From assembly GCA_964187785.1 (NCBI GenBank), contig OZ076409.1, positions 61,196,001 through 61,260,000 of the forward strand: DNA of 64,000 bases. The letters run 5' to 3'. Position 1 is the first letter of the stretch. Every line of letters begins with the position of its first letter. This stretch comes from Amphiscolops sp. MND2022 (taxonomy: Eukaryota). The notes under the pieces were generated by a model. It did no database searches. It was not told the origin of the DNA and worked only from the letters and a program-made list of their open reading frames with translations. The position numbers and the translations under genes were made by a program. Shown here one piece after another: positions 1 to 64,000 of the stretch.

Positions 1-141
1 AATGTCCTACCAAGGCATGTGGCTTTTTCTATCTTTTGTAGTCTCAGACAGTCTAAGATAGAATGTGCATGTTCGACCGCTTTTATGTGAAGGTTCGACT
101 GTTTTGTTTGACCGGTCAATTGTGAGTGTAAATGTTCGACC

Positions 142-981
142 TTATGCGGATTGTGCTGGCAGACCGACCAAGTGCGGATTCTCACACATGTGTGTGTAGT
201 CCTGTGTGGAGCCTTGTGTGTAGTCCTGTGTGGAGCCTTGCGTGAAGCCCTGTAATTGATAGCGAGAGTATAATTCATTAATAAATTGATATCTGATTGA
301 TTTTTTATCTCCATAATTTAGATCATATTTCATATCATTTAGGAAGATATAAATTGGGCCCCAACTATTTATTGGTTTGTCAAATTGTGTATTACTTATA
401 AAATTTTGAAGATCTGGGTCATTTAGATTGTATGAATTCCCATTCTCGAAAGTCATTGTTAAACCTTTGATTAGTACTTGTTGTGGGTTATGAGGATTAA
501 TTGTGAATAAATTTGCGGAGCTGTGTGCGGAGCTACGCGGATAACCTTCTATGGCTTCTAAACTAAATTGACTTTTGTTTTTGTCATTAAGTAAATTAGA
601 AACTGTTTTTACAATACTAGAATCAACCTGGTTGGAATTAACAAGACTTGTAAGAAGCTGATTGTTATGATTTGTAATTTCATTATATTGTTTTATTCCT
701 TCTGTAATAGAATTTTGAAGAGTATTATTATTGTGTTCTATTGCTCTTGTCTGATTTTCAATTGCCTGTGTAACCCCTTGGGTTTGTTTGTCAATGGCTT
801 GTAGTTGTTTTTCATTTGATTCCACCTGCTTTGTAGTAACAGGTTCAAAAACTTCTTCCATATCGTAGTGGAAGTCTTGCTTCCCTAGTTTCTCTTTTAA
901 TCTTTCTTTGTGTAGTAAAGATTTTGTTTCTTGTAATTTTTTTAATTTTTCCAAGTCATCTCGGGTGTGAATTGAATACAT
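142..981 (-). CDS. Polinton uncharacterised protein with N-terminal coiled coil
   Basis: 279 aa ORF co-oriented with the Polinton genes and preceded by the TAATAAATG start motif; Q/E/K heptad-like N-terminal half; 24-bp repeat encoding TQGSTQDY near the C-terminus. Confidence 0.7.
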   Translation of the reverse strand: MYSIHTRDDLEKLKKLQETKSLLHKERLKEKLGKQDFHYDMEEVFEPVTTKQVESNEKQLQAIDKQTQGVTQAIENQTRAIEHNNNTLQNSITEGIKQYNEITNHNNQLLTSLVNSNQVDSSIVKTVSNLLNDKNKSQFSLEAIEGYPRSSAHSSANLFTINPHNPQQVLIKGLTMTFENGNSYNLNDPDLQNFISNTQFDKPINSWGPIYIFLNDMKYDLNYGDKKSIRYQFINELYSRYQLQGFTQGSTQDYTQGSTQDYTHMCENPHLVGLPAQSA

Positions 982-994
982 TTATTAGGTATAA

Positions 995-1471
995 TTAGTG
1001 GATTTTCCTCAGATACAGGCCTTTACTATTAGTTCTTGCGTTTCTGCCTTTACTCGACAAACCTTCGCGAAGCCCTTCGGCTTTGTATAGGTCCTTTCCT
1101 TGATGTACAAATTTAATGACCTCGGGTGCAGTTGCAGCAATTAATCGTGGATTTTTACTTGCTGCTGCAGTTCCAATATTTGCTGCTATTTCTAGTGCAC
1201 GGCCTGGGTTATTGAGTATTTTTTTTCCAACGTTTTTGCCCATTTTGCCCAAATGTTTAAAGAAGTCACCCAATCCTTCCCCATCTATTGTTCGCTCTGA
1301 TACAATTAGACTCTTATTTCTGTTACACACTATGCAGTTGCCGCGTAGTGTGTGTACGGGCCTACCAATCCGTATCACAGTGTTTGTTGTTTCTCCATAA
1401 ATATTTGTGGTGGGAGAATAATGTTTTCCACCAACACAATATGAATTATTTATAAATTTATTATAACTCAT
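995..1471 (-). CDS. Polinton core/membrane-lytic-like protein (adenovirus pVI/pX-like) with N-terminal Cys motif
   Basis: YCVGGKH...CIVCNRNK Zn-ribbon-like motif, then IDGE|G, which fits the adenain consensus (M/I/L)XGX|G, then an amphipathic basic helix GLGDFFKHLGKMGKNVGKKIL. Confidence 0.6.
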   Translation of the reverse strand: MSYNKFINNSYCVGGKHYSPTTNIYGETTNTVIRIGRPVHTLRGNCIVCNRNKSLIVSERTIDGEGLGDFFKHLGKMGKNVGKKILNNPGRALEIAANIGTAAASKNPRLIAATAPEVIKFVHQGKDLYKAEGLREGLSSKGRNARTNSKGLYLRKIH

Positions 1472-1489
1472 TTATTATTATTAAAAGTA

Positions 1490-2551
1490 TTAAATTTTGA
1501 TAATTTGAATTGTGATGGTGAGTGTCTCCCCGTTAAAATCAACTGAATCATGATTAGAGTCCTCAAGGAAAAATTGAATGGTGTCCAGTCGTGTTTTGTT
1601 TATCAGCTTGTACAAAACACTTGTGGGTTCTTTTATAATTTTAAATCCGGGAGGTGCGCTTAAATTGAAAGAAAATAAAATTTGTTCTCGTATACCATTA
1701 ACAATTGAACCATCTACGCAGTCGCACTTCAGATGAACTTTGTCCGTGGTTGTTATCATGACTGGTTTTTCTGAAGTGTGAGTTCCGGATGGGTAATCAC
1801 GTTGTGTAAAACCCAGGACTTTGTTAAGTTCAGATTTAAAATGAATAGGGTTTGAGGTTGTTAAAACTGATTTCATTGATATTGTGTCGGGTATTATGTT
1901 GAATTCAATACTTAAAACTGTAAGATCTTTTTTTAATTTTGACTTATCATCTAATTCATAACCTGAATCAGTAATTATTTGTTTTATGGTATTATTTATT
2001 TCAATCAGTTCGTATACACCTGGAACTAAATTTATATCAATAAACTCATTCTCAATTTCAAAGTTTGGAATAGTTATAGGAATGTTGCTCTTCATTTGCT
2101 TTAAATAGTCAAAATCTTTTTTCGGAAGTTTCTTCTTTTTTTTATAACTAGTAAGTAAATATATATAGCTTTTTCTATAAATTCATAATAAAGTTTATTA
2201 TTTTCTAAATCATAAGTTTCAAATAAACTTCTTTATATTTGGCACCACTCCCGTGTCAAACTCAAGTGCATCGAGTTGTCGATCATTTAGAATAATCTGT
2301 AGTTTGTTATTGTTGTTAGTGATATTATAAACTGTATTGTATACTTCTAAACTTGTTACTCCCATCATCCATTTTTCATTTAAAAAGAGAGGAACATCAA
2401 ATGAGAAAGATTCTTTTTGTTTATTCATTTTAAATTCTAAAGTTTCTTGTGGTTTAGAATGTGTATTTTCAACAATTTCTTGATTAGATTTTGCAATACT
2501 TAAAAGAAGAGATTCTTTTTTATCATAAGTTATAAAGCTTGATAGATCCAT
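1490..2551 (-). pseudogene. Polinton minor capsid (penton-like) protein, split into two ORFs (2219-2551 and 1490-2095)
   Basis: FDVPLFLNEKWMMGVTSLEVYNTVYNIT, PGVYELIEIN, LGF, HLKCDCVDGSIVNG...ILFSF...PPGFKIIKEP...DFNGE pattern typical of Polinton minor capsid proteins; frame break at ~2100-2220. Confidence 0.7.
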
Positions 2552-2554
2552 TTA

Positions 2555-2767
2555 TTATAGATTAAATTGTTTGAATCCACTAGCGGAAATCGTATTTATA
2601 AATTCTTGCCTATCTTTTGATAATGTTTTCCTATGCAAATTTGTTGTATTTTTTCCATGATTTTGATTGTGATTGTGAAGCTGTTCTGTGAAATTTTGTG
2701 CGTTAGCTGTCGCAAAGCTGCGCGAGATAGTTTTATATTGAGTTGAATAATTATTAATTTTCTTCAT
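2555..2767 (-). CDS. Small hypothetical Polinton protein (70 aa)
   Basis: Fills the gap between protease and penton genes; has the same TAATAAATG start context; its ATG overlaps the protease stop (ATGA). Confidence 0.45.
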   Translation of the reverse strand: MKKINNYSTQYKTISRSFATANAQNFTEQLHNHNQNHGKNTTNLHRKTLSKDRQEFINTISASGFKQFNL

Positions 2768-3171
2768 TTATTAAGTTTGAAAGTTTGGTAGTATAAATTT
2801 AGTACTGCATTTTTGAACCCAATTTTATTTGTGAGATACAGTGTGAATAAACAATACGCCGCGCAATAACTGTCGTTTGTCTGAATTTGATATTCTGAAT
2901 AAATACCATTTTTAATATGATTAAGTATATTAGTTGGGGGTGGGCATCCATATGAATCAAAATAATTTTGATTTGTAAACATAACCCAGTGTGTTCCTTT
3001 AGTTGGATGTAAGTTAACTTTACCACTGGTAGTGTTAAACTTATCATCTCTCATGTATATTCCACAAGATGTGTTCATGAGTTTTAAGATTTCTTTTATT
3101 TTTACATTGGAAGTTGCTTCGTTTTTTAATCCATATTTTTCAACAAAGTCTTTGAATGAGAGACAATTCAT
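2764..3171 (-). CDS. Adenain-like (adenoviral-type) cysteine protease
   Basis: Catalytic pattern GTHWV (His), YFDSYG (Asp), QIQ...YCAAYC (Gln/Cys). Confidence 0.88.
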   Translation of the reverse strand: MNCLSFKDFVEKYGLKNEATSNVKIKEILKLMNTSCGIYMRDDKFNTTSGKVNLHPTKGTHWVMFTNQNYFDSYGCPPPTNILNHIKNGIYSEYQIQTNDSYCAAYCLFTLYLTNKIGFKNAVLNLYYQTFKLNK

Positions 3172-3388
3172 TTATTAGTTATTTTTCATTGTTGTGTATT
3201 AATGTTGTGTGAAGCTGCGCGTGGCTAAAATTATTTCCCATGTGGTAAAAATACAAAACCCATAGGCATGCCATTGTTATTTGTATTGACATGCCTATGG
3301 TAAACTCAAAGCCCATCGGGAGTCCGTTCCACTAAGAGTTTCCACAGCAGGGATTATCCTTTTTAAGAACTGTGCCATTGGTGATTAT

Positions 3389-3496
3389 TCTCCCATAGCA
3401 TGTAAGTTGTGGGGGACGTTGGATAGAAGTGAACCCCAAACACTCCGGCCGAAGCCTTAACTTTAGTCAATGCTATAACCACTAAGCTATGGGAGA
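3389..3496 (-). ncRNA. Candidate Pol III small RNA (VA-RNA-like or tRNA-like) within the Polinton
   Basis: 11-bp terminal inverted repeat (TCTCCCATAGC 3389-3399 / GCTATGGGAGA 3486-3496) enclosing an A-box-like TAGCTTAGTGG and a weak B-box-like GGTTCACTTC on the minus strand. Confidence 0.35.
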
Positions 3497-3542
3497 CAAA
3501 TCAATGTTAGTTGTAGTTCTATAAGAATAACGTATGCGCCGG

Positions 3543-3627
3543 TACATTAACGCTGGTTGTACATTAACGCTGGCTGTACATTAACGCTGACTCTACATTA
3601 ACGCTGGTTGTACATTAACGTTGGTTA
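3543..3627. repeat. 17-bp tandem repeat (TACATTAACGCTGGTTG) x5, subterminal in the Polinton
   Basis: Directly visible, with a further degenerate copy at ~3647-3667. Confidence 0.9.
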
Positions 3628-3724
3628 TACAGCAAAATTTTATTATTACACATTGAACGCTGGTTGCAACGTTGACATTGCACCATAGAGGTTAGTGAAT
3701 TTTGCTTCATGGTAAAAACACTAT

Positions 3725-3892
3725 TTTTTGATGATTTGTTTTCTAAAAAGTCCTTAAAATCAATGGTTTTGAGGACTTTTAATTTTTGGGGTTTTGGTAG
3801 TCTAAATTGGAAAACCCTGGATTTTAATGATCTGTTTTCTAAAAAGTCCTTAAAATCAATGGTTTTGAGTACTTTTAATTTTTGGGGTTTTT
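3725..3892. repeat. ~70-bp direct repeat x2 (96-bp period) with internal hairpin, Polinton terminal region
   Basis: TTTTCTAAAAAGTCCTTAAAATCAATGGTTTTGAG(G/T)ACTTTTAATTTTTGGGGTTTT occurs twice; AAAAGTCCTTAAAA / TTTTGAGGACTTTT is self-complementary. Confidence 0.85.
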
Positions 3893-3922
3893 GCGGCCCG
3901 TATCGGGATTTCCAATACCACT

Positions 3923-4157
3923 GTCCAAATACAGAGAGCCATGAGCGATGCGATAAGTACTCAAGTACTTCCTCAAATCCAAAATGTTATTATGGCCAGA
4001 CCAGGACATGGGACCAGAAAAAGATGGGACGCTCTGACCGAGAGACCGGAGCTAAATTCCGAAGTTCAGCGAAAGCTTAACGCAAAGAGTAGCTTAAGAA
4101 ACGAACAATATGAGAATCAATTGAACGATGATTACCCTGAGCTAAATGCTCACGACA
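3923..4157 (+). repeat. Gypsy-A 5' LTR, retained 3' part
   Basis: Matches 18430-18663, ends ...CACGACA and abuts TGG. Confidence 0.9.
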
Positions 4158-5284
4158 TGGTGACAGGAGACAACGAATCTCCAAATCAAGTTCCTGAGTT
4201 TCTCACAGGACGAATCACATCCAGAAATCATCTCGACAGGTCCTTTGAGGACATCAACCTCGACACGACGATCCCAGCACAAGAAAGAATCGCTACGGCT
4301 GCTGACTCCGACCCCATCACCCGACTGGCAGACGTCTTGACTACAATGCAGAATAGACCGACAGCCCAACAACTCACCATACGCCCAGTCAACTCAAATA
4401 CCATGACATTCGATGGCAAAAGTGAAAAATTCGAGCTGTTCGAAGACCTATTTCACACTATGATCAAGATGCAGCCAGCAATGACTGAGCAAATGAAGAT
4501 CAATCACTTCCACTCTTTATTGAGAAAGAATGCCCTTCAGACATTCAGAAATATCAGCTCAAGCAACCGACAAACTCTAGAGGACGTATTAGTCATCTTT
4601 AGACGGAAATACGTCAAACCCGAGTCACAGGCGACTGCCAAACATAAATGGCACCGTCTGGTCTTCGATCCCAACACAATGAAGCTGCCTGATTTTCTCG
4701 AGGAATTAAACCAGGGAGCCGAGAAGGCGTTTGGTGATCATGCGCAGAAAATGGTTGACAGCTTGCTTTACGCAAAGCTGCCACCTAAGCTGAAGCGGTC
4801 TGTCAACATGGCCAGATTAGAAAATGGCTCATATGATGAAATTGTTGCTCATTTGGAGAGAGAGTTGGAACTCAACGCCCTTGAGGAATCAGATGACCTA
4901 CCAATGGCCACAATGACCTCCTCGACTACAAAATCTAAAACTCCTCTGTCCACCGGGCAAATGTCAGACATTACTTGCAATTATTGCAAGGAAAAGGGCC
5001 ATATGGTCAGAGACTGCGAAAAACCTAAAAAGAAAAAAGAAAAAGATGCCCAGCAAGGCAAACAAACACAGAAGAAAACGTATCCGGAGTGTAGCACTTG
5101 TGGTAAAAAGAACCACCCGGAAGAAAGATGCTGGCAAGGAGCTGGTGCGCATCTCAAACCCAAACGCACCAGACCAGATGACGCCAATGACGGCAAGCCC
5201 ACTTCAAAGGCCCAGAAACCGCAAAATAGACCAACATCTTCAAACCCACAATCCTCATCCTCTTATGATGAGTCAAAAAACTAA
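3941..5284 (+). CDS. gag: Gypsy-A Gag (true N-terminus lies further upstream in the LTR)
   Basis: Capsid-like FDGKSEKFELFEDLF region; zinc knuckles CNYCKEKGHMVRDC and CSTCGKKNHPEERC. Confidence 0.92.
   Translation: MSDAISTQVLPQIQNVIMARPGHGTRKRWDALTERPELNSEVQRKLNAKSSLRNEQYENQLNDDYPELNAHDMVTGDNESPNQVPEFLTGRITSRNHLDRSFEDINLDTTIPAQERIATAADSDPITRLADVLTTMQNRPTAQQLTIRPVNSNTMTFDGKSEKFELFEDLFHTMIKMQPAMTEQMKINHFHSLLRKNALQTFRNISSSNRQTLEDVLVIFRRKYVKPESQATAKHKWHRLVFDPNTMKLPDFLEELNQGAEKAFGDHAQKMVDSLLYAKLPPKLKRSVNMARLENGSYDEIVAHLERELELNALEESDDLPMATMTSSTTKSKTPLSTGQMSDITCNYCKEKGHMVRDCEKPKKKKEKDAQQGKQTQKKTYPECSTCGKKNHPEERCWQGAGAHLKPKRTRPDDANDGKPTSKAQKPQNRPTSSNPQSSSSYDESKN
4158..4169 (+). promoter_or_regulatory. 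Primer binding site TGGTGACAGGAG (possibly tRNA-Leu type)
   Basis: Begins with TGG immediately after the LTR end; identical 12-mer at the same position in Gypsy-B (53475-53486, -). Confidence 0.8.
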
Positions 5285-8200
5285 CTTCGCCACAACTCCA
5301 ATACAACGAACTGATATCCGTCCGCCAATACATCAGGTCGGATCCTCCAATAAAAACTTTTCATCAGTATACACAACAATTGATGGGCTATCCCTCTGTT
5401 GTCTGGCAGCAACAGATGGACAAAGCTATCATCATCACTTGTAACAACACCCATTTATTCCAAAAACCAATTCCTGTTTGGGACCCTGACTATACCACCG
5501 CCTTTACTACCCGGTTCAGGCCCATTCCCCTAGTCGATAACTACAATCCAACGTATATCGATCAAGACTACGGCAGAGATCCCTATTGGGACACCGAGAT
5601 CTATAACCAAGAACTATTACAATTTCAATACGTTCTAGATGATATTAAACACTACAATCGGACAGTCCACGAGAACCCTCCAATCACCCACAATAAGAAG
5701 ACCAGAGCATTAATTGAAAACTGGCAAATGAATGATGGCACAAACCATCCAGTGTTCCCAAACCCATTGGGGACCGAGACCCATGACAGCAATGTTGAAA
5801 CCATACCACAATCATTGCTAGACGAGAAACAGTTCCAAAATGTCTTAATCACTAGAGACGGTGAACCAGACTGTATACCCCTGTCAACCAACATCAACCT
5901 CAAATGCAAAAAACGCATGTTGTATTTCCCAATGGACTTTGGGGAATTGACCATTGACGGACTCATTGACACTGGAGCACTGTCCAGTGCAATTCCTGAA
6001 ATGGACCTCCGGAAAATTCGACTTTTATCTCCACAATCCGTTATCCGGGAAGGTCCGCCTCCGAATTTCCAAACAATGGTCGCTAATGGGCAATTGGAAA
6101 CTCCTGAGAGTACAATAGAGCTCAAATTTGAAGTTGGTGACATCGAGTTTCACGAGATTTTCATAGTGATGGAACATCTGACAGGTCCGATCATTGGACT
6201 AATGTTCCTTCAAAGAAACCATACAGTCCTGGACATGCGACAAGGGATACTGAATTTCCCGTTCTTTTCGATGCAGCTCAAAACCGCTGACCATAAGTAT
6301 TCAAATGTGTTAGAACCAATTCTCAACCCTATTGAGATAACTATTCCACCAAACGATAAAGTCCTAATTAGGACCAATTCCCTACTCTACCCTGAGAATG
6401 CTGTCACTGGACTTTTGCAACCGAGCGAACTTCTACATGAAGAAAGCGACATCACATTTTGCCCAGCTTTGGTCACTCTGAATGACGGCAATATATTGAT
6501 ACCAGTGAACAATTTCACAGACCACCCTTATAAACTCAAAAAGGGACTTCATATTGCCAATTTCTCTGTCATGACGCCAGAACAGATGAAGTATGTCAAA
6601 CCGGTAGATCCGACATCAACTTGGCACCTTTTGCAGAATGACCAGGAACAAGCAGCCCACTATGTCAGCAGTCTCATCAAGACCAATAGAAATCCACAAA
6701 ACTCCGAAAATTATTGGTTCCCGACTCCAGAAAATCCTGGAAATCCTGAGGAACACACATCTATACAAAAACGAATCCTTCGAGAATTACAGGCCTTACA
6801 GGACCTGGAGACACTTGACCCCACCAAAGACGAGGAATCGCGTGCAAAATTCTCAGAAAACTTTGACTGGAAAGATTCCACCCTTACTCCTGAAGAGAAG
6901 GAGAAAATTGAGGAATTGTTAGTGGATATCCATAACATCTTTGCACGCCACCGATTTGATATAGGCATGAACGAGGAATTCAAGGTGAAACTGACGCCTA
7001 AGGACGATTCCCCAGCCTATAGTCAAAGCCTTCCAGCCCCTATCAACTTGAAGGAAGACAACCGAGCTGAATTAGCCATGTTACACAAATATAGCATAAT
7101 AACTACGCTGCCATTTTCGAAATATGCGAGTCCAATATTTGCACAAAAGAAACCGAATGGGAAAATCCGACTCTTGGTTGACTTGAGAAAAATCAACAAC
7201 CTCATCTCGGATGATTATATCAACAATAATCACCCCGTCAGTACACTAGTTGATGCTGCCCAACACTTGGCAGGCAAAAAAACTGTTCTGTAAATTAGAC
7301 TGTTCGCAGGCATACCACTGCCTACCAATGACCGACCAACGTTCAATCGAAATGTTGGCTTTCAATTTTGCCAGTCGCACATTTGCCTACAGACGTCTGG
7401 CACAAGGCCTTAGTCGGTCACTATCCGCATTCTCGAGTTTCATGAGGGAATACCTCGACAAAGTCATTAAAGCGGATCAGTGTGCCCAGTATGTGGACGA
7501 TATCGGCATCGCAGCCAACGATGCTGACCACCTCATGACGAACCTGAGAGCTACGTTCAAATGCATTCAGGAAGCAGGCCTTAAGTTAACAATGCACAAA
7601 TGTCACTTCGGTGCAAAAGAAATTGATTTTCTCGGACGGACTATTACCCCACAAGGCGTCAAACCCCAGGAACAGAACGTGCAAAACTTCCTGGAAAAGA
7701 CCAAATTCTCGAAGTCGAAAAAGGCTTTACAGCGATATTTGGGATTCCTAAACTACTACAGGAATTATGTCCCAAGACTCTCCGAACGCCTCGCTCCATT
7801 CTACAAGATGCTCAAAAGTGACGAAAAGGTCCTAGTATCGAAAGAATTAGTCCAACAATTCGAAGAAATCAATAGAGCACTAGACAAATGCTGCGACTTG
7901 GCCCTACAGCAACCCATTCCGAACAAGCAAATAGCACTAATGACTGATGCAAGTTTTGGTGCAGCCGGGTACGCGGTCCTAATTGAAGACGACCCAAGCC
8001 AAAAATTTACATCACTCAGAAAATCGTATGCACCGGTCGCATATCGATCAAAAACTTTCACCCCAGCACAGATCAAGATGTCAATTTATGCCAAGGAATT
8101 CCTTGCAATTTATTTTGCATTCAATGGATTCGGACATATCTTCTGGGGTGCGCCGAAACCGGTCATCATCCTTACGGACAACAAAGCTGTCACGAGATTT

Positions 8201-10494
8201 TTCCATACGAAAATAATACCCCCAGCCCTGTGGAACGCGTGTGATTATGTCATTCAGTTCAATTTTGTCATAGCACACATCCTAGGAGCACAAAATACAG
8301 CTGCCGACTATTTGTCCCGATTGGAAGCAGATCCGAAGGACAAATTGGTGATGAAAATTCGTGAAGATGTACAAACACTACCAATCGAAATCAATGTCCA
8401 ATCCGCAGGGGTGTCACAAGAAGAACAAATCTTCTACACCAAGACGACGACGAGACAGAGAGAACAGTTTTGGGCAAGAAAAGAAGCAATCAGGAAGAAT
8501 CCAGCAACTGATGAGCCCACTGTTACCATAAAAACTCTGTCAACAAATCAGGTCAAGCAACACCCCGATATACAAGTCCGATTGAGGAAAACGATCCAGA
8601 TCATTATCGAGCAACCAAAAGATGCAGTACTACAACAATTGAAAGCAAAACTGCTTCATGAAGAGTATTCAGAAAATCTACTGCACCAGGATGCCCGATA
8701 TAGACATTACGCAAACAATCTGGAACGAATTGTACTAAAGGACAAAATCCTGGCAAGGCAATATTTTGATGAAACAGGGAATGTTAAATACCATCAAATT
8801 TTGCTCCCGCAACATTTACTCCAGGAATTGCTCCAATCTCTTCACGGGACGGCGCATAAACATCATGGGATTTCAAAACTGTTACAGGAAATTAGACAGA
8901 AGTAATACTACCCTAGCATGGCTAAACACGTCAAAAAGTGGGTAGAAGGGTGTGAACAATGTGCCAGAGACAAAAGAGTCGCACCTAACGCCTAACGCAA
9001 CGATCACACCTGAGCTGCTCAACTTGCCCGAATGGGACCTTGGACCTGAAGACGCCATGCAAATCGACCTATTGCCAAACCTTCCCCCAAGTGGAGGATA
9101 TGAAAATGTCCTAACGGCAATTGATGTATTCTCCAGATATTTGTTCGCCTATCCCCTTACGGACGCATCACCGATCAACGTAGCAAAAGCGCTCATTGAC
9201 ATCATGACTAAACACTCATATCTACCAACGACTCTTATCACTGATAAAGGTACTGCATTTACTTCTACAATTATTGCGGAGGTTACGCAGATTTTGGGCA
9301 TCACACTCAAATGTGCAACAACGAAACACCCGCAGACAATTGGGAAATTGGAGCGAACTCATGCCTCATTGAAAACAAATCTCAAAATGGCATGTGGGGA
9401 ATATCGCCGACAATGGCACAAATACTTGCCATTAGCAGTACTGAATCATAATACTAGTTATCACGCCAGCATCGGTTGTGAACCGACGAGAGTATTTCAC
9501 GGAAGAATTTCATTTAATATTTTGGATCACAAGCTTGGAAATAATCCAAACGAGCAGATTAACCCCACAACCGAATTTGCTGAAGAAATCCAAAACCGGA
9601 CAAAAATCCTGATTGACAAAACGAAGCAGAACATTATGCAGTCGTATATCAAGTATAAAGAATATTACGACCGCAAAGCAAAAGCCGCTCCACTAAAAGA
9701 GAACCAATACTGTTTTGTCTTACAGCCGAAAGCGGATAATCAAGGATCAAAAATTCCATTCCGCGATTACCGTTGGGTTGGACCATTTGTAGTCCAAAAA
9801 ATTCTGCCAAATGAAAACTATTTAGTACGACGGATCAATACAAACAAAACTCAAATTTTGCATCGAATTCGCCTTAAAAAGTTTGTCTCTAATCAACCGC
9901 TTGAGGACAATTTCCGAGAACAACGATTGCAGCCAGACGAAGAAATTGTCATTCCAAGATGATATATATATCATAACGTGGGAAACCGACTTTGGCGAGC
10001 AGCTAGTTACACGAGACAGCGAGACTATTCCGACTAGAGTGCCGAATGGCGAACAGCCGAATGCGGCAGAAACGAATACAAATGACGTAGCCGAGAATGA
10101 AGCGGATTACATAATCACGCGAGAAGTAACGAACAACGACAATGCGGCGCACAGCCGGAATGACCACTTAAATGATGACGTCACTGAAAGAAATGAATCT
10201 ACTGCAGCCACCGAAAATGAAGAATCTGATTGGCCGAATCCGGCCGTTTCCCCAAAAAACCAAGAAAAATCATTGCCGAATACGGCAGGTAGACCGGAAA
10301 ACGATGAAAATTTTTCAAAAAGAAACTTGACGAATGAAAACGATACACAAAATTCTCCAAACAGGGGGGAAAATATTATCGTGCCCGAAATATCCGAGAA
10401 TGATATCCGAGATGAAAGTCTGAGTCCTAGAGGAGGGAAATATAATCTCAGGCCTAATCCTAATCCGAACTACTCAGAAGACTTTAGATACTAA
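5281..10494 (+). pseudogene. pol: Gypsy-A Pol (protease, dUTPase-fold-like segment, RT, RNase H, integrase), disrupted
   Basis: LIDTGA, RLLVDLRKIN, YVDD, TDAS, ADYLSR, H..H..C..C, IDLL...TDKG...LER, GPF motifs; frameshifts near 7280, 8990 and 9956, and a stop at 8903-8905. Confidence 0.95.
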
Positions 10495-10721
10495 GAATTG
10501 AATTTTCCCGAAAATGGGAGTTCTTTTCTTTTATCTTTTTGTTTTTCATTTTTTAGCCCCTTTTAGTATCTTTTGAGTAAATAGCGGGACATCTAGAGGA
10601 TCCCTCGGAGAAGAGAATATATACGGGATCAACAAGAAACAAAATGGAGATAAATACAACAGCATTAAGAGAATGAACAAAGTTTACAGCTTCAAAACGT
10701 ACATAAATACATATGTACATA

Positions 10722-13700
10722 CTAGTCTTTAGAAGAACCTTGGACAGGCTTCTTAGAACTCGAGGAAAGACTTGAACTGCTGCTGCCTTGCCTCTTTCTT
10801 CGCAACTTAGAGGGGAACTTCAAGGCAGACTCATCGGGGACGGACGAAACACTCCTCTCCTCCAAGCGAACTGAGCGAGCAACAGAGATGGATGTAGTGA
10901 GCTTATACGAAGCCAATAAGCTCTTATAAATTTTCGATAGCCAAAACACATCAACATACGTCCACGGGTCATAATCGGCACCAAAGGCAGATTGTTCGAA
11001 GGTAGCACTGAGATGCGAAAATTTATCCAAATTGGCATCGGTAACGCAACAGAGATGGAATCGGGAACGGAAGAAAGATAACTTTGGCAGGGGGCAAGAT
11101 CAAATCGGTAAAACGTCCACGATAACCAGTGGTGTCTACACGCCCAAATAACACGGGAGGATACTGAGGACTGGAACTAGTCAAGCACAAACAACACAAT
11201 TTGAACAAATAGAGCAAATGTTCATGAGTCTGGAAAAACTCTAGCCCCATAAGGAAGTCAATGAGGTCCTTAGAATTCTCTAGGAGGTCGAAGTCAGGAG
11301 AGTAGTTCACTCGCAGATGGTCCAATAAGGCAATATACTCCTCCCGGCAAACATCTTGATTATCAGCTGAGACCGAAGACCGATGTTGGAAGGTAGCGTA
11401 CAACAAGTCAAAGTGACGAAGGCCAACTTCTGAAGGTCTTTTGAACAAAATGAAAGGGTCGAAAGCTGCCAACCCCTTCACAATCTCCGATTGCAGCCCG
11501 GTTTGATTGAGGACCTCCTTCAAGAGATACTGCACGAAATGGAGGCCTTCCCGAGCAAAACTGGAAGTTGCCTCGTCCGCCGTCTTCTCAATTACAGCCC
11601 TCTCAGATTTCTTTTTTAGGTGAACGATTTCAGCACTCTGTTTGCTTGCAGTCGCTACTTTGTTCACCAAGCGCAGTCGAACCAGGAAGTCCTCCTCAGT
11701 AAGAAATTTGCCTTCACTGATGGCGAAACCAAGCAAAAGGAACCAGGCGTTCTCAACAGGAATCGTCTCGGGCAGATAACAGCGGGAGCACAACTTGGAG
11801 ATGAATCGACAGACTTCCCCGCAAAGGAAGAAAGCAGCATCTCGTCTGCCCTGAAGGTTGACAACGAAACTGGATACGTCTGAAACACAACCGATCACAT
11901 GGAAAAATCCAACTATGCACCTAGAGACCAACCAAGGAAACGTGGCCTATTACCCTACCAGGATTCAAGGTCTTGGAATATGGAAATAGAGGCAAACAAT
12001 GATAAATCTAAAACGGTCCGTATACTTACAGTCACTGATAATGCGTTGGAAGAACTCTAATTTCACAACAAAGAAGGTGTCGCAGATGAGGGACCATTCA
12101 AAACTCTGAACCTGTAACATGACCTAAGTAAGTTACATGTAACTGACGTCACCGATCCATTAACCGATTGGCTTTGAAACCAACTAATTGGAACTCAAAA
12201 GGCCCGAAGAGAATTCTTACCTGGTTGTGAACCCCTTGCATGCCTTGATGAGGAGTGTGAGCAGTCAAATAGGAACGCACTGCTTTCCAGTTTTTTGACA
12301 AATCACGACAGAGACCAGGAAGATCAGGCAAACTCAATTTGCAAGTGGAAATAGCCTGAAATGAACCTCTGTTAACCAATGCATCCTGTGTACTAGTCAA
12401 CACTGCCACCCTGTGAAAGGAAAGAAACCAACTTGAGATAATTCTGGTGATTGCATTGCCCAATCCTCATCGGCAGCAGACCCTAAGGACACCACTAGAC
12501 TCTTTAACACAGAAAAAAAGTCGATTCTGCCGAACACACTGTAAGTGGGTTTGCGCATCATGGTTTGCAGGTCCAAATGCTCGAATCGGAAACAGCTCTG
12601 CACTGCTCGTGAAAACAGTGCGCATCTGTCAATGGTGCAAATCAGCTCAACGGGACAGCCGAAACAGGCGACTATGTCAGCTTTGGTAGACACGACCGAG
12701 AGAAATCTGGAAAGGGACCCCATTTCTCCCGTTAGGTCAGTTGACGGAAGTCTACTTCGGCAAATGAAGACTCTGCACAATGAGTCTCCTTTCCAAAATC
12801 TCACAGACATGAGCTTATTGACTCCAGCCCGCTCGTACTCAAGGCCGAAGCACTGTGTTGCCGCTATCTGTTCTGCCATGTCCTCCATGGCACAGGTGAA
12901 GATGTGCTGGAAGATTGCCTTAAAAGAAAATAAGAATACTAAACCGGATGTTTACATTACATCTCGGTAGTTGAAAAGAAGCAAAACTACCAACCGAGAC
13001 TCTCTCTTCACTCCAGTCAAAGTCGCAGTAGCTGGCTTGGTAGTTAGTTAGGGCGCCGACTTATGACCAAATTCGTCGCAAAATGGATAGATCTCCCTGA
13101 TGCTGCACAAAATCCGCAACGAGATGGATCTGGGTCTTGGCACGAGAAGCTGGAGTCACAAGGGTGGTCGCAGTTCCCTTGACGAAATCGTCGTAGAAGG
13201 GGAAACGTTCCCTGATATCGACCAGCTAAGCATGTATGAAGAGAGGGAGTTCTTTAGCCAGTTCTATCTTGGTCAGAACTCTGCCGTTTCTGCCCCTCAC
13301 CCGATGCTGCACCTTACCAGTGACAGGATGGACGCTCCTCAGGTGTTCATAGCGCCATCTCTGGTCCTTGCGCAAATGTTTTTCTGTCCGATGATGTCGT
13401 AAAATCTCCAAAGTGCCCTTGGACTTCACTGAAAATTTCTTTTTGCAGATATGACACCATACCATATGAGGACTGTGTAGCGGGTCGGCTGGTCCGGAGA
13501 TGAAAGATCGGGTACACCCAATCTTCGCAAAGAATTCCTCTTTCATGGGAACTCCTCTGGTGGGCCTGCGTCGCTTCTTTTGGGGCTCTCTTTGAGTCTT
13601 GCTTGGACGTGGTGCCTCCTGGTGTCGCAACTCTGACAATGTTGCATCCAAGCTCGACTGCCCGGTCGACTCGTGACCCTCGCTCTGGGGGCCGACATCA

Positions 13701-15006
13701 ACTGCTCTTTGACTGGTCGGGTCAGGTTCGACCTCATTAGGCTCCTTGAAGGCCCGAGAAATTAAGGCCATTTCTGCGGAACTGTCAGTCTCGTTTGGAG
13801 AATCAAAAACCCCATCCTCACTCTCAGTATTGGGGTCTCCGAACGAATCGGTGCCTGGCCCGGAATCATCATTACTCTGCGATCCATCACTGATGTCACT
13901 GAGGTCTCGTGGATGAGGAGTTTGTGCCCTGTGCCTGATTTTGAAATGGCCCGTACGAGACTCGGCCGTAACTGGGGCTCCTCTGACTGCGCCAAGCACC
14001 ATTTTTTCCATGGCCCTGTAAGACATCTGCAATGTCTCGTCGGTGAGGACACGGAGGAGGTGATAAACCTGTGGCTCCGTGAAGGCAACAGTCCGATGGC
14101 CTAGGGGAAGAGAGACGGTTGCGGCATCTTCATCGAAATATTGCTTCAAGATAGCCCTACTCCGCCCAGATAACTCCCTTAATTCAGGGTGAGGTGGACC
14201 TGCAGTTGTAGGCCTAGATCCAGCAGCCGAGTCCTTGGGAACACGAGTAACGGTGTCTTCTCCACTTGATGATGGGTTGTGAGGCGCAGGGATAAAGCTG
14301 TATAACTCAGGGCAACTAAGGTGGCTTGTTCCATCCCCTGTCTCTTCTGTCTCAGTTCCCTCGTCTACGAACCGTACTTTGTTTTCCCCTTGGGGAAGCT
14401 CTGGGGCGTCACAAAAAGACGAACTGTCGTCAGTCTCGAGCTGGAGGAAAAAAACTGCAGACGTTTCATTGTTGGGATTGGTGGCAGGTAATAGTTCTGG
14501 TAGTATGGTTCGAGAGGAAGTAGCAACTCTTAAGCTATTTTCCAGCTGGGTCAAATTCATTTCCAACTGGGTATTGGAAACCCCTGGAGTTGGGGTGCTG
14601 GCGCGAATAATTGGGGAAATGGGATCAGTTTGGATCGGGTTGATGGGAGAGACGTTTGTAGCACCCTCTTGGGTCTGTGTTGGCTCTCTTCCTTTGACTC
14701 CTTCGGACTCTGCAGTCTTTTCGGGCTTTTACCGGCTGGGTCAATATTCGGTGTTGAAGTCAACCCCTGGACATGCTCGTAAACCCTGTCCCTTTCTTCA
14801 GCATATGTAGTGACATCAACGTTGCTGTCAGTACTGCTGGGGGAGATGGGAGCTCTAAGGGGAGGAAATGGCGGTGGAGAAGGCATTATATTCGGTGTAG
14901 ACTGGATGTTGGAATCAGAGGCTGGTGTCGGTCCTTCCTCGGTATTTTCATTCCCTAAATGGAAGGAGATAAAATTAGGCGGTATGCTTCCTTGGAAGAA
15001 ATCCAT
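10722..15006 (-). pseudogene. Gypsy-A antisense 5-exon gene encoding a BED-finger, hAT-transposase-like protein (exons 15006-12995, 12918-12433, 12355-12221, 12111-12030, 11879-10722)
   Basis: Four GT..AG introns whose removal joins the ORF fragments in frame; WCHICKKKF...ILRHHRTEKH zinc finger; colinear homolog in Gypsy-B with the same exon lengths; this copy has stops and frameshifts in exons 1 and 5. Confidence 0.85.
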
Positions 15007-16048
15007 TTTGCCGCGTTAGAAAACTTCTAGAAGTGTCTTTCAGTTTGGCTATTTAGTCGAAACATGTGAAATAAAAAAAGAAACAGGAAGCGTTTGTGAA
15101 CAAGTTTTGTCTCTGATCAAGTCAAAATTGTTCAAACTATTAAAAGAAAATCCAGACCAACCTGACTTTGACGCCATGAAACTGCTCCCTTTGGAGGATG
15201 AGGTGTAAGCCTACAGGGGAAGGAGTCTATGGGGAATAAGCCGAATACGGCGGTGATAGAAGACTCAGAGATACTGGTTCTGACGGAAGGTGAGGAATCA
15301 GCAACAAGGTTCGTGAAGCGTAACAGCAAATAATCCCAAGGAACGAGAATTGCAGATATAAAGGAATTTGAATTGGATAAAGGAATTGGAAAATTGGAGT
15401 TCGTGGCTGAAGGAGATTTACCAGACTAATATGATTTGATTATTTACATATTTTTTCTGTACATGGAGTCTGCCAGCGAAATGTACAAGGATCTCTTCAT
15501 TATTTACAGCTTATTTAGTTATAGGCCGGTTATGGCCGTTTGCCCTGTTTTGTTTTGCCGTTTCGTCCAGTTACCCTAGTTCCCCTTGGATAGAATTTTC
15601 GCCATCTTGAATTATTTGGATTTAATTTTTTCGCCATTTTTGTTATTCAATTTTACAATTTATCAAAGCTTGATTCTGATTGGCTGAAGCCATTACGAGA
15701 AAATTGGTGGCGCGTGCCGTTAATTGCTTACAAGCGACCCGTTAATTACCCACTTGAGACAGGTGTAGTTGATATTCATAAGTCGAGCGTCATTCACACC
15801 TCTTCTAGTGATGACACTGATGAGGGGTAAACATCAGGTTATGAAAGGGAGCCGACTAATAATGGAATTCCATTCAGAAAAGTTTACGACGGATCAGAAC
15901 AACCAACCGAAGTTCTAACCGCCAAGTTGGAAACTTCGGGAAAACACCTTACTCGGCTAAATTCTTGGATTTGACAAATTCATTCTACCCTAAACTTCAT
16001 CACGATTCAGTTGCATCTACAAACTTCAAAATAGCGAAAAAAGCCATC

Positions 16049-16831
16049 ATGAGCAAATACAATCTCGCAAGGAAGTTATTTGACTTAGAAGAATTCGACT
16101 CGGACGGCTCTGAGAAATCTGTAAATTACATATCAAGCAGCGAGAGCGAAGCGTCGGACTGGGGAACGGATTGTTCCACCGACACGGAGCAGCTGATAGC
16201 GCGGATAGAGAGAGAAGTAACATCTAGCCCTATGCTCATTGGGGGAAGGGTAATGACATCGGAGATACCAGAAGAAGATGTGTCAGTGGCTGGACCAAGT
16301 ACCTCTGGTGCAAATGCTGAAAAGACGCCAAAAATGGACCATAAGTACTTTGACCTAGAAAGGTGCTATGCTCCCCCTAAGATGATGGAAAAGTCACGCA
16401 TCGAAATATGCAATACAATCTTGCCAGTTCTAGAGTCCCCGATGTCGCCACCAGATCATGAAAGAGGACCGAGTCAAGATACCCCTTTAGTCCAGCCACC
16501 AATGAGCGGGTTCTATGCGTCCTACCACATCCAAAACACCAGACCCTCTGACAACCTGAGCAGTCAGAGATATACTGGGTGCATGGTGTGTGGGAAAACA
16601 GTGGACGAGATTAAAGACGAGAAGATCAATTGGTATATGGAGAGATCAACGCCACGCGGAGAACCCGAATTTGTCACCAAACTGAGACGAGAAGCTTACA
16701 TAAACGGATTGAATGCAGGTAGTCTACTTTTCATTGCTCCCGCAGTGTCGCAGGCTGCCGCCTGTGACGGAAATAACTATACTACAGCGGCAGAACAAGA
16801 CCCGACACCAAGAACACTACCAATTTACTGA
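16049..16831 (+). CDS. Gypsy-A ORF3, unknown protein (acidic N-terminus, CxxC), ending inside the 3' LTR
   Basis: Open frame 15965-16831, first ATG at 16049; homologous to 41591-42469 (ESPxSPPxHERG, CxxCGK, SQAAACDGNNY). Confidence 0.8.
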   Translation: MSKYNLARKLFDLEEFDSDGSEKSVNYISSSESEASDWGTDCSTDTEQLIARIEREVTSSPMLIGGRVMTSEIPEEDVSVAGPSTSGANAEKTPKMDHKYFDLERCYAPPKMMEKSRIEICNTILPVLESPMSPPDHERGPSQDTPLVQPPMSGFYASYHIQNTRPSDNLSSQRYTGCMVCGKTVDEIKDEKINWYMERSTPRGEPEFVTKLRREAYINGLNAGSLLFIAPAVSQAAACDGNNYTTAAEQDPTPRTLPIY

Positions 16832-18663
16832 ATACAGGCTATGGACTTTAGAAACTTGTCCTTATTCAACGTTAGTTGTTATTTTGTGTATTCATGTAAT
16901 AGTTTCATATTTAGATGAAGTTAATATTAGTCCGTTAAAATTGTACAATTTGGAGATATCCAAATTAGGCTACTTTGTAAAAGTGTGCAGTTGAGATGTA
17001 TGTAAATTGTTGAATCAAAAGCAGTATTAATAGAAGCAACTGTAAAGCGGTATAGGAAACGAGTTCAAGTGACGCCCAGCGATAATCCAAAAACGTCACT
17101 TGAGCTCATTTTCTTAACCAATCACAGCGCTTCAATTCACGAGTGCAATATGACGTTGTTTTGGTAGTGGCCAAGTATGGCCAATTGACTTAATGTCCAC
17201 GGAGTGTTTTATGCTTTGGTCAAATGGCCGGTTTAGGCCGTCTTAATGTAACGAATGATGCTGAATTATTTGTACCCATAATTAACCATATTGGTTGGGG
17301 ACTATTCTAGAAGTGCTTTAACATTAAAATAATACTAACGTACCCCTCAACGGACCAAATGAACTGAACGCTGATCAAAGGCCGAATAAGGCCTTTTACC
17401 CTTTCCTCCCTTAGTATTGTACTATTAATCAGGATTTGGCCAATTTCAGCCCTTTTAGGAACTACCCTATTATAGTGATGCAGTGATATTTAAATAGATT
17501 GGGCATGTATTATTTGAATTTGCTTCCCCCTACGTTGACCTATAGCCACGTGGTGGCACGTGCTAACACTGCATACCAGTGCTACGAGCCTCACATTCCA
17601 TTAACAAGCTTAACATTTGTTGACATTACAATAATAATATGTAGAATAGATATGTTGTTTGAAGTACCGTTAAGAATATTTACCATTATGTTAATTGTTT
17701 GGTGTTGCATTTCGGGAAACAAACATGTCAGGAATTCTCCCAATCAGGATTTCACAGAAATAAGTGATTGATGTTTTCCGATGATATGGAAAATATGTAA
17801 ACAGGGATTTTTATGGTGCAGATACCTTTCAAAACCCATACCTGTTAAATACCAGAGATATGTAAAAATCAAGTGCATTACATACCTTACAATGTCAATC
17901 TTGGATGAAAATATGTAAAATATGTGAGTGTCACCCGCTCAGGGGTATAAATACCGGTGTTTAGCCTGAGTGGGACACAATTCATATCATACGACTCTAG
18001 AAAAGATTGATCTCCAAACGGCTTCGCTGTTATTTCCGTATTGATTAATTTGTTATTGATTCGGATTTTTTTCAATGCCCACCACTAGAAAGCAAAAGAA
18101 AGCAAGGAAGTCTAGAGGACTTGAAATGTTATCCGATATTGAAAATCTGGATATCATGTTAGGTGAGAACCATTTTGGTACCCAGAAAAGAGAAGGTAGC
18201 TTGAATAGCAATCTACCTAGAAGATCGAGGAGTTTTGCAAGTAATGAGTCCGAAAATGAAGACGGAAACGGAGGTAGACCTAAGAGAAATATTGACTCTA
18301 GGATGAATGCCGAATGAATGTGACCGCAATTCTGTCACAGGTGATTCTAGCGCTGAAACAAACAGGTTGTCCAGCGAATTAAATTCTCGTATTTCAAGGG
18401 AAATGGACGAGATGATGAATTCTGTGAGTGTCCAAATACAAAGAGCCATAAGCGATGCGATAAGTACTCAAGTACTTCCTCAAATCCAAAATGTTATTAT
18501 GGCCAGACCAGGACATGGACCAGAAAAGGATGGGACGTTCTGACCGAGAGACCGGAGCTAAATTCCGAAGTTCAGCGAAATCTTAACGCAAAGAGTAGCT
18601 TAAGAAACGAACAATATGAGAATCAATTGAACGATGATTACCCTGAGCTAAATGCTCACGACA
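16746..18663 (+). repeat. Gypsy-A 3' LTR (~1.9 kb, TGTCG...CGACA)
   Basis: End defined by the match to 3923-4157; start inferred from TGTCGCAGGCTGCCGCCTG, identical to the directly defined Gypsy-B LTR start; TATA-like TATAAATA at 17946-17953; disrupted gag 5' part from ATG 18075. Confidence 0.82.
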
Positions 18664-18691
18664 AACGGCCTGAGTTCAATATGGCTCATGT

Positions 18692-18871
18692 TCAGTTTTT
18701 TGTTTCAAAAAAGTGTTTTAGATCTGAGAACTTATGATCTGAGAAGTATGAGAATTTTTGAAATAGCCGTTGTATTCTAGCTAGAATACAACGGCCATTT
18801 CAAAAATTCTCATACTTCTCAGATCATAAGTTCTCAGATCTAAAACACTTTTTTGAAACAAAAAAAACTGA
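18692..18871. repeat. Spacerless ~180-bp palindrome
   Basis: Arms are reverse complements about 18780/18781 (..TATTCTAG|CTAGAATA..), with one mismatch and a homopolymer length difference. Confidence 0.92.
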
Positions 18872-19032
18872 TCATTTTTTGTGATCAAACATTTTAATCT
18901 AGAAGGTTTGTTATGTTTAATAAAGACTTTATAAACCTTGAGAAAAAATCGCAGTTTCATTGCGCGTTTTATAGTTTTTCCCCAACTTTGGTTCGTATAC
19001 TGAAGAGCCTCAAAGTTTTTTAAGGCTGTCGA

Positions 19033-19420
19033 TGTAAAATTCTAGCTGATTCTAGATTTCGTTTGGAAAAAGGGGAAAGAGTAGAATAAAATCTTTACGG
19101 CCAAAAAAGGCGACAAATCGATGCAAAAATGAATATGAAAATAGTTTAGATTAATGCGTTTGGCAGACAAATGAACTAGCAGGTTTACAAAGAACAAACA
19201 ATAGCTTGCAAGACCTTCCATGCAAAATTTCAAGGTTATTGAAATATATATTTGCAAAATCTAGAGATATTTTGAACGTTTCAAATATTTTTCCCAAAGA
19301 TTTGCCGTCTGGGGGATTGAATTTGCGATCTTATGACTGGAAAACTACAACGCTATCACTACACTAAACCATTTTGCTATTTGTTCGTTTGAATTCCGCT
19401 TTGGTTGTATTGCGCTGCAA
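19033..19420 (-). repeat. Interspersed repeat with tRNA-derived segment (SINE-like), copy 1
   Basis: Similar to 28086-28302 + 29423-29600; 19304-19366 reads as a degenerate tRNA on the minus strand. Confidence 0.65.
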
Positions 19421-19639
19421 CATCCTCCGGGCCCAAGAAGATGAGGAATGTTTTCTTATCGAAACAAAAATATATTTTTCTCAAATTATTTTGTTTCATC
19501 AGATTTGTTCGATTTTATTTTATCGGTTTGGAACAAAAACCCATGATACATATGTTTTAAAGTTACATATGAATTAACGGGTTTAAAGTTCAAATATCAC
19601 GAGTTACGATAAATCAGGTAAATCGGGGGAAGGAATGGG

Positions 19640-22600
19640 GCTAGCTTCACGATTGGACGGACGAGGTTTCTGGACGTGGTTCTTACTTCGGCAGAGCGGG
19701 TGACGGCTTCCCTGCCAAAGTTGAGTTTGACGACACGCGCGAGAAGGTAGTGGATTCTACGATCCAAACGGGATCTCTTGCTTTTAATTGCCTGTCAGAC
19801 TGTGTGGACCACTTTGAGAGACGATTCAGAGTGGGCACTTACTCTTTCAGACACCTGATCCAGACAACGTCGGAATAGGCTTGTGCGCTTGCATATCGCT
19901 TGCGGTGGTCAAACTCACAGTTAGAATGGGATGGTAGGACGAAACAGCTGTTCCAAGCAAGAAGTGGTTGAGTGTCAACGCATCCAAGGCAGTTGCATCT
20001 GCGCTTGCTGGAACCAATGGACGAGCGTTGAATCTCTGCTCCACAGACAAAACACAGTTAATAGAATTTCGTCAGTCAAGCGCCTGTTGCCGAGTATCGC
20101 GTAGAAAGAATGCTTGATACTTCTCACTAGTCTTTCCCATTCACCGCCATGGTGTGGGGCCTTAGGAAGATTAAACTTCCAGTTGACACCTTTCTTTACC
20201 ATAGACTGAACGATTGACTAGTGATTCCACTGGAGGATGTTCCGGAGAAGCTCCTTCTCAGTTGCAACACAATTCGTCCCATTGTCTGACCAGATAACGG
20301 ATGGGATACCCCGACGGGAAACAAATCTTTCAATTCCCATGGCACAGCTGCTGGTGTCCCTTGACTGCACAACTTCGAAATGGGAAGCGCGCGTGGCTAG
20401 ACATTTGAAGAACAATTCCCACCGTTTCTCTGTGGAGCGTTAAACAGAGACGAAGAAATGGCTAAAGTAGTCCAAGCCAGTGTTTGTAAAAGGTCGCGAT
20501 GCAAAAGCCAGGCGTTCTTTCGGCAGATCGGCCATTATCGGAATCAGCGTTTCCGCTTTACGTTTGCGACATATTACGCATCTGGTTTGGATCGCAAATG
20601 GCAATATTTGCTGTATCAAGGCTCTCAAGTATTCTGCGCCTCAAGTATTTCTCATGTAGATGTTCCAGAAATAACCGAACTACGGGTGCCACAGTCGACT
20701 GTCGAGCAAGATAGAGTGTTTGACGTCGACGTTGGTAATTTCCAGATGTTTCCTTGACCTTGAGCACGGAAAAAGCCGTTTGGATTAATGAAGGAGGAGA
20801 ACCGTTTTAACATTGGAGGCTTGCAGAATGGACAAAACTTGAGCAGATTTTTGTTTCGCCCAGGAACGATTCCGACTGTACCAAGAAGCATCTTCAATCT
20901 AGACAGGATCAGATATTGCTCCTGTTTTTAATTCTGTTACTAGAGAATTTCGGTGAAAAACGCAGAATGTAGGCTACAATGGCAAAAGTTACTCGTACTA
21001 GCTGAGCTTTTGCCACTTGAGAGTAAGGACATTGGAGGAATCTTTTGCAATGTTTGCTGTTGTCTCTTGGTGGACTGGCTCAGTGTTGACATCAATGGAC
21101 TCAAAATTCGTCACTTTAGTTCTCAAGATCTCTTCTGACGGCTGAAAAGGCCAATCAGGAGTCATCAAAAACTTGGGACCTCTGAGCCTAGAACTGTCAA
21201 AAAACGCATTCGCTGACAGGCCGCGAGTGCCCGCGTCTACCGGTTTGTCGACTTTTGATACGTGATTCCGTTCGTCAACTGTCGTCAACTCAAGAACTTC
21301 GGTAACGGGTATCTTGTCGATGGAATGGAGCCATTGAAGAACAGTTGTACAATCAGACCATATGAAGGTTCGCTCAATAGGTACGCAACACAGTGCACTG
21401 TCGTCGTCTTCTTCTTCGGTTCGCTCGCTTCATCTTTCAGTCGGACTGCTAAGAGCTCGGCTTGGAGTTCCAATTTCGAGGATGTGAGTGCTTTCATTGG
21501 GGAACACGAGCCTTCCCAATTACAAAAACCGACTGAAATTCGGTCCTTTCGTTGCAGTTCATACTCGCACGGAAAAAAAACAACGCCGGAAAACACATCT
21601 TGAGAACTGTCTCCGAATACGTGTAACTCGATATTTTCCATATAGCTGCAAAAATAGCATGTCGGAATAGTTATCTCACTCAAAATGGGACGCTCTGCAG
21701 CCCCTTCAAGAAATTGTTTGCTACTATCTTCAGGCAGATTTTTCTCCCTAGTTGCCCGCTCATGCGCCAAATGTCTTTGAACAAAAGGCAGGCCGGCACA
21801 GTGTATGGCGCGACAAGATCAATTGGATCATTTACTGCGGACACTGAGATAAAAACAACACGCTGTGTTACAGGTCTGTTCAGTTCAGGTGTAGTTCCTC
21901 TGCTGAAAATCAAAGTGTCACGACTGGGGTTCCATTTCAAACCTAATAACAGAGAAGTCTCTTCGTCTGTTGCTAAGACTTTTTCGGTCGATTCGGTAAG
22001 TTGAGAATTCGGGTCGACGATGTTGACCAATCTTGGTACATTGCTGACAAACTTGGTTTGTTTGATACAAGCTTTGGCTAACAATTCAACAAGACCTGAG
22101 TCTTTTTTGTTGCTTCGTTGACGGTTGGGCTTGACTCAAGATAATCGTCCATGTAAAACTGCTTTCCTACACTGTTCGCAGCCTCGGGGAATTGAATTCG
22201 AATATCACGAGCAGTCTGGTGCAAAGCGTAAATGGCACACGTTGGTGATTTCCTCGAGCCAAAAATGTGACGTAAGTTTTGGTACGCAGCGACGTCTGTT
22301 GCTGTGTCCTCCCGCCACAGAAAACGAAGAGACGGTCGGTCTTCAGGAATCAAACCAACTTCTATAAACATTCCGCCGATGTCAGCGGATACGGCGTAGG
22401 GATGTCGTCGGAAACGCATGAGGACATGGATTAACGTTTGCAACAAGTCAGGAACAATTAAAAGTTTGCTGTTTAGTAAAACACTATGAAATATCGCTGC
22501 ACTATTGAGTACACGACGAACTTTTCCGGGCTTGGTTGAAACACTGGGAAGTGCGGTAGATACCACTCACACAGGTTCAAGTTGTCAACTCTAAAACAGA

Positions 22601-25600
22601 CAGACTCGTCGACTACTTGAACGATGTATCCCTTTTCGAAGTCGTCCTTAATGGTCTGAGCATAGCTCACGTTCAGGTCAGGAGATATGTCGAATCGGCG
22701 TTCAAGGAATTTCAACTGCACTAAGGCTGAAAAGTAGCTGTTTGGGAGACCACCCTCGTCATCAGCCCACAACATGCCGACCTGATATCGGCATCCGCCA
22801 TGATTTGTTGTTTCTTGCTAAAGTTACGAAGCTCTAGCGTCGGCAGCAGAACGCGGGTCTACTTGTTTCACTGCAGCAAAAGACTCCATCGTAGACCAAT
22901 TTCGAAGTTGATCGGCCAATTTGGAGTCACTTTGCGTGACTGTTTTGAAGAAAGTCGAGACGAGTCATTAAGTCGAAGGCAATGGTCCACTCAATATTTA
23001 ACCCAGCGGTATTCGGACGGCAATTAGAGATATTTTTTGGGTCGGATTCAAAAAACTCCAACGGGCGAATTGAGTGAAACACGTCTTGACCTAGTATCGT
23101 TTCGACATCTCCATAACTGTGATTGCTCAGAGCAACGAGCTCCAAGTGAGAGTACCGTTGTTTCGATCTGTCAACATCAATTACATCTTTTCCAACATGC
23201 AAGGTTTTTTCTGACGTAAGGGTTGACATTAAAAGTAGAACAGGAGCCACCCGAAAGAACAAGTGCCAACTTAAGCTCAACTATTTGAGAGTCAACAACA
23301 ATTAATGCCATTAATGCTAGTTTGGAGATCCAAGAATGACTCCAGGCAGAGTCGCACAAAATCAATACTTTGATACAAGTAGTAGAAGTATGAACTTCAA
23401 CTTCAGTTATTTGGGTTTTCTCTTACTTCATTCACAGTTGTTTTAGGACTACGAGATCCAGTTGCTTTATTAGGGGACGGTTTCGGTGTTCTTTTTGGTT
23501 GAAAAACTCTCTCTGCGCCATGTATCAGAGGGTTGTGAGAGCTGTTAGATCCATCTTTGTTGCATTTGCCTAGTTGCGGACATGGTCCGAAAGAGTGGTT
23601 TCCTTTCAGACAAGAGAAACAAAGTTTGTCTTCGGCAACAATCTTCGCTTGTCTGTAGGCGCTTTAACAAGAAACACGCAATAGTGCCACAGCGGATGGT
23701 GGTCTTTGTCACGATACAATTTAGTTTCATTCAGTTAGACTTGGTTCCGGTTCCATTCGAAGATGCGCTGGAACTAGCAGCAAAAACTTTCGCACCAGTT
23801 TGTTTTCGAGCTACGGATTGCGCACTTTCATCGTTCTTGGGTTCTATGGTCGCAACTTTCATCCTCTCGTGTGCTTCAGCTTTCTCTTCCAACCATTCGT
23901 TGAAATTAAAGAAGGTTGGTCAGCTCCAATCTTCTTCGACAGTGTGCATAGACCAAGCTTTCTTCATGTTCGTGGGAAGTTTCTGTACTGCTTCTCCCAA
24001 AAATACCGCACTCTACAAATCGTTTTCGTATTTCAAGGAGCGAAAACTCCTACTAACGCGGAATTTATTGCACTGAAAGCAATAACGTTCCCACCGTTGT
24101 GCATGTTCGACTGTGGGAAGCCACTCAGTTTGTCCAAGGGAGCGCTCACAACAGCGTGTGGCTGGCAGTTTTTACGCTCGAGATTTTTAAGCGCTTCTTG
24201 ATACATTTTGCCACAAAAAGCAAACTCGGCAATCGCTGTCTTGGCATTGCCTCTTACAAGCATTTTCAAGTACGTTCGTTTTGCGTCATTCTAGAGTGGT
24301 GCTGAGTTGATAGCACTTCTAAATTGATAGCACTCGTGTCACTGGACTGGGTCTCTGTTATATTGCTCTAGTTTCCACTCAGGAAGACTTTTTGGCTGCA
24401 GTCAGTAGTTGCGCAAGATCTTGGACAGAAACTGCAGTTGGCATTGAAAGGGGAAGTTCGACTGAACTGTAGCTGAGAACGTCGGAAAAGGAAAGGTCAC
24501 CGGGGCTGCTGTAGACTGTGGAATCGGCAAAGTTGTTGTTGGAAGTGTTGTCGCAAGAGGATTACAGTAGAGAATTGTTCGTCTACATTGAATTGGTACC
24601 ACTGCTGTCAAAATTTCGGTTGTGGTCACTATCGATGCCGCAGTTTTGCTTGCTAATGTGACCCGTCCACTCACTTACAGGCTGCGGAACTACTGCATGT
24701 ACTGTTGGGAAGCTACTCGGAGCCGAAAATGTTCAGGCAGACAAGTTCGGCATTACATGACTTGTCGGAATGTTGACTTGGGTTCTCGTCTTAGCAGGAG
24801 TGACAGACGGCTGTAGTTGCGGCTACATAGTCAGATTTTGCGGATATACAACCGGTACTGTCATGGAAGAAACTGCATTTGATGTAGTTTTGACACGTGG
24901 TGGTTGATAAATGGTAGTGGGTTAAATGCAGAATGAGAAAGTGAAGATGGAGTACTGTTTACCTTGAGAATTGTTGGAACAGACGAAATTCGGATGGGGG
25001 AAATGGCTTTGTCCTGCCCAACAATGACATCAGTTGATGATCTCACCGGTAGCGTTGCTTGTCTCATTTGAATCACATCGGATAAATAAGGAAAGCTTGC
25101 GGGGTTGAACGATCCAGCTACATTGTTTAAGACAACTGTACTGGTCTGTGATTGATTTGAAACACTCTCGGGTTCATTAACTTCATTAACCCAGTCAGAT
25201 ACTCCCTGCGACGTGATTTGTTTCGTGTTTTTAGTAATGTGAGACAATGTTTCACGAAGTTTGTCGGTTGCTTGATACATGTCGTCAGTCAACTTCAACT
25301 CAGTGAGCTTGGTTTTGGCATGTTTTCGTCTGTTTTCTTTTTCCACTTCTTGTAATTGGAGAGCCTGTTTTTCTTCCAACAGCTTTTTTTGCGTTCCAAT
25401 CGTTTTCGAGCGATCTGTTGCTTTTGTTTAGCCAAACAGATGGCGTTAGCATTTTGTCGTTTCAGTTCATCTCGACGGCGGGTTGCTAGAAGAAGATCCT
25501 TTTTTCTTTGACTCGACTTTTTTTGTTTGAGGGAAGTTGATGGTCTTTTGGGCGCGCTTTGTTGACTGTACCGGTTGATGAGTGGGAATTTTCATCGGAT

Positions 25601-25930
25601 CCGGTGCAACTGTCGATGTATTAACGTATCGATGTATCAGTGACTTCACTCAACCACTTTTCTAAGTCGGCTTGAATTGTTTCCGAATCAAATGTTTTCG
25701 ATGCAAGTGTAATCAACTGTTCGTTTCTGTTGAAAGCTTTCGTCATTGCATCTTCTATTCTTTTACAAGACGTTCGACTCGAAGAACCCCTCCATTTATA
25801 TTGGAGTCAGGTATCTTCTGTTGTAGAGTATCCAATTCAGTCTGCGCCTTCAAACGATTTTCATGGAGTTTCTGAATTGTTTCTTGCTGCGAATCGGTCA
25901 TCTTACTGTTTTTTTTGTTTAGGTTAAAAG
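19640..25930 (-). mobile_element. Decayed BEL/Pao LTR retrotransposon internal region; LTRs not identified
   Basis: Fragments with WYLPH, KPGKVRRV, SADI, YMDDYL, LHVFGDSS, KLELQA, MADLPKERL, TGLDY, SDNGTN, APHHGGEWERLV motifs; many frameshifts and stops. Confidence 0.9.
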
Positions 25931-27504
25931 AAGACAGTCACGGTGTATCGCATGGTGTACGGTAAAAACAAAAAAACATTGATATTTCGAAGGGAGTTCC
26001 TTCTGAACATCAACCGAGCAGTGAAGTTCGGACAAGGCACAGAAAAGAAAAGAGGAAGTGGGTTGTAGCGTCAATTGGTCAACAATGTCTGGACACGGCT
26101 TCAGCTGAAGACACAACGTGTTTTTAGCGCATTGCGAGCGCGTTAGGAGGGGCGTTTGGGCAAATACGGGCTGTAATTTGTGATAAATCATTTTCATAAT
26201 TCAAAACACGATTCAGATGTTTCAATTGTAAATCAGTAACGCCTTCAATTTCGGTAAATATTCCAACACTTCTTGTTTTCGCAAAGCAATGAAATGCTTT
26301 TCAACATTAAAAACAAGGATGTTCGTTTCTTTCAATTGCGAGAAAAGGTCAGGCGTTCGGTTTCTCTTGCAATACACAAGAGCCCTCATACGGTTTTGAT
26401 AAGATTTCAACACTTCTACTAAATAAGACACTGAAAGAGCATGGTAGAAATTGTTTTTCTGTGTATTTGCAAATTCTGTTGTTAATAACGTCGTGCCAAT
26501 TTATTAATTCGTTTTCGTTTTTGAAGTCTTTTTCAACCATGTTTTGCTCTATTTGTTGAGGATTATTTGCGTTATTGTCCAAACTCAGGCCCGGTTGAGA
26601 AAATACTTTTTCTTTAAAAGCTTTTCTGATCTTCGAGCTTTATAGTTTCAATTGTGTGGTGCAAAGAATTAGCAGCTAATATTTAAAAAAAATTCAGGTT
26701 TTTTTGCTGTTTCTTTTGCAAAGTTCTCGTTTTTTCCCGGTAGTTTACAGAACGAACGTCACGCTATTCCAACTCAACTTTCAATTTCTTCTACAAGATA
26801 TTCACGTTACTTTATAATAAATCACTTTTTTCATGATTAATCACGCTAATTTCCAAACAAATCGTTTGTTTTTTACGGTCTTGCTAACTACTAAATCTAG
26901 CACACAGGGTTTTGTCTTCGGGGATTCGGGGAGGCACCTTCGGGGATTCCAGGGGCACCTTCGGGGTTTAGGAATTGCCTCTTGTGCGTAACGGTTGCCC
27001 TCCGATGCTTGCCTCGGTTGCCGGTGCAGTTGCAGAATTAGTCTTGAGATGAAGCATGACGTTATCGTCGCCCGGTTCCAAATAAAGCCCAATGACAAAT
27101 GAAATGAAGTGTTGGACTCAATAGGGTGGCAGACAATATTAATTATCAATGAACACATCAGTTTCCGAAAGTTGTGTCTGACATTCGAAGTCTGACATTT
27201 GAAACAATTAGTTTGATATGTGTGCCGGACGTACCAAAGATAATGGCAAGCTGCATCTAAATCTTCTGTCGAACATCTGACGTGAGAGATAACTCGTGTA
27301 TCATTTGACACAACGACAATAATTAACGGCTGAAGCGACACAATCAAGAGCGAAGAGGGATAAGTCAGAATGGCGGAGCGTTACGTCACAGAAATATAAC
27401 CGGAGTAGCAAAGTTAGAAGGTTTAGGAGGGCGAATCAAAGAAAACCAGTTTGACAGGTCAAGACAGCTGCAGCATAGGGCAAAACTAGGAACTTGAATT
27501 GAAG

Positions 27505-28040
27505 AAGAACCGGGGAACGGCCCAAGTCGGCGCCATATCTAAGGCTCAAAAAGACTCGAAAACGAAAACGAAAACCACTTTTTCTACAACTGGAGACAAC
27601 AAAAGCTCTCAAAAAACTGAAAAATGAGAAAAAAAAGTTCCGAATTTTTTTTCGAAATTTTTTTAAAGTTTCCGGTAAGTCGCATAGTGCCGAAAAATGT
27701 AAAAGGGGGGACCCTTTGGGATTTTTTGAACATCCATTCTGTTGCAAAATATCAAAAATTGATGGGAGAAACAAAAAAAATTTCGGAAAAAAATCAGTCT
27801 CACAGTGCCGAAAAAAGGAGGAATGTCTCATAGTGTCAAAAAAAGTTGACCCTTCTGCTTCGAGATGGCTTTTTATCTCATGTCAGAGGCTTTGGATGCG
27901 TTGAAAATGAAGTACTAAGTACATATTGTAAACGTTGGTAAATGTGCATTAATGCACAAAAACTGGACGTTTCGCGTTGAACTGAAGAAAAAAACTAGCT
28001 ACTGTAAGAATTGGGATTTTCTTCGAAAGCCGACTGAAAA
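27505..28040. repeat. Interspersed AT-rich repeat, probably a non-autonomous element; related reverse-oriented sequence ends near 30590
   Basis: GAACGGCCCAAGTCGGCGCC at ~27516 resembles the reverse complement of 30567-30590; internal repeats of CATAGTGCCGAAAAA. Confidence 0.4.
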
Positions 28041-28302
28041 TTCAATGGTTCAGAGGAAAAACGTCGTGCCTCTCTATTGCCACCATGTAAGATTCTAGCT
28101 TATTCTAGAAGACGTTTGGAAAAAGAGGAAAGAGTTGAATAATATTTCACGGCCAAAAACGGTGACAAATAGAGGCAAAACTGAATTTGAAAAACGTTTA
28201 GATTAATGCGTTTGGCAGATAAATGAACTATCATGTATACAAACGATAACAAACAATAGCTAGCAAGACCTTTCATGCAATATTTTAAGGTTATTTGAAA
28301 TA

Positions 28303-29422
28303 CAGTGAATGAACAATAATTTACGGTATGTAAGTTAAATGTACAAAATTTCTAGGAAGCGTGCAAAAGACTTACTTCCGTTCACTGTTGAAACCTTATA
28401 ACGTTCAAGATGGGTAAAAGAACGTCTCAAGAAAGCCTTAAGGTCGTTATCCTTCGAGATTTGAGCCCTTCGTGGGAGAAAATTTGAGAGAAGATGCGTT
28501 TTTCAAGCAAATCAACGGCTCAAACAATCTATAAACTCTACCTGAAAAACGGCAGTGTAGACGACGCAAAAAGGAGTGGTAGACCTCTAGATTTCCGAAA
28601 TTGACACAAAAAGATCAAAATTGGCTGCGAAGAATTGGTAAAAAGAACAACAAGGCATCGGCAGAAAAACTTCGTGTTCTGTTCAACAGTTTCAGAATGA
28701 AAACTGTATCTACAAAGACAATTCGACAAAATATGCACAAAATGGACCTTGTAGGCCGTGCCGCTGCGAAGAGGCTTCGAATGAGCGCAGAACCCCGTGT
28801 TAATCGACTGCTCTGGGCAAAGCAGAGACGTAATAGGACAGTGGAGGAGTGGAAACGCGTTGTTTTTAGCGACGAATGCAAGTTTTCATTGAGGAGTGAT
28901 TGACGAGTCTATGTCTGGAGGACCACTGGTACTCGGTACAAGCCAGAGAACACAATCGAGAAGACAACGGCACATTTTTCAATGATGTTTTGGGGCTGCA
29001 TAAGTGGCAATGGGTCTCGAGTAGTGTTGAAGACCCCAAAAAGATGCAAGTTTGCAGACTATATTGATCTGCTGAAGACGGCCGGAATCAACACGTTGGG
29101 CGAGGACCATTTTTTTATGGATGACAACTGTCCCATCCATCGATCGAGGGACGTTAAGCAGTGGCTTCATGACAATGGTATTGCGAAAGAGTTCTGGCAC
29201 CCATACAGCCGAGATCTCAACCCCATAGAAAATGTTTGAGCCCAAAAGAAGCAGTTTATTCTGTTTGGAATCATGTTAAGGACTCTTTCATCGTGAAACT
29301 TTATTCTTCTATGCCCAATTGTATTTTACAATGTATTAGAAACTCTGGTTTTTCAATAAAATACTAGATATGGGTCTTTTCAAAAATTCAACAGGGGGCC
29401 GTGAACTTTTGTCCATGCACTG
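28303..29422 (+). mobile_element. Tc1-family DNA transposon (DD34E), defective
   Basis: TA|CAGTGAATGAACAATAATTTACGG ... CCGTGAACTTTTGTCCATGCACTG|TA imperfect TIRs and TA TSD; VVFSDECKF, MFWGCI, MDDNCPIH-(34)-DLNPIENV; stops and frameshifts. Confidence 0.92.
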
Positions 29423-29481
29423 TATATATTTGCAAAACTAAAAAATATTTTCAAGACTTCGAATATTTTTCCGAAGTTTTT

Positions 29482-29545
29482 GCCGTCTGGGGAATCGAAC
29501 TTGCGATCTTATGGTTGGAAAGCTAAAATGCTACCACTACACTAA
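29482..29545 (-). repeat. tRNA-derived head (Gly-TCC-like) of SINE-like repeat, copy 2
   Basis: Minus strand TAGTGTAGTGGTAGC...CTTTCCAA...GTTCGATTC gives A box, TCC loop and B box; stems are poorly paired, so not a functional tRNA. Confidence 0.6.
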
Positions 29546-29790
29546 ATCGTCCTATTATCTGTTTGTTTTAGTTCCGGTTTATTTTGTATTGCGCCGCAAC
29601 AGTCGAGCTGACAGATTTATTATGCTTTATATAAGTTTCTATATTCTCCTATATCCTTTTTCTATACTCGCTACATCCTTTTGATTTTTTAAAAAGTTTT
29701 TGATGTTATCCGAACTTTTGATGTTAATCCGAAGTAAATTTCGTTTTTCTAACGAGGAAGTGTAGGTTTGAGAACATTGAGCTATATTTG

Positions 29791-29860
29791 AATTTTGACG
29801 CTATAACGGAAGTACATTGTGTTTTAAAACACAATTTGCTTCCGTTATAGCGTCAAAATT
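29791..29860. repeat. 70-bp near-perfect palindrome
   Basis: AATTTTGACGCTATAACGGAAG...GTTTT|AAAAC...CTTCCGTTATAGCGTCAAAATT, two mismatched pairs. Confidence 0.9.
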
Positions 29861-31459
29861 TGAAAGTACCATGGAGGAGGAAGGGTTCGATCTTTAAGTT
29901 TCAATGTTTCGTTTCCTACCAAAGTCAAAAACGCACGCTATATCCTCCCTCAATGTTCACTAGAAACGAAACGTTTCGCGAGCGGAGAGGACTCCTTAGC
30001 GTTTCTCGGCGCTATTCGAATTATAAAAACAATATTTATTGAACTTAAACCAAAAAATTCTAAATTTTTTCTACAACTTCTGTTTTTTTTTAATGTTCTT
30101 GATTGAGCAAAGAAAGCCGTTTTCCCAGTTTTAAGGCTAACTTCTGACAATTTTTAGTCCTGTAGGACTAATGAAATTTTCCAAATAAATGTGAAAAAGA
30201 AATGCGGCTTTTTTTGCACTGCGCGCTTTTTTCCAAAACCGGTCTTTTAAAAGGTTTTTCCTTGTAAAAGCGTTTTGCAAAATAAATGGGTCTTCTTTTG
30301 GATTTTTTGACATTACGAATTTTTCCAAATTAAAAAAGTCAATTTTTTTTCCAAAAAATGTCCTTTTTTCCTTTTGGCAAACAAGTGGTTTTCGAGTTTT
30401 ATGCGTATCTCTTTGGGTATTTTTCTGCACTGTGAAACTCATAGAATTTTAATAATAGTTTCCTTTTGCATAGTTAGATTTCTCCTTTTAGGTTTTTTGG
30501 AACTATGAGACCTTTCCGAAAATTTTTCAAGATTTGTGTTTTTTGATGTTTCGAGTGAACTTTGAGCGGGGCGCCTGATTTGGGCTTGTTCTTTAATGAA
30601 ATTCATTTGACGTTGGTGTGGAATTTCTCGTCAAACAGACTTGTTTCTCAGCGATTTGAAATTGAGCTGGAAACCTTACTTTTTAATTTCTAATTAAAGC
30701 AAAAGAGTCAAGACTGGCGTTTTTAAAATCAAAGTGCTTGTATTTGGAGCAGAAAGTTTGGAAACCCTTAATGAAGCAAAAAGTATTTTTGCAAGTGTCT
30801 TTTGACATAATACAAAACTTTTTCAATGAGTCAATGTTCGGAAATTTGAATTACTTTGGTTTGGAAATTTGGAAATTTGAATATTACTTTAATTTGAACT
30901 CGAAATCTAAATAACACTCATCACTAATCTAACGAGAACTAACTTAATACAACAGTCAGAAACAACTTTAACGCTTGCTAAAGACAATTCTGACTTTCTT
31001 TATCTTAAAATCGTAGTTTAAACTAGAAAAAATTCCATTTTAAATTATGTTTCTCTCGTAGCTTGACACTTTATGATGAAAAACCATCCATATTCCATAC
31101 TTGACCAGGGTACGTGTCACATTATTGTCATTTCATAAGTCTTATTGAACAACATTACGAAGAAATCAGAAGATACTGGTTCAAGGAACCCGGTGCAATG
31201 AAGCGCCACTTCAGCCTCGCCGAGAGAAATGAGGGCGAACATCTTTCAATATTCAAGTGCCGAGTCTAGCTCGGTAACTGTTAGAAGACCACATGAGTTT
31301 CAACGTTTTTTGTTCCATTTTTAATTTCGAAACTTTCGAATTCAGAAAACATACATCACTGGATAGCAACAATAAAATCCGGCAAACAAATTTGTAATCA
31401 AATTCACGAAAAAAACGACCAAGTTACGTGATTGGAAAATCTTTAAAATAAAACCTCAC

Positions 31460-31646
31460 CTATGCCCGGTAGAAAACAATTGGTGATGCAAAGGACTACG
31501 GCTAGGGGGACGGGTAGAATGGGGACTTTGTTCAGGTAGAAGGACTTTATTCTGGAGTCTGTTTCTTTCACTGTTTCCGGCATCACGAAAGTCTCGCTTC
31601 TGCTGAAAGTCTCTGCAGCCACTGTCGCATTCGTCGACCAAAGACC
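31460..31646 (-). CDS. Probable host exon, stum/SPEC3-family membrane protein
   Basis: TTGCAG| acceptor and G|GTGAGG donor; encodes ...VPILPVPLAVVLCITNCFLPGIG, matching the stum/SPEC3 'P.LP..LA..C...N...PG.G' motif. Confidence 0.65.
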
Positions 31647-34600
31647 CTGCAATCAAATCCAACGTGAACTACCTGCGGCCAGTCAAGTGTTGGGAAGACC
31701 AAGACTAATTATTGCAACTTGAGCCCTTAAATATGAAAAAAATAATAATTTACCAAGCATCACCGATGAGTATCAAACCCAGAGGTAACCGATTTTGTAG
31801 TCTGTGCACGGAAATAGTACCAGCCTGGAAACTCGAGACTATTATGGTTGTTGTGTTAATTTCTCAATTCCAACGTTTATGGGAGATTTGAAACTGACTC
31901 GATAAAATTTCTGATACGATTTTCGTTTTTCAAAATAAAAACAAATTCATCGATATCGCGAAGAAGCTAGAAATTTACGATATCTTCAAGAAACAAATTA
32001 TGGCCGCAACAGTTATCTTGGCACAGATTATAAAATTAAGATTAGATTATAGGATTATAAAATAAGATTATAAAATAAATTTCAGAGATAAAACCATCCG
32101 AACACCTAGTGGCCGCGAAAAATGCATTTCTATGACAGAAATCATCCAAAAATACCAATTTCGTGAAAATGTTTTCTTTTTGAGAAAAATTCAATTTAAT
32201 CTTACAATTTCATCATGTTGTTTGTCAGTGGTATTCCGTGTGATATTTGCTTTCTATCGTAATTTGTCCTCAGGCATTTCGTCCTCTGGTATTTTGTCAT
32301 ATAACAAAAAATTTAAAGGTAACTAACTTTAGTAACTAACTTTAGCCTCGCATCATTGCTTGTAAGGTAATAAATTCTTGGAATAATGAAATTCATCGCA
32401 TAATGAAAAAGTCAATTCTTTTGTTAAGCCATTTCAAATGAAACGCAAGATAGGAATTTCTATGTGCGTGAAATCGGATAAGGAATTTAAATGACTAAAC
32501 GGAAGAAAGATTAGATTAAAATTCGCAACGTTATGGAGAGATTTCGAAATGCATCAAATTGGCGTTTGGCGCGGAAGTCGCGAAAGTGCCTATCATAAAT
32601 GGGTGGATAACCCAATTTTTTTATACAGACTGTAAGACTCCTCCAAAAAAATCGAGGAAAAAATTTTTGAAGTATGTGTTTATACAAATGTGAGTGGGTG
32701 TTCAACATTAGTTAAAATATTAGTTTTTGGAAAGATTATGCTTGGAAAGTACAAAAAACGAATACAATTTACAGAGTTCTGGCAGGAGGACAAGAGTTTA
32801 TTTTGTATAAAAGAATAATTCTCTCAGAAAATAATACTCTCAAGTAATGCTCAAATGATTTCAAAAACGGATTTGGATAATTTTTTGGACAAAAGCGTTG
32901 CGTTGACAAAATTGTCGAACTCTAAATAAGTTGGTGTGAATGTTGACGTATAACTCAATAGTAAGAATCGAAAAGGCTACGGATTAATACTGTCTTGATA
33001 CTGAGTTGAATGTTGTTTTAGGATTGTTCTGACTGTCGGCAATCCAGCAAAGCAAGTGATTTGAGTTGAATGTTTCATTCTAAACATCTAACTTGGTATT
33101 TATATTCACATATCTGCAAACATATCTGTCACAAATAAATAAAAAATATAAATCACAATATAGAAAACGTAAATTTTTCTCACTGAAGTCTCATTACAAA
33201 TTGGGTTCGTTGATAGAAAATTTTGTCAAAAATCAGTTTAGAACTTTGACGCAAAGCAGATTGATCTCTAACAAATGTCTTTTCGTGCTCCTGGTCCTAT
33301 ATCCAATCAGGGTCTTTTTCAGAACTGATCAGATTGGATAGTCTATGGGCGCTAAACTTGGGAAAAACTTACTCAATTGATAGACTTCATCTAAAAATGA
33401 GCACAATTGTTTCAAATCGGTCGCCTATTCCCTGGTCGCTTATTCCCTTATTTCCTTATTTCACAGGAGTGTATAGCTTTTTCCCTAGGCTTTCGCATTA
33501 TCCGGGAATATGACAGTTCGCGATAATTTGTGTCCCAACCATTCTATGTACTCTTGAGCAATATCGCATTTCCCCGCATTTGATTGCAAAATGGCCCCAT
33601 CGAGTGTTTTTTCACGATGTCACTCACTTTCCTCAGATATTCTAGCGTAGTTCTCTGGTTTACCAAAAAAACGTTCATCAATATACTCAATAACACTGTT
33701 TATTTTCGCTAATGTAAAGTTCATCAAGTTTGAAATTCCGTAGGCATTACTGTAAGGCCTTATTATCAAGTTGCCAAGCCATAAGTAACTGTATAATTTC
33801 TGCAAACAATTTGGAAAATGCAATGTTTTTTGGTAAATTCATGTAATGGGATTAGTCACGGTACGCACCAGTCATATCTACTACGAATATCAAACGTCTC
33901 CCTTTCTTTCATCTAGTTTTTCAGCAATCATTCCAAATAAGGTGTACACATTGGGCATTTGGTGTTTGTCTTTAGCTATAGACTCATGTAGTGCAGGTGC
34001 ATCAAACGCTAGTTTCACGAACTTACTTTTTTGGCAGTTATCACTGTACAGCCGAAAATATAGTTCAACTTGAATTTTGTGTAAACTTGTAATGTGACTT
34101 TTCTAATAGTTTCTCAATTTAATTATCTATTTGATTAGGTAGTTGATTTGGTATTTTGCGGATTTTTAGCTGTGTGGTTTTTGCATTGCAATTTTAATTG
34201 TGTGAAAATTCACTCGGCCAAAGAGTTGCTGAACTCCTGGACCTAGCTTTACTTCAAGACTAACTTCATATAGAATTCGTCGCTTTTCTTCCAAATTGAT
34301 TGTTTGCTTCGCACACACCGCATTCTATTGGCTGATTAATTCTGAAGAGAGCAAAAAACTAATCACGGTCCACTATCGACCCTCCGGTGTCGGACAAAAT
34401 TAGGGCTCCTGTCTTTGATACTGCCAACTCTGCTACATCTATTTGCACAAATAGGTACCCCAGCAACTCCAACGGTCTTTTTTTTTATAATCCACTCTAC
34501 ATTCGTAATCGATCATGTCTCTGGTCATAACCTTTCTTTCACCAACATACGTTTGTAGTTCGTTCGTGCTATCGAAAACTGAATGCTATGTCTACCGTGT

Positions 34601-35975
34601 TGATAAATGCCTTGAAATATTTTCAGCACATCATTCTTTCCATGACGAAGGCTTTGCTCCCCTTCCCATCTTTTCGCAGATTAAAATTCTTCGTCTTCTT
34701 CTGACTTCTTTGATCATTGTTTCTATCTTTATCTCTTGTTTATGCCTCTGTGCGAATCTCGTTGCAGCACTTCCATATAAATCCTAAGGGTTGCAACGTA
34801 TACAACGTTAGTTTCTGGCCTGGCAGTTCTTTACGTTTTGAAAAGTTGAACCTCCCGCATCTTTACCACTCCTGGCGGTTAGTTGTTTCTTCCGCATACA
34901 CCATCTCACTTATCAAGTACATATCAAGTACTAGCGTTTTGGTATTTTTGCCAAAATCATAAAGTGCAGCTAGTCCATTTAATGAGTGTCAGAATCGATA
35001 CAGAAAATCACCAGGTGTTTGATGTCTAGAAAACAAATTGGGGGCTGTCGAATGTTTAGTTTTCCCCTTTCTGGAAGCCTTCATTGCTCACTTTTTTAAA
35101 CTTTTCCATTTTTAACTCTGAAAATGTAACGTGTGTGCTTGTCCTCGTTGCTTTCCCCAGAGAAAAATGCATTACGCTCACTATTTTCTCGTTTGCAGCG
35201 TCTTTTATCCAGATCCCCTAATCGAGTGAGCACCCTGGGATTCTGCTGAGTAACTTCACGTGTTAGCTCCGAAATGGGGATCGAAGATTCGGTCACCATC
35301 ACTACTGGGAAGAGGTCAGGCCTTTAGTCTCAATCTATTGTGGGATTAGCATTTGCATCGTGCAAAAACACCGGCAAACCCATAAGGTAGTTGACTGCAA
35401 AACGCACTAGAAAGACTTCAAAAGACTGTGAGTACTTTCATTGTTTTGATATAGAAATTATTATCGATTTTGAACGTTTTCACTGTGGACCATCCAGCAA
35501 GCGACTTCAGGTGAATGTTTCATTTTAGTTTACTAACCGATATTTCAATTCATTTCGTTACAAACATATCTCTCACAGTGAGGGTACAATGTTTGGCAAC
35601 ATAGACATATAATATCACCCATGATAATGTGATTTTGTTAAAAATGATGAAACTTAATCAGTTCAAAGTTCAAACCCGCAAAATTAGGCCTTATTGAAAA
35701 TTGAAACGAAAGTGAAATGTTTACCTCTCAAGTGGAATAAAATTCAGTTTGAATATAGTCCGTTGGATGCTATTCATTGAATCGAAATGAAAAAAAAAGT
35801 ATTCAGAGCGTCGAAATTATAGTTAGCTCTTCATCGCGTCGAAAAACTCCATATCAGCGATTATTTTCAGGTTATTTGAAGAGGTTAGCATGTTTGTTTT
35901 ATGGCTCGGTCGCTTCGCTCCCTTCGCCAAGTAGCAACATTGAGGCATTGTCATATGGCACGCCGCTCCGCTTCT

Positions 35976-37236
35976 CTTCGCTCCTGCATTTAGGGCACTA
36001 GGAGTATATGAACATAGCTGACTACGTTATCGTTATTAGTTCGATACTGTGTAGCACACAAATTCAACAAATTTAATTCTTTCCTATTTCAATTTTCAAC
36101 CAATCAGAAGCGTTCAATAATTATTTTTCGGCGCAATGAATATTCGATGCTTTGGGAATCCGCCTAGTCCGTTTCCCGATAAAGCAGAAATAAATAGCTC
36201 TTAATATATTCAAGCTCACGTACAAGTTTTTGGAAATTTCCATTAAAGAGTCAAACAACCCATGAAGAATCAAATTATATCCCACCAAAAAGCCAGATAA
36301 ATATCATTAGATATACTCCAAGGGCTCAGAGATGTCGCAAGAAAAATAGGATGACGATTCCAGGGCGATTTTTTTTCATTTCATAGCAAAGCTTTTTTCA
36401 AGATGACGAGTCCGATTTTCGATGGTATATGATAATTAACGAAACATTATCGGCATCTCCAATGAAATCGGAACGTCGAGATAATCTCCGTTTAAAATTG
36501 CATGAAAGTAAAATGCATACACCTATTGTGCAGGTATGCATTGCTTGAACGGAAAAGAATTTTTAACACGCCAGATAGAACCAACGAGTATTCTCCAATA
36601 CTTCAGGCAAAAAAATCAGTAAACAATTTTCAGTTTCTCCTTTGGCTAGTTTTTCAGTCTCAGCCAAAGTGTTTTGTAATTACGTTTGAGTCACAAAAAC
36701 GAAAGATTCAAATGACGAAAACAATAATAAACAAACCACTGGGACTTCTGTTGAAATGAGCGAAAAGTTGTTTATAGATGAGCAACGATGAAAGCCCATT
36801 TATCGTAAAAATTCAATTGAAGAGATTGTATGATCGGAAATCAAAAAAGTTCAACATTTTTGGATCTTTTCTTTTGTACAACCGTTGGTGCAATAGAGCA
36901 AATGTATTTCCCATTGGTGGTCCATCCATGGCCCACACCGAAATGAGCCATGACCACCTGTGGGGCTAAGATGGGAAATCCGATGGCCCACCGATTGGTT
37001 GTTAATTCCTATATCTGCATTACGGAATAATTTTTTAAAATGTTATGTTCAATAAATTATTTTGCACAGGTGAAAATAATGGTAAAAATATTGGCAATAG
37101 CCGTTGCAGGAAAAAACGGCGAGGAAACAACGCCCAAATGAAAAACTAACCAAAACTTAATACCGCCCATAGAAAGTTACGATAGCGTAGTCAGCTATGT
37201 GAACATGACTCTAGTGCCCTAAATGCAGGAGCGAAG
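35976..37236. mobile_element. MITE-like non-autonomous element with ~60-bp inverted repeats
   Basis: CTTCGCTCCTGCATTTAGGGCACTAG...ACATAGCTGACTACG at 35976-36035 and its reverse complement at 37177-37236; no coding capacity; TSD not resolved. Confidence 0.65.
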
Positions 37237-39884
37237 CGACATGTCATTACTAGTCCAGCAGCTGATTCTCCCGAATCAGAAGGACGAGTCATACAACCAA
37301 TATTAAAATGTTTAAATGAAAATAAACTGCTCTATCAATTTTTTTCAGGGAGTTTTTATCAGAGGCGTTTTCCTGCATTCTTTATTGGCAACAATTTTGT
37401 CATATTTTTCCACCTGTGGTAAATGATATAATGAATGTAAAATTTTAAAAAATATTTATTCTATACAGTATCTGACCTGATCATAAACTCTATGCGTTTT
37501 AGGGGAGTAAGTTCGGACTGCAGATCTTACTGAACGATTCCGTTCTAGAATTCAAAACTTTCTAAGATGCAGAAAATCAAATTGTTGCAAGTGTGAAGCG
37601 GAATGAAATGTTTCTGAATTACTGTTGGTTTATTAATTGGAATCAGTAACAATTTTTTGTGATTCTTTAAATTTTCTTCAAATTGAATAGCTGATCGAAA
37701 CCTACAGGTTGAAAGAAAACTTTGGTGAAAATACGAACAAAAAACAGAACGAGACATTTTAAAAACGAATGTTGAACTTACTATGGACATTTTCGACTGA
37801 TGCGGTGAGATGGCGTGCTCCACAGTCGACAGGCGCTTTTTGGCGGCTTCTCTGGCCACTCGGTTTTGGTTCATTTTCCAGCAGAGAACCCAGAGATTAA
37901 ACACACAGATGTCAATTTAGAATCAATTTGAAACCGGAGGTATAACTATTGGAACACCAGGTAAACAGCTCTCAACATCTGTTGGACCGAGCTAATTAAG
38001 CGAACCTCCGACCAAAATAATTAATGCAAGATTGAAAAGTTTGTTCAAAATGGATGCATCGGTTGAAAAAACGTCGTCTGTCTGATTCAGTACTTGTGCG
38101 TTGTAGTTTTAAGTCAATTCAGTTCAAAAAATATACGACCAAAATTGTTGTTTTAGCCATGTTTAGTCTTTCATTGAGTAATGGCAAAGCTGTTGAAGTA
38201 TATGAAGCTTAATTATAAGCGTCAATGCAAGCATCTCTTGATGATTATTTTTGATTAATTTTTGGTGCAATTTGACAGCTAGCTGAAACAAGATACTATA
38301 AACAACTTGAGTATAAAACTCAAGAAAAATTTTCAAGAAGAAAAATGAAACAAGTGTGGGGTAAACAGCTGTTGTGGCTGTGAAATCTCAGCAAATTATG
38401 TAAAGTCCACCCGCCTGGTGACAGAACAAAATTTACAAAACGCCGAAGATAATCACACACAAAATGGGTACGCAAAATCTGTCAGGAAGACATATGTCAG
38501 GAAGACTGTATGGACCGAGACGGCCCATACAGACCCTATGTAATGAAAAGCGCTTAGCGTTTGTTCGCTACAAGGGATGGAGGAACTGATGCCATGGATT
38601 AAGATTCGAGACTAATCACCATAACTCCAGTCCATTTTGTCCTCCTAAGGAATGCCAGTCCCGAGAAGGGAGAACCGTCTCTAGAGATGCTTTCTGACTT
38701 GTTCCGGTCTGTTACTGCTACTAGTCACATGAAATACGCTTTTTTCTTCCTATCCACTGCGTAAATAGCCTGTAAAAAAGGGGCTAAGTTGCATAGAACT
38801 AAATTAAACGATCCAGATGGGAATCTAACGTAAATGACATCAACATGGGTAGCTCTCGAATTAAGAATTCATCATTCAACAAATCAGTAAACACATCAAA
38901 GAAGAGTTAAAATCCAGTTTGGCGAATTGGGTCTAGGTGGCATGGCACTGGCACTCGGGTTTGGCACAACCCTGGGTCCGGATATTGCTATTACTCCGAC
39001 ATTGTGGTTCTGCACGAACTGCGACGGGCACCGTGGAAATTAGCGCATAGGCTATAGTTTTTCGGTTCCGTGACGTTTCACGCGCATTTTCTGCTTTTTT
39101 GCCTTTTCGCTTTTTTTTCGCCTCGCGGGGTGTGCTTAATCTGTCTCTCTATGATTTTGCGGGCTGGTACCTCGTGAAATCATGTTTGAGGGCCACGTCA
39201 CTTTTGAACGAATTTTTCAGAAAATTGTCAAAACTTCGAAAATTTCGTTGATCACAGGATGCCGTTACACTAAATCCACGGAAATGGCGATATTAGCAGA
39301 ATATGTACCTAAAAATGGAGAAATTGCCTATTTGACAGAAAACTACAACCCTAGAAAACCGTTTTACGATCTTGTGGGTTGTGTCTGAACTTTGAGTGTG
39401 TCAGTGTGTCCCCACGGAACTCTAAAACGAGGAGTCTCGTCGACGTCACATAAGACCCCTAGGAGACCATTTTTAGGAGAACAATTAGTGTTTTTGCATA
39501 TGAATAGACTATGGTCTCCTGTCCAAGGAACCTAAGCATTGTCTCAGCTTTAGCATATGCTCTTTTTTCTGGACATTACGTTATCTGATTTGAAGAAAGC
39601 AACAAATTTCTCATATTTGTTGAAGCTTTGAAGTAAAACTTGTTGTTTAAAGTAGATCTATAATTACATGATAAATGCTATGATAAAAAACTAAAAAGCT
39701 GAGAACTTCGAAAACGTTTATTGTTAAATGAGAAAAACATCTTGCCAAACTTTTTAGTTGGTGCTTTTCTTTAGAAGAGAGTCGACTATGGCTTTGGCTT
39801 TTGGTCAGTTCTTTTTCGATACACCTGAACCATCCAAAATAGTTCTACAAGTTCTTCAAGTTTGGCAAAGTTAGAAATTTCTCA

Positions 39885-39970
39885 GTGCCACTTGGCCTAG
39901 CGGTTAACGCACACTTTCCTGTCCAGGTGGCGGAATTGGAGAAACAGGAGTTCGTTGGTTCAAACCTTAA
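39885..39970 (+). repeat. tRNA-derived (SINE head-like) sequence
   Basis: A-box-like TGGCCTAGCGG and B-box-like GGTTCAAAC with over-long spacing; no proper cloverleaf. Confidence 0.45.
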
Positions 39971-40118
39971 ACTTAACGAAATTTTTAAAATGTTTTCAAA
40001 AGTTGAAATTTTATCGGCACTTTGCGCTTTTTGTTTCAGAAATTTCCTTACCGACATGCCGGAGTTCATACTAAAAACGCTAAGTGCCAATCGACGTGGC
40101 AGCTGTCAGATGCTTTTT

Positions 40119-40736
40119 TCAGGTCGCGTAGACGACAGAGAACAGGTACCACTTGTCATGATCATCCCTAATGTCTAATGAGCTTATTGAGCTATCTCTA
40201 GAATGGGGATGACTGTTTAAGTTTGACTGTATTCTGTTTTGGGTATTCCCCCAAGCACTTTGGTGCTTTTTACCTTCGGTGTTCCTGCTTAGTCTACTGG
40301 ACCTTGAGTCCACATTTGTCCCTAACCCGCTATTTTGTCCTGACAACGACCTTTGGATTGAAGGAAGGATTGAATCGTGAATTGCAGAATTAATAGACTC
40401 TGTAATTTGTGTGTCCAAATTCCTCTTCAGTTCATCTATTTTCCTATTCATTTGGTGGGATATTTCTTCAGAAATAAGCCTGTTAGTCTCCATAGTCATT
40501 TCACGTCTATTTCTATCTTCTGAAGTTAATAGCGTTCTAAAATCCTCGCTATTTCTGACCATGTCGGTCCTTGTCCCATTAGACCTTAAGTCCACTTCTA
40601 CATTTTCATTCGGATCAACGTCTGATTGATTTTCCTGGTAATTTCCTAACATGACATTCATATTCTCAAGATCTGACATTACGTCTGATTGCCTTGACCG
40701 TTTTTCCCTTGCCTTTTGCTTTCTTGTGGAAAGCAT
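40119..40736 (-). CDS. Gag N-terminal region duplicated in the 3' LTR, reading out into flanking DNA
   Basis: Near-identical to 53353-54069 up to DDHD; the last residues come from host flank. Confidence 0.7.
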   Translation of the reverse strand: MLSTRKQKAREKRSRQSDVMSDLENMNVMLGNYQENQSDVDPNENVEVDLRSNGTRTDMVRNSEDFRTLLTSEDRNRREMTMETNRLISEEISHQMNRKIDELKRNLDTQITESINSAIHDSILPSIQRSLSGQNSGLGTNVDSRSSRLSRNTEGKKHQSAWGNTQNRIQSNLNSHPHSRDSSISSLDIRDDHDKWYLFSVVYAT

Positions 40737-41742
40737 TTAAAATATTCAAGTCCAAACAATAATCTATTGTTTGCAAACAGTATTTCTATCAACAGAGCTA
40801 AATACAACAGTTGAACAATAATATCGTTGGGAGAGAACAAATGAAACACGGTTGGGTTCCAAGTTTAGAAGTAGTTGAGAAACTGGAATTAATCACAATT
40901 GAGGTTGTAGTCTACGTGCAGTATTTGAGAGAGATTGATCCCTGGGACTTGTGGTCCCTAAATATATAGTTGTGGAAGCATGACACGCAAAATTGCTGTT
41001 ATCACCTTACCAAAAATAGCAACTTCGCCCTAACGTCACAATGACGTTATGTGAGTAATTCTAAAAATAGCACCTATTTGCGGGCAAGTTGTGTCAAGTT
41101 CCAAAAATAGCATCGGGTAATAAACCAGTGGTCTAATAGAGCATCAAAGGACTAAATGGGGGGGGGGGGTAAGGCGGTGAGCCTTTCATCTGAGGTTTCA
41201 TGTCATTCCAAATTATACTATTTTCATGGTAGCAAGCAACGCGTACATGTAACGGACTGGTGGTCCAAAGCAATTAAGCAGGACTAAATAGAAAATAACA
41301 CACTGCAACGTGATTGGCTAGTTATCTAATGTACCACGCGTCCAAATTGACTAACGCTGAGTACAATTTGAATTCGTTTCCACTTTACTGTACTGTTGCA
41401 TCATCATTTACATTTCCATTACTAATATAATTTCCAGCTTTGTGGTTTGCATGACAAAGTATACAAGTGAATATATAATCAGACTAAAATAGCATGTTTT
41501 GTTAGGTCTGGGATAGTAATTCAACTATATGTCAACTGTAGGCAAGTAGACCTGTGGTCCATAATTTGATAAATCATTGACTAAAGTAACTTATAAGTAC
41601 AGTACATTCATAAGAGTTGTTTTAATTGGACTAGCAGTTTCTGTGTACTGAAGCGGCAATACTCCGGTAGGAAGATACATTTCACTAGCTTCATTTGGGG
41701 TGACTTGGTAGTTGTTTCCATCGCAGGCGGCAGCCTGCGACA
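40154..41742 (-). repeat. Gypsy-B 3' LTR
   Basis: Direct repeat of 53487-55073; about 40 differences counted by eye. Confidence 0.96.
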
Positions 41743-42469
41743 GTCCCCGGGGGATGAGGACAAAAGCGCCTGCTTGCATCCCTGCTTGAAAAGCATGTCG
41801 TCTACGCTGTCTTGTCTCGTAGAACTCACCAGATCTATGTGTTCTTTCTAAATAGTCGAAAGTTACCTCCTTTTGAATTATGTCCGCTGATTTGCCGCAA
41901 ATTAGACAGTCTCCATGTTGTACAAGATTCTGCACCCCACAGTGTCCGCTCGTCCTTACTGCCACTCCTGTTATGTGTGAATTAGGGGGACAGTAAGGTT
42001 CGTCTCGATCCCATCTGGGAGTCACAGGGTAGGTTTGTTGCCCACGCTCATGTGGCGGCGGTGATTGAGGAGATTCCTGTAAAGGCTCCAATTGGCTGCA
42101 GGCTGATATTGGATGACTGTCTACGTCCTCTGGCCCTACTGTCGGTGGGTGTAGTCCCAACACAAGATCTATTAGCTCGTCGTTGGGCTCAGAGACGAAG
42201 TAACTGAATTGATTGCAGAGGGAGTCGTCCTGAGACTCACTATCCACGCAATTGGATAGATCCAATGTCATGCCCCTTCCTCCTACAGTCTTAGGGACGG
42301 AAACGGGGGCTCCTCTGTAGCACGTGATCACTTCAATGTCGCTGTCGTCGTTAGGGTCCACTTCCGCATCGGAGGACGGACAGTCCACTTCCATTTCTTC
42401 GTCTGATGATTGGTTTGTGAGGCTCACCAACGGTTGAATCGACTCTTCGACGGAAAATTGTAAAGACAT
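41591..42469 (-). CDS. Gypsy-B ORF3, unknown protein ending inside the 3' LTR
   Basis: Intact 292 aa ORF homologous to Gypsy-A ORF3 in its C-terminal half. Confidence 0.8.
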   Translation of the reverse strand: MSLQFSVEESIQPLVSLTNQSSDEEMEVDCPSSDAEVDPNDDSDIEVITCYRGAPVSVPKTVGGRGMTLDLSNCVDSESQDDSLCNQFSYFVSEPNDELIDLVLGLHPPTVGPEDVDSHPISACSQLEPLQESPQSPPPHERGQQTYPVTPRWDRDEPYCPPNSHITGVAVRTSGHCGVQNLVQHGDCLICGKSADIIQKEVTFDYLERTHRSGEFYETRQRRRHAFQAGMQAGAFVLIPRGLSQAAACDGNNYQVTPNEASEMYLPTGVLPLQYTETASPIKTTLMNVLYL

Positions 42470-43758
42470 CTCGAGTAAGTGTCTATTCAGGAACAGTTTC
42501 TTAGCTATTTTGCTAGGTTATGCAAATTGTTCTATCTGAATTCGGCGAAAATTGTGAGGTGAATGATTCTTCTGATTTTACTGTTTTCCAAGATTTCTTT
42601 CTAGCCGGCGGGGAAAATCCGTGGCGGGTAATAGAGAAGATATTATTCCCAAATATTTCCATTTTCGGAAGTCCCCGTGATTTTGCTTCTTTAATTACCC
42701 TCATCATATTGGTAATCGCTCGTTCAGATAGCCCTTGAGACTCTTTCAAGTATTTGCCGTTATAAGTTAGGTGATCTTAACTGTTAGTGAAAGTGTTTAT
42801 TAACACTAATCTTCAATCAACAATAATCATCAAAGACCACCGGTCCGCCTCAACTAGTGACAACCTGCTAACCAATCAAATTCTACAGATAAATGAACGA
42901 ATTTTCTGAATGCAAATTTTGAATACATGAATGAAGTAATGGAAAGTGATGAGTCTAATCTGAAGATAATGGTCGAAATAGTGTACTAAAGGCAAAAGAT
43001 TGTAACAAAGGGATAAGAATTATGTTCTGATCAAATAGGAAGTGTACTTCTCTGACAGGTTCAGTAACACTCCGAACTATAATAAAGATGTATTCTTAAC
43101 TAATATTAGATCGGTTGGTAAGCCAAGGTACATGTAGCCACGACGTCCTTTAATTTCAAGTAGGAATGCAGGTATAGTGATTAGGTAATTAACCGTCTTG
43201 ACAGTCAGGCGTGGTAGTATTAAGTATACAATGTATGTGTTGACATAAGGTCCATTTGACGTAGTTCATTGCAAACCATATTGGCAGCATCGATTTCCCA
43301 TCTGAGCATTTGAATTCTTTACTCTCTATAACTATTTGAATTGCACACTGTGAGCATTCTTAGACAGATCTGTTCTCTCTAGGTTGCCTTTGATCTTGTA
43401 CGGCTTAACTTTTTGTCAAAGTAGCAGCATCGCCCGCAGAATTACATCCTTTTGGACTGTGAGTCGGTCCGACCTACTCTGGCGTAAATTCTTAGCTCAG
43501 TACATCATTGTGTTTTTGTTGACTTCTGCAGCAATTATTACGACTTACAGTCAAATTTCTAATACCGACAGTTGTAGCCTGAAGAAAATTCTGCCTGTCA
43601 AGATAGACAAACATCAGGTTGGTTCTTTTTCAAAGTATTTTGTCAATATTGAGCTTGATCAGGGCTTCCCATTGACTAAGTAGTCACTTCCTCCATCGTG
43701 AACTATTCAACAATAGGTTTGAACAAATAACAAACTTGCTTTCGAAAGACGCGATAGA

Positions 43759-46700
43759 ATGGATTTTTATAGCGGAAATGGATCGCGAAAATTCATTTCT
43801 TTTCGTTTAGACAACGAAATGAGTGGCCAACCAGCTCAAGACAACATCGAAGCAATGGAAACTGACCAGGCGCAACTGGAGCAACCGCAAGAGCCTGAGG
43901 TCATCGAATTGCGGACAGACCTAAGGTCCGTTATCGAACTTTCTTCTACCACAGATTCTGAAAGCTGCGAAGCATATTTCACCAGAAAGATCGAGTGTCT
44001 CACAAATTCAGAAGAGGACGTTACTGCTGCCACTAATGCAACCTCCAATGTGGCGAGAGCTAGTGAGAGCGAGCCTGTCGCTGTTACTCCAGGTCTCAAT
44101 GAGATGATACCAGACGCGAGCCGTCCTGTTGATGCTCCCGACGTTGTTTTTCTGGATAAGGCTACTGTCCAAGCAGCCATTTCCGAAGCCATTGATCCAA
44201 ATTTTGCTACAGATGAAACACCAATAATTGAGTCTCAGACCACTCAGACAACTCTACCTGAGGGCCAGGCGGTCCAGCAAAGCGAAGTTACCCCAGCCTC
44301 AAGTCCTACGGACGAGAATGGGGATGTTCAGGGACAAATGGACTACCGGTCTCAAACAGAAGACGAGTCTTGTCCTGGAATGGACACCGATACTGGGTCT
44401 ATTGCTAGATCCACATTAGCCCAAGCCCTCTACAGTCCCTCCAAGCCCGGCAACGTCTCTCTTCCCCAAACATCAAGTCAGGACATGAGTGATCCATTAC
44501 CACCTGAGCCTAGGGGACCCACTCCTCTTTCCAGTACCAGTAGACTGATCATCAAGCAGTGTTTTGAGGAGACAAACCCCACATACCTCTCTCCTGGGCA
44601 TATGACTGTTGCGTTCAATCAAGATCAAATCAACAGCATATTACGCATTGTAGCTGATGAGAGTGCTCGTGCGTCATACGAGATGTTAAACAGCGTGGTC
44701 GTCCGCGCTAGTCGACTGAACTTACACAGTCCCCGTGGTACTACTGCCCGAAAACACACTCAAGAAGGGTCTCACCCTGGCACTGATACAGATGTGGGAA
44801 GTGATTCCGTCATGACCTACGATACGAGAGGTAGTGACAGCAGTCCCGGATTTACCAGTGGCCTAGAGTCCAATCGGGACTTTCAGTCCTCATTTGCTCT
44901 TCCAGTCCCCCCCTTTGTCCTCGAGAAAATCAACTGGTCCAAAGGAGTTCCCCCGTCTCCTTTGACTGTTCCAGTCATGGAACTGAAACTTTGGCAGCTC
45001 TAAGGCAAGAAGCCATTAAGGAAAAGGAAAAGGGGAGATTGCCACCACAAGTCCAACCAAAGTCTAAGAGACCATCAAGGCCCAGGAGAAGAATTGGGAG
45101 GATTATGAAGGAAGAGTACTTTGATAGCATGCCATGGACACGTGTATTTGTTTCAGGACCATTAGACCCCAAATGGAATCCCAATAAGATCTACTGTCAA
45201 ATCTGTAAATGTAATGTGTCCATTAAGACTAAGGGCCTAAAAGAGATCTTGAGGCACTACGCGACTGAGAGGCATCTTCGAAAAGATCAACGTTGGAGGT
45301 ACGAGTACCTGCCCATTGAGGACCCCATCACTAAAAAACTGCGCCATCAGGTGAGAGGGAAAGATGGGAAATTCTTTCCCATTACCAATTGCGACTGGAA
45401 TTGCCCCTGTTCATCAATGCCGAATTGGTAGACATAGAGGAGAAACTCCCATTCTATGAGGAATCTATGTCTGGAGCTGATCACATGGCCTCATCCCCCC
45501 AAAATCGAGCTCGAATACAAATTTCAATCTTGGGGCACTATCTCCCACTGTCTGGTGACGTTTCTGTCCTCCGAACCCTTTGGCAACACACTGGAACTGT
45601 TGTGAATCATCAGGCTCTCTTCGCAGACATTGACTGCAGCACGGCTAAATTATCGATGAGTGGTCTCCATCTGGCTTTCATACTCATTGTCTAGTTGGGT
45701 ACTCAATACTGTCATTGAATAGTAGTTAGGCCATCATAGGTAAAGCAGACTTGGAGTCAAGGATCAGTTAGCACTACCTCAAAGTTTAGGGTTGTCAATT
45801 CAAGTACTACAATGTGGTCACCGGATTGTATTTGTTCTAGGTGTTGTTTCACCATCTGTTCCAACAAGTCGTCCCGAATCTTGGCAATGACATCCTCACT
45901 GATGGCCAATATTCAATTGAATTCGAAGTTCAGGGAGTGTTCCTCCTCCTGCACGTTCGGTTATGGAAGAAGGACAGGCACTGTCGAGTGTACCTCCAAA
46001 GGACCGGGCGTACTACCGGACGTTGCGCAGCCGAGTTGTGTCTGCTGTCCACCTTGCTCGCTGCTATATCATCAGAAGCAGATTTAGTGTGTTGCTCCGG
46101 TGCCACCCAGAACTTCGTTCAGCTAGTTGACGACTCTCCTCTTACCAACCACGGAGTACAAAGACCCACCACCTTTGATGATATTGCTATCAAACGCCTA
46201 ATGCATCGGGACAGCTACAGTGTGTTTGGTCGTATAGACTTTTTATCTGTACTTCATTATCTAGTTATCAGCCTGGGGGGAAGTTTATATTTGGAGTGGA
46301 CCTTACTCACCCCTGAATTAGTCAAGGTTAGGACCTTTAACAATCCAGTTGTCGACGTAAGTTAATTACACCTACGATTTGTTGCTTTCGATTTAGGCCA
46401 TAAAGTCGAGTCGACTTGACGTAGTAACTGGGCCAACCCTCTGCCAAGAATTAATTGCGAACTGGAAGGCTGTCACAACATACCTCACAGCACATGTGGT
46501 ACAACAACAAATGCAAGGAGTTCGTAGCCAGGTTGGGAGTCCCTTCCTTATCAGTCTTCTGGTCCACAGTACGTCTTGTGTTCAAGTCTTTTCATTTCAG
46601 CCCCAGAGCCTTGAATGGTCCATCATTCACGATGATTTTTTCACCTGCCATCTCGAGTTATTCCACAAACTAGTCCGTGATTGTTAGTGCTTTGAGATTT

Positions 46701-47200
46701 CCTTCCTTTATTAGTGCATCTTAATGACAGTAATAGGGTCATTTGCAATGCAGTAGTTTTGGTTTCCTTTCGTATAAATGTTCTTTAGGGTTACTCTGGG
46801 ACATAAGACCGAAGGGACGTGAGCTAGTACCAGACTGGTCTTTTATTTTGGGAATAAGTATACAATGCATGACTAATCCTTTTGTTTAGACACAACCAAT
46901 TTCTCACTCAGCCTCAATGGACGACGCGACAGGGCATTCTACTCTTTCAGACAACTGTGTCTGTACCTTCGCAAGCTTGCGAAACGAATTGTATTGCCAA
47001 ACGCCCTTCCTGAGGTGAACGATCCCGCAGCCATCCTGGACCTGGATATAAACGTTGCCCCTGCGCTGAGCGTCACTGTTTTCCTCAATCGCCTGAAGTT
47101 CAGGGCCAAGTTGGACCATGCTTGCAAATTGAAAGCGGAAGTAGATTTTCATGACCAGAAGGGCGAAAAAAAGAAAACACTCGAAGAGTTGACTGCCTGT
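43759..47200 (+). pseudogene. Gypsy-B antisense 5-exon BED-finger, hAT-like gene, 3' truncated (exons 43759-45655, 45841-46326, 46397-46531, 46601-46682, 46890-~47200)
   Basis: IYCQICKCNV...ILRHYATERH; splice sites at positions homologous to Gypsy-A; intron 1 donor reads ATGAGT (probably mutated GTGAGT); CTAAT branch-like motif before the last acceptor. Confidence 0.85.
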
Positions 47201-47317
47201 AGTTATTTGTATCTTTTGTTTGTCTTTCATTATTGTATTTGTGTTGTAGTTGAGTCTAAAGTCAGATTGGTCTCAGAGTCAAAATAGTAAATGGGGACCA
47301 GCAATAAATGAATCTGG

Positions 47318-50300
47318 CTAATATCTGTATTCATCAGTGAAGTTGGGGTTGGGGTTAGGTCGTATTTAGGTTGTAAATAGGTTGAATTTTCCTCCGCTAG
47401 GTCTTTCATTTTCTACAATCATATCATCATCTTCGCTTTCTAATACTTCGGGCACGATAGTATCGCTTCTCCCTGAAGAAGTTTTATCATCATGAAAAGA
47501 TTGAGGATCATCTTCTTGTGATATGGGGTTGGGGAAAATTTCGTCAGTCAGTGTACGTCCAGTGGACCGAAGGTCCACATCTGTTAAAATTTGGAAGCTC
47601 TACAGCTTCACTGATATCACTACTATTAGTAGTTCGTTCATTGTTTTGATCGTAGGTCCCATTACGAAGATCAGCCTGTAGGTCGCCAAAATTGGTTTCC
47701 CATGTGATAACGTATAGATCATCTTGAGGAATATTAATTTCTTCATCCGGCTGTAAGTTGCCTTCGGGTCGTTCATCACGTAACAGGACGTTGGGTTCAT
47801 ATTTTCGGAGACGAATGCGTTGTAAAATTTGTGTTTTGTTAGAGTTGAGTTTGCGCACAATATAGTTTTCGTTAGGCAGGACTTGTTCGATGGCATAAGG
47901 GCCTATCCATCTAAACTCTCTAAATGGGATTTTTGATCCTTGATGATCAGCTATAGGTTGCAGTATAAAACAATAATCGTTTTGCATTAAAGGTGAGGCT
48001 TTAGCCTTCCGGTCATAGTATTCCTTATATTTTAATTAGGATTGCATGATGTTTTTCTTCGTATTATCAAGTAAAATTTGCGTTCGACGTTGAAATTCTT
48101 CTGCAAAATCAGACGTTGGTAAGATGGTAGGATTTGGATTGAGTCCTAATTTGTGATCGAGATTGTTGTATGGTATTCTGCCATGGAAAACCCTTGAAGG
48201 CTCACAGCCCAACGTCGAATGGTATGATGTATTGTAGTTTAGTACCGCTAGGGGTAAATAATTATGCCACTGACGTCGATACTCCCCTGAGGCCATTTTG
48301 GGATTTGTTTTGAGACTTGCATGAGTTCTCTCCAATTTCCCTATGGTCTGTGGGTGTTTTGTCGTCGCACAACGAATCTGAATTCCCAGTATTTGCGCAA
48401 TTTCAGCTACCAATTTCGAAGTGAATGCAGATCCTTTGTCGGTTATTAGAGTTGTCGGTAAATGGGTGTGTTTGGTCATTATGTCAATAGTGACCTTGGC
48501 CGTATTTGCTGGTGATGCGTCAGTGACCGGGTAGGCAAAAAGATATCGCGAGACGACGTCCATAGCGGTAATAATATTCTCGTATCCGCTACTTGGCGGG
48601 AGGTTCGGTAAGAGGTCTATTTGCATTGCGTCTTCTGGACCTAAGGTCCATTCTGGTAGATTTAGTAACTCAGGAGTTATCAATTCATTGCTGATTCTCT
48701 TGTCTTTAATGCATGTTTCGCATCCATTTACCCATTTGCGGACAAGTTTTGCTATCCCCGGGTAGTAATATTTACATCGTATTTCTTGGAGCATCTTGGC
48801 AATGCCTGGATGTCGATTTGCCTTTCCGTGGAGTGATTCGAGTAGTTCATTTACCAGGTGTTTAGGTAAGAGTATTTGGTTGTATTTGACGTTTCCTGTT
48901 TCATCATAATATTGTCTGGTGATGATGTCGTTCTGAATGGACAGGCGGTCCAACTGACGTATGTAGTGTTGGTATCTAATATCTTGTATGAGGATTGTTT
49001 CAGAGTATTCCTCTTTTTGTAATTTGAATTTAAGTTGCTGTAATATGACGTCGTTATTTTGTTCTATGGCTACAGTGTTGATGTTAGTCAATTTTTGGCA
49101 GACTGAAAGTCTTTGCGCGTTTCTGTGATGGATGCTAAATTTTTCAAGCAAGATTTCTGGTAACTGATGGGAGGGGTTTTCTCTTGCCAGTTGCTTTCGT
49201 TGCCAGATTTGTTCTTCAGTTTCATCGTCATCGTCGGTATAGTATATTTGTTCTTCCTCGGCGACACCGGCCGATTGGACATGGAGTTCAATTGGTGTTG
49301 TTGGTATATCTTCACGAATTCTAAGGATCAGCTTCTCTTTTGGAGAGATTTCCAGGCGGGACAGGTAGTCTGCGGCTGTGTTATTCTTGCCAGGAATGTG
49401 GGCAATGGTGAAATTGAATTGTATAACATAATCACACGCGTTCCATAAGGAAGGTGGAAAGATTTTTGTTTGAAAAAATCTTGTAACCGACTTATTGTCC
49501 GTTAGTATGATCACTGGTTTTGGAGTTCCCCAGAAAATGTGTCCAAATTCTTTGAAAGCGAAGAAAATTGCTAAGAATTCTTCGGCGTAAATAGACATCT
49601 TGAGTTGTGCGGGACTGAAGGTCTTGGAGCCGTAGGCAACCGGTGCGTATGCCTTTCTTGTTTATGTATATTTCTCGAGCGGTTCGTCCTCGGTGAGAAC
49701 TGCGTATCCGGCTGCCGTAAAGCTCGCATCAGTCATCAAGGCGATTTGCTTGTTGGGCAGAGGTTGTTTAAGTGCTAGTTCACAACATCGATCGAGAGCT
49801 TTGTTAATTACCGGAAAATTTGTCCAATAGGTCCGGGGTTACCATGACCTTCTCGTCTTTAGTGAGCAATTTGAAAAATGGTGTTAGTTTTTCGGATAAT
49901 CTAGGAAAGTAATTTCGATAATAATTTAAGAATTCCAGGTAGCGCTGTAATGCCTTCTTTGATTTTGGAAATTTTGTTTTTTCCAGAACATTTTGGACTC
50001 GTGGTCGTTGTGGACGTACGCCGTCTGGAGTGATGGTTCGACCCAGGAAGTCGATTTCCGTTGCTCCGAAATGGCACTTGTGCATAGTGAGCTTCAGGCC
50101 GGCATGTCTAATGCATTGGAAAGTGCCCCAAGGTTTTTGATAAGTTGTTATGCATCATTGGCTGCAATGCCAATATCGTCGACGTATTGCGCGCATTGAT
50201 CGGCTTTAATAACTTTGTCGAGGTATTCTCGCATGAAGCTGGAAAAGGCTGACAATGCACGGCTGAGGGCTTGGGCTAATCTGCGGTAGGCGAAAGTTCT

Positions 50301-52375
50301 GCTAGCGAAGTTGAACGCCAACATCTCAATGGACCGTTGGTCTGCCATTGGCAGGCAATGGTATGCTTGTGAACAGTTGAATTTGCAAAAGAGTTTTTTG
50401 CCTGCCATGTGTTGAGCTGCATCACTTAGCGTACTGACAAGATGATTATTAGTTAATATAGTCATCCGAAATGAGGTTGTTTATTTTCCGAAGGTCGACT
50501 ATTAGTCGCAATTTACCATTTGGTTTCTTTTGGGCAAAAATGGGACTGACATATTTGGAGAATGGAAGTGTTGTGATAATCCCATATCGTTGTAGTAAAG
50601 CTAGTTCAACGAGGATGTCTTCCTTGAGGTTGATGGGTGTTGGTAAGTTTTGGCTATAGGCCGGGGAATCGTCTTTCGGCGTAAGTTTAACCGTAAATTC
50701 CTCGTTCATGCCAATGTCAAAGCGGTGTCGTGCAAATATGTCGTGAAATTTGACAAGTAAGTCTTCAATGCGTGTAATTTCATGTGGTTGGAGCATTGAG
50801 TCTGTCCAGTCAAAGTTAGTCAGGAATCGTCGTCTGGACTCAGGGTCGTCCTGAGGGTTAAATTTTTCAAGTTCCTGGAGATTGAGTAATTCCTCCAGAA
50901 TACGTTTTTGAATAGGCGTATGTTCTTGCGGGTCCCCTGGGTCTTCTGGAGTGGGGAACCAGTAAATGTCTGGGGATATCTCGGGTTTAGAAGATTTAAT
51001 TAAGCTGCTGACATAGATAGCTGCATTTTCAGGGTCGTCCTGTAAGAGGTGCCATGTGGTCACCGGGTCAATTGGTTTAACGTCTTTCATCTGCCCTGGA
51101 GTCATGAAGTCATGACAGAGAAATTCGCGATGTGCGAACTTCTCTTGAGAGTATAAGGGTGGTCAGTGAAGTTATTCAGAGGAATTTCAACTTGACCTGC
51201 GGTCAATGTGACTAATGTCGCACAAAAGTCGACGTCACCATCCTCAGTGAGTGCATTGCTCGGTTGGAGGATGCCAGTTACAGCGATATCACGTACATCT
51301 GGGATGTCAGTGAGACCATTTGTCTATCGTTAGTGGGAATTGTGAAATCCTCCTGAATACATATGGGCTCCATGACGTTGGTGTACTTGTGATCTGCTGT
51401 TTTTAATTGCATGGAGAAAAACGGGAAATTTAGGATTCCCTGGCGCATGTCCAGGATGGTATTGTTTCGTTGTAGGAACAAAAGGCCAATCAGTGGACTT
51501 GTGAGTTTTTCCATGACAATAAAGAGTTCGTGAAATTCTATGTCGCCGACTTCAAACTTCAATTCGACAGTGCTCTTTGGAGTCTCTAGCTGCCCGTTGG
51601 CTACCATTTTTTGGAAATTTGGTGCTGGGCCCTCTTTGACAATTGACTGAGGGGCTAATAATTGGATTTTACGTAGATCAGATTCGGGGATTGCGCTAGA
51701 TAGGGCTCCCGTGTCTACAAGGCCATCTAATGTAAGTTCGCCAAAATCCATTGGAAAATAGAGCAATCGTCGTTTGTGTTTGAGTCCCAGATTGGTAGTC
51801 AGCGGCACATAGTCTGGTTCGCCTAGTCTGGTGACCAGTGTATTCGCAAATCGCGCCTCGACGGCCGTCGTCAGAGAGACTTGTTGGTCGAAATAGTTTA
51901 ACGGATTGTTCTGGCGAAGTGGTGCTGGTAAGGCACAGGGATTGGGTGTTGTTTGCCAGGGGTCAACTGACGCATTGGTCAAGGTTCCATTGAGAACCTC
52001 GTCCATGGCGAGACAATCAGATTCGATTTGTAGCGGGGATTTGTTGAAGTTGGTATAAAAATATAGATGATGTTGATTGTAGAGGTGATCGTCCCAGTAG
52101 GGGTCAATGCCATAGTCCGGGTCTTGATAATAGGGGTTATAGTCTAGTATCTCCGGGAGAGGACGGGTGGGGTATAAAGTCGAGTCAAGTCCGTTGGACC
52201 TAAGGTCCGAAGTACAAAATTGAGTAGGGGTGACTCTCATTTGCTGCTGCCAGTCAGCCGATGAGATGCCCCTAAGTGTTGAAGAAAATTCAGTGTAGTA
52301 TATAGTAGCAGGGTCAGAAATTATATACTGTCTGACACGTAGTTTTTCATTAAATTGGAGTCGTGGCAAAACTAG
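47318..52375 (-). pseudogene. pol: Gypsy-B Pol (PR, dUTPase-fold-like segment, RT, RH, INT), disrupted
   Basis: LVDTGA, YVDD, ADYLSR, HHCC, TDKG, GPY motifs; multiple frameshifts; C-terminus RPNPNPNFTDEYRY resembles that of Gypsy-A. Confidence 0.95.
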
Positions 52376-54069
52376 TTTTTTGAGTTTTTTAAGATAGAAG
52401 AGTTGTTAGTATCATGTGAGTTGGTGGGCGCATCATCTTCTTTTGCGTCCTCCAATTTGAGGTTTTTGGGCTTGAGGTGGGCTCCAGCGCCTTTCCAACA
52501 TCGTTCCGCCGGGTGGTTTGTTTTGTCGCAAGTTGGATATTTTGGATATTCTTTTTTGTTATCCTGTCCGTCGTTGCGTCTTTGTTCCTCCTTTCGTTTG
52601 AGTTTTCGGCAGTCATCTTTGTCGTGGCCGGGTTTTTTGCAGTAGTTGCAGGTGACATTGTGATCAATGCCGGAAAAAAGGAGGCCTGTTCCCGGTCGTG
52701 TGGCTGTAGGGGCAGTGGACATTGTGGGTACAGTAATGTCGTCACCTCCCTCAAGTCCGTTGAGTTCTAGTTCGCGTTTCAAATGGGTAACGTTCTCTTC
52801 ATAAGAGGCGTTCTCAAGCCGTGCCATATTTACCGATCTCTTGAGTTTGGGGGGCAGTTTGGCGTATAAAAGGCTGTCGATCATTGCTTGGGCATTTTCG
52901 CCAAACGCTTTTTCTGCTCCCTGGTTGAGTTCCTCAAGGAAATCTGGAAGTTTCATAGTGTTGGGGTAGAACACTACATTATGCCATTTGTGTTTGGCAG
53001 TGGCTTGAGATTCCGGCTTGACGTATTTTCGTCGGAAGACCGCAAGGACGTCTTCCAGTGTCTGCCTATTGGCGGAGTTGATATTACGAAAGGTTTGTAG
53101 TGCATTTTTACGTAAGAGGGAATGGAAGTGGTTAATTTTCATTGTTTCAGTCATTTCTGGTTGCATTTTTATCATTGTATGAAAAAGATCTTCAAAGAGT
53201 TCGAATTTTTCAGATTTCCCGTCAAAGGTCAGCGTAGTTGTGCTGACGGGTCGTACCATGAGTGTTTGTGGGGTTTGCTTATAAGTCATACCCGTTAGAA
53301 CATCAGCAAGGCGTGTGAGAGGGTCTATAGGAAGGGTGGGACCACTGGTCTCCTAGTCGCGGGGCGACGTGGTCGGAGACGGAGGATCTAGAGGACCTTG
53401 GCTTTGCGGGTTATCTCGGGAGTGTGTGGGTCGCCCAGTAAGAAACTCAGGAACCATACGAGGGGTAGGGTTGGCTCCTGTCACCATGTCATGATCATCC
53501 CTAATGTCTAATGAGCTTATTGAGCTATCTCTAGAATGGGGATGACTGTTCAAGTTTGGCTGTATTCTGTTTTGGGTATTCCCCCAAGCACTTTGGTGCT
53601 TTTTACCTTCGGTGTTCCTGCTTAGTCTACTGGACCTTGAGTCCACATTTGTCCCTAACCCGCTATTTTGTCCTGACAACGAACTTTGGATTGAAGGAAG
53701 GATTGAATCGTGAATTGCAGAATTAATAGACTCTGTAATTTGTGTGTTCAAATTTTTTTTCAGTTCATCTATTTTCCTATTCATTTGGTGGGATATTTCC
53801 TCAGAAATAAGCCTGTTAGTCTCCATAGTCATTTCACGTCTATTTCTATCTTCTGAAGTTGATAGCGTTCTAAAATCCTCGCAATTTCTGACCATGTCGG
53901 TCCTTGTCCCATTAGACCTTAAGTCCACTTCTACATTTTCATTCGGATCAACGTCTGATTGATTTTCCTGGTAATTTCCAAACCTGCCATTCATATTTTC
54001 AAGATCTGACATTACGTCTGATTGCCTTGACCGTTTTTCTCTTGCCTTTTGCTTTCTTGTGGAAAGCAT
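52372..54069 (-). pseudogene. gag: Gypsy-B Gag, starting inside the 5' LTR; one frame break near 53300-53360
   Basis: ORFs 53353-54069 and 52372-53289; CNYCKKPGHDKDDC knuckle; strong similarity to Gypsy-A Gag core. Confidence 0.92.
53475..53486 (-). promoter_or_regulatory. Gypsy-B primer binding site TGGTGACAGGAG
   Basis: Abuts the 5' LTR end; identical to the Gypsy-A PBS. Confidence 0.8.
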
Positions 54070-55073
54070 TCAAAATATTCAAGTCCAAACAATAATCTAT
54101 TGTTTGCAAACAGTATTTCTATCAACAGAGCTAAATACAACAGTTGAACAATAATATCGTTGGGAGAGAACAAATGGAACACGGTTGGGTTCCAAGTTTA
54201 GAAGTAGTTGAGAAACTGGAATTAATCACAATTGAGGTTGTAGTCTACGTGCAGTATTTGAGAGAGATTGATCCCTGGGACTTGTGATCCCTAAATAAAT
54301 AGTTGTGGAAGCATGACACGCAAAATTGCTGTTATCACCTTACCAAAAACAGCAACTTCGCCCTAACGTCACAATGACGTTATGTGAGTAATTCTAAAAT
54401 TAGCATCTATTTGCGGGCAAGTAGTGTCAAGTTCCAAAAATAGCATCGGGTAATAAACCAGTGGTCTAATAGAGCATCAAAGGACTAAATGGGGGGGGGG
54501 TAAGGCGGTGAGCCTTTCATCTGAGGTTTCATGTCATTCCAAATTACACTATTTTCATGGTAGCAAGCAACGCGTACATGTAACGGACTGGTGGTCCAAA
54601 GCAACTAAGCAGGACTAAATAGAAAATAACACACTGCAACGTGATTGACTAGTTATCTAATGTACCACGCGCCCAAATTGACTAACGCTGAGTACAATTT
54701 GAACGCGTTTCCAATTTACTGTACTGTTGCATCATCATTTACATTTCCATTAATAATCTAATTTCCAGCTTTGTGGTTTGCATGACAAAGTATACAATTG
54801 AATATATAACCAGACTAAAATAGCATGTATTGTTAGGTCTGGGATAGTAATTCAACTATATGTCAACTGTAGGCAAGTAGACCTGTGGTCCATAAATTAA
54901 TAAATCATTGACTAAAGTAGCTTATAAGCACAGTACATTCATAAGAGTTGTTTTAAGTTGACTAGCAGTTTCTGTGTACTAAAGCGGCAATACTCCGGTA
55001 GGAAGATACATTTCACTAGCTTCATTTGGGGTGACTTGGTAGTTGTTTCCATTGCAGGCGGCAGCCTGCGACA
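53487..55073 (-). repeat. Gypsy-B 5' LTR
   Basis: Direct repeat of 40154-41742. Confidence 0.96.
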
Positions 55074-55457
55074 CCACTAAAAGGCGTGAAAGCGAATATC
55101 GAGCATTATGGGCGAAAATGTCATCATATCCTTTGCAACGGTGAATTAGACTTTGCATGCAGGTTTTTACTGCCTAAATTCGTGTAAAATCCCTGATATG
55201 GACTTTTTCTAAGAAAAAAAACACTTTTTCGAGGCTACGGTTCGCGAATTGTAACAAAAGTTTTCAATAATTCAAACTTATTGTAGAATTTTGCGCATTT
55301 TGCGTGCGTATTATGTGAACTGGTTTTTTGACAAACGTTGGAGCTACTACATTTGTGTAACGGTATTAGTAAAACTTCTGGAGACTGGGAGATTTTAGAT
55401 TTTTTGGATAACGCATTGACTTCTTTCTTCTTCAGAAACGTTTCCAAACACTAATTA

Positions 55458-55849
55458 TGTCATGCAATGCATGATTTATTTTCTCGGACTTTTATAACAA
55501 TGAAATTGACTTATGAATCACGCCATTGATGAATCATTATTGCCTTTGTTGTCACTCAATCCAAATAATTGACAATTGAATCCCGCAAAATGGATTTTCA
55601 ACTGGAGATGTTTCGACAAGGAATTTTCAAGGTTATGTTTTGTTTCCATACCCTTCATAGTCAACCCTTTATGTGAACTGTTACATTGAATTAAGCCTAA
55701 GTCTTAGACCGCTTTCTTGAACATTCAATATGAAATATTACTAAACCCTTTACTAAGTAACGCCCTTCATTTCCGGTAATTGGAGACTGCCTGGAGACAT
55801 ACAGGTACTAAATAGTCTTTCTCTAAACTTTCTTTAACTACTATACACA
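55458..55849 (+). repeat. BEL/Pao 5' LTR
   Basis: Direct repeat of 61537-61928. Confidence 0.96.
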
Positions 55850-55855
55850 TTATTT

Positions 55856-55873
55856 TGGCGCCCCACAAGGGAC
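55856..55873 (+). promoter_or_regulatory. PBS TGGCGCCCCACAAGGGAC (tRNA-Lys-like)
   Basis: 6 nt after the LTR; resembles the tRNA-Lys3-type PBS TGGCGCCCGAACAGGGAC. Confidence 0.7.
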
Positions 55874-56032
55874 AAAATAATGTGTATAGTAGTTGAAGAC
55901 CCGTTTACCCTTAATTACCTTAGTTTTCTTCGTTGGTTTGTGAAATTTTCGTTATTAGGTTCTAATTTTAATGCCTTATTTTAAGTTTGTTGATATAATT
56001 GACATACTACGAAGGGTACCAGTTTGCTTAAA

Positions 56033-59000
56033 ATGGTTTTCACGCGAAGTCAAGGTCACAACGATGACAACGTGGATGTTGATGTAGCCAATAGCAATGA
56101 GCTCGACGCATTGAATTTGGCTCATGGGCAAACTTCCAACGATAGCATTGCTAACATGCAAGTGGCGCAAAATGATAATGAAATTTCACGCTTGTTGTCA
56201 CTACAGCAACTTAGTTTGGAAGACATTCATTGCTCACTTGATTTTGTCAATAATTGTATTGACGCAAACGAATCCACTGATATGTGTCGGGAATTTACTG
56301 TGGAAACAGAGCAAAAGATGGATGAATTTGAGTCTTTAACGAAAGAAATCATTCTGCTTGCAAATACCCACCTTCATACCCAGTCAGAACGACTAGCTGG
56401 GGTTAAGAATGACTTGCGAACTACTCGCTTGAAGTTAATCAAAAGGCTCAGTTCTGATCAATTGTGCAAAACTGCTCGGCCTACGGTAAATGACACGACT
56501 TCTAATGAACGTACAGTCACTTCTAACAACCCTCTACCTGCCTTCACAACTGCTGATTTCTCTTCAGAGTCGAATTTTCCTGGAATTTCTTCAACAGTTG
56601 CTGGAACCAATGGGACATTATTCCTCGAAGCCACAGTCGATCAATCCATTTCGCTCCTTATTTTCCTCAAGGAGTTGGAACATCACAGAGGATGTCTTCA
56701 ACATTCCAAAAATCAATTCCCAATGTCACACCCACAGTTTTCAATGGAGACCCGCTTCTCTGGTTAGATTGGATTGGACTCTTTAATGCCACAATTCATT
56801 CATCTGACATGACAACAGCTGAAAAAATCACGCATTTACAAGCACTTGTCAAGGATCAAGCAAAGTCTATCTTTCGTGGATATGGGTACAATGGAGACAT
56901 GTATTTCATTGCACTGAAGCGCCTTCAAGACACATTTGGAAATCCAACTAAAATTATCACCTCTTTTCTGCAACGCCTCAGCAGCCACCCTTCTCCATCT
57001 CTTCGACAACCCGATTCTTTTACTGCCTATTCCAATTTTTTGACGACCTTAGTTGACACTTTCGAGCAGTTGAATTTTCAGCACGACATATGCTCGACAA
57101 CCAACGTTCAACAAGCCTTAGCAAAGCTACCCACAGAAACTAGACTAGCCTGGAACCGACATGCCGTCTCTTCAGGACTCCAACGACCGACGCTAAAAGA
57201 CATTACCTCATGGTTACGGGAATTCGCTCTCGCCTGCAGTGAAATTCCTGTAGCAAAACATCTTGCACCTTCTGAACACTCGACAGCGAAGTTCTTTCGT
57301 CCTTCAAATTCAACAAGCAGCGCTCTCCACCAACCTTTTGCCAACGACAAAACACACTCGGCACCATCAACGGACAAAGTCAAAAAAGATTTCTGTCCCG
57401 AATCAAAGGGATGCGATCTGCTTCGACAATGCCCTCATTTCAAATCCCTTAATGTTCAGAACAGATACGAACACGTTAAAAAATTGAAATTTTGTTTCAA
57501 TTGCCTAGGACGTCACGCCTTTAAGGATTGTAAATCCGAAACAACCTGCCGAATTGAAGGTTGTCACCGACGACACCACACGTTGTTGCACTGTGATCAG
57601 CAACCAGCAATAACTTCAACAGTCAACACCCGACGTCATCAGCCTGGTATTGTTCCTATTGTTCCCGTTACCCTCTCTTACGGAAACAATCGACTTTCGA
57701 CATACGCCCTGCTTGATTCCGGAAGTTCTGTGACACTACTTGCCGAATCAGCCGCCAAGCAATTGAAACCCAATCTACTGGGTAATCAACCACTCAGTGT
57801 TTCTGGGATCAACACTGTTGCAGAAATACAAGTAGCAACCCTACAATGTTTCATCGGACCATACAACTCCGCTGTTCATCCTCACAGACTAGACAATGTT
57901 CTTTCAGTGCCAACACTGAACGTTCAAACAGCGCAACCGAATTTTCTCAACTCAGTTTGCCAGCAAAATCCTCATCTTAAACACGTCACATTCCCGCAAC
58001 TACATTCTAATAATGTTTCACTCCTGATCGGAGTGGACGCTCATGATGTTATTTGCAGCCGAGGAGTCATTCATGGACCACCCAACACACAGTTCTTGGA
58101 TGGACAATAATAGGAACCAGCAGTCATCAGCTACCAACGACAGCAGAGACACTCCTCGTCCAAACGCCCACATTGGATGACGAACTTTTTCATCAAGTTC
58201 AAAATTGGATTCGACTTGACAATGAAGGAGTTTCTTTAACCAAAAAAGCGTTTTCAGCCAACGATCGCCGCGCCGAGAACATTCTTCAGTCTACAACAAC
58301 GAAAGTTGGAGACCGATACCAAATCAGTCTTCTCTGGAAACCAAATGTTGATCTGCCCAAAAATCGATGGGTTGCCGAACGCCAGCTGCGCACCCTCGAA
58401 CAACGCTTGCAGAAAGACCCAACACTCAAAGAGCAATACAAGAAAACAATCGATGACGATCTTGCCAAGGGTTACATCGTAGAAGTACCGACAGTCGACG
58501 CCACCTTGAAAAATTGGTACCTTCCACATCATCCAGTTACCAACGTTAACAAACCAGGAAAAGTTCGTCGCAAGACAAATGCCAGCAGTGTCTTCAAAGG
58601 ACAGTCACTCAACAACAATTTACTTACAGGACCGGATTTTCTTTGCAACCTAACAGGATTGATAATGCGATTTCGCCAACATTCAGTCGCATTATCCGCC
58701 GACATTGAGGCCATGTTAATGCAAGTGCTTGTGGATCCTAAAGACCGACAGTATATACGTTTTTTATGGAGTAACGACACGAAGACAATCGATTTCGAGT
58801 ACACCAGACATATTTTCGGGGAACAGACTCCCCTTGCGCTGCCTGCTATGCCGTCCGCAAGTGCGCCAAGGGCAATGAAGCTGTTTATCCTGGTCTGCCC
58901 GCAATTGTTCAGCGGAACACTTATTTGGATGATTTGTATATCAGCCTCACATCAGAAGAAGACGCCACAGATACAGCTCGGAAACTTCGGGAAGTTTTAG

Positions 59001-61576
59001 CATCAGGAGGTTTCAACCTAACCAAATGGAGCTCGAACAGCCGTAATTTCCTAGCAGGTTTGAGCCCCGAACTAAGAGCAACTGGAGCCAATCTCGACGA
59101 TAAATTGACACTGCAGCGGGTCCTTGGTTTGCCATGGGACCCAGAGGAAAGACACGTACCTCATCCAACCCGGAAGCTACCGTAAAACCAAGGACATTCG
59201 AATACCAACTCAACGCAATCTGCTGAAATTTACTTCTTCTATATTCGATCCCTTAGGCATCACAGCGCACCGTTAATCATTCGATTGCGATGTATTATGC
59301 AGCTTGCTTGGAGCACCGGACAACAATGGGACAAACCTATTCCAGAAGATCAACTCGCAGAATTCCAACAGTAGACCGAGGAAATTGACCATCTCGAGAA
59401 TATTCAACTACCTCGACAGCTGCATAATTACCGAAGTCAGCCCGAACATCATGAACTTCATGTTTTCTCCTATGCGTCCGAGAAAGCATTCGCCGCAGTT
59501 GCCTACCTGCGTACAACTCACGACAGCAGTCACGTCAGCATCACTTCTTTAATCGGAAAAGCAAGAGTCGCCCCAATGAAACGACTCACAATTCCGAACT
59601 TAGAACTTCAAGCAGCCACATTAGGAAGCCGCCTTGCTACCTACATCAAAGAAGAACTCGACCTCCACATAGCTCGGACCTTCATGTGGACGGACAGTAC
59701 AACCGTTTTACACTGGATCAACGCTTCTAATCAAAGACACAGGATTTTCGTAGCGAATCGCTTGAATATTATTCTGGACTCGACAGAATCTTCAGATTGG
59801 CGATACGTTCCAACCATCGAAAATCCCGCAGATGATGGAACAAGAGGATATCAAGCTAACCAGATGAATGCCACTTGACGTTGGATTCAAAGACCCTCAT
59901 TTCTACAGAAAAAGGAACAGTTTTGGCCAACACAGCCTCCAATTTCTCAACAAGTTGCTATGTCTCATGCCGACGCACCACCTGACTGCAGCACTAGCCC
60001 AAATTTTGACATTACCCGCTTCAGTAATTGGAACCGTCTAATCAGGACCATTGCTTTCTGTTTCCTCGTTGCCGACAAAGCCAAAAACAGTCAAGCCTCC
60101 CTTACTTTGGAACATGTTACCAAAGCATTCAAGTTCCTCATCAAGAATGCTCAGCAGCAGTCCTTCTCTAAAGAAATAAACGAGCTTTTGCAGAAGAAAT
60201 CCCTATCTAACAAGTCTAGGATTGTACAACTCAGTCCCTTCATCGACGACCATGGCTTCTTGCGTTCTCGTGGCCGCCTTGGAAAGGCCTCGATAATTCT
60301 CTGTAGCCAATACCCAGTCATCTTGGATGCTGAGAACCCTTCGATCGACCTCTACTTGAAACACGTTCACGACACCAATGAACATTGTGGACTCGAGTTC
60401 AGCCGTGCGCTGATTCAACAATAATTTTGGATTCTGAAAGCCCGGAAAGTGTTACGACGAATCATCCGACATTGTATCACCTGCCGCAGACAGCAACAAG
60501 ATGTTATCCAGCCAAAAATGGCTGATTTGCCGAAAGAAAGGCTCCCTTCTACAATCAATTATACCTTCCGCACCACTAGAATTGATTACATCGGACCGTT
60601 CTTCATTAAAACTCCACGTGCCGAAAAACGGTACGTCCTTTTCTTTACCTGCCTCGTTACAAGAGCTGTTCACATCGAAGTTACTGCAAAATTGAACACA
60701 GACGACACAATTCTAGCCATTCGACGATTCATTTGCCGCAGAGGCCAGCCTCAGTCTATCAGATCCGACAACGCAACTACATTTGTCTCTGCCAACAAAG
60801 ACCTAAAAGCTGCTTTGAAGAAACTTGAATTAGCGTCACCAGAGATTTCAGCTCGTCTTGGACTTCAACATATCGCCTGGTATTTCAACCCACCCGCTGC
60901 TCCTCATTTTGGGGGCGCATGGGAGCGGTTGATCCGCTCTTTCAAAGACACCTTCTACAAAACTGTTGGATCAAGAACCCTTCAAGAACCGACGCTACAC
61001 ACCTTTGCCTGTGAAGTTGAGGCTATCATGAACAACCGCCCACTTCTCCACGTTTCTTCGGACGTCACCGACATGGAGCCTTTAACTCCAAATCATATTT
61101 TACTTGGTAGACCTCAGCCAGTTGTACCAATAGGTATCTTCGAAAAAGACGCAGACGCCTACACCTGGAAAAAAGCCCAAGTTCTGGCCAACAATTTTTG
61201 GTCCAGGTTCATCAAAGAGTACCTCCCCACACTTCAACGAAGAACCAAGTGGACAAAAAACTCAGAAGATTTAAATCCTGGAGATTTAGTCTGGATTTTA
61301 GATGACTTCACCGCCCGTGGAATATGGCCCGTTGGAAGAATTAAATCCGTCACTAGAGGAACTGACAATGTAGCCCGCTCATGTGACGACCTCGCCACAT
61401 CTTTTGGAATTATAAAGAGACCTGCAGTGAAACTTTCGAAACCTTCATTTGTGACCGCGACTAACCCAGACCTTCTCAAACTTGATGACTTGCAAACTCT
61501 GATAGTTTATTTGCCTCCTGCAAATGGGGCCGGCCATGTCATGCAATGCATGATTTATTTTCTCGGACTTTTATAA
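56033..61576 (+). pseudogene. BEL/Pao gag-pol polyprotein, disrupted
   Basis: FNGDPLLW, CFNCLGRHAFKDC, CRIEGCHRRHHTLLH, LLDSGS, WYLPHH, SADIE, LDD, PNLELQA, MADLPKERL, SDNA, APHFGGAWERLI motifs; several frameshifts and stops. Confidence 0.93.
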
Positions 61577-61928
61577 CAATGAAATTGACTGATGAATCAC
61601 GCCATTGATGAATCATTATTGCCTTTGTTGTCACTCAATCCAAATAATTCACAATTTAATCCCGCAAAATGGATTTTCATCTTGAGATGTTTCGACAAGA
61701 AATTTTCAAGGTTATGTTTTGTTTCCATACCCTTCATAGTCAACCCTTTATGTGAACTGTTACATTGAATTAAGCCTAAGTCTTAGACCGCTTTCTTGAA
61801 CATTCAATATGAAATATTACTAAACCCTTTACTAAGTAACGCATTTCAATTCCGGTAATTGGAGACTGCCTGGAGACATACAGGTACTAAGTAGTCTTTC
61901 TCTAAACTTTCTTCAACTACTATACACA
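61537..61928 (+). repeat. BEL/Pao 3' LTR
   Basis: Direct repeat of 55458-55849. Confidence 0.96.
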
Positions 61929-64000
61929 AATTATATGGTGGCTTCCATAGCTTAATGCTCGTCACTATTAGCAGTTCCAAACTGCGGCACATCGGAGAAT
62001 ATCACAGAACGCCACTCCCAATAAATGGAAGTTCCTAGAAACCGGCCCCTGCATCAAATTTTGTCCCGTGACGTTTTTCATCTTCTTGCCAACCTCAAGC
62101 CTGCGGCGGCGCCTGTCGTTGCATTATTTGGCCATTACAATATCAGGAAGTTCATGAGCTGATTGATCTCCAAGAATTTCATGCGCTAAGTGATCATTTT
62201 CATTTAGATTAAAATGAAAATCGGAGCATGAGATGCCTCTTAGATGCATGTTTTTCTCACGTTTTATTACTCTTGCGTCATACATTTTTGACGTCATATA
62301 ATAATAACGTCACACTGATGTCCAGAAAAACATATTCGAAGTGACATCTGTGACAAGAGGCGCAATGACACTGCAGTTTTATTGGTAAACTCTGAAGACT
62401 CCTTAGCAAAAAATTGTACACCTTTCTTCTTCACTGGCTTGGCAAAGAAAATATTAAACAATATTCTAGAATTAGACCTCTCTGGAGGTAGCGCTCAATC
62501 GTTTCTGGAACAATTCGAGAATGTGGAAAAAATGGAAATTTAACAGCAAAAAAAGTTTCGAAAAAATGAAAAAATGATAGAATCACAATTTGGCAACTTC
62601 AAATTGATTGGTTTTAGTATCTTCATTTTACGAGGCCGCCAACTTCATGCTTTCACAGTTTGATATGGTTTTTGTTACGGTTGTTCTGACAAATAGATCA
62701 GAAATTAATCCTCGTTTACCAAGCTTTTCCTTTCATGAAAAGGTCACTTTGTTTTACAAACCTGATCAGACTTTCATCACCAGCGAGCAAGGCTGATCAA
62801 TCATCAACGAGGCAGTTCTACAGTGGATCATCTACAGTTATACAAAAATCAAGTGTCTTGTCCGTTCCAGGTAATTTTAAGCTTCAAGAGACTGATGATA
62901 CTGCAGTTGACAGACAACCCGGTATTATGGTTTGTTATAGATTTTGTAGGTGCGTTCTGAAGCAGGAGAAGAGAGTTCGAATCTCACAAGTGTTCATTTT
63001 TTTGGCTCGTTTTCATTGGTAATGAATACTTTTTTGGATTGCCATTGACTTTTCCAAAAAAACAACAATGTCGGAATATAATTCAACATTTCGCTCAACG
63101 ATGAAATGCCGATGATATTCAAGGATGATTTTGAGCCAAAAAAGTTACTTTACTTCGCGAAGATGTCATCAAAAGTAGGCAACGGACTGTTTAGGATGAC
63201 ATGGTCCATTATCGTTAGCTTCTTAAACTTTCTAGACATACTTTTTATTTTTTCGACATTTCGTTGATCTGTTGCGATGCCTTTCATTTTCCAGCTTTGA
63301 ACACGTTTCATAAATATGTCAGTCTTTCACAATCGTATTGCTGATAAAGATACTTCTTCGCGTTAAGATTTTACTCCAAGTATATTACCCGATACGGTCA
63401 GTGAATCGACATTTTGTTTCACATTTTCGATTTGGGGTTATCAATACTCGGTTCATAACAATTTAGCCGAATTTTTTGAGTTTGAATCGTGCAAACCTAA
63501 AAAGTCTTCTTTCTAATTGACAAATAAGACTGTTTTTGAAACTTTATTTGAGAGTATTTAACAGCAAATCAAATTATAATTATTACGCCAATTTCAACAT
63601 GAAGCATTTATTATTCGATATGCTATAAAAACTCCAACCGACACTACTACATTCTGATTGGTCATCTGATCCGATAGAGGATGATGTCAAAATGACGACA
63701 CCCGAATTTAAATGCTGATTGGTTGTTACTATGACGTGATCAAAACGTCAATGAAGTGAACTCATCGCATCTTGAATGCTTCGGTTGCGAAATGAGGGCG
63801 AAAAGGGTTCTGAGAAAAACCTCTTTGGTACGTTTTGGTAGTGAGAGAAGCCATCGTTTTGGGTTCATTGACCGATAGTATACACAACCAAGCCAGTAGG
63901 TCGTCCGTTTCACTCGCGTTTGTGTCGCCCAATGTTGACCAACACGGAGTAGAGTTCTAGAATACATACAATTTCATTTTTACCCATTTTAAATCTGAAT

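Follow-up and report, generated by a model that had tools for sequence, protein, structure and literature searches.

A gene that runs antisense to the coding strand of Ty3/gypsy-type LTR retrotransposons is, as judged by comparison of its copies, retained across an entire clade of these elements under purifying selection. The structure predicted for the encoded protein makes descent from a hAT-type DNA transposase very probable. We propose, with about even confidence, that the product of this presumably hAT-derived, non-DDE gene acts in the nucleus as a DNA-binding activator or anti-silencing factor, serving the element that carries it. The analysis centred on one copy in a 64,000-nucleotide stretch of DNA (hereafter, the window), which is part of a eukaryotic assembly of 1.07 Gb.

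In the window, the antisense gene is housed in a plus-strand Ty3/gypsy-type element, with pol to one side and the 3' LTR to the other. Over the elements examined, the carriers have the features of this type, namely gag, pol (protease, RT, RNase H and integrase, in that order), TG...CA LTRs, a primer-binding site and a short target site duplication (TSD). The gag gene, with zinc knuckles, lies at 3869..5284 (+), its 5' part gone along with the truncated LTR, and pol (5272..10494, +) is split over four frames in this copy. A 236-bp remnant of the 5' LTR (3922..4157, +), 97% identical to the end of the 3' LTR, is directly followed by a primer-binding-site-like TGGTGACAGGAG (4158-4169) that is common to all families examined; this 12-mer is identical behind the 5' LTR even where the integrases of the families are only ~50% identical. 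The antisense gene itself (15006-10722, -) has five exons and encodes about 1,290 aa in unbroken copies. Between its start and the divergently oriented sense ORF3 (15863..16831, +; 322 aa, no Pfam match) lies a spacer (15007..15862), a candidate two-way promoter. Counted over the spacers of other copies, with the window copy excluded, short spacer motifs are common to 7–9 of 13 subfamily representatives, against a shuffle maximum of 3–5. ORF3 ends within the 3' LTR (16746..18663, +; TG...CA).

Several further properties of the carrier were recorded. An ORF3 of ~320 aa with a C-x2-C motif (15863-16831 and 41591-42517 in the window) adjoins the gene in most families examined; the most divergent family yielded no detectable counterpart. 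The start of the 3' LTR falls within the ORF3 coding sequence, and the start of gag likewise lies inside the LTR. No purine-rich tract was found upstream of the 3' LTR in the window (16721-16745) or in the L036, L034 and L049 elements, where the sequence is pyrimidine-rich, ends in AG and codes for ORF3; plus-strand priming of the element may be unusual. A near-perfect palindrome of 170 bp (18696-18865) is located immediately to the right of the 3' LTR.

The exon boundaries of the antisense gene were fixed on four reference copies and then projected by homology over 62 copies. Exon A (12995..15006, -) begins with a conserved Met at 15006, the start of the gene, and encodes an N-terminus of about 490 aa that is rich in Ser, Pro, Thr and Glu, probably disordered, and ends in a basic NLS-like patch; it continues with a 182-aa core consisting of a BED-type zinc finger, C-x2-C...H-x5-H (13376..13459, -), and a helical region. 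Exon B (12433..12918, -; 162 codons) encodes a predicted RNase H-like core that matches Hermes 149-264 and, in the model, runs in the order helix, three strands, helix, strand, helix, strand. Exon C (12221..12355, -; 45 codons) covers the expected hAT RW region and contains an invariant Trp downstream of the expected RW site, exon D (12030..12111, -) comprises 27 codons plus 1 base, and exon E (10722..11879, -; about 385 codons) encodes a helical domain with a tentative match to Hermes 368-609. The layout of the protein in unbroken copies is thus 490 low-complexity residues, the last of which form the basic patch, and a core of about 800 residues.

Splice signals and exon lengths are strongly conserved. 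GT/AG dinucleotides were present at 445 of the 450 projected splice sites of the 62 copies that the alignment reached, 20 of 470 possible sites being left uncounted. Intron lengths are free to vary (64–273 bp, all three length classes), and exons B, C and D are constant at 162, 45 and 27 codons, apart from a few short deletions; exon B has zero indels in 24 copies that span 33–96% identity. Intron 3 is precisely missing, with exons C and D fused, in 13 of the 62 copies and also in a single database protein from a different family, which confirms the C-D junction and, at the sequence level, suggests that the loss arose when cDNA from a spliced antisense transcript recombined with the element. 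Intron 1 is in-frame and stop-free in some subfamilies (P0264, P0261, P0239, P0252, L042; the P0264 cluster has 24 members), so that retention of this intron could give rise to a shorter protein.

All ten motifs quoted in the original prediction are found, in the order that it gave, on the minus strand of the window: WCHICKKKF (13459), ILRHHRTEKH (13405), EQIAATQCFGLEYE (12873), KLMSVRFW (12816), DIVACFGC (12678), KLEFFQRIISD (12063), VSSFVVNLQG (11877), FVQYLLKEV (11538), IVKGLAAFDP (11484) and LLYLFKLCCLCLTSSS (11217). The spliced join that it placed between IISD and VSSF corresponds to a conserved phase-1 GT..AG intron (donors conserved in 61 of 62 copies, acceptors in 57 of 57). The extent of 11023-13470 that it assigned to the gene was too small, as the gene runs from the conserved Met at 15006 to 10722, and the 45-codon exon at 12355-12221 had been overlooked. 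The premature end at 11023 stems from frameshifts in exon E of the window copy, near 11092-11050; this copy is further broken by stops at 13228 and 13063 and by a frameshift in exon A near 14689-14788, which makes three frameshifts in all. Chance is ruled out, a single search having listed at least 150 copies at 73–100% identity.

A first look yielded about 7,000 candidate copies, and a search with the exon E profile returned 849 representatives at 50% clustering. All core exons are open in 39 of the 62 copies. Between subfamilies, dS is saturated or >0.8 with dN of 0.015–0.36, and third-position changes predominate in all 11 of the pairs compared; within subfamilies, most ratios are <0.2, and the one value of 0.45 has very few changes behind it. 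Ten relatives that were looked up are all ENA records, and one has only 29–32% identity to this genome, which indicates that relatives exist elsewhere.

The gene is inherited with the element. Of 60 ten-kb loci, a non-random set taken from search hits, 56 have the gene facing integrase, and its identities co-diverge with those of the integrase (Spearman rho 0.94 over 190 non-independent pairs from 20 loci). Of ten loci that were reconstructed, nine are complete elements of 16 kb whose LTRs are 98.9–100% identical and which have 5-bp TSDs, as read by eye, and both loci of the most divergent family are likewise full elements with near-identical LTRs and 5-bp TSDs. The gene keeps its position even between families whose protein identity is as low as 17%. 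Domestication by a retrotransposon, as originally proposed, is thus strongly supported by splice sites, selection, full elements, position and co-divergence with integrase.

The window itself holds a homologous gene from a second family (43759..47287, +), with 34–58% aa identity, which is broken and truncated in exon E; its host is an LTR element on the minus strand (40154-55073) with 1,589-bp LTRs that are 97% alike and a 5-bp TSD. An adjoining LTR element (55457-61928) has 393-bp LTRs, also 97% alike, and its gag and pol, to judge by their motifs, are presumably BEL/Pao-like. Elsewhere in the genome, we noted a tandem array of whole elements (three matches 14,673 bp apart, G000:C7 62497461, 62512134 and 62526807), a different gypsy-like element with extra, possibly env-like, ORFs downstream (L190-L189), and several classical hAT transposase ORFs of 600–700 aa with intact motifs (L091-L095).

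The assignment of the antisense protein to the hAT superfamily, originally made by eye, is supported by predicted structure, the models of both halves being colinear with Hermes, whereas sequence profiles provide no link. Pfam detected no hAT family on pieces of the window or in any of 105 relatives searched (of at least 150 listed), nor did Pfam zf-BED match the finger, whose BED type rests on its pattern and on the model. PDB profile searches with the exon A, B and E alignments gave no significant match; in hmmsearch, the core profile against the ORFs of 40 genomic hAT loci reached a best E of 0.034, which is noise; and hhalign against 74 THAP12/ZMYM1-type hATs returned a probability of 0.14, within the range of 30 block-shuffled controls (0.10–1.52). 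The hAT profile templates comprised only the THAP12 type and the genome's own hATs. As a control, a true genomic hAT matches Hermes at 1e-20; a DUF4371 search of the genome had no match anywhere, its controls being equally silent.

At the level of leads, ESM features connect the N-half with N-terminal hAT families and the C-half with the C-terminal hAT domain, 22 of 30 Atlas matches falling in PF05699 clusters. For the N-half, the fold was predicted on a naturally occurring frame that reads through a short intron (mean pLDDT 54.6), and the model contains a BED-like finger (two strands, then a helix) and an RNase H-like strand order. Foldseek placed Hermes at ranks 1–7 of 350,542 chains for this half, with a best E of 4.9e-3, and VIA placed it at rank 3 of 48,161 (Z 5.1, rmsd 3.4, 79 aligned), a second look with VIA returning five Hermes entries at ranks 1–5 (Z 5.2–5.6); overall, the VIA matches had Z of 5.1–5.6 and rmsd of 3.1–4.1, with 78–89 residues aligned. 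The C-half model, from exon E, is confident (pLDDT 90.5). Foldseek found nothing for it at E<=0.001, and VIA ranked Hermes 10th of 48,161 (Z 5.3, rmsd 5.9, 160 aligned), the only entry with >100 aligned residues among the best 50 of 48,161; in this alignment, residues 1-267 are colinear with Hermes 368-609. These scores are modest, all Z values being <8 and "middling" by VIA's own scale, and the hAT reading depends mainly on the fact that two independently folded halves select the same protein, in the expected order and in adjacent regions of Hermes.

The catalytic sites were located by strand register and motif counting and not by residue-level superposition; the Hermes catalytic residues, which we take to be D180, D248 and E572, were positioned through an alignment of a genomic hAT with Hermes. 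Under this inferred register, the first-Asp site (exon B position 29) is E in 62, V in 11, I in 5, K in 1, L in 1 and D in none of 80 exon B sequences, and a near-invariant Glu is found two residues before it (position 27; 75 of 80), although the most divergent family does not have even a first-strand Glu. The second-Asp site is G in 79 sequences and S in 1. At the CxxH site, C and P each occur in 37 of the 80, and Phe replaces the H in all 80. No RW motif is present in exon C of 39 copies. The third-Glu site is a Pro-rich coil in which an acid is not conserved (0–15 of about 118 at positions 239-245), ER.FS is absent from all 149 rows and present in 67 of 74 control hATs, and in the exon E model the Glu-bearing helix is replaced by a coil and hairpin. 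Asp133 is invariant (24 of 24 in one alignment). The zinc ligands are nearly perfectly preserved in unbroken copies, with both Cys and the first His in 39 of 39 and the last His in 38 of 39. The original view that the DDE triad, CxxH and RW had all been lost stands for the second Asp, the third Glu, CxxH and RW and is too strong for the first site, at or near which a Glu persists in most copies. From these residues and the models, a two-metal centre is unlikely, a judgement we hold with high confidence.

One subfamily, of about nine near-identical copies, sits outside LTR elements. Its open gene copy is aboard a CACTA/EnSpm-type unit of 35.3 kb that is 99.6% identical at two loci (L188/L177/L157/L178, G000:C2 about 29298730-29334035; and L191/L179/L180/L181), bounded by inverted CCCC...GGGG termini some 37 bp long and by apparent TSDs of 2 bp. 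The unit encodes a DUF1258/Transposase_21/DUF4218 transposase and has a weak SET match (E 0.075). Enlarged CACTA elements have been noted before, in the accessible text of PMC6431247. The CACTA-borne gene is accompanied by upstream conserved blocks; gag, pol and ORF3 are absent. A tree built from 33 exon E sequences places it as sister to LTR-borne copies (100/100) and, with a midpoint root, nests it among them, so that the transfer was probably from the retroelement. Among themselves, the CACTA-borne copies diverge neutrally (5 synonymous and 16 non-synonymous changes), so that selection on the gene within this carrier is at most suggested. Carriage without gag or pol fits a portable role in chromatin better than a retroelement-specific one. 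It is conceivable, if on balance doubtful, that the protein is a catalytically dead, sequence-specific activator or anti-silencing factor, a whole hAT transposase domesticated by gypsy-type elements, and that its intron-bearing gene and the control blocks upstream of it form a portable module, subsequently captured and kept by a giant CACTA element.

A possible course of events can be outlined. An ancestral hAT would have inserted in reverse behind pol and later lost its ends. The introns, which are opposite to the strand of the genomic RNA and kept across families, would be spared from retrotransposition by this orientation, and the antisense transcript would be made and spliced, as the precise loss of intron 3 suggests. 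By prediction, the BED finger and the RNase H-like scaffold were kept, as was, more tentatively, a helical insertion domain; with the second Asp replaced by Gly and the third Glu and CxxH gone under the inferred register, the protein would bind DNA and not cut it. We propose that binding to LTR or spacer motifs would be through the finger, and that the acidic low-complexity N-terminus would open chromatin or recruit the transcription machinery, raising the element's own expression. Activation or anti-silencing is the best fit because the finger and scaffold are kept, catalysis is lost, and there are an acidic tail, spacer motifs and portability between carriers. A recent preprint (bioRxiv 10.64898/2026.08.24.746577) describes, in its available main text, transposases as intrinsic transcriptional activators, with loss of catalysis yielding regulators.

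Three alternatives concern what the protein is. It might resemble hAT transposases only superficially, combining a zinc finger with generic RNase H-like sheet and helices of some other source; the uniformly negative profile searches, the Z values below 8 and the silence of Foldseek for exon E would be expected under this reading, which is nonetheless improbable, since both halves pick Hermes from tens of thousands of chains, in order and in adjacent regions, and ESM features match each half to the corresponding hAT families or domain. An ordinary hAT transposon recently nested in the retroelement might be suspected in a genome where real hATs are numerous (at least 150 PF05699 matches). No terminal inverted repeats (TIRs) surround the gene, the spacers on its two sides sharing no exact inverted match longer than 9–12 bp in 7 elements, and no 8-bp TSD was found, only the 5-bp TSDs at the LTR ends; the DDE triad is not intact, and the gene occupies the same place in families as distant as 17% protein identity. 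An intact DDE with TIRs or an 8-bp TSD, which the original prediction had named as the sign of such an insertion, is thus absent, and we reject this candidate as extremely improbable. An altered nuclease or strand-transfer activity could be imagined to use the Glu residues at exon B positions 27 and 29 together with other acidic residues, such as the invariant Asp133, but the Gly at the second-Asp site (79 of 80), the lack of ER.FS in 149 rows, the third-Glu window without a conserved acid and the absence of the first-strand Glu from the most divergent family make such an activity quite improbable.

The remaining alternatives concern what the protein does. With the same hAT origin, it might bind genomic DNA or chromatin together with the integrase complex and so steer insertion, a targeting or tethering role with which the co-divergence with integrase, the retained DNA-binding finger and the long, flexible N-terminus would agree. 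Co-divergence, however, would result from linkage alone, the TSD sequences are mutually unlike and reveal no evident sequence target, and an open copy resides in a CACTA-type DNA transposon that has no integrase; we consider targeting rather unlikely. Domesticated BED proteins of hosts include repressors, and the protein could correspondingly be a self-limiting repressor or a decoy against host silencing proteins; alternatively, antisense transcription itself could be the main function. Antisense transcription can regulate LTR elements, according to the accessible text of PMC7264820. RNA by itself is excluded, since selection acts at the amino-acid level on about 750 residues of the core, and the carriers are very active, as attested by candidate copies in the thousands and by young LTR pairs; these possibilities together appear distinctly unlikely.

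Comparison with Hermes (PDB 8edg, 4d1q, 2bw3) brings out both likeness and differences. The predicted order of BED finger, helical region, RNase H-like core, a tentative helical insertion and C-terminal helix is the same, with 8–13% identity in structural alignments. Unlike Hermes, the antisense protein has no DDE, CxxH or RW, its Glu helix is replaced, and its gene has neither TIRs nor an 8-bp TSD; beyond Hermes, it possesses the N-terminus of 490 aa, a hairpin inserted behind the finger and some 120 additional residues at the C-terminal end. ZBED proteins are host-domesticated, non-mobilising, DNA-binding hAT derivatives. DAYSLEEPER/SLEEPER proteins are similarly hAT-derived, non-mobilising and DNA-binding, as far as the available part of PMC3499209 describes them, the binding being predicted in our case. 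DAYSLEEPER/SLEEPER and ZBED are single host genes, whereas the antisense gene is a multicopy cargo inherited with the retroelement. Spm TnpA, FAR1 and MUSTANG are transposase-derived DNA-binding regulators that have lost catalysis (10.64898/2026.08.24.746577, main text), and VANC proteins are DNA-binding anti-silencing proteins kept by transposons (PMC10398659, in its accessible part). These regulators arise in the host or inside one and the same superfamily of DNA transposons; here, a class II enzyme would have been taken over by a class I element. The words "retrotransposon" and "LTR" are absent from the main text of the preprint, to the extent that it is available.

Antisense extra ORFs in plant LTR elements and accessory genes shared between element classes in rotifers are already known. 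The antisense ORFs of the plant elements Retand, Grande and RIRE2 (TRP28, gene23), whose origin is given as unknown in the accessible parts of PMC7264820 and PMC11963269, resemble the present gene in being antisense, located between pol and the 3' LTR, kept by most members of a lineage and proposed to encode nuclear DNA-binding regulators; similarity to other transposon proteins was not found in those parts of the two papers. Unlike the Retand and Grande ORFs, the gene described here encodes a near full-length protein of predicted hAT fold and has four conserved introns, and Pfam detected no TRP28 domain (PF04195) in the antisense protein or the relatives searched. LTR elements of bdelloid rotifers carry captured ORF3 enzymes that, as in our case, are accessory genes common to unrelated element types (PMC5408684); those are esterases, exonucleases or env, with no transposase among them in the accessible text. 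A literature search, with most subscription papers, Repbase Reports and supplements outside its scope, did not turn up an LTR clade in which a hAT-derived gene has become fixed.

Antisense extra genes in LTR elements are described in reviews as resembling nothing known. Here, one of them, present in hundreds to thousands of copies and under strong selection, is traced by its predicted fold to a DNA transposase. Transposons would, in this case, have domesticated one another's enzymes, and the proposed route from transposase to transcription factor would extend across element classes. The antisense protein is, moreover, a concrete candidate for an animal-type anti-silencing factor.

Follow-up and report, generated by a model that had tools for sequence, protein, structure and literature searches.

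ORF3, a candidate accessory protein read across the start of the 3' LTR in Ty3/Gypsy retrotransposons with an intron-bearing antisense gene

Retroelements with genes beyond gag and pol

The plant elements Retand, Grande and RIRE2 (Tat-type Ty3/Gypsy) carry extra ORFs between pol and the 3' LTR, as do the two elements (A and B) described here, and this region is given as 2.9-6.6 kb long in the plant elements (PMC11963269, PMC7264820) and measures 6.2 kb in A. The main texts of the same sources describe a Tat-type antisense ORF with a Transposase_28 domain, which in Grande has its own promoter and a nuclear product, as well as sense ORFs reported as being without a known domain or membrane helix (PMC11963269, PMC7264820). 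In our elements, in contrast, the antisense gene is hAT-like, gave no Pfam match to Transposase_28 and contains four spliceosomal introns (the word "intron" is absent from the main text of the Retand paper, PMC11963269), and the sense ORF, here called ORF3, belongs to a single conserved family whose frame extends into the LTR.

Retrotransposon accessory proteins of known function are few, and reviews describe what extra ORFs do as unknown. One of the few is CERV of the Caenorhabditis elegans element Cer1, described as a non-env accessory protein that is nuclear, phospho-regulated, Cys-rich with a Cys motif and a predicted multimer; it has 517 aa, is spliced from 5' exons in the gag frame and contains a GTPase-like domain (PMC10309623). 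ORF3, in contrast, has 260 aa, is located at the 3' end of its element, is acidic and carries a motif of the SUMO-interacting (SIM) type. ORFs that overlap U3 are known from foamy virus Tas/Bet, from nef and from sag. The foamy virus genes are 3' accessory genes expressed from an internal promoter (PMC13220597), but our elements have no env, and ORF3 matches Tas/Bet neither in sequence nor in fold, which leaves an analogy only. The original prediction for this locus had drawn a parallel with nef and bel/tas; the overlap with U3 and a CCAAT box upstream agree with it, but homology to Nef, Tas or Bet was not found and the parallel is one of position. VANC-like proteins of plants are also transposon-encoded, dimerise and lift silencing (PMC11512509); they bind DNA and belong to DNA transposons, whereas here the element is a retrotransposon and the DNA-binding part would be that of the gene facing ORF3. 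In the literature covered (mostly open-access main texts; Repbase, Dfam and GyDB were outside its scope, and a consensus entry there may have gone unnoticed) we found no account of the ORF3 protein or of this combination of features in one element. We regard A and B as Ty3/Gypsy elements that are laid out like a complex retrovirus without being one, and the protein family as new.

Structure of the two elements and their LTR ends

The window (the whole 64-kb stretch of DNA that was analysed) is a mosaic of eukaryotic repeats, and both elements are set among nested repeats; the spliceosomal introns and the kinds of element present suggest an animal host. Two related LTR elements dominate it, A on the plus strand and B on the minus strand (Table 1). 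In A, the Pfam domains follow the order zinc knuckle, protease, RT, RNase H and integrase, which is the Ty3/Gypsy order; gag-pol of A and B is colinear with pol DNA about 70% alike, and both have an A-AAA-AAC heptamer at the gag/pol junction, which we take to be a frameshift site. The RT is roughly equally, and remotely, similar to the RTs of caulimoviruses, Ty3 and foamy viruses (E 1e-20 to 1e-23), and no relative of the RT or of ORF3 was found in IMG/VR. A and B are Ty3/Gypsy LTR retrotransposons.

Table 1. Positions of the features of elements A and B in the window
Feature	Position	Strand	Remarks
5' LTR remnant of A	3922..4157	+	final 236 bp only
PBS-like site of A	4158..4175	+	read through by gag
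gag and broken pol of A	3922..10494	+	zinc knuckle, PR-RT-RH-IN order
Antisense gene of A	10722..15006	-	five exons; disordered N-terminus, CxxC..H..H finger, hAT-like body; broken copy
Introns, antisense gene of A	12994-12919, 12432-12356, 12220-12112, 12029-11880	-	
Reverse CCAAT box of A	15677..15685	+	in the 1.04-kb gap
ORF3-A	16049..16831	+	260 aa, counted from the first ATG; the open frame extends back to 15863, and the true start may be upstream
SIM-type motif site in ORF3-A	16121..16150	+	hydrophobic core, then SS and acidic residues
Conserved core of ORF3-A	16526..16720	+	H160..CxxC(178,181)..helical hairpin..AxxxGxxAG; predicted dimer interface
3' LTR of A	16746..18663	+	1918 bp; start inferred from B
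Hairpin, start of 3' LTR of A	16747..16768	+	9 bp, 4-nt loop; overlaps the SQAAACD codons
TATA-like box in 3' LTR of A	17946	+	
3' LTR of B	40154..41742	-	1589 bp; start falls within ORF3-B
ORF3-B	41591..42469	-	292 aa
Hairpin, start of 3' LTR of B	41720..41741	-	same 9-bp hairpin
Reverse CCAAT box of B	42870..42878	-	
Antisense gene of B	43759..47290	+	broken; last exon shortened, end approximate
Introns, antisense gene of B	45656-45840, 46327-46396, 46532-46600, 46683-46889	+	
Broken gag-pol of B	47300..54069	-	lower bound approximate
PBS-like site of B	53469..53486	-	read through by gag
5' LTR of B	53487..55073	-	gag ATG at 54069

The two LTRs of B (1589 bp, identical at 1544 of 1589 positions, 97%) have the ends TG..CA and are accompanied by a 5-bp target-site duplication. 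As the 5' LTR of A is truncated, the start of its 3' LTR (16746) was inferred from a 19-nt identity with the LTR start of B, which is the longest word common to the LTR parts of A and B ahead of the gag ATG. This ATG is situated within the LTR, at position 1007 of 1589 in B (54069) and 1330 of 1918 in A (18075 in the 3' LTR), and from it gag reads about 195 codons across the LTR end and the PBS-like site in both elements. In yeast Ty1 (Copia-type, without an ORF3), GAG likewise has its start in the 5' LTR and continues across the PBS, but there the stretch comprises only a dozen or so codons. The PBS-like site directly follows the 5' LTR, starts with TGG and has its first 12 nt in common between A and B; no tRNA gene to match it was found in the 64-kb window, and no complement of at least 8 nt that would allow self-priming was found in the LTRs.

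ORF3 DNA was also available from two metagenome contigs (L001 and L002, found among 247 pattern matches; 1.3 kb each, without pol). In none of the four sequences (A, B, L001, L002) does a polypurine tract of at least 8 nt (the minimum length according to PMC7264820) adjoin the 3' LTR: the purines abutting the LTR number 2 in A and form runs of 5, 7 and 5 in B, L001 and L002, respectively, and the nearest purine run of at least 10 nt is more than 500 nt away in A and B. The missing canonical polypurine tract is a departure within Ty3/Gypsy and gives no grounds for excluding the elements from this group. Since gag and ORF3 each cross an LTR end, both attachment ends are coding. With gag and ORF3 crossing the LTR, an antisense gene that keeps its introns and no canonical polypurine tract, such elements would be mis-described by standard LTR annotation, and they lend themselves to asking, in a natural setting, what fixes the boundary of U3.

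The ORF3 protein family

In both elements ORF3 is sense to its own gag-pol and its final codons are inside the 3' LTR. The original prediction had the second copy (41591-42469) at the right place and in the right sense relative to its gag-pol, but not its strand, which is minus; its start for the copy in A (15965) was not upheld, there being no start codon at this position and the first in-frame ATG being at 16049. ORF3-B passes the end of its closest relative (P0003) by 19 codons. At the other end, comparison of B with L001 over the ten codons before the ATG (KIAKKLFLxR) shows five differences, all of them at third positions (chance about 0.002, for a stretch picked after inspection), and KIAK was found upstream of the ATG in 9 of 13 proteins with long or odd N-termini, which diverge further up; a short upstream exon or an earlier start appears likely. 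The two ORF3s are open and homologous, as had been claimed (30% identity over 283 columns, E 9e-25), and all of the motifs listed for them (GGRxMT, ESPxSPPxHERG, CxxCGK and RRxAxxxGxxAG..SQAAACDGNNY) are present.

A profile built from these two sequences retrieved 291 clusters (at 90% identity) among 2929 candidates, and the 120 clusters listed of the 291 are all on long ENA contigs and without a Pfam domain. With a 43-sequence profile, 628 representatives were found at E <=0.001 among 1.84 billion, and the best 150 of these 628 were inspected. We examined 267 ORF3 proteins, 104 of them full length; together with three hand-added sequences these 104 form at least 12 subfamilies, each with less than 45% identity to the others, and start, length and C-terminal tail are alike in the 104 full-length members across the 12 subfamilies. 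The LTR context is known from A and B only, the 267 database proteins being without DNA context. This is a sizeable family whose age has allowed at least 12 subfamilies to arise, and its motifs can be tested.

The original prediction had argued from both ORF3 frames being intact in elements whose pol is broken. Pol has 3 breaks over 5.2 kb in A and 6 over 5.1 kb in B (the latter a low count); at this density the chance that a frame of the size of ORF3 stays open is 0.60-0.64 in A, 0.36-0.40 in B and about 1 in 4 for both, and we rejected this observation as proof of selection. Because openness relative to pol is within chance, evidence of selection was taken from codon variation in the family. 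In the 55 codons before the LTR (A, B, L001, L002), 12 residues are invariant, 11 of which show silent codon variation, and pS (0.70-1.01) exceeds pN (0.33-0.45) in 6 of the 6 pairs of these four DNA sequences, in which silent sites are saturated. Together with the 291 clusters, this bears out that ORF3 is conserved within its family. The codon pattern indicates that the domain ahead of the LTR is selected as a protein, and on the evidence of codons and relatives we conclude that ORF3 is a genuine protein family of its own in a Ty3/Gypsy lineage.

The situation is different at the LTR boundary. Both ORF3s enter the 3' LTR at [VL]SQAAACDG, and the integrase attachment end is coding, as had been proposed: the 3' LTR of B begins at 41742, inside ORF3-B at the SQAAAC codons. 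The codons for S, Q, A, A and A are identical (5/5) in all four DNA sequences and those for C and D change T/C only (Fisher p 0.001 for 5/5 and 0.018 for 5/8, each against 1 frozen codon in 12 before the LTR). A 22-nt hairpin at this place folds in 4/4 sequences, the T/C changes giving G.U pairs, with z-scores that are weak in three (-1.1 to -1.5) and -5.1 in L001. Two proteins of one distant subfamily read SQVATC, which is the double change expected of a compensated pair (probably a single event), and in 14 of 181 ORF3 proteins the first Ala is replaced by T or S, a change that would disrupt one stem pair. In 180 of 181 the S follows V, L or M, and every such codon ends in the TG of the LTR. 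These patterns point to SQAAAC being constrained at the nucleic-acid level. As its codons are frozen as DNA and form a hairpin at the LTR end, the conservation of SQAAA is no evidence of protein function, and we rejected SQAAAC as a signature at the protein level. The tail of ORF3 deeper in U3 is protein-like, and its LP[IL] looks selected as protein, LP[ILV] being found close to the C-terminus in 11 of 12 subfamilies and the Leu-Pro codons differing among A, B and L002.

No Pfam family was found in ORF3-A or ORF3-B, a profile search of the PDB with ORF3 gave a single match (E 6.6), and the C-terminal 91 aa had no usable match in the ESM Atlas. Among 105 ORF3 members, Pfam gave four weak families (DUF6094, Spin-doc finger, Fer4_Nqo3 and Rad50 zinc hook, in 1-2 members each, E 0.002-0.007), which we set aside as chance matches or leads. 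AlphaFold2 predicts ORF3 to be mostly disordered (mean pLDDT 52.6); for the C-terminal 151 aa modelled with 105 sequences pLDDT is 69.9, reaching 86-97 in a helical hairpin after the CxxC and staying below 50 in the SQAAAC stretch. A fold search with two ORF3 models against PDB and BFVD found nothing at E <=0.001, the best Z-scores (5.3 and 5.5, rmsd 2.5-3.0 over 43-46 residues) corresponding to generic helix pairs. A match to a known env or other described domain was thus found neither in Pfam, nor in the PDB, nor by fold.

Residues conserved in at least 90% of 105 ORF3 sequences are H160, C178, C181, Y196, A216, C239 and P258. A homodimer model with zinc of residues 149-260 scored 0.67, the best of three controls 0.00, and the runs agree in at least 70% of contacts at pLDDT of at least 58. 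In calibration, the mark was reached by 21/30 solved pairs and 0/23 single chains in microbes and by 17/29 and 0/30 in eukaryotes, although only by 7/16 true pairs in animals and 1/7 eukaryotic pairs without a solved relative, and the zinc ligand is outside this calibration. The closest contacts in the model involve the near-invariant A216, G220, A223, G224 and Y196, and the AxxxGxxAG face is accordingly modelled as the homodimer interface, which would explain this motif.

The N-terminal part fits a motif of the SUMO-interacting type and may bind SUMO. The SIM consensus is [VIL][VIL]x[VIL] with a Ser/acidic flank, as in the layout of PML and Daxx (PMC9371903). A strict core followed by SS and acidic residues was found in 7 of 12 subfamily representatives (IIYLSSDD, IICISSDE, LVIISSDD, VIYISSSE), which resemble the phospho-SIMs of PML/Daxx (core plus Ser/acidic residues in a disordered region) in motif only, while 5 of 12 deviate. 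In these five, including the subfamily of B, the core is non-canonical and the SS-acidic part is kept (B-type proteins have a second candidate, DSDIEVI); in copy A the second core position is Asn, and close relatives have Ile. With one hand-added representative the pattern is present in 8 of 13, compared to a mean of 0.04 and a maximum of 2 in shuffled sequences (n=2000), a test that overstates the difference because the pattern was written after inspecting the sequences. The motif falls in a low-pLDDT region.

The net charge of ORF3 is -4 to -35 in 13 of 13 representatives. [ST]PxSP is present in all 13, and [RK]xLF in the first 30 residues of 64 of the 75 A-type proteins, and in B and L001 a similar KKLF shortly precedes the ATG; these are presumably proline-directed kinase and cyclin-docking sites, respectively. 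In most other subfamily representatives, as called, [RK]xLF is not N-terminal. An Arg pair is conserved in the helical hairpin (up to RQRRR in some subfamilies, 1-2 residues in several) and is placed at the predicted dimer face. ORF3 has no clear basic NLS that is conserved, and no LxCxE was seen by eye.

The antisense gene and possible roles of ORF3

An antisense gene with four introns is located between pol and ORF3 in both elements and is homologous between them. The introns are at matching places, differ in length and have GT-AG ends in 7 of 8 cases; they would outlast the RNA stage of the retroelement because the gene is antisense. As expected if it is spliced, no single protein of 876-2500 aa corresponding to it was found among 2195 candidates. 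Its last exon resembles the hAT C-terminus (Atlas 0.93), 25 of 30 matches carrying Dimer_Tnp_hAT (in 34% and 72% of members), but 149 of 256 features are shared, which is under the 170 usual within a family and at the level of a distant relative; Pfam reported no hAT domain in the gene or in 7 of 7 relatives scanned. Relatives of this exon form 223 clusters. The position of the first catalytic Asp reads Glu in both copies (judged by eye rather than from a reference alignment), and the repeat comparison of the window gave no inverted repeats around the gene.

The antisense gene starts at 15006, head-to-head with ORF3 and 1.04 kb from its ATG. A CCAAT box precedes the ORF3 ATG in 4/4 sequences, by 370 (A), 407 (B), 453 (L001) and 345 nt (L002); in the 64 kb the motif has 8 sites, 5 of them within A and B, with motif and window chosen after inspection. 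The simplest reading would be that the gap holds an internal promoter of the CCAAT type that works in both directions.

ORF3 is probably regulatory. The reading that we prefer, at a probability of about 0.45, is that ORF3 is an acidic nuclear adaptor made from the internal promoter, which counters SUMO-dependent silencing or activates the element. ORF3 would be transcribed from the (probably two-way) CCAAT promoter, and its mRNA would end in the 3' LTR. The product is predicted to be soluble, acidic and largely disordered, with the phospho-SIM-type motif in its N-terminal part and conserved S/T-P sites, and its C-terminal Cys/His knuckle and helical hairpin would dimerise through the AxxxGxxAG face. 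It may then bind chromatin factors that carry SUMO, acting as their adaptor or as a decoy, so that silencing is lifted or promoters are activated. SIM-dependent effectors are described as silencing ERVs (DAXX preprint, 10.64898/2026.03.21.713205), and since SUMO-SIM contacts drive this silencing, a dimeric SIM encoded by the element is a plausible decoy. ORF3 might be guided to DNA by the zinc-finger, hAT-derived antisense product, for which a role as targeting unit is plausible. The first 23 nt of the LTR would have a nucleic-acid role (integrase end and hairpin) while ORF3 reads through them, and the hairpin may help to set the plus-strand start without a proper polypurine tract. If ORF3 binds SUMO and lifts silencing, a retrotransposon would here encode a counter-defence against a pathway that is at the centre of both ERV and piRNA silencing. 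Taken to its full extent, an animal Ty3/Gypsy lineage would have built for itself a cassette like that of complex retroviruses, in which a two-way promoter, a catalytically dead, intron-bearing hAT DNA-binder and a dimeric ORF3 SUMO decoy form an anti-silencing system, plus strands are primed by a coding hairpin without a classical polypurine tract and both LTR ends lie in genes; we regard this combination as rather doubtful. The antisense gene, the SIM-type motif, the gag start in the LTR and the missing polypurine tract were absent from the original prediction.

In place of a SUMO decoy, ORF3 might oligomerise on RNA in or near U3 and export or stabilise unspliced genomic RNA, in the manner of Rev or of CERV, which is needed for the export of genomic RNA of Cer1 and is a Gypsy precedent (PMC10309623). 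The Arg pair of the helical hairpin, the predicted dimer and a further strong hairpin in the U3 of A (z -6.3 at LTR positions 301-400) would suit this role, but ORF3 is strongly acidic in all 13 representatives, the Arg patch is reduced to 1-2 residues in several subfamilies and sits where the dimer is predicted to close, the corresponding hairpin of B is weaker and folds otherwise, and CERV was not among the matches of general ORF3 searches; we consider this unlikely. (Rfam gave 6 weak matches only, all below the gathering score.) It seems less likely still that ORF3 accompanies the cDNA complex and directs its entry into the nucleus or its choice of target, e.g., to SUMO-rich heterochromatin. 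Such roles have been proposed for extra ORFs of plants (PMC7264820), a tether could well have a SIM together with an LP[IL] tail that is conserved and free at the C-terminus, and the surroundings of both elements (nested repeats) are compatible with it; however, a promoter of its own is more in keeping with an early regulator than with a packaged protein, neither a protease site nor a fusion to gag-pol was seen, and ORF3 is 5.5 kb from pol, with the antisense gene between.

The kinase and cyclin-docking sites could also mark ORF3 as a disordered platform of motifs which, like a small viral oncoprotein, docks cyclins and kinases and keeps stem or germ cells permissive. [ST]PxSP in every representative and [RK]xLF in the A-type proteins (and upstream in B and L001) speak for it, but the latter is not N-terminal in most other subfamilies as called and short motifs may merely regulate ORF3 itself, and we rank this below a role in the cDNA complex. 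An env-like, fusogenic protein for cell-to-cell spread is very improbable. Its sense orientation between pol and the 3' LTR would fit, and a possible upstream exon could supply a leader (no signal peptide was noticed, by hydropathy and by eye, at the N-termini as called, and the true 5' end may be upstream). Yet ORF3 is a protein of 260 aa, acidic and disordered, in which the highest 19-residue hydropathy is 1.63 in the 104 full-length members (1.85 in one longer outlier), below a membrane-length hydrophobic stretch, and no env family was found by Pfam in 105 members or among the fold matches; by hydropathy ORF3 appears to be without a membrane anchor, and the earlier judgement that it is not env-like holds. 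Least probable of all is that there is no functional protein and that the frame merely results from cis-acting sequence at the LTR end, which holds for the SQAAA codons; this reading is already largely refuted by the excess of silent changes over the last 55 codons ahead of the LTR and by the uniform start, length and tail of the 104 members in 12 subfamilies.

Start of U3 and signals around ORF3

In elements A and B, two related Ty3/Gypsy LTR retrotransposons, and in the 1.3-kb metagenome contigs L001 and L002, a canonical polypurine tract was not found at the U3 start, which is marked by a frozen 22-nt hairpin. The database proteins P0369 and P0381, a distant ORF3 subfamily of up to 455 aa, read SQVATC at the LTR boundary, the product that would be expected from a compensated base pair. 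A and B also have another U3 hairpin with a CCAAT box after it, which might be an RNA element or a second promoter; this hairpin is strong in element A (z -6.3) and less so in element B. AATAAA is absent from the LTRs of both. Upstream of ORF3, A and B share an ATG, the word around it and a GT after it, and have AG sites directly 5' of the KIAKK codons, which makes this region a candidate short first exon of ORF3.

Coordinates of the features (window positions unless stated)
Feature	Element A	Element B	Elsewhere
U3-start region	16730-16768 (+)	41720-41760 (-)	L001 1185-1215; L002 1180-1211
U3 hairpin, CCAAT box	17043-17125 (+)	LTR positions 335-445	
Candidate first-exon region	15810-16048 (+)	42470-42720 (-)	
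gag portion within LTR	18075-18663 (+)	54069-53487 (-); 40736-40154 (-)	
Antisense gene (five exons), within retrotransposon	10722-15006 (-)	43759-47290 (+)	
Third LTR element			55457-61928 (+)
AT-rich ORF cluster			142-3171 (-)
MITE-like inverted repeat			18688-18875

gag codons and the antisense gene

The LTR holds about 195 codons of gag, so that any 3' LTR or solo LTR contains a promoter plus an ORF running into flanking DNA; in element B, the 3' LTR copy of the gag start is an open frame of 205 aa. The product of the antisense gene, whose relatives form 223 clusters, resembles a hAT transposase but apparently lacks the first catalytic Asp. The N-terminal part of the element B product contains words similar to SUMO-interacting motifs (EVIEL, VIELSS).

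Neighbouring elements

The AT-rich ORFs had no Pfam match; the cluster is reminiscent of a Polinton/adintovirus minor capsid gene and its neighbours. The proteins of the third LTR element (repeats of 393 bp, 97% alike) look BEL/Pao-type by eye. Directly beyond the element A 3' LTR lies the near-perfect MITE-like inverted repeat (190 bp).
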